In this document: piece by piece, positions 1 through 64,000 of the stretch
How positions within the stretch are numbered: the stretch's first letter is position 1
Layout: each line of letters begins with the position of its first letter
Assembly: GCA_965645245.1 (NCBI GenBank)
Contig: OZ287070.1
Span: 2,480,001-2,544,000, forward strand
Length of the DNA stretch: 64,000 nt
Origin: Massalongia carnosa
Lineage: Eukaryota
Reading direction: 5' to 3'
Program-made: the position numbers and the translations under genes
Notes under the pieces: generated by a model
Databases searched by the model: none
Told to the model about the DNA's origin: nothing
The model's input: only the letters and a program-made list of their open reading frames with translations

Positions 1-297
1 TGTAAGTTTTAAAATCATTCGCGAACTGTGCGCACAACTCTTCAACGATCCACGCTTGTTCAAAGCTCCAATGGCAGCTCAAACCGGTATGAATCAGAGT
101 CACCAGTTCTTCCGTATCTCTTCCTCTATGCTTCTTGCTGTAGCTATCATGACGCGAACCCCACCGTCATTATATACCGCAAATACTATCTATTTTTCCA
201 GCGCATTTTGCTTCTCTTAAAGCGCTTGAACCAATTCAACGTCTGCCCTTTTCGGGTTCGCAGTATTAGGAACAGCAAAACCGGCATCTATAAATAG

Positions 298-3023
298 TTA
301 TTCATCTTCTTCATCATAGGTTATTAGTTCCTCCGCAACGAGAATATTATTCTGCCTTGTATCTCGAAGATAGTTCCACATGAAGCTCATAACATGGAAT
401 GATTGAAAAATTCTCGTTAACTGGGATTTTTTGGTCATAGGTCTTGGTTCTGGGAAAATTGTTGCTAAGAGGTTAAGAGTAGAAAAAAAGAGTTCCGGCC
501 CGTTATATGGCAAAGAAAAACAAGGGAAAAGTATGATAATGATGCCCATAAGCAGCCTCTCTTGTGATGATACTGATATGTCACCAAGCTCAAGCTCCAC
601 TCATACATACCGATCCTTGCAAAAATCTTGAGCAAGACCATCCAGCAGAAGACCTTCTTCAGCTGGGTCGATCCCAGCCTGACGAGCTCTTACGCTTCTC
701 CGGAATGTAGGGTCTACGAGAATCCTCATTTTCAGAGCAACACCAACGACCAAATAACTTGGCGCCTTCATACGCAGCCTATAGAGTACGTGTATATAGA
801 TATGAAACGAGTATGCTCCTGTAGCGATGCCTTGAATTTGTCGTGATGATTTTTCATCTATTCTTTGATTGTATCGAATCCAATGAGAGACTCCCGAGAA
901 GTTTCTAATAGGTCTTTTCGTTCCATCTTGGTTAAGCCCTCGACCTCCAATGGAACTGGCTCGTAATCCGGTTTACGATACCATTGGATTTTAGTTTCCT
1001 CCGTTTCGAGTTTCTTCTGAGCTATGAATTTCTCTTTCCTCTTAGTTTGAAAGGCAACGCATTCAGAAATGTGCTCTCCCGGGTTCAAGTAAAAAAATGA
1101 AGGAAGCAAAGAAAGCACAATAAAGCGGGCTTACCACATGAGCTGGGCTAGGCGCCTCTTCTCCGATGAGCTTCAGATTCCCTCAGCGCCCAATCGAAGC
1201 TCTCGTTTTCCCCAATTTCTCCAAAACACGCAGGCAGGTCTAACCTATACCGGGCTCGGGCACGCACCATCGCAACCAAACCACCAAATCAGACGGACTG
1301 ATTGTATCTCGCAAGTCCATTTTAAAGTAATCTCGGTTTCATCGAATAATTTGTATACTACGTCCATATTCGGGTTTAGATTCACTAGGATTAATCGGGC
1401 TGACTTGTCCATATGGTAGGCTTTGGCGCGTCTGCACGAATGGAAAGATCAGAGATTTGACGTGGAAGAATCATATCGACTAGCTTTCTGGATTAACGGT
1501 ACGGATCTAGTAGAGGAGGACCAGGGGTTTGATGAAAGTCGGTTTGTGCCGAACGAGCTGTTTTTTTATTGGTCAGGGAATATATCTCGCAACCTTCTTT
1601 TCCCTGAAGAATGGAACAGAATTGGGGTCTCCCGGTGGCTGGGCCTGCAATGCTCTGCTAGAATAGTACGAGTAATATCAATAGCGCTTGCCTTTTTCTC
1701 CTTCACTCCAATCGTTCATTGCTGGTTCTCAATTTGAAGAACCCAGGATCGTTGCTTGCCTTGTGATCTACCTGGTCAGCTGACCGGAGATCTCTTGTGC
1801 AGTTCAGTTGGATTCGATGACCATGGATAAATTGAGCACTTAGACCAGAGGGAGAAGAGAAATATAAAGCAAACTCATCTTGAGGTTGTCCGTTCATTCT
1901 CACTTAGACCATGATTCTCAATCCATATTTAGAAATCTGGCCTTTCTTGAGAATGACCTTCTGCATACATATCATCGCCAAAACCTTGCAGCAGCGTACA
2001 GGATACTCTCAATTTATCGGCCAAAGGAGTCCATATTTTCCGCACCACACGTCATCAAGTCCATTTAGAATTTAGACGCCTTGCCGAGCTCTATCTTCGC
2101 CCGCACCCTCCGCTGGAGACCTTCGGCAGGCATCTTTTGATCGATCGATAAAAATAATCGAAAACCCTCCGGTCCGATCCCCGTAAATATTTCCAAAGTA
2201 GTTGTGGCATTGGCCCCGAAAGCATTATGTAAGCGTAGGGTACTCGATAATCAGGTGCGTCCCTAACAAAAATGATGGCCAAGGGTAGAATTCCTAATGG
2301 CAGATATGGCGCCAGTTTATCAGGGCGCACGGGGTTGAAAAACGGAGAGATAAGGCAACCCCCACATTTCTGGCACATTCAATGAATATCCATCTATCTC
2401 GCTCGACAGGTTTGGTGCAGTTAGGGTGATAACTGTAGAAGTCATGCCGGAGAGAGCCGAATACGTGATAGTGAAGGAGGGTTTATTTTCGCTGGTTTTC
2501 ATGTTGCAAAACCATGTGTTTGGTCAACCTCCCCTTCGACATCTCTAGCTTAAGTTCTTCGCTATGCTGAGGCTGTGGATTGATTTTGCTCTTCCTTTCA
2601 TGGTCTTTGAGATCCGCATTATTTTTGACGATCTTCTTGCTTCCGTTGATGGAGGGTTCTCCACACGGTGGGGAAGTAGAGCTAAGGGCCAGCGCTTGTC
2701 AACCGCCCTGAGGCCTTTTGTATAGCTTCTGGGGCGGAAAGGCTTTTGCCAGAATGACTATAGAGACAGAGGAGTTGGGGGAGATCGCCCAGAAATAGTT
2801 TATAGAAGTTGAACGATGAACGCTTAAATAGGGAGAAGGGGGAGTTATGGAAGTTTAGAGGGGGTAAGGGGGTTGACTCGTTTGGCAAAAGCACTTCCCT
2901 AAGCCCAGAGGGGGGAAGCCACCTTTCACTGCCGCGAGGCAGTGGCGAGTATCCAAGCTCGTCTGGAGATGAAGAAGGAACAGGAAAACGACGTTCAGAT
3001 GTTTGTGGGTATCGTTGTGCCAT
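298..3023 (-). pseudogene. Possible decayed protein-coding sequence(s) of unknown family
   Basis: Several protein-like minus-strand ORF fragments (2682-3023, 2091-2378, 858-1118, 298-600) separated by stops and frame changes. No recognisable motif; boundaries approximate. Confidence 0.3.
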
Positions 3024-6000
3024 AATGATTATGATGTACGACGAGAGAAAGAAAAGAAAGAGAAGTGAGAGTAGCCATCTCCTATAGATGGAAAAACCTT
3101 AACTGGAATTCATCTCACTAAGATTCGCGTGAAATAGAACTGAAAAATTATAGTTTTACAATGATGCATCCCCAAGATAGGTGCGACACAATCTCCCTCA
3201 TGGCGAATCCAGGAATCTTGAGCAGTCGCAGATATCTGCTTTTTGATTTAGAATAATCCTACCTGACAATCTGCGGTCTCAAAAAAATCCGTCAGAAATA
3301 TGGTACAATCATTGCTGAAATTAAGTTTATAAAAGTAAAATCCGCCGAAACGATTTCAATCCGGATCGTATCCGTTGAGCAGAGTAGATGTGTCTACCCT
3401 TGGTTAGTTTTCCCGATTCTCGACGCTCATATCCAAGCGAACGAGATGATGAAGCTCTTCCTCGCGCTCATCGGCAGGTCAAAGAATATCTGCTCTGCCT
3501 CAGTATCGGGAATACAACCTCTGATGATAGCTTAGTCCAATAATCCAAAGAATTTAATATATAAAATATTATTTATAATAGAATTCGAGAAAATAGCGAC
3601 ACGCAAGTTTGGTCGAGGTTGTGGGAGCTGCCGAGCGATTTGCTGAAAGAATGTCGCAGCAATCTAGTGGAACGTTGACGAAAAGCGAGATGGGCTGAAA
3701 GCTATCATTTTGTGCTTGATAAAGAAACCACCCAAAGCGTATCTCTAATGAACAAGTTCATATATAAATAACGAAAATCCATAGCAAAGCTGTAGAGAAA
3801 TCGATTCCCCTGTATACGTTTATCATATGACAACGATTTGTTCCATACATTCTTCCACTGCTGAGCCAGATTCTTTGAAACAACTATGAGATAATGATCG
3901 GCAAATGTGATCGTTTAGCGGTAGGAGAATGAAACACCGCATACAAAGTCGCAAGTGAACGTTCTAAACAGTAGAGAAAGCAACGCTTCATCAGAGAAGT
4001 GAACTTGTTCTTGCAAGATGAGACAGAAGTTATAGGCGAGCTTAACTGCAAACCTCGTCCGCTGACATTGATCAAGTAGATAAGTGTTCATCCATTCTTA
4101 TAAGTACCCTACGGGTTGCCCAGCATAATACCGATCTAGGAAAAGTTCTAGTGAACGATTTATTAGGATCCAAGGCAGAGTAATAGCTTGCCTAGCGGAT
4201 ATAAAAAGCACAATAATATGACTATCCTTTTTTATCGTTATTGTTGATGCCTTTTTTTAGTTCTTTGTAATTGGGACGAGAGTGTGCAGTTGTTCAGCCT
4301 TTTTCGGATACTCCTGTGGATACAAACTTAGTAGATGGTGACAGTAATTATATTTCATGTCGCTGGTAGGTGCTATCAAGAATGTTGTCTCTATATGATT
4401 CCCATACAACGTTGATGGCTCAAAGCTTCGTCAGAGTAGTCGTTAGGATACCCCGAAGCGGCCAAGACCGAGTCGAGTGTAGAAGAAGTACGGAGTTCTT
4501 ATCGTATATATTTCCTTCAATCAACCTTTCTTTCTCTATTAAAAGTCCTCCAATTCCTGCCAAGGCTTGACTTAAGCGAGGCCAATAACCGAACTCTTAA
4601 TTTTTACTGGACCTAGATTCAACAAGTAGAAAGTCTAGAGGTCGCTCTGGTTGGCATGATCTCTAATCTCAAAATTGCAGCTCCTAAATGCATATGAAGT
4701 CTCTAATGCCTATCGAGTATTTTATCTCTCTTTCTCGAATTAAAATTAAATATGGGGCGAGAAGTATTCAGGCTTGTTCGGTGTATTATAAGCTTCCCAT
4801 TTTTTTTTAGGTGGAGTTATTCAAGGGTAGTTTTGAGTTGATGCAGTTATATACTCAATCGTTCTGGCAACTCCTCTCATTGGGAAATTTTGTGGAGGGT
4901 TTCTGCTAATCCTGAGGCTAGGGGAAATTAGTAGACGACGAAATAAGAATCTAGGATACGTCTCTAGACCTTCTGAACTTAAATCCTCTTATTGCAATGA
5001 TGACTTTGTAGACCTAAGGGTCTATGGGCGTAAATTTCTCTAGAGCTCATGTTTATGGAATGAATTTCCACATGCTTTGTGTGCTCCAACCAACCATCGA
5101 ACAGCTTGACTTCCTGTCGTGACCTTAAGATTTCGATGATTTTCCAATATTAGCTTCTGTGCCCAAACCATCTTTTTATTCCGTCAGCATAAAATCACCT
5201 TTGCTGTTCATCATATTGATTTCCACGAAAGAAGTTGCAAGCTTGAATGCCTCTGTAGACTATATCTAGCTTGTTGATCACACCCAGCAAGGAGGATGTT
5301 ATCTCGTCACCTGGTTTTCTTTGCCGTCCATGGCCGTAGTATTAGGATCAGAAATTTGGCCGCAAAAATCAGCACAAGCTCAAGAAATCGGGGCGGCGGG
5401 AATACAGACGACTGAGCAGACGTAGAGCCAGTAGCAGAAACCGGAGCAAATGGAAGCGAAAGGGGGAAGAAAGAGCGTGCAAGACTATAGCTTAGCGGGC
5501 GGGGACGCAACAGACAAGGAAGAGTAGGATGAGCCAGGAGATGAGGAATAAAACGCGGAAAAAACCGGGTTCACCTGAGAGGGCCAGCGACAATAGGGGC
5601 AATAGAAACAGTTAGTTTTGGGCTGATCACGACTGTGAGAAGAAAAGAACACCCGGCCCTCCAGGGGGAACCGACCAAGCTATCATAGCTCTATTATCCA
5701 AGATCCTATTTATTGCACCTCTGGAATAACTGAAAAAAGGCGTCGCCTTTCGTCATCCATTCAAAGGATTTTTTTGAGGTTGAGAAAGAAGAAAAACAAC
5801 AACAAGCAGGTCGAGGAAGAGCTAAGACCAAGTATGTGTACAAATCTGTAGTTTTTCTGATGGGTATGATGGGATTAGCATGGCAGAAAACTTAGGTTGC
5901 TGGAGATCAAGTCCAAAAACGAAAATGTAAGTCAAGTTAGAGATTGGATTAGGAGGACTCTCCAGATGGTATACGGCTAAAAGGCAATTGTTGAACTTTG

Positions 6001-6491
6001 AGTTTATAAATGGAAAAACGTGGAGCGGGGCAGTAATTAATGCAAGAAGCGTGAAGAATGTGAGGACTATGGGGTGAATAGAAGAGGAATAGAAACAGAA
6101 TGCCAGAGAAAGTTTGAGCGATTAACATGGAAAACCGCTCTGGGAGTAGAATATCAAAGTCAAAGCAATAGCCTTCAAAGTGCATATGCTGGAATTTGGC
6201 AGGGTTTCGAATAAGAATTCTAGTTACGGTATTCCTCTTGCTATTGGCACCACCCGCTCGGATTGTGCGCGGGGAGTTTTTGTTCCTGGTGAGTGGTACC
6301 AACTCGCCAGCGAGAGGGATAGGTAACCTTTAGTTTGAGAGTTTGGCGCTAATGACAGAAGGTCGAATAAGTGCCATACCTGAGGTACTTCTCCCTCTCT
6401 GTTAAGAGATGCCCCGATACCCTAGGATTTAACTTCGATTATCAAACAATGGTATTTTTAGTAGTACTTGAACAATTTCATGAAAAGTCGT

Positions 6492-7854
6492 CCAATAACC
6501 TCTTTTCCGATCCACTACGTTGATCAGCCCCCTTTTCTCCTCCCTTCTATTCAGATTTAATTCCAGTACATTTAAGTGTTCGATCCACATAGAGAGAACC
6601 TAATCCACTGATATGAGGCGTCAATATACAACTCGGCGCATCCCATAGCGGATGGTTTGTAGGCAAAGGTTCCGGGTCCACCAGGTCAAGCACCGCCGAG
6701 ACCGCCCTCCTTGCCGTTGTTCTTGGCGCCTTGTTCCAGCGCGGCGATAAGATCATCTCGCTATAGAATTTTGCCGCATGAGATATTGCTAATGAAAGCG
6801 TTACGTTTGCTCAAGATGAAAAACTTACGCGCGCCTAGGAGGTACGTGGTTCCAGTTGTCAGGGGCACACTGACAAGGAGATGATCAATATCTCGAGCAA
6901 AAATTTCATGTAGCGAAGATTTGTCAAGGCCAGAAAACCAGGCTTAGGGTCTGGTACCATCTGGATCACCGGTGTTGGGGACGATATAGCCCCAACATTT
7001 TTTCGATGCTGGAGTGGGCCGGGGTTTCGCCGTGTAGGTAATGACGTCCATTCCCGGGCTTGTGTTCTAATGCTGCTGAAACCTAGGAGGCGTAGACCAA
7101 CCCTATCGCGGATAGTATATAAATCTCTTTGGGTGGAGTGCATGCCCCATTGATGGTGAGCTTGAAATGACTGGAAAATATTACATTTGCGAAAGTGCAA
7201 TAGGGCCTTTAGGACCACTCTGAGAGTTTAGCTTTATTCTTGGGTAAAAGGTTGATTCGTCATTCAGCTATTTGAGGCCTATGAATGCCTAAAGTGAAGA
7301 TTTTCAACACGTTTGAGAGGATATCTGGCGAGCGACTTACCTGAAGACGTGGTCAGAGGGATAGAGCTCGAGGTATATAACGAGGACGTGGCAATGTGAT
7401 TGGTACTATTTCTGTTTAGATGGGCTCTTTGGCTCTAAGTCTTCTTGGACTGACCCAGCGAAAACGAAGTGGATGAGTTCTAAGAAAGGGGGTACTATGA
7501 TTGGTGGTATGTACGCATACTCGGGCGATCCTCTGGGAATTCAGGTAGGGCCGAGAGTGTCATCAGTATCGTAATAGCATGGTACAAACATAAATTACCC
7601 GGTCGGTGAGAGCGCTTGGTTGGCTAACTAGTAGCTGCGTGCTACAATTGAAATCGAGGATTCTCAGGTAGACAAGAAGCAAACTGACTTCTCGGGATGG
7701 CTCTATCTCCAATCTAATTTGCTTTGAGTTCAAGCAGATGATAAGTGATTCTGATTTGAGGATGCTTTTTCGATCCATAATCTCAATGGGTTCCGGCCAC
7801 GGCAAGATGATGAGTACCTAGATGGTCGGGCAGGCTAGGGGAGCCTCCGCCTAT
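6492..7854 (-). pseudogene. D-isomer-specific 2-hydroxyacid dehydrogenase pseudogene
   Basis: Family motifs read in order on the minus strand: VLIILPWPEP, TLSALP, IPLTTSSG/IHRPQIAE*, GYIVPNTGDPDGTRP*AWFSGLDKSSLH, VSVPLTTGT, FISNISCGKIL*, DLVDPEPLPTNHPLWDAPSCILTPHISG, LINVVDRKRGY. In-frame stops at 7260-7262, 6944-6946 and 6761-6763, several frameshifts, and a probable ATG>ATA start at 7854 (ATA GGC GGA GGC). Confidence 0.85.
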
Positions 7855-8031
7855 CGTGACGGAACAGGAAAAGTAAACTTGACTGATCCGAATAGAAAGC
7901 AACAAATCAAGTATGGCCACGAGCATTTCCAGATATCGAGTACAGATTCCATTCTTTATGTCAGATCTTTTATAGCCATAGGCTGGGATTGCATGATTGC
8001 GAAGAGGATACTTGTATTGATCTTACACAAA

Positions 8032-8262
8032 CCCTCCCATGCGGTGCGAAAAAAATACTCCCCACAAAATCTTCAATACCTTACTTACTTCTATGATTTG
8101 TTTTAAAGGTACAAAACGACTAGCTACTGCTTAGATTCCTTATTCAAGTTTAGTTGTTTGAGTTTAACGATTGCAACGGAAAGAATAATTTTCAAGTTGT
8201 GTTTCGAGGAGTAAATTTTGGTGTCAACTTTTTTTCGCACCGCTTCCCCACAATTGGAGGAT
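8032..8262. mobile_element. Small non-coding inverted-repeat element (MITE-like)
   Basis: Perfect 15-bp inverted repeat GCGGTGCGAAAAAAA (8041-8055) / TTTTTTTCGCACCGC (8229-8243), an outer CCTCCCA/TGGGAGG match and an AT-rich interior. TTAA flanks the right end (8263-8266). Confidence 0.45.
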
Positions 8263-8782
8263 TAATTCTCCGTTCCGCACTGCGGCGCAAATCCGCACGT
8301 GCGCGTCCTATCTAAGTATCTGGTTCCGGCGAGCTGCAGATAACGCCCGTAGTCCATCATCCAAAAGGGGCCTGCCGATCAATCACTCACTATCCCGATT
8401 GGTACTTATCTACGAACTGCTTCTTGCCTCGCCCCCGCAAAAGGAAAGATAGAATTTAGAAAGGCCGAAAGTCAAATGAATCGTGATCATGTTTCAATCA
8501 CAGCTTGGCAAATGGTAGCAATAAGGCGGTGAAGCAAAGGAAACGCGACTGGTACTATGGATGATTGATGAAACCCCCTTAAAATAAACTAAGAGCTATG
8601 TGAACAGAGAAAATCCCGATGTGTTGTGTTTGCACCAGACCATCTAGTATTCGATATTTTGTATTCAAACGCCACATATGAGCGAGGAAACAGCGCGAAA
8701 ATCCTAGCGACAGGAGAGGAAAACACGCCGATTCGCTTAAAGCGCAACGAAAAGCAATTAGCCGCCCACAACATCTCCGACA

Positions 8783-9865
8783 TCACAATGACTTCTCCAA
8801 GTCCATCAGCTCCTTGAAATCCCGTGCATACTTCATGTCATCCTCCTTGGCAGGGCGAGGAAGTGGCCTCCGGGCGAACCCTCCATACCCGTAGAACGTC
8901 TCAAGCGCGCTCTTTGTGCCGATCACGCCACCGGTTATCGCGACGTTATCGCCCTGTGCGAGAACGGCTTGTAGCTTCTTTGCCTCCTCCATCTTGCCCG
9001 TCACGTAGAGGTCAACCACCTTGACACAGGCTTTGGGTGCAATGTTGGCCAGCCCGCAGATGACACCACTTCCGCCAACCACGAGAGTTTGCAGGATGAA
9101 GTCCGCAGAACCCCCGAGGCACATAAAGCCGGAATTCGCCTTGAAGGGAGTCGCTGCATTCACCGCACTGGCCACCCTACAAAGCTTCCCCGTATTTCCG
9201 CACGTGTACTTACAGCCCACGATGTTTGAATGCCTGGCCAACTGTGTGATTGCATCCGAGTCCATATCCGTGCCTCTAGCACCCCCTGGAAAATTATAGA
9301 TTAGAACCGGAATGGGAGAGGCATCGGCAACGTCTTGGAAGAACTCAATCAGCGTGTCGGCTCCATACAGGGATTTGTAGTACGAGGGTGGAAGAATAAG
9401 AGCATAATCGCCTCCCGACGCCGACGCCTCACGGCAAAGCTCTATAGTCTCGCGAGTGGATTGAGCACTGCATCCTACTATCACGGGCAGAGACTGGTAT
9501 CCTGCACCATCTAAAGCCTTGCGTGTGTGTTTCGTTACCAACTTCCGTTCTTGACGCGTTAAATGTACCGCCTCACCATTCGATCCTTGGACAACAATCC
9601 CAGCTACGCCGGCCTCGCCAAGTCTTTTGACATGCATATTAATGGTATTGAGGTCAAGGTCTTCAGTCGCCTCGTGGAAGGTAGTTATGCTTGGCACGTA
9701 GATGCCAGGCAAAATAGGACGTTGGGCGGGCTGCATGTCATCCACCGAAGATGCTGATGTGCTTTCACTGGATTCGCTGTATTGTGACTGGGAGTAAATG
9801 GAGTCGACGGTGCCGTGTGAGGAGAGCATTTGAGATCTGGAAGGGGTTTGGGATCTTAAGGGCAT
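8783..9865 (-). CDS. Dihydrodipicolinate synthase (DapA/NanA) family aldolase, similar to L-threo-3-deoxyhexulosonate or 4-hydroxy-2-oxoglutarate aldolases; 360 aa, intronless
   Basis: Motifs PGIYVP, VVQGSNGEAVHL, LILPPSYY, LIYNFPG, Schiff-base lysine in GCKYTCGN, and GLANIAP. First ATG is at 9865; the track starts at an upstream TTG. Confidence 0.9.
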   Translation of the reverse strand: MPLRSQTPSRSQMLSSHGTVDSIYSQSQYSESSESTSASSVDDMQPAQRPILPGIYVPSITTFHEATEDLDLNTINMHVKRLGEAGVAGIVVQGSNGEAVHLTRQERKLVTKHTRKALDGAGYQSLPVIVGCSAQSTRETIELCREASASGGDYALILPPSYYKSLYGADTLIEFFQDVADASPIPVLIYNFPGGARGTDMDSDAITQLARHSNIVGCKYTCGNTGKLCRVASAVNAATPFKANSGFMCLGGSADFILQTLVVGGSGVICGLANIAPKACVKVVDLYVTGKMEEAKKLQAVLAQGDNVAITGGVIGTKSALETFYGYGGFARRPLPRPAKEDDMKYARDFKELMDLEKSL

Positions 9866-12133
9866 TTCGTTGAATCGATGGAATATGAGGTAAAGATATC
9901 GTGTCAAGCGAGTTTGCGCAGGCTAGAAGTGGTAGGCGAATTAGGGCAAGACACAATGAGATAGGAGCTTTAAACTTCCGAGAGATTACAGTATGGCCGT
10001 ACAGCTTGGGAAAGAAGATATGCAATTTGGCACGAGGAGGTTGCGAGAATGGGATTTGACCAAGTATTTAAACACCAATGTGAGTATTTTTTGATATGTC
10101 TTGAGGAGGGTCCGAGCAAAGGCAAATAGTATGTGTTGGGGCGCCATCCCCATTCTGTAGAAAGTAGGTGGAGGTGGAAAGGTAGCTAGCTGGAGGCAAG
10201 GGTACCTATGAGGCGGTCAGCTGAGCCGGTAAAGATCCAGGGAATAGTTACGGGAAACCAATGGCAGACGGCCAGTTAAAGCAGTTTCAGAAGAACAACG
10301 AAGAAAGCAGAAACTTCGGGTAGCGTCAAGAACAGTAGGGCAAATGGCTATAAGTGGTCTAAGCATCAACGCAGAGCCTAGAGGGTTTTCCGCGAACCGT
10401 CGAAGGATCTCCAGTCATGTGCCGTGGGTGGGTTATAGATGCTTGGTAAGTTACTCGTACGAGTACCTCTCATACGCCCACGCTTGTACAACAGATATTT
10501 TGCTTGGCATAGGTTACACATTACCACATCAATCACATTCACCTGCCTCGCTTCACACCTCATCGGCCCCATAAGCTCCTCACGTTAACATGTTACATCA
10601 GCTGCCCACGTGCGCTCCATCCCACAGCAGGCCAAATCGCTTGCGAAAAGTGCCTAGCCAGTAAATATCTGCCGGAAGGTGATGATGAAATTTCCCAGTT
10701 CATGTGTAAAACTCCATTGCGGCACAAGTATCCCGCGTTTGAATGTGCGCCCTCGCCTGCCCTACCGTGCCGGAAAATGCCTAACAAGACGCCAGGGCAT
10801 GTACAGAGTAAACGTACCCAAGCTTCTTCGATTGCTTTAGATGAAGACAGCCGTCCAACACGATTTCCACGTACTGTTAGCATAGCTTGTTCGCAAGCTC
10901 CAAACCGGTTAGCGAATGAATATCTAGGACAGGTACCGCGCAGGGTTGGGTCGAAGACAAGGCTGAAGCCCGGATATCGGTTACCAATCTGACGGGATCC
11001 GCGTTATAGCGTGGGGAGGCTATGACGTCCAAGGGTAGAGGCGTGGTGTACTGATATGCCGCGAATTGCGGCGTTTCTCCCGGTCGACCAAAGGAAATAT
11101 CAAAGTGACTAAACAAAGCCCCAGGTATTTTCATATGATTAATCGTAAGCAACGGTGGATCGTGAGACCATCGAATATGGCGGTCCGAGCGTGGATTACC
11201 GATCTGAACCGTAGGATATCGAAGATACCTACAGGCAATGTTCTCCTGCATCGTGTCATGATACCAAAGCAAAAACAACTTCCGCCACCATTTAATTGAC
11301 CAATACCAGCGACGATGTACGCGCATGTGGTGATTCTTACCATGATTCTCGAGGCCGAGGTGCACAGAACTGAACACGGGCCATAGATCAGAGAGCCATC
11401 GTGTTTTCTCTCGAGCCGTCCTTGACATTGAATAGATTTGAAAACACACCGTAGCATGAAATACAAAACAACTAGTACTCCGTAGCGATAGCATAGCCCA
11501 CTAGGGGCAAATCCCCCACACTAAGCAAAGTATATTTGGGCGCTGTCTGCGGCACTAAAGTAACGACAACGAACTAACGCACTTTAACGGAAAGTTTTTA
11601 TCTGAAATAGAAGAAGCTAGAAATTCGCCACTGGGTGCGTAACATATATACATATTATGCCAGTACAGGTGGAACAGCTGATTGAGCAAGTTGGGCGACT
11701 AGGAATTAGTACAGATGCCTTGCATACATCCCGGCATGCCATATGTTTGAAAACCGCCGTGCATGACCAGATAGGATGAGTGATTATAATCTGATCGATA
11801 AGGATTCGTTGCAGCAGCAGACTGCTTGATTTTCAACGAAAAAGAAGATTCTTCAGTCTTTCATTTCGCTTCCCCGTGTTTTCGCATGCTTCTTGGCTTT
11901 AAGTTTCTGATCACTGGTCCACGGATTGGGAGCAAGGACCCTGTTGGACTGCCGATAGTAAATCATAAATGTGACGAAACTACCTTCGAAGTTGCCGCCT
12001 AAGACAAGTACTGCCGTTTGAGAGGGCCATGGCTTGATAATTCCGTGAAAGCCCGCACGTTGTCGTCCAAATCTGAGTTTGTTCCACCAAGGAAAGAGAT
12101 TTTGTACAGAGGCGATGATCAGAGTTTAGGGCC

Positions 12134-13601
12134 CTATTCTGGTGGGCTGGTGTCATGAGTTTTCTGCTGTTGCAAGATCATCGCAATTGGTAGATCATCT
12201 TCATCATAAAACTCGACGCTCTCATCAACGCCAAAATCGTCTAGTCTGTCGCCTTCGCCATTCCGCCATGCTTCTTCGCCATCGCCTGGATTCCTAGTCG
12301 TCTGAAACTGTCCATCTTGTATATTCTCATCGTCTTCACAGACGTCTTTTCGCTCATGGAATGGTCTTCGCCTCACAATAAGGGGTGGTATTTTCTCGAA
12401 GCGCCTTAAATCTAACCTTTGTCGTTGACGAAATGCTTCCAGATAATCCTGATTTGACATCTGATCCTGTTCATGAGAAGTAGCTTGATCGAGGTCTGGC
12501 TCTCTCATCTGCCTTAGAACACGGTCAGGGTCGGGAGGAGGCCAGGATGTCCAAGGATCTGGGGTGTTAGACTTTTTGGCAATTTCTGTGGAAGGCATTC
12601 CTACTTTACCTTCAAACCCATTGGTTCCAAACTGGAGCCCTGACGCAGTGGACTGCGTTTTAGCGAAGGGCCAAAGCCAGAGAAGCACATGTACGCCCAT
12701 CCCCTGAGAAAAATTTTGAAATATACCGATGTCATAAGGAAACTCTTGTCTTACTATTTTTACCTTAATGCCATTCGGCCCATCTAGGTACCCCCCTGAG
12801 ACTTTAGCACGGCGAAGTAGAGTTTCATGTCTTTCAATTTCCCAGCCTTCAATGGTTGTAACATTCGCCCCAAGAAACCAGATGTTCCGTATGAGTAGAA
12901 TTGCAAGAGCGAAAAGAGTTACCGAGTTTAATATTAAGATGATAAAAAGGAAGATCATTTGGCTAGGAGAAGGACCAAGATACTAAGGCAAGAAATTAAC
13001 AGAACATCAGGAAGACAAACATCTAGACACATACGCTTGGCAGGTAGCGTCCTCGCCAGACAACCGTTGCTCGAAGATATAGCAGATACTCCAGGTATGA
13101 CATTGCAACGACAGCGTAAAGTAAGAAGCGGAAGAAATGAGGAAAGGTACGGTATGAAACGCAATTAGCGGTCCAAGGACAGTGGTGATCCATCTTTGGT
13201 ATGCATCTAGGATTAACCTATTAAAATGTTGTATCTGGTCAAGAAGACAAAGAGAGTCATGAATACCTCTGGCAGATCTTGCAGTGATGTGCCCGTGGTG
13301 GTTTGAAGGTCTTACATTTCCTACACCATCGTTGCCTTCTTCTGGTGACGGTTTCTTTAATACGGTCTGCTTTCTTGTCATCAGGCCTCCATCCTGGTGG
13401 TACACAGCCCGGATCAGTATAACATGCTCTAGCGTAGCATATCCAAATACAAATCACGCATGCGTTGAAGAAAAAGGCTTCTCTTCCTTCCAGCGGAGAT
13501 GGTTCGATGTTCTGGAACAGAATCTGTGAGCCATAGGATAAAAAGAGGATCAACAGCGAAACTGCTGGTAATGCGAGCTTAGATAGGGAATTGGAGGACA
13601 T
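12134..13601 (-). CDS. PFA4: DHHC palmitoyltransferase (PFA4 type), 4 exons: 13601-13267, 13206-13035, 12982-12610, 12558-12134
   Basis: Spliced product contains [56 protein letters not shown] and WPPPDPDR. Introns are GT-AG. Confidence 0.9.
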
Positions 13602-13806
13602 TAGGCTGATGGCATCCTGTCGGAATAAGGTATTGGTGGACGACTTGAGGCGTCGTCTACAGACGCGTCAAAAGCGTGTTGAGCGATAACGTAATCTATA
13701 ATTCCACGTGATCTAATAGGACTCAAGCTGCACTCCGCAAAGATGCTCCTTCGATATCTCTTTGGCCTCTTGTAGAAAATATAAATTCTATGCATCCTAT
13801 CTGATT
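13602..13806. promoter_or_regulatory. Short divergent promoter shared by PFA4 and the MutL-family gene, with an MluI cell-cycle box
   Basis: Only 205 bp separate the two ATGs. ACGCGT lies at 13663-13668 and CACGTG at 13705-13710. Confidence 0.45.
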
Positions 13807-16800
13807 ATGCCAATCAATGCTCTTCCACCTGACACTATTCGCTCAATTGGCTCGACCCAAGTACTTACAGATTCTTGTTCGGTCGTTAAGGAACTAATTG
13901 ACAACTCATTGGATGCTCGTGCTTCCGCAATCTCTATCGAAATATCGATAAACACTTTAGACATCATTCAGGTAAAGGACAATGGGCATGGAATCTTTCC
14001 AGATGACCGTAGCCTGGTCTGCAAACGATATTATACAAGCAAGATTAGAGGCCTTGAGGACTTAGAGATCATTGGCGGGAAGTTTTTGGGATTCAGAGGA
14101 GAAGCTTTGGCAAGCGCAGCAGAGATGAGTGGAGCCATGATTGTCTCAACGAGAATCGATGGCGAAGCGACTGCTGTAAGCTTGGCTGTTAATCGAAAGG
14201 GCGAGGTTGAAAAGTAGTGTACCTATCTTCGTAGTTTTGCTATTCACTGACCATATCAACAGAGAAACACGAATCTCCCATCCTGTAGGGACGACTATTA
14301 GAATCGTCGACTTTCTTAAACATATACCAGTTCGCCAACAAACAGCGTTGAAAGCGTCTGCGAAAACTACAAACAAGATCAGGAAATTACTATATTCTTA
14401 TGCGTATGCTCGGCCGTCAGTGAGGTTTTCGTTGAAGGTTCTCAGAACCAACAATAATAAAGGCAATTGGATATACGCCCCTTCAAGCGGAAACACGGTT
14501 TTAGAAGCTGCAGTCAAGATTGGAGGCAAGAAGCTTGTGGAGCAATGTCATTGGAAAGTGTGGATGTCTAATAGCGAAGATCCTGAGAGAATTTCCGATG
14601 TGGAGGTCAACAAGGAGGCAGGTTTTATGAACTCTTACACAATTGAAGCCTTGCTCCCCACCAAAACGTATGGTGAGTACCTCTCCATATCTACGCTACT
14701 GATATTCTAATTCACTGGCACTAGTTTCCTTGGCTATAAATAATGCTGGTCAGTATATTTCAATAGATTCCAGACCGGTTTCCTGCTTTAGAGGCACGTT
14801 GAAGCAAATTATCAACATTTATAAATCTTATCTTGCTTCTGGTAGTCTGGTGGAAGTATCTGAGGGGCCCAAGGACCCATTTATTTGTATGAACATTATT
14901 TGTCCACCTGGTAGCTACGATGCAAACGTTGAGCCAGCGAAAGATGATGTTCTCTTCGCTAATCCTAGTTTCTTAATCGGGACACTGGACTCCTTTTTCA
15001 AGAGCGTATATGGAGATTTGCGGGATTCGTCTCCAGCGCCCCAGTGGTCCTCTAATGTGAAATATCGAGGCTTTGATGTGTTACTTGCCAGAAAGCCGCC
15101 GTTAAACATCGCTACCTTACCTATTCAAAATGGAAAGGCCACGGCTCGCAACGTAGAAACCATGTACGAAAGGGTATTAAACAGAGCCAACCTTGTAAAA
15201 AGAAGCTCTGGTGAATTTTTGCCTTCGCTGCATAGCCGAACAGGTTTGACGCAAAACTCGGCAGAAAGCGGACTTGAGCGTGGTAGCACCTCAATAGTAG
15301 ATTCGGTTTCTGATGTTTTGACTCCCGCACATGAGGGACATTCATATGAGCAAAGACAACTTTGGCAACAAAGTATGTGTGATTTTGATGAGGGAGACCC
15401 CGAGGACTTTAGTGGTCCCAGCGATATCAACACCACCCAACAAGAGAAAGAATCCGAGGAAGAAGGTACCTTGCGTAATGTTAGGATATCGAACCCATGG
15501 GCTTTTGCCAAGATCAATGCCTCAGCTCTTCGAAACAAAGGGGTGAGAGAGACGGAACGAACTCTAGAAGGCAAGGGTCAGCTACTCACGCCAATCCGTC
15601 AAAGGGGTGAGCTTGTTGGAGCCACTACTCAACAGATGCGTATAGCTTCACAGGAGTCGGGTTCTTCCATCGTTGGTCTGCCAACCCCCAAGCATACTCA
15701 AGGTTATTTTGGGGCAACAGGATCTCCCCAGGCCTCATTCCCTCTAACTCCATTTTCATTTCCCAAAAACTCATCGGGTAAAATTGGCTCTGCTTCGAAA
15801 ACGCACAAAGTTCCGCAACAGGAAAGTGGTAACCTTGGTGCTCTTGATATGTGGCTGCAAAACCCAGCGGATACCCCTCCTGTGGATACTCTGCCAACTA
15901 CCCAATCCCATGACGATGATATGCAGGATCGAAATGCGCCAGTCCAGGCTCGTGCGCGAGACTTTGTGTCTGCTCGAACTCTACCTATAGGGGAATCTTC
16001 CAATTTAGTCTTAGAGATGATGCCAATAACCAAACGCATGCCGAAGGCATCGAGACCGATGGTAACGGGCGTAAATAAACCCTTTATCTCACCTATCATA
16101 GATCCAGAACAAATTGGGTTTGAGCGGGGACCCCGGTGGAAAGGTAGATCTACTCAAACTGCACGAACATCAAGCGTAGCAAACACCACCATTGCTTCAA
16201 CTCCGAATATACTCAACTGTGATGATAGTGCCTCTATCGCCGGCTCGAGTAGTACTTCTACCATATCGACCGTGGACCCTGGCCTCGCTGCAACCATGGA
16301 TTACGAAACAAGGAAGCAAGCAGCAACTCAAGCCTGGAGGGCGAATCAGCGCCAACAAGCCAAAAACCAAAGTCTCGCACCAGAGCTCGATGAGCAGATT
16401 CTCTCCGCGGCAAGAACTTCTCCCTACAAAAATCGGTACAATCGAGCCATTACGGTACTTCACGCTGCAAGCGATACTGCAGCAGAAATTATTCCTAAAC
16501 AGCTCCCCTTTGAACCTGGCGATCCAAGAGCTTACCTAATTCGCGCCCAAGAGAGGGACCATCAACGCAATCTGAATAGCTCCTCTCCTCCTCGTTCAAA
16601 AAGGAGAAAAACGAGACATTTGCCGCTTGAGGTAACCACTAGCGAAGACTCCGCCACCCGTGACCTAGTTCTCTCCATCGACACGGAAAAACTTGATGTC
16701 GCAGCTTTACTAGCATTATCAGGTTATGGGCAAGGTTTCTGTGACGAGAATATTTATACGAGAGTTACGAGGGGCGCCTTCGAACCCTGTCCAATTCGTC

Positions 16801-16943
16801 AGATTCGAGATTGGGAGTTGACTGTTCAGGAGCTGCTTGACACTCAGTATGAGGCGGAGAATGCCGCTGGTACTGATGGAAGCTGCGGTGTGCGACTCAA
16901 TCTTTGGACAACGTTGCAGTCGCATCGAAAAGCTTTTCCATGA
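13807..16943 (+). CDS. MutL-family DNA mismatch repair protein (MLH2/PMS1-like), exons 13807-14213, 14263-14672, 14725-16943
   Basis: GHKL ATPase motifs VVKELIDNSLDA, VKDNGHGI, TSKI, LGFRGEALAS and PVGTT. Transducer domain YISIDSRPV...YDANVEPAKDDVLF. Two GT-AG introns join the three ORFs in frame. Confidence 0.88.
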
Positions 16944-18384
16944 GCTCTAGGGTTAACTCTTTTTCCTGTCAAATCAAATATCCCTGTGTCTTTAGTAACG
17001 CTTTGCGGCATTTCTTTAGCTTTTGCGCGTTGTTTTGACAAGATCTACCTTCTGCGAACTCACTGTATTCCCATTTCTATTACATATGCCTGTGCTGCAA
17101 GTCAACTTTTCCTTTTCTAGTTGGCTTTCTGCTTTGGCGCTTCGAACGCGATAGTATTTGGATTGCATTTTGACGCTTCTCAAAGGCTGGGGTTCTTATG
17201 GTGTAGGAGTGTTGCTGAAGGCTAGGTTGCCCTTTGGTTTGGAGGTGAGAGCTCAGGGAATGTATAGGGGGAAACACCCGGCTTCGGACCCTCCTCGCCT
17301 TTATACGTTGTACTCTTACAATCGCAAGGTAGCTAAGCTAGGCTACCTATGTCTCCCAAAATACCAACAAAGCAGATCGCATGCATAACCAGACTTCAGA
17401 AATTCCTCGGAACCTTCACGGACATAAAAGGGTGGTTTTATTTTTACCCTAATTATCGCTTTTATTATTCCATTCTAAGCTCTACACCTCCCCATCCATC
17501 CGTCCATTTCCGCTCACGGCTCAGCGCCAGCTAACCACCAGCCAGAGCGTGCATGCGTAAATAAACAATTAAACCGCACACCCATCCATCTATCCATCTC
17601 CTTTCCACCGATATATCCACCTATCAGTTATGCATGCATACTTCCCCCCATCCCTCTCCCTTTCTTCGGAAGGGGGAAGGGGAAAGCAAGAAAAGGACAA
17701 GGGGTTTAATTTTAGGGCTGGGAGATAAAGAGGAGAGAAATCGATCCTCCGTAATCGAATTCTGCAGAAACATCCCCACGGGCCTGAATGGTGATTGATC
17801 ATCGTCTCTTAGTCTAAGTACTCATGATACCCGTATACCTCGCCACTCACCCACCCAGCCGCCATGCTCGCTTCACCCCGTTCACAATCATACACACTTT
17901 CTTTTCTCTCCCTCCAGGCGTAAGAATCGCGTTCGGTAAGTCGGTCAAATCTTCCTACGAGCTAGTTCCCGATAAAATCTATGTTTTATTTTTTATCTTT
18001 TTATTTTTTTATTTTTTACTTTTTTAAAAAATTCCTAGGAGGGAGGGAGGGAGAGAGGAAGGGAGACCGGGGGTATGAAAGAAGAAAGAATAAAGCACAA
18101 ACGAAAAGAAAAAGAAAAGGGACCCCCTCAAAAAAAACCGAAAACGAGAGCAAGAATAAAAACTAGATGCGATGAGAGAACAAATACCTAGAAAAAAATT
18201 GAAATCTCTTCCACTCCTAGAAAACCGAAAGGAGAATGAATGAATGAGAAAATTACAAAACAACCATGTCATGCTTGTTGATATTCTTTCGAACAAGCAC
18301 GATCCCTAAAAAAACCAACCACCCTCCCCCAAAGGCCGAGAGGGAATATGTTAATATCTTATTATCTTATTACCCAATCAACGT

Positions 18385-18413
18385 ACCAACCAACCAACCA
18401 ACCAACCAACCAA
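18385..18413. repeat. (AACC)n microsatellite
   Basis: About 7 tandem AACC units between the convergent MutL and polo kinase genes. Confidence 0.8.
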
Positions 18414-18638
18414 TCAGCTTAGCAGCTAATTAGCAAGCACCGAACCGAACTCGAAAAACCGCTAGGACAATCAGACTAGCAGACAGAGGATACCGGCCTT
18501 GGAAACTCCACCCCTTTTCATTCATAACCCCATCCCTCGTTAACCCCCACCTAAATCATACTTGCTACCAATACCCAAGGAAACCCCTCCCCCTTTCCTC
18601 TAAAACTGGCCTACCTCGTCTCCCTTACCAAACCTAAT

Positions 18639-21600
18639 CTACACCTCCTCTCCCTTTCCAGCCCCAGCGCCCACAGCAGCAGGAACCTCATACCTGCTAT
18701 CCACCCCATCCGCCCCCACAGAAACCCACACCAGCTTTCCTTCTCCCGCCGCCACCCCTTCCCACCTGAGAAAGCGTTCCTCAGACCCTAGCCGGCCCAG
18801 CCCCCCATGGCGGATCCACAACCCGATGACCTTGTGCAGAAACTTGAGTTTCGGCAAAAAATCGTTCGCTGCCAGCGCCTGACTGAAATCCTCGCGGTCG
18901 TCGTCGTTCCCGTTATGGACCATTCCTCCGCGTACCATTACAGCCGTGGGGTATGAAAGCACACTTCGGGTGCACAGCGCTTCGAAATCGAGCCGGCTGC
19001 CTTGCTTCAGGGAGAGCGCGGCTTTGGGAGGAAGGTGGTAGAAGTCGAGCCAGGCGCCATGGTCAGACACGAGGATCTTAGTGTGATCGGGGAAATTAAA
19101 TTGCAGAGCGCCGTCGCCGTAGCCCCATACACCCACGTTTCCCAACCGCTGGTAGAAGCGCACGAATGTCCTTGAAGTTTTGCGAAGGGGGGATTTATTA
19201 TGTGACCCATTAATGAGATTGCTCTCGTCATTTTCGTCGATTTTGGCCAGTCGTTGGCTCATGTACCGCCCGAATTTGTCCCATATGCTCACTTTCTTGC
19301 GCTTCTCATAGTCGTTTGCGTTGATGCCAGGACCTAACTTCTCCGCCACGCCATCGGCACCGACTCGGAGCTGAAACTGCGCCGCTGGCGCGAACACGCG
19401 CTTGAGACCATCCTCGCCGCAATTCTCCAGGAACTCGACTGGCGGTCCATTTCTGGGTACGATTTGCTGTTGCTCAGTATACGAGGATACTTGCTTTCTT
19501 CTTAAATGATTCTCTCCACCAGCAACGAGAATGCAGCTTTGGGGGGAGGTTTCGTCAGCGTTGAGGATGCAGCCAAGGGCGCCGTTTTGGAGGATGTAAC
19601 CGATTCCGTATTTGTTAGTATAATCAACCCATTTCACCACTACGGTGCGAGCATGAATATCCTTATTCCTCTCCATAGTAGAAATGACTTCAGCGTCATT
19701 CAGACATGTTCTATCGTTCATGCTAGTATCAAGAGCAGTCCAGACTTTTCGCAGATTACTTAAAACTTCTCTAGGTTTTGTTCCGGGGATGCACTCAACA
19801 ACGTCGTCAGCACTGATAAGACTCCCTTTTCGAGGGGCTTTCGAGCTTGGCCTAGGTCGAACAGGTATTGGCCCACGCAATGACAGCTTATCCGTCTGCG
19901 CGGGAGGATTCATATCATGCGGTGGTGTGTTTAATGAAACTATCTCCTTCTGGGTGGCAACCCGAGGGCGACGCTCTTTCTCAGGTTGTCGTGATATGGG
20001 CTCAAATTTTTCAAAGCTAGAAATGACGGGTTCGGCGGTTTGAGTTCGATGAGCGGCAGCAATGGTGGCAGATTTTGACCGAGTAACCCGTGGAACAAGC
20101 TGGGAGATTTTTTTCGGCTCGCAACCATTAGTTACAGACGGGGTCGAGGCTGAACGAACAGGATGCTCATTCAACAAGCCGCGACGGGCACGAAGTGTAG
20201 ATACATAAGGCGCTGGGCCTTGGACTGAACCTGGCTCTCCATATCCGGCAGCTCTTGACTGGAACGTAGTTCTCCGGGAAGGTACAGAGCTGAACTGAGC
20301 AGCTCGCAGCGTTGCAGCGTGGCTTTGCATTGGTGCACGTCGCGGAAGTTCCGGGACAATCAACTGGAGCTCATCGTCTTCCGCTGCTGATGTTTTGGAC
20401 ATGGTCTGCGGTATCGTTTGCGAATTTAGTGGCATTGAGGGTGGCATTTTGGGTTCTTGCTCGCTTGGCCAGCCCACAAGAGCGGTTTGCGAGGTATATA
20501 CCATATCTTTAGGCAATGGGACCCGTGGGTATGTTTCTTCTAGTTCCTCTGCGAAGCACTCCTTGTAAAGGGACAAGTCCACATTTCCCCCAACAACGTC
20601 AAATGGCTTCTCATCTCCTGCCAACTGTCCCACACCGCATCGTTGGGTAAGCGTGCGAAGTGGAAGAACGGGATGGTTTTTGTCCAGTACATCTCCTCGA
20701 GGATGTTCTGCTTTAAGCCAGGCCGGCTTGTTGAAACGACAATCCGGCTCAATATGGAGCGGAATCGCGTTACCACCATGCATGGAGAAAAAGGGATGCC
20801 CAACAATATGATCAGGTTCAGGTCTTTCTTCCGCGTCGGCTTTGAGAAGACGAGCAACAAGATCCTTGGCCTCATTAGGGATGTCATTTATACACTGGCT
20901 ATCTTTGGGCCAACCATAATCCACTGTCTTCACTCTTTCGTATATTTCCTTTTGCGAACTCGACTGAAACGGTGGATGCCCAGTTAGCATGGCATATCTA
21001 GCGTGAGTTAGAGCTCCTATATCGATGGGAGAGACAAGAGGAAATACGTACACAATGACTCCTATGGCCCAGATGTCAACTTTATGATCATGCCCATTCT
21101 TACCTTTTTTCAGAATTTCAGGGGCAATGTAATTGGGAGTACCGCACACTGTTGTTCTTCTTGCTATGGAGGCATTGTAAACGCCCTTATACTCAGCCTT
21201 TGTCGCCAGAATAGCAGCCAAACCAAAATCCCCAAGCTTGATATTCATATCTTTGTCTAAAAAGAGATTACCCATCTTCAAGTCTCGATGGATCACATTT
21301 CTCGTATGCATATACTTGATCGCCCCGCAGATCTGAATGGTGAAACGCCGGACTTCTGGTAATGATAATCCTTTCCGTTTTCTCATCATGTCCATAACGG
21401 AACCGTTGGGGCAAAGCTCGAGGATAACGTAAGTATTCTCCTTGAACGTGAAGGCTCGGTGGAATTGGACAATGTTTGGGTTTCGCATCTTTGCATGGAT
21501 CTGTAGCTCGGTACGGAACTGCGTCACGTTTAGTGAAGATATTCCCATCGCGAACTACAGTAGATTTACCTTTTCCGCAACCTTTGGCTGAGTCATCTTG

Positions 21601-21899
21601 GCCTTGACAATTTTCATCGCGAATCTGCAATTGCCTGTGCCATTCTTCTTCCCTCGCAGCTCGCCTTCGTAGCAAATCGCAAAGCCACCTTTCCCGAGAA
21701 AAGCACCGGTATGGAATTTCTCTGCTAGTAGCCCCGGCTGCAATGGAGGTTGAACCACCCATGCTGGGGGAGGCGACGCATGTTCCTTCTCTTTGGGCTT
21801 TTCTTCCACTATCGGGGCCCTTACAGCGGCAAAGTCTTTCTCACTAAACGGCTTTGGCTTGACTTGAATGTTTGTTGACCGTGGCGAAAGGGCCTCCAT
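18639..21899 (-). CDS. CDC5: Polo-like serine/threonine kinase, exons 21899-21570, 21518-21052, 20997-18639
   Basis: Kinase motifs LGKGGFAICY, FAMKIVK, HRDLKMGN, DFGLA and TVCGTPNYIAPE. Polo-box motifs VVKWVDYTNKYGIGYIL and QFNFPDHTKI. Confidence 0.93.
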
Positions 21900-22662
21900 C
21901 GTGAAATCTCCCCACTCGTCAGAAGAAATACCGACAACTCAAGGATGCCGAGTGTTTCTTGGAGTGCGCGTAGGATTTTGAGGGGCAGTTCCTAGGCGTG
22001 TTCGACGTTGAAGATGAATTCTCTACGACAATCCACCAGAGCTTCTCATGGCAATCGCTAGACCCACAAACAAGAAATTAGCATGCTGAATCAAGCAAAG
22101 ATCTGAAGCGCTAATCAAGCTATCGACTTCGAAACCCTCTTCGTTATTGAAAACTATTCCAGACAACCAAGGTACGCTTTTGTTATGTTAAGCCGATGGG
22201 CATATACTCACAGTACCTGGATCTGGGTAAACCTATATCTAAAAGGTCCTAGGTTGCAATAGTTGCTGGAGAAATTATACGTATTATTCAATTTCTGGGG
22301 CCTTTGAAATGGCTTTCGGTCGATATATGGACTTTGATATGAGAGGGAGGGATCACCGTGTCAACAAAAGCCTGTCACCAGAACAACGAGCGCTCAGCCC
22401 TACCTACCCGCGGTCCAGCGGTTCGGGGAATGGGCTTGTTCTGATGACTAATATTTCAATCCTTCATGCCCGCTTGACGGAAAGCCCATTTCAACCTTCA
22501 CTCATAACTCCGCCTGGATCATGAACTTTGTCAGCTTCCTTCTACCGGCCATAATGCACTCTTTATCCGCTTATCGGTCTCAATTGACGAAACTCGACCC
22601 TCTATAAATATCGCCCTCCCCGCTTCCAGAACTCCCAGAACAGTAATGCTGCGAGCCCCACC

Positions 22663-23690
22663 ATGTCCAGCATAGTCCTCAAACTCGGCTCCCTCGTCAT
22701 CAAAACCCTCTCCAAACCAATTGCCGTCCGTCCGTCCCTTCCCGTCCCATATCACCCCCCCCAAATCCCCAAAATAGAACTAAAAGCTCATCTTTCCCCA
22801 TCCATGCTCAGCGAGGCATAAAAGCCCAAGCGCAAGAACATGAAAAGTTCCGACGCGTCTGCGTGGCCTTTGCCCAATCGATCCATCGCCTAGACATGCG
22901 CCTCCGGCTCGGACTCCTCCAAGACACAGCCTCGATCGACAAGCGGCTCGCGCGCGAAGCCGCCGACGCACACGCCCGCAAGCAGAAACTCGACAGCATC
23001 CCGACCGTCAAGACGGAGGCGCAGACCAAAAAGGCCGACGAAGCGGCGGCGGCGGCGGCGACGGCGACGGCGACGAGAGCGAAACCGGCCCCGAAGCCGC
23101 GCATTCGGCCGCTGTCGGAGAGCAAGGCCATTGATTCCGGCGCGACGTTCGTGTCCGAGGGATTCCTGTTCCTGGTCGGCATCAGCCTGATCGTGTTTGA
23201 GAACTGGCGCTCGCGGCGCAAGGAGACAACGCGGCGGGAAGACGTGGCGGACCGCATCAGCGAGCTGGAGGAGAGCGAGCGGGCGGCCAGGAGGGCATTG
23301 GTGGAGTTGGAGCGGGAGGTGTTGCGGCTGAGAGCTAGGGCCGGGGTTGCAAACCCGACCAACGCGGGGAATCGGATCCTACCGCGGGAGCTATGGCAGA
23401 GCGTCGATGATGGTGATGATGAGGAGGAGGAGGGAGGAGGAGCGAAAGCGGAAGACGCAGCAGCGGAGACAGGAGGGGGGTGGCTTTCCTGGCTACGGCG
23501 AGCGCCAGCCACGACGACGACGACGAAATCCGCCAGCCTCAATCCCGAAGCGGAGAAGGCGGCAGCGGCGGCGGCGGTGGCGGGTTCTCCTCCTCCTTCA
23601 ACTAGTCGTCCAGCTCCCGGCGCTTCACCGGTGGGAAACCATCCGTCTCCATCTCCGTCTCCATCTCCGTCTTCCCCGTCAAACGCCTAG
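22663..23690 (+). CDS. OPA3: OPA3-domain protein, exons 22663-22725 and 22812-23690
   Basis: MSSIVLKLGSLVIKTLSKPIA splices to RGIKAQAQEHEKFRRVCVAFAQSIHRLDMRL...IRPLSESKAIDSGATFVSEGFLF, the OPA3 pattern. C-terminus is coiled-coil then low complexity. Confidence 0.88.
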
Positions 23691-24226
23691 CTAAAATCTC
23701 AACTCTCCTGGCCCCCCCATCAGTTGGGGTTTGTATATTGTATATGGTATATGGTATATGTGTACATATGTAATAGATCAACCCTCGCGCCTACGCAACC
23801 AATCAATCAAAATCAAAACTGCGAAAGCGTGGTGATGATGTCTTCACGATCGGGTTCGCCTAGCTTCTCTCTGTGAAATCTCCTGCTTAGTGAATAGAAG
23901 AAAAAGCTAAAGAATTACAAGTTTCGCTCCAAGAACACATTCGATCGCTTGGACAAGTAAACAATAGGTCCAATGCATCGCAGGACCCATGCTGTCTGCA
24001 TAGATGATTACCTCCCCGTGGCTTTTCCTCATTCCTTCCTTCCCCCTTCTTTTCCAACCCTGTAAACGCCGTTTACCTATTCCAAAGCTGGGTTTTCGCA
24101 AGTTTCCATACATGCTATCCTACAGACGATGCAACGCCCGGTTGATGATGCTGATAGCAAACCCCGTCCCCCCCCCTTTCCCCACCATTAATTCCAAGGT
24201 TGGGATATATTACGCCACCGATGCTT

Positions 24227-26510
24227 TTAAAAGATGTGCCACTTTTTTGCCTTTCCCTTTTCTTCCTCTTTCCCCTCACCGTGATTGCCTTCCGCTTTGT
24301 TTTTCCCTGATGTCTTGGCAGACGGAACTGCACTCCCACCGGATGCCGCCTCTCGGATTGCCGCGATCCGGTGTTTTGCACGCTCGTCGCCCTGGTCTGC
24401 GGCTCGGACGTACCACACGTTGGCTTCAAGAGGATCTCGTCGGCAGCCAATGCCCATTTCCGTAAAATAACCTACCGCGTATTCTGCTTTTGGAAGACCT
24501 GCGGGTTCGTTAGCACCAAACTTGGTGAGCAGAACACATCTTGTACACACCGGTCTCGGCTGCTTTCCTTGCCCATTCATAAGCTTCATTCTCATCCTTT
24601 TCAAGCACCGGTTCGGCGCCAACCATGTACCACGCGCAAAGCGCCATCATCGCCAAGGGGTGGCTTCGTTGGGCCGCTCCAGTATAGAAATGCACGCTGA
24701 GAGCTGGATCCCGCGGGCAACTCAGCTTCCCATGTTCATACGCATCACCGAGCCGATAATTCGCCTCCGTATGCCCCAGATCTGCCGACTGAGTGAACAG
24801 TTGCGCTGCATACGACTCATCTAGAAATACATCGTCGCCGAATCCAGTCTCATGCAGCAATCCAAGCTCATAAGGAGCCGAGTTATACTGATAGTCGGCC
24901 GATTCCGATGCTCGTTTAAGCCATTTCAACCCCTCGCGATATCTGGAGGTAAGACCTAGATCGCCAACCAGACAAGCTTTGCCGAGCCTGGTCATAGCCC
25001 CAGGGTGATTCTTCGAAGCCGACTGCCGATAGAATTGGACCGCCTTCAGCGGGTCCTTCCGAGTCCCCCACCCAAACTCGTAGCACAACGCAGCCCGATA
25101 TCCAGCTTCAGCATGGCCGTGCTTGCTGGCAGCGATGAACAGGGGATAAGCACGGTCGTAATCTTCAACGCCTTTGCTAAAAAGTCCTGATGCATAGCCG
25201 TCGGCGAGGTAGTATTGCGCAAAAGGATAGCTTCGCTCCGAGAGTCGTTGCAGGATATGTCGAGCTTCACGTATCAACTCGGCTTGCGAACTAGCGCTTG
25301 AAGCGGTATGCGTTTCACTTTCTCGGGATGATTTAGGGTTTAGTTGCTGTTGCGCTTCCTGGCCCTGGCCGCTACTTGCTGCTTCCTGTGCTGTGTTGAC
25401 CATGAATACCGCAAATTCGTACTGAATCGTCGGGTCGTTCGTTTTCTTTACATTTGCACGGTACATGTCAAGAGTTTGCTTGGTGCTGAGCAAAGATGCG
25501 TTGTTACCCACGGCCGTTCGCAGGTGAGCATTGTCGAGGTGCGTTGGGGCCGGAGGAGGCTGCGGGTATGGTACATTAATTAGATCAATATACGACACTG
25601 GCCGGCTATCGGGGGAGCGTCCTGAGTTGCTGGAAGGTATACGATTATAGGGGCTCGGCGAATGCTGAGGAGAGCGTTCCCGAGCGAGGCCGCCATGCTC
25701 CGAGGTCGTCGAATACGCGGAGGATGGTCGTGGTACCGCCGCACCTGCGCGGCTTCTGTTTGGAATCCCGAGATGTTGGTTCACGGGGAGTAAATGTTCA
25801 GGACGAGATAGCGGCGGTGAAACGGATTTTGAAGATCGAAACCGAGGGTGAGACGGAGGTTCGCCGCCGAACCGAAAGCTGGGACCCGAATCGTATGGCT
25901 GATGGGCTTCTCCGTCCTCCGATATATTTCTAAGACTAGCCGATGTGTGACGGGAGTGGGGGAGATGAGGGCGAACCGGGTTTCCTCGAGGCGGATCTAC
26001 CTCGTCCCCATGTACCGATGAGAGGACTGCATATTGCGGTTGCTGCAACGTATCGGACGCATTTATGGTTACCCTTTGTCTGTAGGGGATCGTTTTCGTG
26101 ATCGGCGGAGGTGTAGCGAAGGCTTCCCGACGACCCGATTTAGGGTGAGAATCCAATTCCCAGTTACTTGAGTGCGCAGTTGGCTGGCGTAGATACAGAT
26201 CATCTCCAGACTCGAAGGATGCAGCTCGCGCTGTGGATCGTGGGTAGGTTGGCAGGGGCGCATTTGCATGAACCGGGCTCAGAGGTGCCCCATGGGCACG
26301 ACCTGGCGAGTCCAAGGGTAATGATGGTAGAGGCCATCGACTTTGAGGCTGCGGAGGACTGACTAGATGGTCACCTGTCAGATTCTCCTTGGAGAACTCT
26401 GTCGGGACAAATGAATCTGGAAAGGTATATTTGGCAGGGGAGTTGAGCTCTGGAAGTCTTGGAGGCGTGGCCGACCTTGCAATTCCCGGTTTCGAACTGA
26501 TAGCCGCCAT
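24227..26510 (-). CDS. SKT5: Sel1-repeat chitin synthase activator (yeast Chs4/Skt5 homologue), exons 26510-24551 and 24498-24227
   Basis: Multiple Sel1 repeats (AQYYLADGY, AGYRAALCYEFGWG, APYELGLLHETG, ANYRLGDAYEHG, AMMALCAWYMVG, AEYAVGYFTEMGIG) after a Pro/Ser-rich N-terminus. One 52-nt intron; lies head-to-head with a class IV chitin synthase. Confidence 0.88.
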
Positions 26511-27714
26511 AACGGCAACAACCAAGCAGGGCTGGCAGCTTGAAGTCACGCAAACTGCAACCCAAACTTCCGGTTCCCGTCCTACTTGGGATCTATACTA
26601 TATATGACTGACACGCCTCGGTCTTTAGTATCTAACCAAGCCCAGCCTTGCCAGATGATGGCCGTTGGGCTTGACGTAGCGAAGGTATTACGGTAGGTTA
26701 TCAAACATGCATCGCCTAGCTGTCTTAGAACCTCGGCGGAGTGGCGTGGCAGCTGTTAAGCGACTTGTTAGACCACGGAGGTCGCGCTACATGCTCTTCT
26801 CGGGAACCAAGTAAATGAAGAATGAGGCCCGGGGATTTTGCCGCGAACACCCTAACATCAGTATTAGCAACCAGCGAGGCTTCTCCGTAGGTATTTCCTC
26901 AACTCTACATTCACTCGACCGATTCCAGCCGAGCAATGAGGCAACCCAGGACCCTTCACAAGCCCACGAAAGATACCGAGCGCAAGCAACCAAGTTCACC
27001 AAGAGTCTGGGGGGTTGACCAGATAGATATATAGCGTATGCACAGCGCAAAGTCAAGGTGGAAGATATTGGCTGAATCCTCCTCGGCAGTCCTACGTACC
27101 TAACTAGCAACAGAGCAGAGACAGCGTTTGCTCGACTTGGAGGAGCAAGGGAGCTTGGGCCTGGGTCAGGTGCAGCTGGCATCCAAGACACTTACACAAC
27201 GCTAAGTGGCGAGCAAGCCACCAGAAAGCTGGAGCATGAACCTCATAAACGCCGCGTATTTATAACAAATAGATGTGCAAGCCGTTGTACTCCGGGGTTA
27301 GGGGGGTGTAGGGGCTCCTAACAAGGACGAGGGGCAAGGGTATGGAAGTGTTCAGGCTCCAAACTATCTCTTGTAACAGCCGTTTCTGTGTCTAGCGAGT
27401 TTAGTTATCCTTCCTCAAGCGTAACGTCACCATCAGCCTCACCGCTTACGAGGACGCATACAGCAGTCCTTCGTCCCGATGCGGATGAGTTAGACCAGCG
27501 TACGGGGTCGACGGATATAGGTACTCGGTGGTATGTATACGGAGAATTATGGAGGCAAGGCGTGATTCTGGACAGGACAAAGTATTGTCGCATCGGAACT
27601 CCATATAACCCTAAATCCTCGGTACAGAATTAGAATCCTCGGTATTCGTATACTCTGTGCATAGACACAATGGATGGAACATGCATGCAAAACAAAATGA
27701 CCCCCAAGTACCCT

Positions 27715-27746
27715 GTACGGAGTACTCGGTACCGAGTACTCCGTAC
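27715..27746. repeat. Perfect 32-bp palindrome inside a GTAC-rich tract
   Basis: GTACGGAGTACTCGGT|ACCGAGTACTCCGTAC is its own reverse complement. Confidence 0.9.
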
Positions 27747-28812
27747 CGAGTACCTAAAATACCCTGTATGTACACGGAGCAAGGAGCAAGGAACACGACT
27801 ACTCTGTACGTTTTTTCCCATCCGGGTACTCACGCAAAGACCGAATTGATAGTCCGAGGACCCCATGATAACAAATTAATCATCAGGGAGGATGATGAGG
27901 ACCTCTGTACAGAGTACAGAGTACGAAGTACTCTGTGCGGTTTACGGAGCAGTACTCTTGATGCCATGCATTGCGTTAGCCAAAAGTGATCAGACCGCAT
28001 GCTTACAGCAGTGATGGTCGGAGCTATCATGTATGAGGCTACTCCGGACTCGGGACGCTACAGGGGTACAGAGTAAGTACCTCCGTACGGATACTCAGTA
28101 CTCTATAACTTATCTGTACAGGGTACTCGGTACTCGGTACCCCCCAATGACCAGACCGGAAGGGGTCAAACCCCACCCATGTTCGGTTCTAATTTGGTAC
28201 CGTTGTCCCATCCGTCTAATCCGACCAATCCGAGGGATGAAAAACTCCTCCTCCTATTTGTTGTTGATTTGCCTCACAACACAAAACAAACTTACTCAAT
28301 ACCACACACCAACCCCATAGAGTAAACTCATACATTCGCTCACGTTGCACCGTTGCACCTCACTCTCGTTCATCACCCCCTGCAACCGGTGGTACGCGCC
28401 ATTAGGTAACTCTCGCTCCTGGTGCAAGCCTTGGATTTCCCCGCTCGCTGATCGTCAAAACTTCGCCGCTGGTCGCCTCCTTCCCCAGATAGTCTATCGT
28501 TAATTGGGTGTTTTCGATCTCCCTTTCCCCTTTCCCCTAGCTCTTGACTCGACATTGATGAACCTAGAATCGCGCGGACTTGCTGGAAATTGGATCAGAG
28601 GTTGATCGGTAATCTTGTGAACGAACTACGCCCATGTGTCGGTCCTGGACCACATCATAGGAGTGGGTGATCGGCTGCACGGATCGGTTGATGTTACATG
28701 AAGTCGTCCAGCGCAATCGTGCCTTTCCGTGCGTCGAAGCTGGTAAGCCTGAGATGCCGGAGCCGCATGGTGTTGTGGAATGCTGTTGACGTTGTGGGAC
28801 CCATTCAGCATC

Positions 28813-31800
28813 ATGCCTCATTCGCAACGGCCCAAAGCCACCTCTCCAAAGCGAGAGCACAGGTCTTCCTCCTATCGAAACTCCCCTTCTCGTCGCGCTC
28901 GACCTCGCGACATCGAAACAGGTCCCTACCTCGATGCCCCTTCGACCCCGTCACGTCAGCCAAGACAGCAAGCATACATTCAGCCGGAACCATCACCAAG
29001 CAGACACGTGAGCGAGAAAGATCCAATGATGGAAACATCGGGAGGGGCGTCGGAGTTTGGTCGAAAACGCAGCCTCGTTCGGCCCGAACGAGGCCGGATC
29101 GATAAGGACCACCCGAATTACCACTACCGACGACATGCTCAGAACATGACCGTCTTTCCGTCAACCACCGGCAACGATCCCATTCTCGAAGGCAACGGCG
29201 AGCAGGATACCATCACATCCGACGAAACTGACCTGAAAAGCCTACACCGAAAATCGGGTCCAGAGGGGGCAGTGTACTCGGACAACTCGCCCCCCCGAGG
29301 ACGAGGTCGGAATGCTGCGCCGGTGGCTGGACATGGCCCGAGGAAGGTGAAGCGGCGGTCACATCGAAAGAGAGCGGTTGCCACGGAGGAGGAAAAGCAA
29401 AGGCAAAAGGAACTGAACACTGTTCGACCTCCAAGCTTTTGGAACGTGTACTGTGCAATCATCACCTTTTGGTGTCCTGGGGCGGTGCTCTCGTGTTTTG
29501 GAAAACCCGCAAAGGCCCAGCAGCGGGCATGGAGGGAGAAGATGGGACTCATCAGCATTATCTTGTTGATCTGTGCTTTTGTGGGCTTTCTGACCTTTGG
29601 GTTCACGCAAGCCGTCTGTGGGGAGCCTGGCCTTCGCCTCAAAGTCAATCAAGTCGATAGCGGGTATATGATCTTTCACGGGAGCGCATACAACTTTCAG
29701 GGTTCGCATCATCCGGCAGCCCGGGGGATCGCAGAAAACCAGAACGTTCTGTACGATCTCCCTCACAAGTATGGGGGCCAAGATGGCAGTTTCTTCTTTC
29801 AAAATGTGAACGGTGCTTGTAAAGGGCTTATTACTGCGGCGCCCGGGTCGGACGTTCCTACAAATGACAATGGAGATCTAGCCTGGTACTTCCCATGCGC
29901 AGCGTTCAACCAGGATGGCTCGAGCCCCCCCAATCTTACCATTCCCTACTATCTTGGCTATGCCTGTCATACCACGCCGACCGGACGAGCGGCTTTCTAC
30001 CATCTGCGCAGCTCGGGGGAGGTCTACTTCACGTGGAGGGACATCAAGAACAGCTCACGAAACTTGATGGTTTATTCCGGGAGCGTGCTTGATCTAAATC
30101 TGCTCGACTGGCTGAACAGCTCCCAGGTCTCTTATCCAGCACAGTTTGATGATCTGAGGAACAACCCTGCCGTCAAAGGCGTGGATGTCACCCACGCCTT
30201 CCAGTCAGGTCCTGCTCGACGGTTAGGGCAATGCTTATCAGAGATCATCCGGGTGGGTTCTATCGATACCGAGACGGTTGGATGTATCGCCTCGAAGGTG
30301 GTTCTCTATGTGTCGTTGGTGTTCATCCTGTCCATTGTTTTGGTCAAATTCCTCTTGGCGCTCTCCTTTCAGTGGATTTTCAGCAGGCGCTTTGCTGCGT
30401 CCAAAACCTCTCTTGGTCCGGGCTCCAAGACGCGGAATCAACAGATCGAGGACTGGAGCGATGACATCTACCGGGCTCCACCCAAACTCGTAGACGCCGC
30501 CATGTCCGATCGATCGGCCAAACGTTTTCTCCCTAATAAATCTCGATTTACCAGCCCGTACGCAACCGAAAAACCCCAATCCAGGCATCGCCCTCCCCCG
30601 ACCACGATGGCGAGCCAAAGCTCCGCTGCGCGGATCATGCGGCCGTCGTCAATGTACAAACATGCCGAAGGGAGCGAGCTCACCCTACCAAGTTTTGACC
30701 CTGCCTCCAGACTGAGCGGGGGGGGCAGCCGATCCAGCGTGTTTACCCCAGGGCAAGATCAAAGATATTCGAGCGTAACCAACGACGGCGATGGGCCCCC
30801 GGTGGCCTTTATCCACGAAGCAGTGGTGCCTCAGCCTCCTCCTGACTGGCAACCGTTTGGGTACCCGCTCGCACATGCCATTTGCCTTGTGACGGCATAT
30901 TCGGAGGGAGAGGAAGGGCTCCGGACCACGCTCAATTCGATCGCCACGACTGATTATCCGAACAGCCACAAGGCAATCTTGGTCGTGTGTGACGGCATGA
31001 TCAAAGGGCAAGGGGAAGAGCTTACCACCCCCGAGATTGCGCTTAGCATGATGGGAGACCACGCCGTGCTGCCGGATGAGGTGCCGGCTTTCTCGTACGT
31101 TGCCGTTGCCAGCGGATCCAAGAGGCATAATATGGCCAAGGTTTACGCGGGTTTCTACGACTATGGAGAGGGCTCCGTCATTCCGGTGGAGAAGCAGCAA
31201 CGGGTACCTATGATGATCATTGTAAAGTGCGGAACGGAAGACGAGGCGAAAAGAAGCAAGCCTGGCAACCGCGGCAAGCGAGACAGCCAGATCATTCTCA
31301 TGTCCTTCTTGCAAAAGGTCATGTTTGACGAACGCATGACGGAGCTCGAGTACGAAATGTTCAACGGGTTATGGAGGATTACGGGCATACCAGCGGACTA
31401 TTACGAGATTGTGCTCATGGTAGATGCCGACACCAAAGTGTTCCCGGATAGCATCACCCACATGATTTCCGCAATGGTGAAAGATCCCGAGATCATGGGA
31501 CTGTGTGGCGAAACGAAGATTGCCAACAAGCGGGCGAGCTGGGTATCGATGATGCAGGTGTTCGAGTAAGCGTGTGGTTCCCATGCCTGTTTCAACCTCG
31601 CTAACGGGTGCAGATACTTCATTTCCCACCATCTCTCGAAATCCTTTGAGTCGGTCTTTGGAGGAGTTACCTGCCTGCCCGGGTGTTTCTGCATGTACCG
31701 TATCAAGGCCCCCAAAGGCGGCCAAAACTACTGGGTACCCATTCTTGCGAATCCTGACGTTGTGGAGCATTATTCGGAGAATGTCGTCGACACGTTGCAC

Positions 31801-32579
31801 AAGAAAAACCTTTTACTGCTAGGCGAAGACCGCTATCTTTCGACGCTGATGCTCAAAACTTTTCCGAAGCGAAAGCAGGTGTTTGTGCCACAAGCCGTTT
31901 GCAAGACCACCGTTCCCGAACAGTTCTCGGTCCTGCTCTCTCAACGGCGGCGATGGATCAACAGTACCGTTCATAACCTAATGGAGCTGGTTTTGGTGCG
32001 AGACTTGTGCGGAACTTTTTGCTTCAGCATGCAATTCGTTGTCTTCATCGAGCTGGTTGGGACCTTGGTTCTTCCTGCCGCCATCACCTTTACCTTTTAC
32101 CTGATTGTGATCTCCATCGTGAGGAGGCCGGTACCTGTCATCCCGCTCGTGCTGTTGGCATTGATTCTCGGATTGCCGGCCATCCTTATCGTTCTCACCG
32201 CACACCGTTGGTCGTATGTGCTGTGGATGTTAATCTATCTTCTCTCCCTGCCAATCTGGAATCTGGTGCTGCCATCTTATGCTTACTGGAAGTTTGATGA
32301 TTTCAGCTGGGGCGACACCAGGAAAACGGCGGGCGAGAAGACGAAGAAGGCGGGGATCGAGTACGAGGGCGAGTTTGACAGCAGCAAAATCACGATGAAA
32401 CGCTGGGGAGATTTCCAAAAGGGTACAGCGTGTTCCTCTTCCCAAAGCTCTCTCGCGCTAACAATCCACTTCTAGAACGCCGCGCCAAACCTCCCACGTC
32501 GGGATTCTCGCATCAATCCACTACAGCCTCTGGGTGGCACTCACCTTTCCCGGGATACGAGCAGTACACTGATACATGA
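28813..32579 (+). CDS. CHS3: Class IV chitin synthase (GT2; yeast Chs3 orthologue), exons 28813-31565, 31614-32422, 32476-32579
   Basis: [13 protein letters not shown] and AWREKMGLI class IV N-terminal motifs, then [30 protein letters not shown] and QRRRWINST, followed by C-terminal TM helices. No myosin-motor domain. Confidence 0.95.
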
Positions 32580-32954
32580 TAAACGTGCACGCCAACGAAA
32601 GGGAAAACGGGGTGTGGGTGTGGTGAGCATGAGCGTGAGCGTGACCCGTGCGTTGAGGGGCTTTGTACAACGCGGCTTTCTTATTTTCCACCAAAAAGGG
32701 GGCATGGGAAGGTGCATTGATATGGGGGAATTTTCATGTTTTCGATGAGATCTCTCCTTGCGCTCTTCCTTCAGTTCGTGCCTTGTATCTTGTATATATA
32801 TATAATTTTTTTCCCATTGTTTTTTTCCTCGTGAAGGGCGATGAGAACTTTTTTTTTTTATATTTCATCTTTCTTCGTCCACTTGATTGGTTGATTAGTT
32901 AATTAGGTTAGATTTGCACCAGGACTTGCTTGTACTCGTAGATCACATCTCTAT

Positions 32955-32985
32955 TATGTATGTATGTATGTATGTATGTATGTAT
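32955..32985. repeat. (TATG)n microsatellite
   Basis: About 7 tandem TATG units downstream of the chitin synthase. Confidence 0.8.
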
Positions 32986-35933
32986 TATTCACGATAGCTG
33001 TGATTTGTGGAAAACCTTTCCTGGGCAGGGTTGAAGGACTTGGTTTTTGGTGGGTTAGGTTCTCTTATCTCTGTTCTTTTCTTCTTCTGTTTTCTTTCTT
33101 TCTTCTTTTTTCTTTCTTTCTTCATCCCCACTCTTCTTTCTTTCCTTGACTGCTAAACTACCTACCTGCCTGCTTGCCTGCCTATCTACCTATCTTACTA
33201 TCCATCTTAACTATCCAACTCAACATCCCATCCCCAACTCCTAATCTCTTAATTCCTTATTCCTCCCTCCGTCTCTCCCTCTTTGTTTAGGTTTCCGATA
33301 AAATAAAATAAAATATTTTGGTTAAAGTTGAATATTCTTCGCTTCTTCACTTCTCCGCTTCTTCGCCTTTCTAGGATTCGTATGGGTAGTGGAGTTTTCT
33401 TATTTTTGTTTAAACTCTATTCATATATATAGACGAACCTCGTTCTGCTTCAGACATTTTTCCTTACTTACATACCTATCTATCATTCAGATACCAAGCT
33501 ACTTAGCCCTTTAACCATTTAACCATTCAAATCATCCAATAATTACCGCGAAGAAACTTTCCCGAATGCCTACGTACCTATCTTCTAGGGTTTCCGGTCA
33601 ATGGGGCGAGCGATTGGCAGAGAGAGAATGAATGTATTAACTGTTTTCTTTCTTGCTTTTCTTTTCTTTTGTTTCTTTCTCTTATTTTTTCGTGGGGCTT
33701 TTTGGAGATTTTTGGAGATTTTCTATGGTAGGGCTGTTGATTGGCTGGTTAGTTGGTTGATTGGTTGGCAGGTAGGCAGGCAGGCAGGCAAGCAAGGGGG
33801 GGGGTTGGAAAGTGGAAACTAGAACTCGTTGCACGGTCAGAGGCTTAGGAGATTCATTAAAAAATGGTACGTATATATATTTCCATCGTCTACCTGACCC
33901 CCGTACTCCCCTATCTACATAGAAAGCCCCACCCTATATATCTGTCTAAATTAAAACACCCCTCGTATCACAATGATGGATACGTGTATATAAAAGCTAA
34001 GAACTAGATTATTGTATGTATGTATCCGACTTAGAAAAGAGCACAAGCGAAAAAATTAATTTTAGAGACATTATTGCTCTGGATGAACCCTTAGGAGAGG
34101 GGAAGAAAAGATATAAATATGTATTGTCAACACTTCTTTTGGAATAGATATCTTGAAATTCGCGAATGAAAAATTTGATCTTAGATTAAGGTTTGCTTAC
34201 TTTGGGACGGAGGAGGGGGAATGATGAATGATTCATGGGGCGATTGATGGAGTGATGATGTTCAAGGAATGAAGGAGAGGTAGTTGGTTGGAGATCATGG
34301 CTTTGAGAATTCGGATCATCACATAGGTAGTCAGGTAGTTAATTTTACGGGTTGAGCTCCTCCCCATCGCTCTTAGTTATCATCAGGATACCCGCGAGGC
34401 GAACGAGTTCTTTGAACCCCTAGTGGTGCTCAATGGGAGAGAAATATTCATTCCCGTATCACTTAATTCTTACTTTGAGAGATTCTTGACTCGGATCATC
34501 CTTTCTCTTGGAGTTGGTTACATGGATGGATTTGGCAGATCCGGTTGTTCATGGGGAAGTACAATAAGGATTGCCTTTTCCAATTTATTCTCTTAATGTG
34601 GATGTATATGGAGGGGACAACAGATCTGTTGAGTTGTTTAGCTGCTCTATCTGATGAGGGATTGGCCGATTCTCAATAGAGAATATCAGGCAATTCTCAT
34701 TATCGATGATTAGAGCTAACATTGCGGTTTCCAAGGGATTGGAGTGGTTAGACGACTCTTGATATTTTTCGGATCAAAACTCGTGACATGCATACTAAGA
34801 CATATGAAATCCACACACAAGAATCGGAAGTGCTACGATGTGGGGCCAGCGGGCTTGATCATTGACATGGATGATAATTTCCATACACTTCCCATGGTGT
34901 GGAGAATGCATGAATGCTGGGACGCAGAATTCAGACAACATAGAAAGGTCAGTAGGCGCTGATTGATCTGGTGGTTGCCCAGCTCCACTAAGATTTGGAG
35001 CGTAGGTATCCAGTCTTGCTCTCTTTCACGTGGACATTTTGAAGGGATTATACACTTTTCTGAAATTTAAGTCGTTGAAACAAGCCAATTGATCTCTCCC
35101 ACGCGCTTAAGGAGTCATGTGAATGAAGATCCTCATAACTACTTCATAGGTAGCACCTTCGGTTCCATTCAGATTGCATCGTCATTTACAGCCACGAGAT
35201 CGATTCAATCTGTGGTACTGAGTGGCTATACGTGGTTGTTGAGAGGACGAACAAGGGCATTGTTTCTCAGGGTTGGCTAGGTGGAAGATCATTTCTGCAA
35301 GGCATTTCCCCACGAAATTGCGAATGAGCGGGTTAAGCCTCTTCTGGCTAGTTAGTTATCTAGATGGAAGATTCTTCGGGTTATCAATCTCCCGTGGTTC
35401 TTCCGTTCCTCGTCTCCTTTCCGCTTCTCCTTTTCGACATTCACATTCATACAACGTGGATAGTACTCACTCGCAGTCTTCTATGAGTGGTCAATCGTGG
35501 CTAAAGCATCAGCAAAGAACATATGTACAAAGCGCTTCATGGCGTTTGGTGACCCAAGCTAGCGTAGTACTATTGCACCGTTCTTAATCTTGTTCTCTGA
35601 TGATCGAGCGGCGGCGAGTCTAATTACCTCGACTAATGGCGGCAGAAGATCAAGCACAGGACGTCAAGCTTAACCCAATTCATGTTGCTCATCTCCTGCT
35701 CCCGTCTTGTGCTTCACCACCTACCGTCGTGGATTTCTCGTTTCTTTCTTCGTTTCTGTCCTCTTGTCTCATGCATTTTTCTCTTCATTGTCATGCGCGT
35801 TGAACTGTACTTTACGCTTTTACTGTATGTTAATTGGCAATAATATCACCCGCTTCACTCGTTCAGCGGATCTTCCTGAACGTATAACAGTTACTGCCTC
35901 TCAGAAGCTCTCCCTTCGCGCAGCTAGTTTGGT

Positions 35934-37428
35934 ATGAAAACTCTTGTGGGTACCGCTGTGGCTCTGGCTCTGCTTGGCTGCACAGCCGCGGGTCCTCATG
36001 GCCATGCGCACGAAGCATATCACCTCAAGCGCAAAAATTGGGATTCGGGTAGCCCGACATGTGGATGTACGACAACATATACGACCTTCTATGGCGAGCC
36101 AACTTGTAGGTGAGCCCAGCGTGAGAGGAAAAAGTATGACTAACATCGCGCAGTAATTCAACCCTTGAAACAGAAACCAATGGCACTTCCCCCACCATCT
36201 TCTACCCTCGCCCCAACCTTCACATCCTCCACACCCCTTCCCTCCTCCACTTCTCCTGCCTATGTTACCCCGAGCCCAACCCTCGAACATGTTGCTTCGT
36301 CCAACGTCGCTAAGCCATCTGCGAAACCCATCGAAGGAACTGCGCCGAAGCCGGTGGAGAACGTGTTGCAGAAACCCGCGCCAAAATCCTCGGCGCAGCC
36401 CGATCACGTCGAGGCGCCCAAACCATCGGCAAACCCAAGCCACGTCCCCGCGCCCAAGCCCGCCACGGAATCGCCCACGCCAAAACCCGAGACGGCGAAA
36501 CCCCAACTCGGCTCCAGCGGATCGCAATGGTGCATGACCTACTCGCCCTACAACGGCGACGGCTCCTGTAAATCCAGCGCGGCCGTCTCCTCGGATGTGG
36601 AGGCGATCGCGTCCAAAGGCTTCAGCAGCATCCGGCTCTATAGCACCGACTGCTCGGGCCTTCAAAACGTCGGCTCGGCAGCCAAATCCCACGGGCTGAA
36701 ACTCGTCCTCGGCGTTTTCATCTCCGGAACTGGCCTGGGCGACGCCTCGGCGCAGATCGCCGAAATCACCGCCTGGGCCGGCGGCGACTGGGCCTGCGTC
36801 GAGATGATCGTGGTCGGCAACGAAGCCATCTTCAACAACTACTGCAGCGCCTCCGCTCTGGCGGACTTCATCACCCAGGCCCGCGCCACCTTCGCTGCCG
36901 CCGGCTACCGCGGCCTCATCACTACCACCGAACCGCTCAACGTCTTGACCGACAACGCCCACCACCTCTGCCCCGTCCTCGACGTCGCCGCCGCCAACAT
37001 CCACCCTTTCTTCAACGCCGACGTCACCGCCGTTGGCGCTGGCGCCTTCGTCGCCCGTGAGCTCGAGCTGCTCGAGACCATCTGCCCCGGTCTTACCGGG
37101 TATAACCTTGAGACCGGCTGGCCGAGCGCCGGCTTGGCCAACGGCGCTGCGGTCCCGGGCGTGAGCGAGCAGCTCGTCGCCATCGAGAGCATCAAGCAAG
37201 CGGCCGGTGGCAAGAGTGCCTTTTTTAGCTTCGTGGACGACTTATGGAAAGCCGAGGGCGAGCTAAGAGTGTAAGTTTGATCGGTTTTTTCCCCCCCCGC
37301 CATCTTGCTTGGAGATAAAATCTGACGGATGTGTGTATGTATGGGGTTATGGGGGTTTTCATTCGCTAACTTACGCGTGTCTTTCGTATAGTGAGCAGAG
37401 CTGGGGCTGCAGCCACTTGTTCGGCTAA
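35934..37428 (+). CDS. Secreted GH17 cell-wall beta-1,3-glucanase/transglucosylase (Scw4/10/11-like), exons 35934-36105, 36154-37270, 37392-37428
   Basis: Signal peptide MKTLVGTAVALALLGCTAA and a Pro/Ser/Thr linker. GH17 motifs MTYSPY, IRLYSTDC, VVGNEA, ANIHPFF, LETGWPSAG and terminal VEQSWGC. Confidence 0.88.
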
Positions 37429-38681
37429 GGGGGTTTGTGTTTTCGCCCGTTAACGCCGCATGCGTACGTGCGTGCGGACGGACCGGCCGGACGGACGGAC
37501 GGGTTGGGCAGGCTGAGTAGGGATCGGATGGGAGGGAAGGAAATGGATAGGTATGACTCTTTCGGTTTGGGTGTTGAGGTTGTTGAAGTTTGGGAGCAGG
37601 GAGCGGGGAACGGGGATGAAAGAGCGGGCGAGAGAAGAGAGAAAGAGAAAGAGAGAGGAAGAGAGGGAGGGGAGCGGTTCGTTAAGTGTATTTTACGTTT
37701 CATGTGTTATTATTATTACTAGGTTGAATTCACATTGTGTGTATATAATTATTCTTCCTCTATCCTACGTTCGTCTCCATTTCTTTCAACATATCCCCCT
37801 GCCTTTTCCCCTGTCCCCAGAACCACCCAACACTTGAATAGCACATTTTCACGATAACAACAGTTCGTCCAAACAAATCCACACCAAACCAAAAAAAAAA
37901 AAAAAACGGCCCCCCACATGTTACTACTACTACTATACCCGCACACCAACTCCCCGACGTAAAACCAACCCCCCCCGGCCTAAAAATTTCACCAATTCTT
38001 GGTTTCTCTCTTCCATTTTAGACACGATCGATGAATGTGTATATATAGATTTACTTCACATATCAACTGATAAGCAAGGGGGGGGGGGGGGGTAAGAGAG
38101 AAAAGAGAAGATGGATAAAAGCCATAAAAGGAAAAGGGGAAACGGGGTCTATTCGGCGGGAGACGGGGAAATGGCTAGGTGTGTATATATGTATGTATGT
38201 ATGTATGTATATAGAAGAATTTACGGTGGTGGGGAAGATTGTGGAAGGAGAAGAAGAAGAAGATTCAAAAGGGGGAGGGGGGAACTGCACGATTGCTTGT
38301 GTAAACTACATTGCCTATGTAACTGACTTTCATGGTAACGTACTATATCAAGATAGTTTCATCTACCTACTACATAGCTAGGTATGTAGAGTAGAGTGTC
38401 TAGATGCTCTAGATATCTGGATATCTGGTATGGTTGTTGATTGTGAAAAATATAAAAATAAAAAAACCAAATCGCTGGAAATGGATCAATCGCCCCGGAA
38501 CATAAATCGGGATCAAAATATATGGTCAAGACAAGAACCTAAACCGTAAAAGCTCGCGTCTAGTCAGTCAGTCAGTCCGTCACAAGTAACTCCCCCATCC
38601 CACCCGACCCCGACCCGACCCGCAAGAAAACGCTAGACGATAAATCAATACCCCTACCTACCTACCTACCCACCTACTCCA

Positions 38682-40145
38682 TCACACCCCCTTTTCCTTC
38701 CCGAACAGCGCTTCCCAATGCTCCCGCCCCCGCTCGCAGACCTGGCCCCGGCCTTCCCAATCGCGCAGCACGCCCTCGAGTATGCACTCGCCCGTGAGCA
38801 TCTCGCGCCACACGGCGCGCTCGAGGTCGATGCCGAACTGCTCCTCCTGCGACTCCTGCGGCCCCCACAGCCGGCGGTGCTCGCCGCCCCACGTCGTGAT
38901 CCCCGGCTCGTCGACCAGGTGGCCGAGGTTCATCTTGGGCATGTTGGCGTGCAGGAAAAAGGGCCGGATGGTGGGGGCTTTGCCGCCGCTCCCCGAAGGA
39001 GCGTGGTGGGCGAGGTATTCGTCCCCCGGGTGGTGCTGCACCATCGCGCCGCCCTTGAACTCGCCCGCCTCGTCGAAGTAGCCGACCGTGCCGACGCGGG
39101 CGCGCACGCGGTAGTAGGGTTTCCCCAGCACGAGGGCGGCGGCGATGAAGGTTTCCTTGTCGCCTTCGCCGGAGGCGCCTTGGCTGAGCAGCGGGTAAAA
39201 GTGGTGCGGGCCGAAGATGTTATAGTACGCCGCCAGCAGGAGCGAGGCGAGATGTTTCTCCTTGTCGATGAGTAGCTGCCCCGCTTCGGTGGAGCGGGCG
39301 GGGACGTGAGCGGGGAATGACGGCAAGCCGGCGATGGTGTAGAACACGGGGTCTTCGGTCGCGATCCAGTAGTCGGGCCAGGCAATCAGGCCCGTCGAGG
39401 TGAACGGCTCGGCGGACAGCAACTCGGCCGGGTTGCGCACGGGCATGCAGTCGCTGTCGAGGTAGAGCACGGTGGAGAAGGGCGAGAAAAGGATGGCGAG
39501 CGCTTTGAGCTGGAAGCGCGAGATCGCAAAAGACGCGTGGTCGCGCAGAAAGTCCTCGAGCACGAAGCATTTCGCCCCTAGCAAAGGAAGGTGCTCCTCG
39601 CACACTTCCGCTTCGTACTCCCAGTGCGCCTGCAGGAAGACGTGCACGGGGAGCTTGGAGCCGGTGCGGCGAAGCATGCGGATCGAGGTGATGGCGGGCG
39701 CAAAGAATTGTCCCCCGGCGACCATCACGACCCCCGTGCCGGCGAAGACGCCCTTGGCGCTGCGGGCGTCGAACCGCCTCAGCCGGTCCAGCAGCGGTTT
39801 CTGAGCTTTTTGCAGCAATTCCACGGCCTCCTGCGACAGGTCTAAGCTGTTCTGGCTGGGCTCCCGGTCCCCGTCCGCCTCGTCCGAGCCCGCCGTCGAC
39901 GCCGAGACTTGCACCGTGATCGGCTCGGTCGGCGGGCGGGAACGCTCGAAGGCGGCGGCCCATTCGGCCCAGAAGGCTTTGATGCGTTTGGGGGGCGGAT
40001 CCGGCTCGTGGATGGGAGCGGAGATGATGCTGTATCTCTGGTTGGTCACTGCTTTCAGCCAGCTTTCCAACAGGGCCATGGAGATGATGAACGTGAAGGT
40101 GGCGAGAAGGAGGACGGAGAAGCGGTACGAGGGCCGGGCGAACAT
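38682..40145 (-). CDS. Alpha-mannosyltransferase, GT71 (Mnn2/Mnn5-like) type II membrane protein, 487 aa, intronless
   Basis: N-terminal TM anchor (VLLLATFTFIISMALL), GVVMVAGG, IRMLRRTGSKLPV, FQLKALAILFS, DxD motif in LYLDSD, WPDYW and GEGDKETF. Confidence 0.88.
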   Translation of the reverse strand: MFARPSYRFSVLLLATFTFIISMALLESWLKAVTNQRYSIISAPIHEPDPPPKRIKAFWAEWAAAFERSRPPTEPITVQVSASTAGSDEADGDREPSQNSLDLSQEAVELLQKAQKPLLDRLRRFDARSAKGVFAGTGVVMVAGGQFFAPAITSIRMLRRTGSKLPVHVFLQAHWEYEAEVCEEHLPLLGAKCFVLEDFLRDHASFAISRFQLKALAILFSPFSTVLYLDSDCMPVRNPAELLSAEPFTSTGLIAWPDYWIATEDPVFYTIAGLPSFPAHVPARSTEAGQLLIDKEKHLASLLLAAYYNIFGPHHFYPLLSQGASGEGDKETFIAAALVLGKPYYRVRARVGTVGYFDEAGEFKGGAMVQHHPGDEYLAHHAPSGSGGKAPTIRPFFLHANMPKMNLGHLVDEPGITTWGGEHRRLWGPQESQEEQFGIDLERAVWREMLTGECILEGVLRDWEGRGQVCERGREHWEALFGKEKGV

Positions 40146-42914
40146 GATGGCGAGGTTGGACGTTGCGAGGGCGGAGGAAGCGGGTGGGTTGGACGGCACG
40201 ATGATGCAGATTGACAATGATACAGACACATGGAGAGGAGGGTTGGGGAGTAGCACATGGTGAGCCCCTGAGGCAGCTGAGGGAGATTTTTCGCCGTTAT
40301 AGTGTCATTCTGTCAATCTGACATGATTTCGTTCTCAGCCACCGTCTCCGCCCCTGTTGAATGTTTATTAATGTTCGACCAATCCGGTAAGGACGGTAAT
40401 GATGTGATCGGCGTTTGGTGTTTTGTGTTTTGAGTTTTGTATTTTCGTACCATACGGGTATCCTAGTGCTGGGTAAGTTTATGTATCAAACCCTGAACAA
40501 CGCAAATTCTGGAATGCGCATCATCGTCCTGATGCATGGTTCATGAGCCCGCAAAGATTCCCTTTCGTTTGATGTCCATTTGTCTTCCGAGTGAAGCAAA
40601 ACACCGCGGATCGAGCTGTGTTCGGTACAGAGTGGTACAAAGTCCGCCGTACGACACCATACGAATCCCTTGGCAAAGGGACATAGCGTATGCACAGATG
40701 CCAATTCACACTTCACTTTCCTCCATACAGGCGACGTTTACCACCATGTTCGGCACTCCATTTGGCTTTCGGCCCTTCCTCTTCGGGTGCCAAGGAACCA
40801 ATATTCCCCTGAAAACGTGCTCCATTAGTCCCAAAAATCAAACCCAAAGAAAAAACCCCCAAAACTCCAAAAACCCCAAAAATTCAAGAAGACATCGAAT
40901 GTTGGCTACTTTCCGACTTCGTGCAACGGTCTTGATTGCATACTCGGTACATGGACAGAGTAGAGTACAGAGGATGCGAACATGAAAACACGTCTTGTTA
41001 CCGAATCTGGCCTCACGTCTTTTGTAAATACCTTGTACATGAAATACGGCCTTCTTTATTGTGCCGGTGCTGTACCGTCGTCTGGACAGTATATGTAACT
41101 TCGTAGTAAAGGTGTTCGTCCAGATTCTGCAGGCTCATGACAACGATCTCTTGTAGTGATCCTTTCGTTGACTCATTCCAATGGGAAATTACGTTGCGGC
41201 GATTTCATCGTCTATTTCAGGTCGAAACTCGTCGCTCCTGCAGAGTACTGCAGAGTACTCCATCTACATCCTTGGAACCAACGTCCACACCCGTCTCATG
41301 TACATAAGCACACCCGGCCGAATGAAGCTTTGAACGCGCAGGCCAAAGGGAGGTAGTTAGGCCCTTAGAAAGCAAGCATCTCACGCAATATTGAATGATG
41401 ACCATGACACGAACTGGATAAAAGACCAATGAGCGATCATCCAAACCGTGGCCAATACCCAAGTTTGAAACGTTTTCGACCTACAACCGCCGGCAACGAT
41501 GGAAATACCAATGTCGCCCAATGACATCGAAATGTTAGCAGCATTTCGTCGAATAGTTCCGCAAAGCGTATACGCTCGAATGCAGTCGGCGTTTGCTTTA
41601 GTGATCACGGATTGTAAAACGTTTCTCTCCCTGGCCACCAGACTGACGTCCTCCAATGATCTTCCCAAGGTCGGCTGGATTAGTATTCTTCCGTTACGGT
41701 CTTGAAACCCCGTCTGGCTGTGGTCTTTACAAAAGCACTAGAACCGAGTGAGTGGAGTCTTGTCTCCGAAGAGCCGTCCACCATCAGTCTACGCATCTCC
41801 TCTTCACATTCCTTCACAGCTCCCGGGACACTGGTAGCCTTTGGTCATCCATATTCTGCTAAGGCCGTAAGCCCAGCCATTAATGCTACCACTTAGAATT
41901 CACAGGATAGAAGTCAGAAAGGAGAAAGAGGGGTATTAACGTTTATTGTGGAGGTACAGACTAAGACTATGCATGTTGGGGTTCCTGGATACCTCAGGTC
42001 TAAAGAGGAGCGTCCAAGAAAGATAACTAGGCTCGCTTGACAGTATCTATATCTTCATTATCTGTATCACTGTTTGCTGTATAGGAGTTTTTTAAGTCAG
42101 CCTTCGTTTCGATATCGGTGTTCTTCGTTTTCAACGACCTCGGTTGTCAAAAAGCTCACTTTTGAAGAAGGTTGTAGAAGGGAAAACTCTAGAGACTTAT
42201 GACTTGACATTCAGGTCAACTCTGAACCCTCCAGGAAAAGACAATATTCTCGGATTACTAAACGCATGGTGCGTTTCGAGTATCGTCGTTCTATTGTTGT
42301 TGTTTTTAAATAAAAAAGATCTCAACGATCTTAGTCTGTGTCGTTGAATGAAATTTATTCTTGATTCTTGAGAGCATAGAGTGTCGAAGGTAAGCAATGT
42401 TGTATGTTTTATAAGAATGAACGTTGACGCAACCGAAATATTTATTTATTTAATAATGACATTATTAAACGGGTTCCAACAAAGAGCAACCCTTCATAGA
42501 TGGACCACCTGTCCTCCGACTCTTGTTTTATGCTGTTTTCTTATTCAACTCAATCTTCAGTTTGCCTATCATGTATGCCTGGATAAGCTATCAGCTGGCT
42601 TGTGAAGAACGTACCTACGGAATTGTTATTCTGACATGTAATAGGTATCACTCGCTGGCAATCAAAGCAGCTTAAAAACTCATGCATCGTGTCAGTTTTC
42701 ATTCCAGATTTCTCATGTCTCAATGCCAGCGTCACGGTTTTTCAAGAGACAAAGCACCAAGGACTCGATTTTTTTTTGATTAGTCTTCAGCATATATAAA
42801 CAATGCACTTAATTTTTCTTATCTTGTCTCATTTCTCCTTCATCCCCCCTTTTCTCCCGTGCTGCTTCTTGTCCTCCACCATCATATTTCATATTTCATT
42901 ACCCTTCAAACTTC

Positions 42915-42922
42915 TATAAAAA
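42915..42922 (+). promoter_or_regulatory. TATA box upstream of microprotein gene 1
   Basis: TATAAAAA in the context TTCTATAAAAAC, 128 bp before the ATG; the same 12-mer precedes microprotein gene 3. Confidence 0.5.
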
Positions 42923-43042
42923 CATCAGTAGCTTTCACTCGAGAACCTTTCACCTCCACATCATCACTCAATTCAACTACTCATATCTCAAATCCTCAAG
43001 ATCCCCTCAAAAATCTAGATAATCACACTACCGAATCAAACC

Positions 43043-43225
43043 ATGATGGACGATATCCTCTTCCGCCTCTTCGTCCTTCTGGTCTTCGTATATCTTTTTC
43101 TAGTCAGTTATATGATACGCGTCACACATATAGCCATAGAAGAGATAGAGGAATCGGAGTTCCGTGTTCCAGCCCTGCTACAAGAGCAGAGCGAGCGCGA
43201 GCGGGATCAGGAATCTAGGAAATAG
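43043..43225 (+). CDS. Putative 60-aa single-pass membrane microprotein 1 (MMDDILFRLFVLLVFVYLFLVSYMIRVTHIAIEEIEESEF...)
   Basis: Strong start context CAAACCATG, upstream TATA, one hydrophobic helix and a charged tail. DNA and protein similarity to 44026-44214. Confidence 0.6.
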   Translation: MMDDILFRLFVLLVFVYLFLVSYMIRVTHIAIEEIEESEFRVPALLQEQSERERDQESRK

Positions 43226-44025
43226 GGGCTGGGGCTTTGCGGGGTTGGTTGATAGCTTTATTTTGGAGAATTGCTTGATAGTTAAGCGGTTCCAGGAAAA
43301 AGTCAGCTAAATTGAGATACAGTTATTTGTTTACGACCTGTTTCTCGCTTTAGATTCGATCAGCGCAGACTTCATTTAGTTACGTTCCTACTGCTTTACA
43401 TCAAGCTAGGGTAGTTCCGAAAAAAACGTGGTTCACCTAATCTGCATGAAGTCTTATAACTTATAATCCAATGTTATGTACCTTGTACCTAAACCTTCGC
43501 CCAGAAGCCGGAAAGAGGAAATGTCATGTTCATTGACTCGCCCCGTTGACTTGTCTACATTCTCGATCTTTTTTATTTTAATTTCTTTCATCCTGGTCAC
43601 ACGTTGTGTTGGGGTCTTTGTTGTGTCTTTTTCGTCAATCATCGCTTATTGAGTCTTTTGAAATGTTCCCCGAGAGGTAATAAGACCTTCGAACTTGCGA
43701 ATATGAGAGTTGAGCAAGAAACTGCAAGTAAGTCCAGATAAGGAAAATACTGCGTTACGAAGTGACACAGCGATGTTGTATTTTTATCATTTCTTCTCTA
43801 CAGTTCCTTTGATTCGTTTCCCCCTTTTTGTTCCCATCTCCTTCTGATTCCTCAAGCCATTATTCCCGTCTTTCGTCTCCAGTCCCGATTCCCAACCATC
43901 ACTATTTCTTCCCCCCCTCCCCCCATTTTCCATCCTCAATCCCTTATGAAACCTCATCCTTCTTCACCCCTCTAACCATTCAAAAAAAAATCTATCTTCC
44001 TTTCCCACAACCGCAAACACACCCA

Positions 44026-44214
44026 ATGGCTCCCAAATACCAGCAAACCGCAAGGTCTATACCAACCGATGACCTTATCTGCATCCTCCTGATCCTTCTG
44101 GTTTTCTTTGCTCTTGCCCTAGCTCTGATGTGGTTGGTGGAGCTCCTGATACGCGTCTATTTGCTGCCCATCAGGCAGGAGAAAAGGGGGTGGGAGGCGG
44201 GGAAGATGGTTTAG
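44026..44214 (+). CDS. Putative 62-aa single-pass membrane microprotein 2 (MAPKYQQTARSIPTDDLICILLILLVFFALALALMWLVELLIRVYLLPIRQEKRGWEAGKMV)
   Basis: ATG-initiated 3' half of track ORF 43828-44214. Shares DD...LLVF...IRV with microprotein 1 and P-x-[DE][DE]L...L[VA]EL with microprotein 3. Confidence 0.6.
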   Translation: MAPKYQQTARSIPTDDLICILLILLVFFALALALMWLVELLIRVYLLPIRQEKRGWEAGKMV

Positions 44215-44739
44215 TAAGGGGGGGGGGGTTGGGGTAAACGGGATTAGGGGAGCCGAGTTTAGAGGACTGGCTTTTTTTATCGAACTTGGAGACTTAACGG
44301 TCTAGCTTGAAGTTCTTGAGCACTTTTTTTCTGACCCTAAGTCTTGTCTTTTTCGGATTTTTCTGGAAAATTTTTTTTTCTCCGACACCTAAACTCCCCC
44401 AACTCCAACACCCGCACGGCTTTTCCTTTCCCGGACAGGACACAGCGTTTGGTCATATCCCGTGATGTATCAAGAGATAGATAGGTCATGGTTTTTTTCT
44501 TTCCAAAAAATCCAGATGAGACACTTCTTTCTAACCTATCGATTGAGGGTCTTTACAATTTCATTGTTCTCTCCTTGGTGGTCGATTACAGCGATTGCTC
44601 TCGGCAAGTAGGCTACTCGGAAATCTGTTCGCTAGGTTCGCTCTTTTAATCTATCGGTCTTTGTTCTTCCCTTGTCCCCATTTTCCCCTATTGTCTCCTT
44701 CTCTTAATCTCTTTCTTTCACATACCCTCTCTGTCTTTC

Positions 44740-44747
44740 TATAAAAA
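44740..44747 (+). promoter_or_regulatory. TATA box upstream of microprotein gene 3
   Basis: TTCTATAAAAAC, identical to the 12-mer before gene 1. Confidence 0.5.
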
Positions 44748-44793
44748 CCCCTCCAGCCATCCTTTTCAAATCCTTTTCTCTCTCATCTATTGT

Positions 44794-44870
44794 CACCATC
44801 ACCACCATCTCAATCACCACCACCACCATCTCAATCACCACCACCACCTCAATCACTACCACCACCACCA
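44794..44870. repeat. Imperfect (CAC)n-CATCTCAAT tandem repeat in the putative 5' leader of microprotein gene 3
   Basis: About 3-4 units of CACCACCAC(CAC)CATCTCAAT. Confidence 0.7.
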
Positions 44871-44936
44871 ACAGCATCTCTCACACCATTATCATCATCG
44901 TCATCTCCATCTCCACCACTAAAACCTACATAGACC

Positions 44937-45074
44937 ATGGCTCTCCCATCCTGCGAAGAACTCCTCCTCGTTCTGATATTTCTCTTCTCTTTGATCGTGA
45001 TCCTGTTCTTGCTCGAGTTAGCGGAACTAGATAGAATTATTGCCGAGAATGCCGATGAAGGCTTGCCGTATTGA
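44937..45074 (+). CDS. Putative 45-aa single-pass membrane microprotein 3 (MALPSCEELLLVLIFLFSLIVILFLLELAELDRIIAENADEGLPY)
   Basis: Below the ORF-track cutoff and translated by hand. Optimal context GACCATGG, upstream TATA, acidic pair then an 18-residue hydrophobic stretch and acidic tail. Confidence 0.55.
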   Translation: MALPSCEELLLVLIFLFSLIVILFLLELAELDRIIAENADEGLPY

Positions 45075-46298
45075 GGAAATTGGTAAAGAGAAATGGGTGG
45101 TAGGGGTTGGTGGATTTTGGTGGTAGGAAGGTAGGTAAAGCTAGTAAGTAAGTAGGTAAGTAGGTGGTGAGCGCTAGGAGGCTGGTTTTGCGAATTTGCC
45201 GTGATGTTGCTCAGATTTTTGGAGTGGAAAAGGAAGAAATACTGAAATTTATAGTCGGGAGATTTAGCGCTCTTCTCGCGTAAGTCATAGAGTTGATAAA
45301 TACTACTTTCCCCTGCTATGTTTCCTATTTTTGAAATCTCTACCGGCAGATATTCTTTCATACACAGCGGATGTAGAAGAAATCAAGCCCAAGTTTCGCA
45401 CAATACCTACATGTAAAAGTCTAGAATGCAAAAACAGAAAAACCGTGAGAAAGAGGAATGAAGTCGAAGCGCTTGGTTCAACGTATTATTTATAGTGTAG
45501 CAGATGTTGCGCTTGAGGTGTGCTGAATATAGGATTGGGAGGTTGATTGATGATGGTGGGTGATGAGCATCCCCTTGTAATATCTTTTCATGATGTAACG
45601 ACACTTTTCTCGAGGAGACTATAGAGACCAGGCGATTTTACTATTCGAGGTTATTCAAAAAGATTCTCCAGAAAAACGGAGACTGGTCATAGAAAACAGC
45701 GTGCTTTAGAAAAAAACAACAATGCCTTTCAGCCAGATTCGCAGAGAGGGAAGAACGCCTTTTTCTCTTCACGGAAGTGATCATAGGATATGTAAAAGCA
45801 GAAGGACTTCAACGCATTAATAGAAGCTCGGTCATGGCGAGTTCCTTTTGGGAAATGTGCGACATGCTATTTACATATGACACTAATCGCAAACGTTATA
45901 GTCATCCCCCGCTGGAAAGAGGGAAAACTAGTATCTAGAGGCGATAAAAAAAAAGGGAATACATAGCTAAAAATGTAATTTGCACTCATAACGTAAAGTG
46001 AACTGCTAAGCGTGTATCATCACTCTCTATTTCTTTATGATCTATTTCCCAATCCGAAATCTAACAGTCGCTGTGCATGTTTAAAATACGTGGAAAGAAA
46101 ATGTGCTGTAATAGGAAAGCGGAAATTTTGCCTTTTGAAGGTCGTCTTTGAAAAAGTATGAAGAAATGGGAGGTTGGAAATAATGGGATAGAGAGGAGAA
46201 GACGCAAGGGGGGCGGGAGGATGAAGAGTTGAAGTTAATCAAACTTTATCTGAACCACCAAGCTATCGAATCCTAGTATCGACGACGGCTTCGCCTTT

Positions 46299-47904
46299 TC
46301 AAACGTCGTGCTTTGTTCTCGTTCTTGTCAGCATTATCGGAACCTGAATAGCATAGATAGGGCTCCTTACAACTCTCGGTAATCTCATTCGTTGTCTTCG
46401 TTGTCTTAGCCTCTTCGTTTGTGTTTCGTCGGCGGGGGTCTCACCATTCTGCACCTCTCCCTCTGCTTCCTCCTCCTCGTTCTCTTCGCCCTCTTGTTCT
46501 CCTTCCTCTCCTTCCTCCTCACCAGCTTCTCGGTACTCGCCAACCTCAGCATTTGCAGCAGTATTCCGCGATACATCTCGAGCCGCAACCCATGCCTCAT
46601 GCCCTGGCGCGCCAGGAAGATTATTCGTATGATAACGACAATCAGACTTGTGATGCTGGTTTCCACGGTGGGCAATACGTTTATAATCAGCATAGCAAAT
46701 CCAACAGTATTGATGCTTGCAACGGGGACCTGTACTCGAAACATTTCACGTAAGTCGGTATCTCAAATAAAAATCAGTAAAAAAGGCGGAGAACGCACAA
46801 GTCATATGGTCACACCCCGAGACCTTCTTCCCACGCACCCCGCAGTTAGGACACAGTTTAGAATTCTTTCGTAGGTATTGTGAGGCTGCATTCTCGTCTT
46901 TCTCGACCGCTTCCGCGCGTTGGGCTTGGATCTCAGCGCACGGGATTTCCGGATGCCAGACGATGTCACACGCGATGCAGGTATGCCCACCACAATCTCG
47001 GCATATCATGTAGCTATCCTCGAGCGGGAAACAGTGCTGGCCCGAGTTGCAATTTGGAAGCCAGCAGCGCTGAAATTGCCCAGCTGATAGGCAGGCTTCG
47101 AGGGAATGACTATCGTACCTGATGAACCAAGTGTAAGCAAGGACCTTTCTTCTTCGCATTAAGATAGAAAAGTATTTTAGATTACCTTTCGAAGATAGTT
47201 GGCTCTGCAAATAATTTCACGTCATGGTGTTCGAGGCGTTCGTTGCATGAGGGGCAGCTAATTTGATCCCAAAGCTTGCTGGTGAACTGCGAAGAAATTG
47301 ATTGGCGGATACATCCGAGGCAGACATTCGCTCCGTGAGTACACGATGCGGTAATTTTGCGCTTCGGGAAAAGCCTCGCGTTCAAGGTCTCCAAGCAGAC
47401 ACTACATACTTGGCTTGTATAGTTTTCGCCGATAGCGGCTGAAGCCTGAGCTGGATGTGATGAGATTGGGTTAGACTCAGCTGAAAAGGGCCCAATCTTG
47501 GTTGACCCATAGGTATCGAAATCCTCTTCTTCCTCTCCCGTGTCATCATCTTCATCGAATGTGTATGCTCTCTTCTCTCTCGATTTAGGCTTCGGCATGA
47601 TTAATTCGCTCCATGTTGAGGGAGAAGAATATGAAAAAGGTTCCACTCGTTGCCAGCGTCGGGCTAGTGACCGGGCTGATTGGTAACCGCAAATCGATAT
47701 ACGGTCTACAGGTGAAAGATCGTGTTCCCGGCAAAGCCTGGCGAGCAGGCGCATCAAGGAAATCTTGGGCGTATCCTGTGGATATCCTATCTCGTAAAAA
47801 CCAAGTACTTTGTGTAGATCTTGAATTCTCCAACATTTCCAGCTGCAGCCAAGCAACGAAGCCGGTATTTGAAGTATCTTATACTGCGTTTCTAGAGGGG
47901 TCAT
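46299..47904 (-). CDS. RBR (RING1-IBR-RING2) E3 ubiquitin ligase, exons 47904-47186, 47118-46799, 46729-46299
   Basis: RING1 CSVC...CTH...CLGC...CPSC. IBR C-WLPN-C...CRDC...CIAC...WH...C. RING2 CPNC...GCDHMTCPRCKHQYCWIC with the catalytic Cys. Acidic tail; 3' end uncertain. Confidence 0.85.
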
Positions 47905-49380
47905 GATGTGAAGAGAGGTATTTTGTAACCAAGTAAGAGATAAAATACTCTTAAATTCTGAAAAAAAAAAGGTAATAGGAAGACTTAAACTTGCTCTAGA
48001 TATAATTTGAATATAACGAAATTCTAGATGAGATAGTGTGAACGTGAGGAGATGTGGATATGATTATTCAAGATAACTAGGCAGGCGACGTGCGATCCAA
48101 GGTAAAATGGCCGAGTCGATGAGGTGGCTGGAGGTTTATATAAGAAAAGCCTTAGCTAATTCACCTGTGGAAGAGAAGGTGATATCAAAGATTGATGTTA
48201 GTTATCGGGTTGTTTAAGGTATGAATGAAGTAGAGACCAACCTTGTCGAGTCTAGAACCAACGTAGATCCACGTTTTTAGAAGAGGTAAAGCTGAAGAGT
48301 GCATAATTTTTAGGCAGGAGAATAGACAACGAAGTATTCAGCAAAAAATATTTAGTTGACAGAACTTGGAGTCAACATATTTATTATTAAGGTGTAGCGT
48401 TGAAGTTTGTTTGATTGGAGAGTAGGATCATCGAGAGCAGCAAACTCGGTGAGACTCAATAGAATTTGGATTTTATTCAAAGCTAATATATTCTCACCAT
48501 AATGAAAGGAGAGAAGCCTTACCTTCTTCTCAAGGTATGTCAATGAGCTGATGATAGATCATATGATAGTCGTGGCAGAAAACAGCGGATATCAAATTCG
48601 ATCAAAAGCTTGAAAGAATGAATGAACTCCATAGCATGGGAGCCGAGGTGTAGTGGTATAAGGGAGTTGGGTGATGCGGAAGAAAAAATAATATTTCCGC
48701 TGCGTCTAGGAGAAAATTAACTCAAATGAAATTTAAACCCTTCGGCTAGAGAGCCATTGGAATAAAAACTTGCCATGTAATCTATTTAATCTCACTCCTG
48801 CACTATAGCCATTGGAAAAGAAGGTTTGCTCTGGAATTAGCCCGGAGCTGAAATAAAGGCTCTATATGTAAATTCGAAGGAGATCCAAGCCATTAACGAA
48901 TGCTACGTCTCCACGAGATTCGTCAGATTCCTGATAAAACCCACAACCTTTCTCACGAGGTTGCAAAGTGGAGTCGATAGCATCCCACTCTTTCGTTTCC
49001 GGAATCCCTAGAGTTAAATGACTTGGCTGTGTATTGAAAGCTACCATTGGTCGTTTTTCTATAGAGGTGACCTCTATCGCTAATCTTAACAATGGCCAGG
49101 ATGATCTTTCAGATATTTCCGGTGTGAATGACATTAGACCTGTTAAAGGTGATGATTGCGGCATTCTTCTAAATTGCTAAAATGTCGGGTTGGAAAGAAA
49201 AACCGGGAAAACGGAACCCTGGCTAGATAGAGTACATAACATGTAAGCCGTGGAAGAAGCTCTTATTTGAGCGCCATCAATCTAAAAAGAGGTGTGGATT
49301 AGTCTAGGCGTACTGCAAGTGACACAAGTTTGGGATTGCTCTATTGATGATCAGCCGCCCTTAAGTTGTCACAAGCCTCG

Positions 49381-49720
49381 TATTGTAATTGAAGCTCTGC
49401 TGGCATAGTAAAAAGCTCACTTTTGAAACGATTGATCTTTCTATCTACCTATCTAAGGACCGTGTTTATATAGATAGAAAAACATGCCGAAAACCATTCT
49501 CCCTATGACTCACCTTCCTGCTTCCTAGAAATCTAAGATTGGTGATTGACTCATATCCAATTTATGACTCGATGGGAATGTTCATAGAAGTTTTTGCGGT
49601 GCTTCTCGAGGTCGTTATGTGTTGCCTAATGTTCTTACCAACGCACTAATCCCAATGCGGTACTATGTGACTCTGAACACTTTACTAGGCATCAGCCGGG
49701 TGACTTTGCACATTACAACA
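49381..49720 (-). repeat. 3' LTR (340 bp)
   Basis: Direct repeat of 54249-54588; no mismatch found by eye. Confidence 0.95.
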
Positions 49721-49838
49721 CTCCCACTGCAAAGTTGCCAGGTGAGTAATAATATCCTAAACGCCGGTTTCCAATCTGATTTTGTGTGGCCTATGTGGTC
49801 AATTTAGGTGGCCTTATGATGAAGCGTCCTCCATCTTC

Positions 49839-52800
49839 CTATGCCTCTCTTAGGCCTAATTTCTCGCGCAACTTTCGAAAGATAGGTGCCGCCAGTGGTT
49901 TAGTGAAGATATCTGCCACCATATCGTGAGTGGATACGTGCTGTATAGTGGCATAGTTGTCTTCAACGACCTCCCGAAGATAATGAAGCTGAATATCCAT
50001 ATGTTTGGACCGACTATGGTGCTCAGGGTTTTTTATCAAATCGAGCGTACCCTGGTTGTCGCCATTTAGGATAATTGGTAGGTTCATATCTTTGGAGAAG
50101 TTCAACTCTCCGAACCATCTAGTTGCCCACACTATATCTTTTGAAGCCTGGCACATGGAAGAATACTCTGCTTCCATGGTGGATGTGACGACTGACCGTT
50201 GCCTCTTACTGGCCCATATAACTGCCCCGTTTCCTAGCATCAGAACGTGGCCATATGATGATTTTCTATCATGGTTATCACCATACGCTGCATCAGCATA
50301 ACTAGTGGGTCCGGTGTCATTGGGTTCGTAGGTAAGTGCCAAATTCGTGGTCCCATTCAGATATTTCATGAGATGGTCTACCGCGTTTCGGTGCCTAATT
50401 GCTGGATCGTGCGTATATTGACTAAGCTTTCCAACTGCTTGGGCAATGTCTGGTCGCGTGTTGATCATCAAAAACATCAAACTCCCTATCCGTTCTTGAT
50501 ATTCTAATTGGTTTGTCCTAGGTTCGTTGACGATGGCAGGACTGCATGCATCATAGTTGATCATAGGGGTAAGGACTGAATTTGCTTTATCCATCTTATA
50601 TTTCTGCAGGAAGCTGCGAATGTAAGATGATTGGTCAATCATTATTTTGTCTTTCTCGCGACGTATGCGAATCCCTAAGATGAACTTTGCTGGCCCTAAG
50701 TCTTTCATATTATATTCCTTTATTAGTAGACTTTTGAGCTCCTTTATGGCTGTCATGCTTTTGGAAAATATCAGAAAATCATCAACATAAAGGCTAATGA
50801 TAACGTGGGTAGTGTGATTAACGAACACACAATTGTCTCCTGAGAGCGCTTTGAAACCAATGGATGTTAGATAATTGGTTATCTTTTTATTCCATCCTCG
50901 GCCAGATTGTTTGAGACCATAGAGGCCTTTCAGAACGCGCAACACATGGTTCGTCAGATGTGGGGGAAGCACCAAGCCTTGGGGAGGCTCCATATAGATT
51001 TCGTCATCTAGGGAGCTTTGCAAGTATGCGTTTGGTGCGTCCATTTGCTCAATATGGAAGTTATATTTACATGCGAAATATAGGAGCATTCGTAAGGATT
51101 CATACCTTAGGGTGGGTGAAAACGTGTCCCCATAGTCTGTCCCGGGGATTTGTTTGAAGCCCCTTGCTACTAATCGTGCTTTATAGCGGTCAACATGGTT
51201 AGTAGGGGTGTATTTCACTTTGAAGACCCATCTAGCGGTGATGATGTTCTTATCTGCTGGTCTTTCAACATATTTCCATGTATTATTGGCGGCGAGAGCA
51301 TTTAATTCGTCTTGAATAGCAATTTTCCATTTGCGATGGTCAGTGCATTGCATGGCCTGATTATATGACTGCGGCTCGTACACTTTGGATGGTTGTTTTG
51401 CTATATTTGCCCGGTCCCGGTCCTTTTTGTTTCCATAAGAGTTATCGAATTCGTATCGGTTATACACATCTTTCCTGCGGTTGGAACGTCTGGTAGGTGA
51501 TGAAGAAGGGGTCCTATTTGTCTCCTGAGTTTGGTTGTTTTGGTGCTGGGCACCTGCATCATCTTGGTGCAGATTATCCTGAGCACCTGCATCATCATCC
51601 TGATGCTGAATACCATCGCCCTGGTGCTGATCACCATTAGTAGGAACTCCCACTTGATCAGTAGTAGGGTGGTTGGTTGGTGGTGAAGATTCATTGTCAT
51701 CGGAAGAGTCATCGTCATTTAGGACGACGGACGGGGATGATAGGCCTTTTGTAAGTAAGGATCCCCCCGGTCTTTTTTCATCAAACTTTATTGAAGTCTG
51801 AATTTCCACCTTTTTTGTTTCCACATTGTATAACCTATATTGATTGCTTGAATGATATCCGGTGAATATTGCCTGATATGACACATTATCTAGTTTGGAG
51901 CGTTTTTCCTTTGGGACATGCACAAAAGAGACGCATCCGAACGTACGAAGAGTGTTGATGTTAGGTCTTAGCCCGGTCCAAGACTCATTAGGCGACGTGG
52001 TGTTGGTGGTAGGTAAGAAGTTTCTGAGGTGGTTTGCTGCTACTGCTGCTTCCCCCCAGAAAGATTGTGGCAATTTGGCCCATACCAACATAGACCTTAC
52101 CATTTGAACAATGGTTCTATTGAATCTTTCGGCGACACCGTTCTGCTGGGGCGTGTATGCGGTGGTTGGCTCCATACGAATTCCTAATGGCTGAAGTTGC
52201 TCTGCGAGATATTTATACTCTTTGGCATTATCAGCACGAAAGCGAATGATTTTGAGCCCCTTTTCCAACTCGACCATTGCCTTCCAGTCTTTTATGATGC
52301 GGTATATGTCTGCCCTACTTTTCATACAGAAGAGCCAAGATTTTCGGGTATAGTCGTCTATCAAAGAAACGAAATAGGTATGCCCACCTAAACTGGCCTT
52401 CTTATATGGACCCCAAACGTCAGTATGTATTCTATCGAGTGGTCTATTTGCCTTCGAGAAAGGAATTTTGCTGATTGTACGGGTCATCTTAGTTAAATTG
52501 CAAATCTGGCACGGTAGGTCCAGAATTGCCTTTGAAAATTTCTTCCCTGTTGCTTGTTGAAGTCGTATATCATTGGGGTGCCCCAATCGTGTGTGCCATA
52601 ACCAATATTGGGCCTCATTGGTGGCCTCATTGGTGGTCTCTTTGGGTGCTCCCACTGGATCGCTATCGATGCAGTCAGGGGTAATAGGAGGAGGAGTTTT
52701 GGGTTGAATTTCGCCGGAGGAAAGCGAGGTCAGATATGTGGTTGATTTAAGGTTTGCCGGTGGTTCGGGGCCATCTAAATCATCATTTTCATCATGGGCT

Positions 52801-54125
52801 TCGAGGGCCACATGAGATGTGTGGAGGAAGTACGCCCGTCCCCTAAGAATTCCGGTAGCGACCAAAGTACCATCCCTGAAAATCTCGACACCTCTCCGGT
52901 TAAATGAAACGTTCAAACCCTTCCGATTAAGGGCTGCAATTGATAGCAAGTTGACGTCTAGTTCAGGCACGAATAGAACGTTTGTCATCCGGATATTTTT
53001 CCCATCGATATTGGTGCAAATCGTACCTACTCCTACGGAGAAGAGTTTTTCGCCGTTTGCAATTCTAATGGTGGTCCGGTATGGCTTGATTTGGGTGAAG
53101 ATCGATTTGTTGTATGTCATATGCCTGGAGGCTCCTGAGTCGATTACCCATCCAGGTGAGTGTTGATCATCTTGCGCCATCCACGCACTATTCTCACTAT
53201 CACTATTCGATTCATCCTTTGCTGCTCGTGCTGCCCCCCTTCCTCTCGGTTTGTTTTTGGACTGCTTGTTATCACTCTTTGGTTTTCGGTTATTTTCTGG
53301 TCTAGGTTTCACCTCATTAGGGTGTTCTTTGACCCATTTTTTACCTTCATCTGTGTTGTCCTGCCAGTCCCAGCAATCATTGCTATTATGCCTCTTTGGG
53401 CAATGTGAGCATTTGGGGATTGCCTTACCCTTGTTAATGGCCTTATTGGCCGTCTCGGTCTCTTGCCCATCTTTTAGTCGTTGCTCCACCCGTTTTAGGC
53501 TTTCCAGAGTCTTTTCTAATGTGGGATCACCAAGGTCTTCAAGGATGAACTTCGCGGTGTCATAAGCTGGGTCCTTAATGGCGTTCATGAGGGTCATGGC
53601 CACAGACAGATCTGATGGCTGTTCTGAAGTCTTTATATCTGCGATTTCCATCGCAAGGTTCTGCAATTCATTGGCGACATCATCGATGGGTTGATCGACT
53701 GACATTTCATATGTATAGAATTTTCTGTGAAGCACACATATTCTGCTTTTGGCTTTGACTCCATGGACGTTCCTCAATGCTGCCCAAACATCCTTTGCGG
53801 TCTCCTTGTTCCTAACAGTGACATATTGAGACTTTTCTATATTGCCCCTGATCCAGAGCTGTGCCTGAGTGTCATCAGTAAACCATTCCTCATAGTCTTT
53901 TGGATGGGTGACAGGGTCTGGAGAAGAAATGGCCCCGTTTACTATCCTCCACATCCTTTTAGATTTGAGAAGAAGTTGCATGTCATCGGCCCAGGTCAGA
54001 TAGTTGTTGGACCCAAGCTTCGGCTCTACTTTATAGTCTCCTTTTCGAATGGCTTTTGAATATGATCCATCAGGGGTTGTGCCCTCTTTCGCGGGAGCTG
54101 CGGAATCGCTCTCTTTTCCAGACAT
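49839..54125 (-). CDS. Copia gag-pol polyprotein, 1428 aa
   Basis: Gag NYLTW and Zn knuckle CSHCPKRHNSNDC; protease WVIDSGASRHM; WHTRLGH; integrase HTDVWGP/ADNAKEY/NGVAERFNRT; RT YKARLVARGFKQ, LYGLKQS, YVDD; RNase H YADAAY, SKHMDIQLH, ADIFTKPL. Confidence 0.97.
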   Translation of the reverse strand: MSGKESDSAAPAKEGTTPDGSYSKAIRKGDYKVEPKLGSNNYLTWADDMQLLLKSKRMWRIVNGAISSPDPVTHPKDYEEWFTDDTQAQLWIRGNIEKSQYVTVRNKETAKDVWAALRNVHGVKAKSRICVLHRKFYTYEMSVDQPIDDVANELQNLAMEIADIKTSEQPSDLSVAMTLMNAIKDPAYDTAKFILEDLGDPTLEKTLESLKRVEQRLKDGQETETANKAINKGKAIPKCSHCPKRHNSNDCWDWQDNTDEGKKWVKEHPNEVKPRPENNRKPKSDNKQSKNKPRGRGAARAAKDESNSDSENSAWMAQDDQHSPGWVIDSGASRHMTYNKSIFTQIKPYRTTIRIANGEKLFSVGVGTICTNIDGKNIRMTNVLFVPELDVNLLSIAALNRKGLNVSFNRRGVEIFRDGTLVATGILRGRAYFLHTSHVALEAHDENDDLDGPEPPANLKSTTYLTSLSSGEIQPKTPPPITPDCIDSDPVGAPKETTNEATNEAQYWLWHTRLGHPNDIRLQQATGKKFSKAILDLPCQICNLTKMTRTISKIPFSKANRPLDRIHTDVWGPYKKASLGGHTYFVSLIDDYTRKSWLFCMKSRADIYRIIKDWKAMVELEKGLKIIRFRADNAKEYKYLAEQLQPLGIRMEPTTAYTPQQNGVAERFNRTIVQMVRSMLVWAKLPQSFWGEAAVAANHLRNFLPTTNTTSPNESWTGLRPNINTLRTFGCVSFVHVPKEKRSKLDNVSYQAIFTGYHSSNQYRLYNVETKKVEIQTSIKFDEKRPGGSLLTKGLSSPSVVLNDDDSSDDNESSPPTNHPTTDQVGVPTNGDQHQGDGIQHQDDDAGAQDNLHQDDAGAQHQNNQTQETNRTPSSSPTRRSNRRKDVYNRYEFDNSYGNKKDRDRANIAKQPSKVYEPQSYNQAMQCTDHRKWKIAIQDELNALAANNTWKYVERPADKNIITARWVFKVKYTPTNHVDRYKARLVARGFKQIPGTDYGDTFSPTLRYESLRMLLYFACKYNFHIEQMDAPNAYLQSSLDDEIYMEPPQGLVLPPHLTNHVLRVLKGLYGLKQSGRGWNKKITNYLTSIGFKALSGDNCVFVNHTTHVIISLYVDDFLIFSKSMTAIKELKSLLIKEYNMKDLGPAKFILGIRIRREKDKIMIDQSSYIRSFLQKYKMDKANSVLTPMINYDACSPAIVNEPRTNQLEYQERIGSLMFLMINTRPDIAQAVGKLSQYTHDPAIRHRNAVDHLMKYLNGTTNLALTYEPNDTGPTSYADAAYGDNHDRKSSYGHVLMLGNGAVIWASKRQRSVVTSTMEAEYSSMCQASKDIVWATRWFGELNFSKDMNLPIILNGDNQGTLDLIKNPEHHSRSKHMDIQLHYLREVVEDNYATIQHVSTHDMVADIFTKPLAAPIFRKLREKLGLREA

Positions 54126-54234
54126 GGTCCAATAATAGGAGAACTGATGGATGGAACGAAGAGAAGTATGGCTTCGTAACTTTGAAAAACAACAGAATAG
54201 ATAGATTAATTTATGCGGAAGAAAAAATTGCTTT

Positions 54235-54248
54235 CCGGGCTCATAACC
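54235..54248 (-). other. Primer-binding site complementary to the anticodon arm of initiator tRNA-Met
   Basis: Element-sense GGTTATGAGCCCGG directly abuts the 5' LTR. The plus strand reads CCGGGCTCATAACC, the tRNAi-Met anticodon stem-loop with CAT anticodon. Confidence 0.85.
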
Positions 54249-54588
54249 TATTGTAATTGAAGCTCTGCTGGCATAGTAAAAAGCTCACTTTTGAAACGAT
54301 TGATCTTTCTATCTACCTATCTAAGGACCGTGTTTATATAGATAGAAAAACATGCCGAAAACCATTCTCCCTATGACTCACCTTCCTGCTTCCTAGAAAT
54401 CTAAGATTGGTGATTGACTCATATCCAATTTATGACTCGATGGGAATGTTCATAGAAGTTTTTGCGGTGCTTCTCGAGGTCGTTATGTGTTGCCTAATGT
54501 TCTTACCAACGCACTAATCCCAATGCGGTACTATGTGACTCTGAACACTTTACTAGGCATCAGCCGGGTGACTTTGCACATTACAACA
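54249..54588 (-). repeat. 5' LTR (340 bp)
   Basis: Direct repeat of 49381-49720; element-sense ends TGTTGTAAT...ATTACAATA. Confidence 0.95.
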
Positions 54589-56733
54589 CCTCGGAAAAAC
54601 CATAAAGCTAGGGAGAAATAACTAAGATGTTTGCCTCGATTTTCAACAACACAACAGACGACAGCAATTCCCTATGGGGTGAGCATGAGCAGGGGAATAA
54701 AATCTTAGAGGCTGTAAATCTCTCGTAAGAGGCGAGTACCAAGCATAGTTCACTCAAGTCATTTGACTTAATTGGCTTATTCTCTGATCAACGTTTATAG
54801 CTGGGGATAGCTTGGTTCCAAGAATGTAGATCATCCCTGAAATGAGCAATTTCGTGCGCTTAGAAACCTTCAACATCAATCTCGTTACTTAGATAGACAA
54901 GTTTGTATTTGCTTGTTCACACGAGACAGGATCGGAAGGCCTTCTGCAGTGCCATAAGAATATAATGACATTCTTGTTCCCTCAGTGAATGGCCCCGAAA
55001 AGATTAAGCCCAAGGGCTAGCCCATTCGGCGTTTATGGGGGTCCATTCAAAGTTATGAATACCGTATGAATTGTATAAGTGCAGCAACGATACTTTGCTT
55101 TTTTATATCTACCCTTCGTAATCATAATTACCATGCACCGATTATTCACGCTACGGTGTAGAAGTAAGCCTGCAGACCGAAAGACAGTCAACAGTCGAGC
55201 CCATATGGTCTAGTTTTCAGTTTATGCTCGGTTGGTTATTAAAATCCAAAGCGAAAAACGAGAAGACAGCGGAGACAGCGAGATGAAGACAGTTGAATCA
55301 TCTCAAAAATCCGCGAAATCCACTAGGATGATAGATCAGTGTCAAAACTGAACGAAAACGACAATGCAAATCGTGTACAGTACAGACCAGCTGTGGCAAT
55401 GGCAATGGTAAAGAAACGCTAAAAACACGATAAAGACACGTTGCGCATGCAGTACAGAAAGCCACGGAGCAAGAGGGCACTGAAGCGTTATATGTCTCCA
55501 CCCCCTAAAACAACTCCAAAGCAAGACGCAATGCTCCAGATGACTCCTTGTGCCGTAAGTTTTGAGGGGCAATATCTGTTTTATCGTCAGCTTTCGTCTA
55601 AAACTCGTGTGGGATTTTGGAGAATCATATAGATCACCTGCGGCATGAACATATCCAGCCCAGAATATTCAGCTGCCCATCAATATCGAGAGAAGAAGGA
55701 GGACACCATGACAAAGACCACGGTTATTGAGACTGACTTTGAGATGTACGAGTCCCTAGGATCCGAGCCCCCAATATAAATGGCGCGGACGATTGCTATG
55801 ATGGAAGTGATGATGAAGAAGGAGCCAGGCCCCGATATTGCAAATCATTTGATAGTTATCCTGAAAGAACTGCCGTCTCGTAACAAAACCGAAGACACAC
55901 GGCTGCCGGAAAGAGCCGATAAGGGCCAGTTAGGGAATTTCGGTGGATGCTTTGGAGGAGCCGCCCTCTGGCTTACAGGCACAACCTGGAATTCACATGC
56001 AGCATTCGAACCTTGCCGTAACATGCCAAGTCCATGCTTCTTGGGCAAAAAGGCCAAGATGAACGAGCATACAGGTCCTCGACTAAAGGGAGCATAGCCG
56101 ACGGGGCAAAAGCACAGGCGATGGTGATCGGTTCTTGCTCTCAACCAATTCATGATGGGGTAGAACTATTGGTGAGGAGTTCACGTCTAGATATGTTGTG
56201 TTGTGTGCTCGGCACAATGCCTGAACGGGCTAAGCGCCAGGACTGTTTTTGGGTGTTCTCGACTTCCTTATCCCGTCGCCTGAATCCAGAGTTGAACGGC
56301 ATTGTCATTTTTCGATGCTTTTCGCCCCCCGTGCATGATGCATCCATGTTGCCGAATCGGTAGCCACCCGTTCAATCTAATCGGACTAGGAGTAGTGATC
56401 AAAGTACTCTGTACAGAGTAGTGGCGGCAACAAAAGACGCATAGTGTGCCTTCCCCTTCAGCGTACAGAGTAGTTAAGCCCTGTTTTCCAATCCTAAAAG
56501 GGGTTAACTACTCAGTTAGACAAGGCCTTATGCAGGGGTACCTCGAGTTTCTTGCTGGACGCTGGTTGTATCCGTTAGAGAGGGTTACTATGTACAAGTA
56601 ACTTATCATACTACAGAGTAGTACAGCAAAGAACACCTCAAATCCGTCCATAACAAGTTCTTGCGCATTTCTTTACCTCATACGTTCATTTGATGCTGTT
56701 TTTTTTTATTCATACTAACTCCTACGATCGACT

Positions 56734-57732
56734 ATGGCTGCTCAAGCATATGGGGATGTATCGTTCGAAGGAGTGCTTGTTTATGCAGACGACTTTGAAG
56801 GGAAATGGGAGAGCCTAGAAGATATTCATGCTGAAGGATGGCCTTTCGATTCATTGAAGTACCACAGCGAATGCATCATCGATGACGAAGCAATCACCTT
56901 AACCGCACTATGCTACGAGCCATGACTTAGCCTTGGATACCGAGGATCATTGAAGGATTCGGTTCTCAAAGAAAGAGCTAGCTTTCGCTGACGTTGAACC
57001 ATATGTAACAAGCTCTGAGAATACTGTAGGCGAAGTTCAGCCAGCTTATATAACAATACGCTTCCAGCCCCATCTTTCCAGTACGTAAATATTGCGGTTG
57101 AGAATTTCTATGGATCACAGGGTTGGTCCACTCGGCTCCCCGAAGATGCTACTTGGAGAGCATTCTTCCTCTGCTCCGAAAGATTCGCTGTGGCATCGAT
57201 TAGCCTCCCTCACTTGATGCTTGATGTACGGCGCCATTAAGAGATCGATCTAATATGAAACATAGTCATCCTGTGGCGTTCAACATTTGGCAAATCTCGT
57301 ATGTGGGAAATCGTTCATCATAGATTTCGTTTTGTCGAAACTCCTCTTCATCCATCCTGGTTTTTGTAAAAGCTTGATGGGTTAAGTCTGTGCGGGATAG
57401 GAGTCTTTGGGCAGTTGATATCTCGAACGCTTGAGCCTTTTAAACCTTCCCTCGGAGCTCTATTGCCATGTTATAGCGAAGTTCTGGTTCGGGACGCTAA
57501 GGTACTCGTGCACGAAGAACCTTTACCTTTGACCTCAGAATGGTAGGAACGGTTCATCCAAACGGCTACAATGGGCGACTGTTGACAAGCATATGCTGAA
57601 TCTCGGTCTAAGTTATACAGTGACAACAGATTCTATGTTCAAACCCACCGGAATCTTGCGGCTCTATGTCAACAATTCATATTGATGAAGTTCCTCTGCA
57701 TTGATTACCTTCATGTTCACCACTTACAATAG
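56734..57732 (+). pseudogene. Possible decayed gene of unknown family
   Basis: ATG ORF 56734-56925 continues in the same frame as protein-like sequence (e.g. EDATWRAFFLCSERF, GIGVFGQLISRTLEPF) with about 9 internal stops. No recognised domain. Confidence 0.3.
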
Positions 57733-57908
57733 CAGTCGTAACGATGATCTTTTTAGAGAGGTGAATAGAATATGTATTTGATTTCCTCAACGTCGCAAGG
57801 AATGACTAGGATTCATTGGTTTGGTGCGTTTGTCGACCTATAACGTCCTCGAAGAGCCTCGTCTCCGATCTTTTTTTCAATTTTGATGCATGCGGAATTT
57901 TTCTGTTC

Positions 57909-58002
57909 CGTATCGATATGTCGTATCGATATGTCGTATCGATATGTCGTATCGATATGTCGTATCGATATGTCGTATCGATATGTCGTATCGATATGTC
58001 GT
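57909..58002. repeat. Perfect 13-bp minisatellite (CGTATCGATATGT) x7
   Basis: Seven identical contiguous units plus CGT, with no spacers. Confidence 0.95.
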
Positions 58003-58936
58003 TCAATGAAATACGTATGCTATTTTCTTCTTCACACGAAAAGAGCTTTCTGGGTTTCCACTGATTCGAAAACACACGGTTGGAATATAATGATAATAGA
58101 ACTTATTACTCTGCCGTTGCATTCAGAAGCCTCTATATACGGATACTATACCTCATCTCTTCCCAAAAAATCTCGCAATCCCACCTTCATAAACCACCTT
58201 ATCCCAATGCCTCCCATATCGACGAAGACTTTTTCCAACTCTCCCCTAATCCATATCTCGCCAACTCGCCAGTCCCCGAGATACATGAGCCCCTCCCCGC
58301 ACTTCCTATAGCTAACCGGGCGGGAAGTGTTTCTGCTAGTCGCCACGCGCAGGAGCCAACCCACAGAGCGGGCGCCGATCGGGTAGGATGAGGAGGAGCA
58401 GGGTTAGACAGAGCAAGAAGAAGAGCAAAACGGGCAGGGAGAAAATCAGCTCGCACCTGAAACATCGATTCCCCGTATCGGTATCTTTGCTTCAAACCCA
58501 GCTTTCTGATGGCACGCATCACAAAAAAAAAACAAAATGCGGGACTTGGGGGAAGGAGGAGGAGATATCCGCGGACAACTCATTATCCTTCGCATCAGAA
58601 CAATCGTAATGAAAAGCAGCAAACGTAGGCTTCCTTAAATTCTATGTATGGCGATAAGTCTTTCCCTCCCGAGTGACGGTGGCGAGACCCAAGGTCCAGT
58701 CCGGCATTGTTATTATAGCCGATGGATTGCGAAAATCGCTTTCAGGGGGTTTGGGTAGGCTGGATGGGGGAAATGTAGAATCCAGAATGCAAACAAATAG
58801 ATCGTACGCGGCAGTGGTATAACTTCGATTTGGAATTAACGGGACCTCAAAGTTTCTGTTTATCTTCTCTAGTCCAAACACACCCCTTTTGCCCCTCTCA
58901 TCTCAGCCACTCGACCCCCTACCCCCTATCAGTTCC

Positions 58937-59445
58937 TCATCTCCCCAACTTCGTCCCATTTCCCTTCCCCTCCCCCACATCACAGATCTCGTCCCAATGC
59001 CCAAACCGCGAAGTCGGATCCTCGTCCAGCTGGTCCTCCCGCACAGGGCGCCCGTAGAAGCTGCACAGCTCGAAGTCGGCGGCCCACGACACGGCGCGGC
59101 AAGTGGCGTTGCGCCGGCACGCCCCCACGCACTCGGCCAGGCACACGCGTCCGGGTGGGAACACGCCCAGGTCGTGGTCGCCGGGCCTGGAGGTGAAGCC
59201 CAACGTGCCGCAGACGGGATAGGTGGTTACTCCTAGAAAGCGGAGGGTTATTAGGGTGAGGGTTTAGGGGATTTTTTAGGGAGATTGGGCAAGTATGATT
59301 TTGATAGGGAGATGGAGTACATACTGTTCGGCGGCGGAGACGGGGAGATGTCGACTGCGTCCGAGGGAGTCTCGAGCGGGATGGCGGGAATGGCGCTGGC
59401 GAAAGAATGGCATAGGGCGGCGACGAGGAGCATGATGAAATGCAT
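58937..59445 (-). CDS. Small secreted cysteine-rich protein with a PAN/apple-like domain, 138 aa, exons 59445-59325 and 59232-58937
   Basis: Signal peptide MHFIMLLVAALCHSFASA. A GTATGT...CTAAT...TAG intron joins it in frame to VCGTLG...CLAECVGACRRNATCRAVSW...LCSFY...WDEIC. Confidence 0.75.
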
Positions 59446-59488
59446 CGTGGAAGGTTATTGGGGGTGAGATAAGAAGCGGGGAGGACTG

Positions 59489-59504
59489 TGTTGTTGTTGT
59501 TGTT

Positions 59505-59579
<75 letters not shown>

Positions 59580-59631
59580 ATTGTTGTTGTTGTTAGTGTG
59601 GTGGTGGTGATGGTGGTGGTGGTGGTGGTGA
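59489..59631. repeat. (TTG)~35 followed by (GTG)n microsatellite
   Basis: Long trinucleotide run with two TTA interruptions, starting about 44 bp upstream of the ATG at 59445. Confidence 0.95.
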
Positions 59632-61699
59632 TAATGGTAGTTTTTACGAAGCCGAGAGAAGTCGAGAATACCTAGTTATGAGAGATGGTTGTCCCTCAAT
59701 TGAGTGGGCCTGGCTTTCTTTTTATTTAATGATTGAGTTATGAGCAAGCAAGGAAAGAGGGAAGACATGTAAGCCGGTGGCTGACTAGGTAGCCAAGTAA
59801 CTTCGGCAAGGAGGAACAAACAAAACGTACGGACAGCGTTGGGAACAGTATGTATGTATGACCTCATACCTATTTATTTCGTACCTCTACTCTATCCGCT
59901 GGAGGGAAGGAAAAGTGCCCCTGCCCAGCACTAGTCTAGTCAGTTAAAGTTAGTCTAACATACCAAGATATATCAGTCGCACACGTGACGTTTCCGAAAA
60001 CCAGTTCCCGGAGTCATACAGGGATTCATATCGAGATAATTATGAAACGAAGAATGCAAAACCTTGCACGAGAGCCGACACGCTGGGACTTATGTGTAAC
60101 TCTGTATATGTGTACATCAATACCGGTGGGTTCGGTACAGAGGAGTTATGTTGTCGACGCAAGCCGGAAATTTCGGAGAGGATGTGCGACGGAGTACTCA
60201 TGGTAGAGAGTGTAATTACGGAAGGAGAAGGGCATGCTTGTACTCCGTACGCTAGACGAAATCCTCTACTCTGTGTACCTGCATGGTTGGGTGCCTGGTA
60301 TCACGGATAGATGGTTGGGATGATTTGTTCCGGCTGGATTGAATGGACGAACGAATGGATAAACGTGCGGGGAGTAGAGTACAATACCTGCATGTACTTT
60401 GGGGAGTGGGGAAGAAGGGTGATAATTCCAACGCACCTCTCATTCTCTCTACCCTCTTTATTTTTACCTAGCTACCTACCTACCTACCAATATACATCTC
60501 TATACATGGCTCTGCTCGCGACGAGAGAGAAAGAAAAGAAACCAAACGGGAAACGGGAAACGCAAAACGCAGAGTGGATAAGTTTACTCTCATGTCAAGT
60601 ATCCGTTTCCCCCACCTATCCGCTTCCGTTTCCGTATCCGTTCATCAAGGGGTCTCTTTTGCCTCGCCTGTTACTGTATACTGTCAAGGGGAACCGAAAC
60701 AGCAGGAAAGTCCCCTCCTCTCACCCTCGAGGGAGTGTGCAGATTGATTGCAAGCAAAGGAGCGGAAAGGAACGGAACGGAAAAAAGGACATCGGAGGAT
60801 TGATTGTCCATCTAGTTGCTGAGCTATGAGAGAGGGTACTGAAGCTCAAATGGGGGTACCGTGTGGAGCAACCCGAGGTATGCACTGTAACTAGCTAGGT
60901 ATCTTACATGCCTATATGCCGTAGGTAGGTTGCCTGCCTGTTCACTTACTTTACATACCCAGCTTGATTAACGACCGAGATCAAAAGAATTGAACCGACC
61001 GACCGACCTGCCTGCCTGACACGCTAGAGTCGATAATCCTGAACAATCTCGCAAACGGGAAAGTTTCACCCCGCGAATAGAAAGGAAAAAGCAACCCAAC
61101 AACGCCGGATGATGCCTAGTTATATGACTAGTTTCGTGATATCTTTGTATAGTGAACTGTGTTTCAGCATGCCATTCCTGTAAGATGTGGTTTTTTTTTG
61201 TGGTTAGGTACTGATTGGGTACGTAGATTGGTCGGCAGATATAGTATGCATATATGACTAGATGTAGCTGTAGCTATGATAGAGTAAAGTAAAGTAAGTA
61301 TATGAACGACTTGATCCGTTAAGTGCGTTGAGGGGTTTGGGAGGAGGGTAGTGTGGTCCATCTAGGGATGAAGGTATGTAAATTAATTAGTAGTTTATAT
61401 CAAACAAACAACGGTTGCTGTTTTCGGGAGTTCAATTGCTGATGTTCTAGGTCGAAAGTTGTCAACTCACGCCGCATCCGGCTTGGGGTTCTTTGTAGCA
61501 GGTAGTGGATTCAACACGGGGTCACAAAGCCTGGATGGCTATATGCTCTCAATCTCTCCTAGCACCAATGAATCGAGTAATTAAAAGGTTTTTATTCTTT
61601 AAAACGAAAGAAAAGAAGAAGAAAAAAACAGCCGTCGCGAAGCTTTTGGACCGCCTTAAATTCCCAATTCATCGTCATAACCAATCTCTAGCTAGGAAT

Positions 61700-63595
61700 A
61701 TGCCTCCAACCACTAGGCGCATGACCGCCAGCGGCGTTAAGCCTGCAGAGGAATATGCCGAAACGCCGAAGAGGATCAGAAATCCCGGGACGGGAATTGA
61801 AAAGCCAAAGGATCCTTCTAGGGTTACGACGAAGAGGCGCGGGTCGAATGGTGGGAGAAAGCAGAAAGCAAAGAAAATAGATCGGGGGGTGAAGAAGAAC
61901 GATTTGGTAGAGAAGGACATACAACGGAATGTGGATGCGCTCAAGCGACAAGAACCCCAGGGCCAAGGGGTCCAACCTACGACTCCTGCCGGGGAGAGTG
62001 GGGTTCTTGACCAAGGAAAAGGGGAATGGAAGAGGAAGGATTCAATATTCGAAAATTTAGAGAAAGTAACTGACGAGACGAAGGAGAAGGAGGAGCTATG
62101 TCTAAATGTAAACGAAACGAAAAAACCCGGGGCACGAAGGGTGAGATTTGAGCCTGACGTTTGCGAGATGGTTGAGGATGAGAATGGAAACTGGACCGGA
62201 ATCCACTACACTGATCAGCAGGAAGTTGAAATAACAGCTGAAGAGAGGGCACGAGAATCAATGCCTGTGAAACGTGACGAGGGAAAGATAAGGAGCCAAA
62301 TGAGAAATAAGAAAACCGAGGGTGAAAGCAGCAGCAAGGAGGAACGACCAAAACTCGCTGCTGCTAAGCCGCAGCAGGCAGAAAAAAGAAGCAATACTGA
62401 AGCGAAGAACATCAAACTTAAGAAAGGAAAAAACTCGAGGGAATCAGAGAATAATACACCCGATCTTAATACTCTAGACGAAGATGAAACGATTTCTTAC
62501 ACAGAAGGAGACAAGAAAGCACCGAAGAAAAAAATGCTAATCAACAACGGCAAACCCATCTCAAGCCAAAAAAGGCCACGTGAAATAGGATTTGACCGAC
62601 AAGAACTGCAAGACTCCGGATCGCTCGAGTTCGATGCAGCTGAGCCTTCAACTTTGGCAAATCGCATCCACGATATTTGGGATAAATCAAAATTCACGTT
62701 TTACGCCATGGACGTGCCAGACGGATGGGATGAGGTTTATGAAACAATGGAGCCTGCTTTTAGACTAGTATCCCGCTGGATCACCGATCAGACTTTTGAA
62801 CACTTCTGGGGTTCCCTTGTGTTTGGCGATGTGGAAACTTTCTCCGATGTTGATGGGCAGCCAGCTACGAGGATCGTTCCCGTTCAGCTAACACCAGTTC
62901 AACGGAGAATGCTCTCCGATGATCTGTGGGAGTTAGGCTCAGTGCATCGGTTTCGTTTCTTGCCGATTATCGGGGGATGGGCAGAATCCAAAACTTACCA
63001 TCAGCCTAGCAACAACGTAGCCTCGATGACCACCCTGCACCAAGCCTTCCTGCAAAATTGCTATGCCAGATTCCACCGGTCTTCAGAGTCAAGGCAGCTT
63101 CGGTTCCTTTTCTTTCTGGCAGTCAATCTGGGGCACGAGCTGGCACATCTCGTTTTTCGAAAGAGGAGGCTGGATGAAACTGGAGATATCGAGGAGGAGG
63201 AACCTTACTGGAACAGTGAGCTAGTACATAAAGAGCTAGGAACCGCATGGGAGGACTTTATGTTTGGAGGTAGGATTCAAATGCTCAATGCATCGCCTGA
63301 TCCCTTGTCTCAATATGGTTTGGCAGTGTTGCCCCTGGAAATGGCTCGATGGTCACCTTTCCGAGACAGATTGTGCAGAATCGCTGCACTACCCATGGAA
63401 TGGATCAACGACCAATTCTCGGAAGCTTGGTGGACCGATCCCGCAAAAGCGAACGAAAGAATACCAGGAAATCCTCCACTATCTTCAATCAGAGCCACCG
63501 TCAATCGAACCACCCGCTCCAGCGTATTATTAAACAACACACACGAAGAATGGGAGGGTACGTTCCCCAATGCTAAAAACATTATGGGTCACTAA
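61700..63595 (+). CDS. Uncharacterised protein: charged, disordered N-terminal half plus C-terminal domain with an HExxH motif
   Basis: Uninterrupted ORF of more than 600 codons; NLGHELAHL followed by EEPYW and ELGTAWEDFMFGG. Start uncertain: ATG 61568 or 61700. Confidence 0.75.
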   Translation: MPPTTRRMTASGVKPAEEYAETPKRIRNPGTGIEKPKDPSRVTTKRRGSNGGRKQKAKKIDRGVKKNDLVEKDIQRNVDALKRQEPQGQGVQPTTPAGESGVLDQGKGEWKRKDSIFENLEKVTDETKEKEELCLNVNETKKPGARRVRFEPDVCEMVEDENGNWTGIHYTDQQEVEITAEERARESMPVKRDEGKIRSQMRNKKTEGESSSKEERPKLAAAKPQQAEKRSNTEAKNIKLKKGKNSRESENNTPDLNTLDEDETISYTEGDKKAPKKKMLINNGKPISSQKRPREIGFDRQELQDSGSLEFDAAEPSTLANRIHDIWDKSKFTFYAMDVPDGWDEVYETMEPAFRLVSRWITDQTFEHFWGSLVFGDVETFSDVDGQPATRIVPVQLTPVQRRMLSDDLWELGSVHRFRFLPIIGGWAESKTYHQPSNNVASMTTLHQAFLQNCYARFHRSSESRQLRFLFFLAVNLGHELAHLVFRKRRLDETGDIEEEEPYWNSELVHKELGTAWEDFMFGGRIQMLNASPDPLSQYGLAVLPLEMARWSPFRDRLCRIAALPMEWINDQFSEAWWTDPAKANERIPGNPPLSSIRATVNRTTRSSVLLNNTHEEWEGTFPNAKNIMGH

Positions 63596-64000
63596 AGGTA
63601 GAAATGCGGTAACTCGCGGAGCTTGATATTTTTGCTTTTTCTAACGTCTTGGATCTGACTTTAGTTGATTATGGATAAGCAATCTTATATAGTAAAAGAG
63701 TTTTCTTAGCGTCAAATAGCGAATATGCTTTCCAAAGAGAATAGAAGCCTAGTGAAATGATCCCCCAAAAAAGTTCGGGATGTCTATGCCCCTGTTTTTT
63801 TGGAGTCATTTCCCTAGATTCTTAATGATGTTCCCGTCCTTCGAGCTCATCTGTGTTAGGATATCGATATTACTCGATAGGTATCAGATTTGGCTTCAGT
63901 TGTGATGCCCAGAGTACTCTGGGGAGCTTGTCAAGTCTTGCACTGCAGTGTCTAAAATAGGTACTCCATATACCATATACCATATGTTTTTCTTTGTGGC

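Follow-up and report, generated by a model that had tools for sequence, protein, structure and literature searches.

Do three short open reading frames (sORFs) on one strand of a fungal genome encode a tandem family of small membrane proteins, or are they frames that non-coding DNA yields by chance? The sORFs, here genes 1, 2 and 3, start with ATG and were drawn from the ORF list, hydropathy and codon scores at 43043..43225 (60 aa), 44026..44214 (62 aa) and 44937..45074 (45 aa) on the + strand of the window, which is the whole 64-kb stretch of DNA analyzed. A domain search placed them within a gene-poor, Pfam-free stretch of 6 kb flanked by a mannosyltransferase gene and an RBR/IBR gene. The initial annotation, whose reader chose the locus post hoc, had presented them as a paralogous trio of membrane microprotein genes sharing one gene-unit architecture. 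Our main reading, to which we give a probability of about 0.45, is that they are lineage-restricted (orphan) single-pass membrane microprotein genes or proto-genes of the fungus.

Sequence features of the three sORFs

Membrane stretches were called by Kyte-Doolittle hydropathy alone. On this prediction, each of the three proteins has a single hydrophobic stretch, at least about 19 residues long, with charged flanks, and the hydrophobic core is directly preceded in each by an acidic pair, with DD or EE on one flank and R, K or E on the other. The gene 1 protein carries an N-terminal DD, a core at approximately residues 5-25, an IRV motif and an acidic tail, and its maximum 19-residue Kyte-Doolittle mean (KD19) is 2.49. 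The gene 2 protein has DD at residues 15-16, a core at approximately residues 17-40, the IRV motif and a basic tail (KD19 3.34), and that of gene 3 has EE at residues 7-8, a core at approximately residues 9-26 and an acidic tail (KD19 3.17).

The TATA-like 12-mer TTCTATAAAAAC, which contains TATAAAA, occurs only twice in the window, at 42912..42923 (131 nt 5' of the gene 1 ATG) and 44737..44748 (200 nt 5' of the gene 3 ATG), both on the + strand, where TATAAA is found 19 times over the 64 kb. G makes up 2-9% of the leaders of the three sORFs, where upstream ATGs are few or absent, and 32-57% of the tails. The C/T/A-rich leader of gene 1 (42843..43042, +) has 6% G in the 200 nt before the ATG and lacks ATG in its last 240 nt, the closest upstream ATG being at 42803. 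The C-rich leader of gene 2 (43826..44025, +; 200 nt with 4% G and 41% C) includes TTATGAAAC at 43944; the ATG within it at 43946 is the closest one upstream of gene 2 and starts a 9-codon upstream ORF. The leader of gene 3 (44749..44936, +; 3% G) contains a CAC/CAT-type microsatellite at 44788-44931 (repeat family D1), and the 400 nt 5' of the start codon are free of ATG. The start contexts are AACCATGA, CCCAATGG and GACCATGG, that of gene 3 being ACCATGG. The upstream DNA of the sORFs is promoter-like in composition.

The 40 nt following each of the three stops contain 42-57% G, and eight of the ten runs of at least four G in 42000-46000 are located at one of the three stop codons or very near it on either side. 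Directly 3' of the gene 1 stop lies a G-rich tract (43226..43250, +; 42% G in the first 40 nt) with three GGGG runs at 43225, 43231 and 43241. The tract 3' of gene 2 (44218..44250, +; 57% G in the first 40 nt after the stop) fits the four-run G-quadruplex pattern, one of five such patterns on the + strand of the window, and the tract 3' of gene 3 (45075..45180, +) is G-rich and C-poor, with 43% G and 3% C in its first 100 nt. All of the features in the initial annotation, namely the ORFs, acidic pairs, common words, 12-mer, leaders and G-rich tracts, were found where it had placed them.

Clustering and codon composition compared with chance

The main rival explanation is that the three frames arose by chance in non-coding DNA, whose strongly strand-asymmetric tracts (C-rich and G-poor, then G-rich) would be regulatory, structural or lncRNA elements, and that T falling at the second codon position makes the peptides read as hydrophobic. 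We regard this explanation as quite possible. Indeed, the window read in all six frames holds 30 stop-free hydrophobic stretches, of which many fall in surely non-coding frames. A look-alike at 33601-33822, which likewise speaks for chance, combines a similar CT-rich leader, a membrane-like ORF and a G-rich tail, and its codon use is that of the background.

The number of membrane-like ORFs at the locus argues against chance. The + strand of 42700-45400 holds six ATG ORFs of at least 45 aa, four of which are membrane-like, against a mean of 0.03-0.11 in shuffles preserving composition in blocks of 30-300 nt. Three or more appeared in 1 of 1500 shuffles at a block of 30 and in 0 of 1500 at blocks of 60, 120 and 300. 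The same test on both strands of the remaining 33,272 nt of intergenic DNA gave one membrane-like ORF against 0.81 expected, indicating that the null was calibrated for this window. The cluster therefore exceeds what local base composition explains. Its fourth member is an ATG ORF of 58 aa between genes 1 and 2 (43476..43652, +; KD19 2.62), which has a background-like codon score of -0.143 (rank 92 of 130) and a GC3 of 0.45, and probably arose by chance in T-rich DNA.

The codon composition of genes 1-3 is gene-like. When compared with 130 intergenic sORFs (mean log-odds -0.074, sd 0.109), genes 1, 2 and 3 ranked 18th, 5th and 9th with log-odds of +0.056, +0.127 and +0.100 per codon, respectively. 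Chunks of real genes average higher (0.227, sd 0.188, n = 68), a true signal-peptide exon at 35934-36113 scored +0.108, and microsatellite-derived frames reach scores equal to those of genes 1-3. Codon positions 1 and 3 likewise show gene-like base use, with GC of 0.56-0.68 in genes 1-3, 0.57 and 0.60 in the training genes, and 0.40-0.44 locally; gene 1 has 0.63/0.23/0.57 at positions 1/2/3, and the GC3 of gene 2 is 0.68. Both the codon scores and the GC at positions 1 and 3 differ from those of two clear chance ORFs, which, together with the good start contexts, also speaks against chance. Simple T-richness does not account for genes 1 and 2, whose T contents are just 0.268 and 0.270 (region, 0.323; other intergenic DNA, 0.272); gene 3 (0.333) is the only T-rich one of the three.

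Relationship among the three sORFs

The words common to genes 1 and 2 were borne out by the occurrence search. TCCTTCTGGT is restricted to 43074 and 44093, and TGATACGCGTC to 43113 and 44147; both are in frame, and their spacing is 15 nt shorter in gene 1 (39 nt) than in gene 2 (54 nt). A collinear pair of in-frame exact words of at least 10 nt arose in only 1 of 3000 codon-block shuffles (p about 3e-4), a result that counts against the chance-ORF explanation. The alignment of the two proteins scored 47 (z = 3.53, p = 0.004 in 5000 shuffles preserving the hydrophobic block), with 18 identical residues, nine of them encoded by different codons. In the same 5000-shuffle test, gene 3 was no more similar than shuffles to gene 1 (p = 0.72) or gene 2 (p = 0.33). 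As gene 3 is not demonstrably a paralogue, the claim of a paralogous trio goes too far; paralogy holds weakly and for genes 1 and 2 only, which may be old tandem duplicates, and gene 3 follows the same design without demonstrable kinship.

The shared architecture proved to be a compositional likeness, not alignable DNA. Whole-unit DNA alignments were at chance, the best local z values being 0.64, 0.94 and 1.18 (100 dinucleotide shuffles each), and the units of promoter, leader, ORF and tail have only short exact words in common. Tblastn within the window with gene 1 as query gave gene 2 at E = 0.056 and an unrelated stretch at 3089-2973 at E = 0.041; with gene 2 as query, a membrane segment of chitin synthase (30316-30378) appeared at E = 0.009 and gene 1 at E = 0.061. 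Genes 1 and 2 are thus matched about equally well by unrelated hydrophobic stretches and by each other, which favors chance ORFs, as does the chance-level similarity of gene 3 and of the whole units. Compared with shuffled controls, the proposed similarity stood, weakly, for genes 1 and 2, and failed for gene 3 and the unit DNA. Further copies were found neither in the 64-kb window nor in the protein or metagenome collections.

Homologues, families and longer genes

No relative of the sORFs was found in the protein sets of 5.8 billion or 1.84 billion sequences, although the libraries searched are poor in short fungal ORFs. The single database match of gene 1 in the word-indexed and profile searches was its own ORF. 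Word-indexed, profile and metagenome searches returned no homologue of gene 2, which is absent as a called protein from those libraries, and the word-indexed protein search returned none of gene 3. A profile of genes 1 and 2 against 1.84 billion representatives recovered its own ORF and nothing else. This lack of homologues in the collections searched is also what chance ORFs would give. The metagenome scan queried with the neighboring mannosyltransferase revealed no syntenic relative of the locus, and no trace of RIP mutation, similarity to repeats or transposons, or structured RNA was found there. Of the sequencing runs listed, none was recorded as RNA, and three contig runs of unrecorded kind proved identical to the window.

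The hmmscan search of Pfam with E up to 10 gave Nse4_C (0.13), Nodulin_late (0.78) and HemY_N (0.087), all far below the cut-offs, and nothing for gene 3. The small membrane protein families of Pfam include the Pmp1/2 and Pmp3 proteolipids, and none of the known families of this kind had a profile match to any of the three sORFs in that search. The Atlas offered no usable match: its best score was 0.84, and the recognition scores, 1810 and 2041, did not reach the mark of 2300. These negative results make it very improbable that the sORFs belong to a conserved family of specialized microproteins, such as regulators of pumps or channels, small toxins or membrane adaptors of the neighboring RBR E3 ligase, despite the general design of acidic pair, single helix and charged tail and a distance of 1.2-3.3 kb to the 3' end of the RBR/IBR gene.

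The frames could also be pieces of something longer, either initial exons of spliced genes that escaped annotation or remnants left by the decay of at least one membrane-protein gene. The frame of gene 2 is open for 71 codons further 5' without an ATG (43813-44214), its stop codon is overlapped by GTAAGG, and reading of the sequence found a branch-like TTAAC and a TAG approximately 90 nt downstream; known introns of the window have loose donors (GTAAGC, GTAATC and GTGCGT), and the hydrophobic frames all share one strand. However, a strict scan of 42700-45600 for donor, branch and acceptor gave a single intron candidate, 43728-43882, which touches none of the three ORFs, and in-frame stops occur 8 and 2 codons before the ATGs of genes 1 and 3, respectively. 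The gaps of 400-900 nt between the hydrophobic segments far exceed the two introns of about 55-65 nt read in the window. Moreover, Pfam returned no significant hit for any of the 28 open frames of at least 65 aa in 40350-46250; two hits were listed with E up to 0.1, well below the curated cut-offs. We consider this explanation improbable.

Discussion

The reading of these frames as microprotein genes was upheld in part: the same-strand cluster of membrane-like ORFs is statistically unusual, the codons are gene-like and the upstream DNA is promoter-like, but the paralogy of the trio and the shared architecture did not hold. We infer the transcription, translation, membrane insertion, topology and any function of genes 1-3 from the sequence. 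Each gene would be a separate short transcription unit encoding one membrane-spanning helix. A core promoter of the TATA type, evident at genes 1 and 3, would produce a short mRNA with a G-poor, unstructured leader, from which the first ATG in a good context would open a frame of 45-62 codons. The hydrophobic helix of approximately 20 residues may act as a signal anchor for insertion into the ER membrane. The acidic N-terminal pair would then lie in the lumen or outside, and the cytosol would receive the charged tail together with the basic residue that comes first behind the helix (in IRV for genes 1 and 2; in DRI for gene 3). Any effect would be exerted through helix-to-helix contact with larger membrane proteins.

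In this respect, single-helix regulators of P-type ATPases are comparable, namely the Pmp1/Pmp2 proteolipids of yeast and phospholamban, sarcolipin and other regulins of animals. Pmp1/Pmp2, phospholamban and sarcolipin resemble genes 1-3 in having approximately 30-60 aa, one helix and a short charged segment at the membrane side. In contrast, no sequence relation was seen in Pfam at E up to 10, and no pump gene is among the neighbors of the sORFs, so that the likeness is a resemblance in possible working only.

Other parallels are the 'TM-first' proto-genes of budding yeast, which Vakirlis et al. (2020, PMC7005711) describe as short, homologue-less ORFs in intergenic pyrimidine-rich DNA with a single predicted membrane helix, missed by standard gene callers. 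Genes 1-3 share these properties, including the lack of homologues outside close relatives, as judged from libraries poor in short fungal ORFs. They differ in T content, 27% in genes 1 and 2 and 33% in gene 3 against 48% in the de novo proto-gene YBR196C-A of that source, and in that three or four frames stand in tandem on one strand, two of them maybe duplicates. Tassios et al. (2023, PMC10063215) and PMC7005711 also report that intergenic DNA of budding yeasts encodes membrane-like stretches above shuffle prediction, as seen at our locus with composition-preserving shuffles; this general excess favors chance ORFs. The cryptic potential in PMC10063215 shows no hotspots but an even spread along intergenic regions, with a mean of a few percentage points, whereas the excess here lies only within 2.7 kb (4 observed, about 0.1 expected; 1 against 0.81 in the other intergenic DNA of the window).

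A more elaborate proposal, which we think unlikely, is a young lineage-specific family of single-helix microproteins, born in pyrimidine-rich DNA outside genes and later expanded through tandem duplication, with every copy having its own TATA promoter, G-free leader and a quadruplex-type G-run element past the stop that aids the ending of the short transcript. Such a compact 'microgene cassette', if true, would be one that is not known to have been described for fungi.

If the three sORFs are unexpressed, the locus means that non-coding DNA of fungi can contain local clusters of membrane-like frames far above the expectation from composition. If expressed, they would be a case of genes skipped by annotation pipelines, and the sharp switch from G-free leader to G run at each stop would be worth examining as a signal for transcription units of very short length. 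They would also be an example beyond budding yeast of small membrane proteins arising from non-genic DNA, caught with a possible tandem duplication.

Results

A local cluster of membrane-like ORFs

The initial annotation had described three sORFs on the + strand as a tandem trio of paralogous single-pass membrane microprotein genes, and all of the features that it listed were found in the sequence. The three ATG frames, here called genes 1, 2 and 3, are located at 43043-43225 (60 aa), 44026-44214 (62 aa) and 44937-45074 (45 aa). Immediately ahead of the hydrophobic cores are acidic pairs (DD, DD and EE), and the maximum 19-residue Kyte-Doolittle means (KD19) are 2.49, 3.34 and 3.17 for genes 1, 2 and 3, respectively. 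A six-frame count of the whole window gave 225 ATG ORFs of 40-90 aa, of which seven reached a KD19 of at least 2.4, taken here as membrane-like. Five of these seven fell within 43043-45074, namely genes 1-3, another + strand ORF (43476-43652) and one - strand frame encoded by a microsatellite.

On the + strand of 42700-45400, four of the six ATG ORFs of at least 45 aa were membrane-like. Mononucleotide shuffling of this stretch inside blocks of 30, 60, 120 or 300 nt (1500 shuffles each) gave on average 0.109, 0.078, 0.058 and 0.029 membrane-like ORFs per shuffle. At least three were found in 1, 0, 0 and 0 of the 1500 shuffles, although the p-value is weakened by about 48 comparable 2.7-kb stretches on the two strands, as the region was picked post hoc. 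When the other 33,272 nt of intergenic DNA were treated as a control on both strands, one membrane-like ORF was present, compared with an expectation of 0.81 (sd 0.9, 300 shuffles). The null therefore suits the non-coding DNA of the window generally; the excess is a local one. The control is relevant because the intergenic DNA of budding yeast surpasses shuffles in membrane-forming potential, according to the available text of PMC10063215 and PMC7005711. Membrane sORFs with gene-like features do cluster here, and the clustering is statistically odd.

Flanking signals of the three ORFs

The 200 nt ahead of each ATG contain 3-6% G, and the first 40 nt after each stop contain 42-57% G. Eight of the ten runs of at least four G in 42000-46000 are located at the ends of the three ORFs. 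The segment 44218-44250 matches a four-run G-quadruplex pattern, of which the + strand of the window carries five. The sequence TTCTATAAAAAC has exactly two copies, 131 nt upstream of the gene 1 ATG and 200 nt upstream of the gene 3 ATG. The degenerate TATA TTATGAAAC claimed ahead of gene 2 is present at 43944, but as a weak match, and the ATG within it starts an upstream frame of 9 codons. Apart from this short frame of gene 2, the leaders are without upstream ATGs; they are pyrimidine- and A-rich and nearly G-free. The start codons have A or C at -3, with G at +4 in genes 2 and 3.

Another CT-rich tract with a TATA-like ATATATAT, a membrane-like ATG ORF (33601-33822, 73 aa) and a G-rich tail was observed at 33060-33800, flanked by low-complexity tracts at about 33160-33190 and 33765-33795 that are roughly reverse complements. 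An antisense ATG frame of 170 aa (44849-45361, - strand) spans gene 3 and its flanks; it is of low complexity and without a Pfam match, its mean codon score is close to zero (-0.026), and it is probably not a gene.

Codon composition

The codon log-odds score compared 4869 codons from the Pfam-supported frames of the window with intergenic trinucleotides. Genes 1, 2 and 3 scored +0.056, +0.127 and +0.100 per codon, ranking 18, 5 and 9 against 130 intergenic sORFs of 40-90 aa (mean -0.074, sd 0.109), an 'intergenic' set that includes the first exon of a neighbouring secreted-protein gene (35934-36113, score 0.108). The 60-codon chunks of the training genes had a mean of 0.227 (sd 0.188, n = 68). 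The GC content at codon positions 1 and 3 was 0.56-0.68 in genes 1-3, compared with 0.57 and 0.60 in the training genes and a local GC of 0.40-0.44. The membrane-like ORFs 33601-33822 and 43476-43652 were at background, with GC3 of 0.44-0.45 and ranks of 105 and 92. As its codon use is background-like, 33601-33822 is likely a chance counterpart to genes 1-3. A sliding codon-score scan for extra exons gave nothing conspicuous except microsatellite frames, which equalled or exceeded genes 1-3. As evidence for coding, codon composition is supportive but not strong.

Similarity among the three ORFs

The words TCCTTCTGGT and TGATACGCGTC each have exactly two copies in the 64 kb, one in each of genes 1 and 2; the matches are in frame, with the two words spaced at 39 nt in gene 1 versus 54 nt in gene 2. 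Two collinear exact words of at least 10 nt between genes 1 and 2 appeared in 1 of 3000 codon-block shuffles. MAFFT aligned 43 residues of the two peptides, of which 18 were identical, nine of them with different codons, and the first, second and third codon positions of the 33-codon core had identities of 0.48, 0.70 and 0.48.

The protein pairs were compared with 5000 shuffles per pair in which the hydrophobic block was fixed in place. Genes 1 and 2 scored 47 against a null of 30.1 (sd 4.8, z = 3.53, p = 0.004), whereas gene 3 gave p = 0.72 with gene 1 and p = 0.33 with gene 2. Whole-sequence shuffles (p = 0.0005, 0.054 and 0.033 for the three pairs) flatter all three pairs because they destroy the hydrophobic block. 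DNA alignments of the whole units, comprising promoter-like DNA, leader, ORF and tail, were at chance level (z = 0.64, 0.94 and 1.18). In tblastn searches of the window, gene 1 matched an unrelated place (E = 0.041) no worse than it matched gene 2 (E = 0.056), and gene 2 matched a genuine membrane segment of chitin synthase (E = 0.009) better than it matched gene 1 (E = 0.061). The claim of a paralogous trio is thus overstated: similarity above the shuffled null holds weakly for genes 1 and 2, but not for gene 3 or for the DNA of the units. Genes 1 and 2 are probably true duplicates, and a kinship of gene 3 with them is doubtful.

Genomic setting and alternative explanations

The window comes from a fungal chromosome, and the genes around the three sORFs are given here as open frames with Pfam support. 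DHDPS (8783-9922, - strand), a MutL-type mismatch-repair C-terminal domain (14703-16943, + strand), a Polo-type kinase (18639-21554, - strand) and OPA3 (22647-23690, + strand) are followed by a Sel1-repeat protein gene (24510-26597, - strand), which adjoins in divergent orientation a chitin synthase gene with a CHS4-like domain (28753-32475, + strand), whose frame is interrupted by an intron of roughly 55 nt. In yeast, class IV chitin synthase acts together with a Sel1-repeat activator, and by analogy the two neighbours may form a pair linked in function. At 38078-38092, the intergenic DNA between the frame 36144-37274 and the gene of a Mannosyl_trans3 protein (38682-40304, - strand) contains 15 consecutive G. 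Genes 1-3 sit within the following 6-kb interval (40350-46250), in front of a gene for an IBR/RBR protein (46299-48063, - strand), to which nearness is their one tie.

Further downstream, a copia-type LTR retrotransposon (49381-54589) carries an unbroken gag-pol frame of 1481 aa (49839-54284, - strand). Its insertion looks recent, and it is possibly still active, because its LTRs (49381-49721 and 54249-54589, 341 bp each) are 100% identical. The + strand of a long trinucleotide microsatellite at 59473-59657 would encode poly-Leu, poly-Val or poly-Cys; its - strand is part of an open frame (58980-59675), in which it would encode a long poly-Asn run beside a poly-His run.

Several other origins of the sORF interval were considered. 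None of the 28 open frames of at least 65 aa in 40350-46250 had a significant Pfam match, which argued against a decayed known gene, and the interval contained no Rfam family and no tRNA. A transposon or LTR relic was rejected, as 40301-46300 resembles the rest of the window only through a microsatellite, and a RIP-mutated relic was rejected with TpA/ApT of 0.76 and (CpA+TpG)/(ApC+GpT) of 1.20. The C-rich leaders and G-rich tails could have paired into an RNA hairpin or other structured RNA; the MFE z-scores, each against 100 dinucleotide shuffles, were +0.89, -0.42 and -0.28, and this explanation was dismissed. A strict intron scan gave a single candidate (43728-43882), touching none of genes 1-3. 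As read from the sequence, a loose donor GTAAGG overlaps the stop codon of gene 2, and a branch and an acceptor that look plausible follow about 90 nt further on, so that a longer spliced product of gene 2 is conceivable.

Searches for relatives

In word-indexed protein searches, gene 1 matched itself only and genes 2 and 3 had no match, and a profile of genes 1 and 2 against 1.84 billion representatives retrieved gene 1 itself only. Pfam had nothing near the cut-offs for genes 1-3, with no known small-membrane-protein family matched, and the ESM Atlas gave no usable match. Gene 2 had no relative among viral and metagenome contigs, and neither did the neighbouring mannosyltransferase among metagenome contigs in an attempt at synteny. 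Because gene calls seldom include short ORFs of fungi, and the protein libraries lack gene 2 even for its own genome, the missing matches indicate at best that these are orphans, not that they lack function. A full-text literature search gave no fungal tandem membrane-microprotein family among the matches listed, which is no proof of absence from print.

Contigs of three runs (X1, X3 and X4) matched the window exactly, with no variants, and are therefore uninformative on expression or selection. Run X4, which carries the code of another organism (organism B), contained 0.71 of the sampled words of 42800-45200. Its contig pieces listed for 41000-47500, at a low depth of about 0-10, had no differences where they covered the window, so the same fungus seems to be present in the X4 sample.

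Discussion

We put slightly better than even odds on at least some of genes 1-3 being real lineage-restricted small genes or proto-genes for predicted single-helix membrane peptides. Fungal promoters and translation starts are associated with CT-rich tracts and such start contexts, and all three units resemble short fungal transcription units. A putative TATA-type element would start the units of genes 1 and 3, and the pyrimidine- and A-rich, nearly G-free leader would precede the start codon. Other eukaryotes have G-rich pause elements; the G runs directly past the stop codons might help to terminate the short transcripts, a role that we purely infer. By the positive-inside rule, the N-terminus with its acidic pair would be on the lumenal or outer side, and the first basic residue past the helix, together with the tail, on the cytosolic side; the predicted topology of gene 3 is ambiguous, as its tail is net acidic.

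The nearest described kind, as far as the available text of PMC7005711 goes, is the 'TM-first' emerging ORF of budding yeast. Like these ORFs, genes 1-3 are short and orphan, with one predicted helix in a pyrimidine-rich setting. Unlike them, genes 1 and 2 are not T-rich (27%), and tandem duplication is possible among genes 1-3. The available text of PMC10063215 describes a general membrane-forming surplus in yeast intergenic DNA; unlike that evenly spread surplus, the excess at genes 1-3 is a local hotspot. If true, genes 1-3 would be orphan or de novo membrane microproteins in an unusual tandem arrangement with unusual flanking signals.
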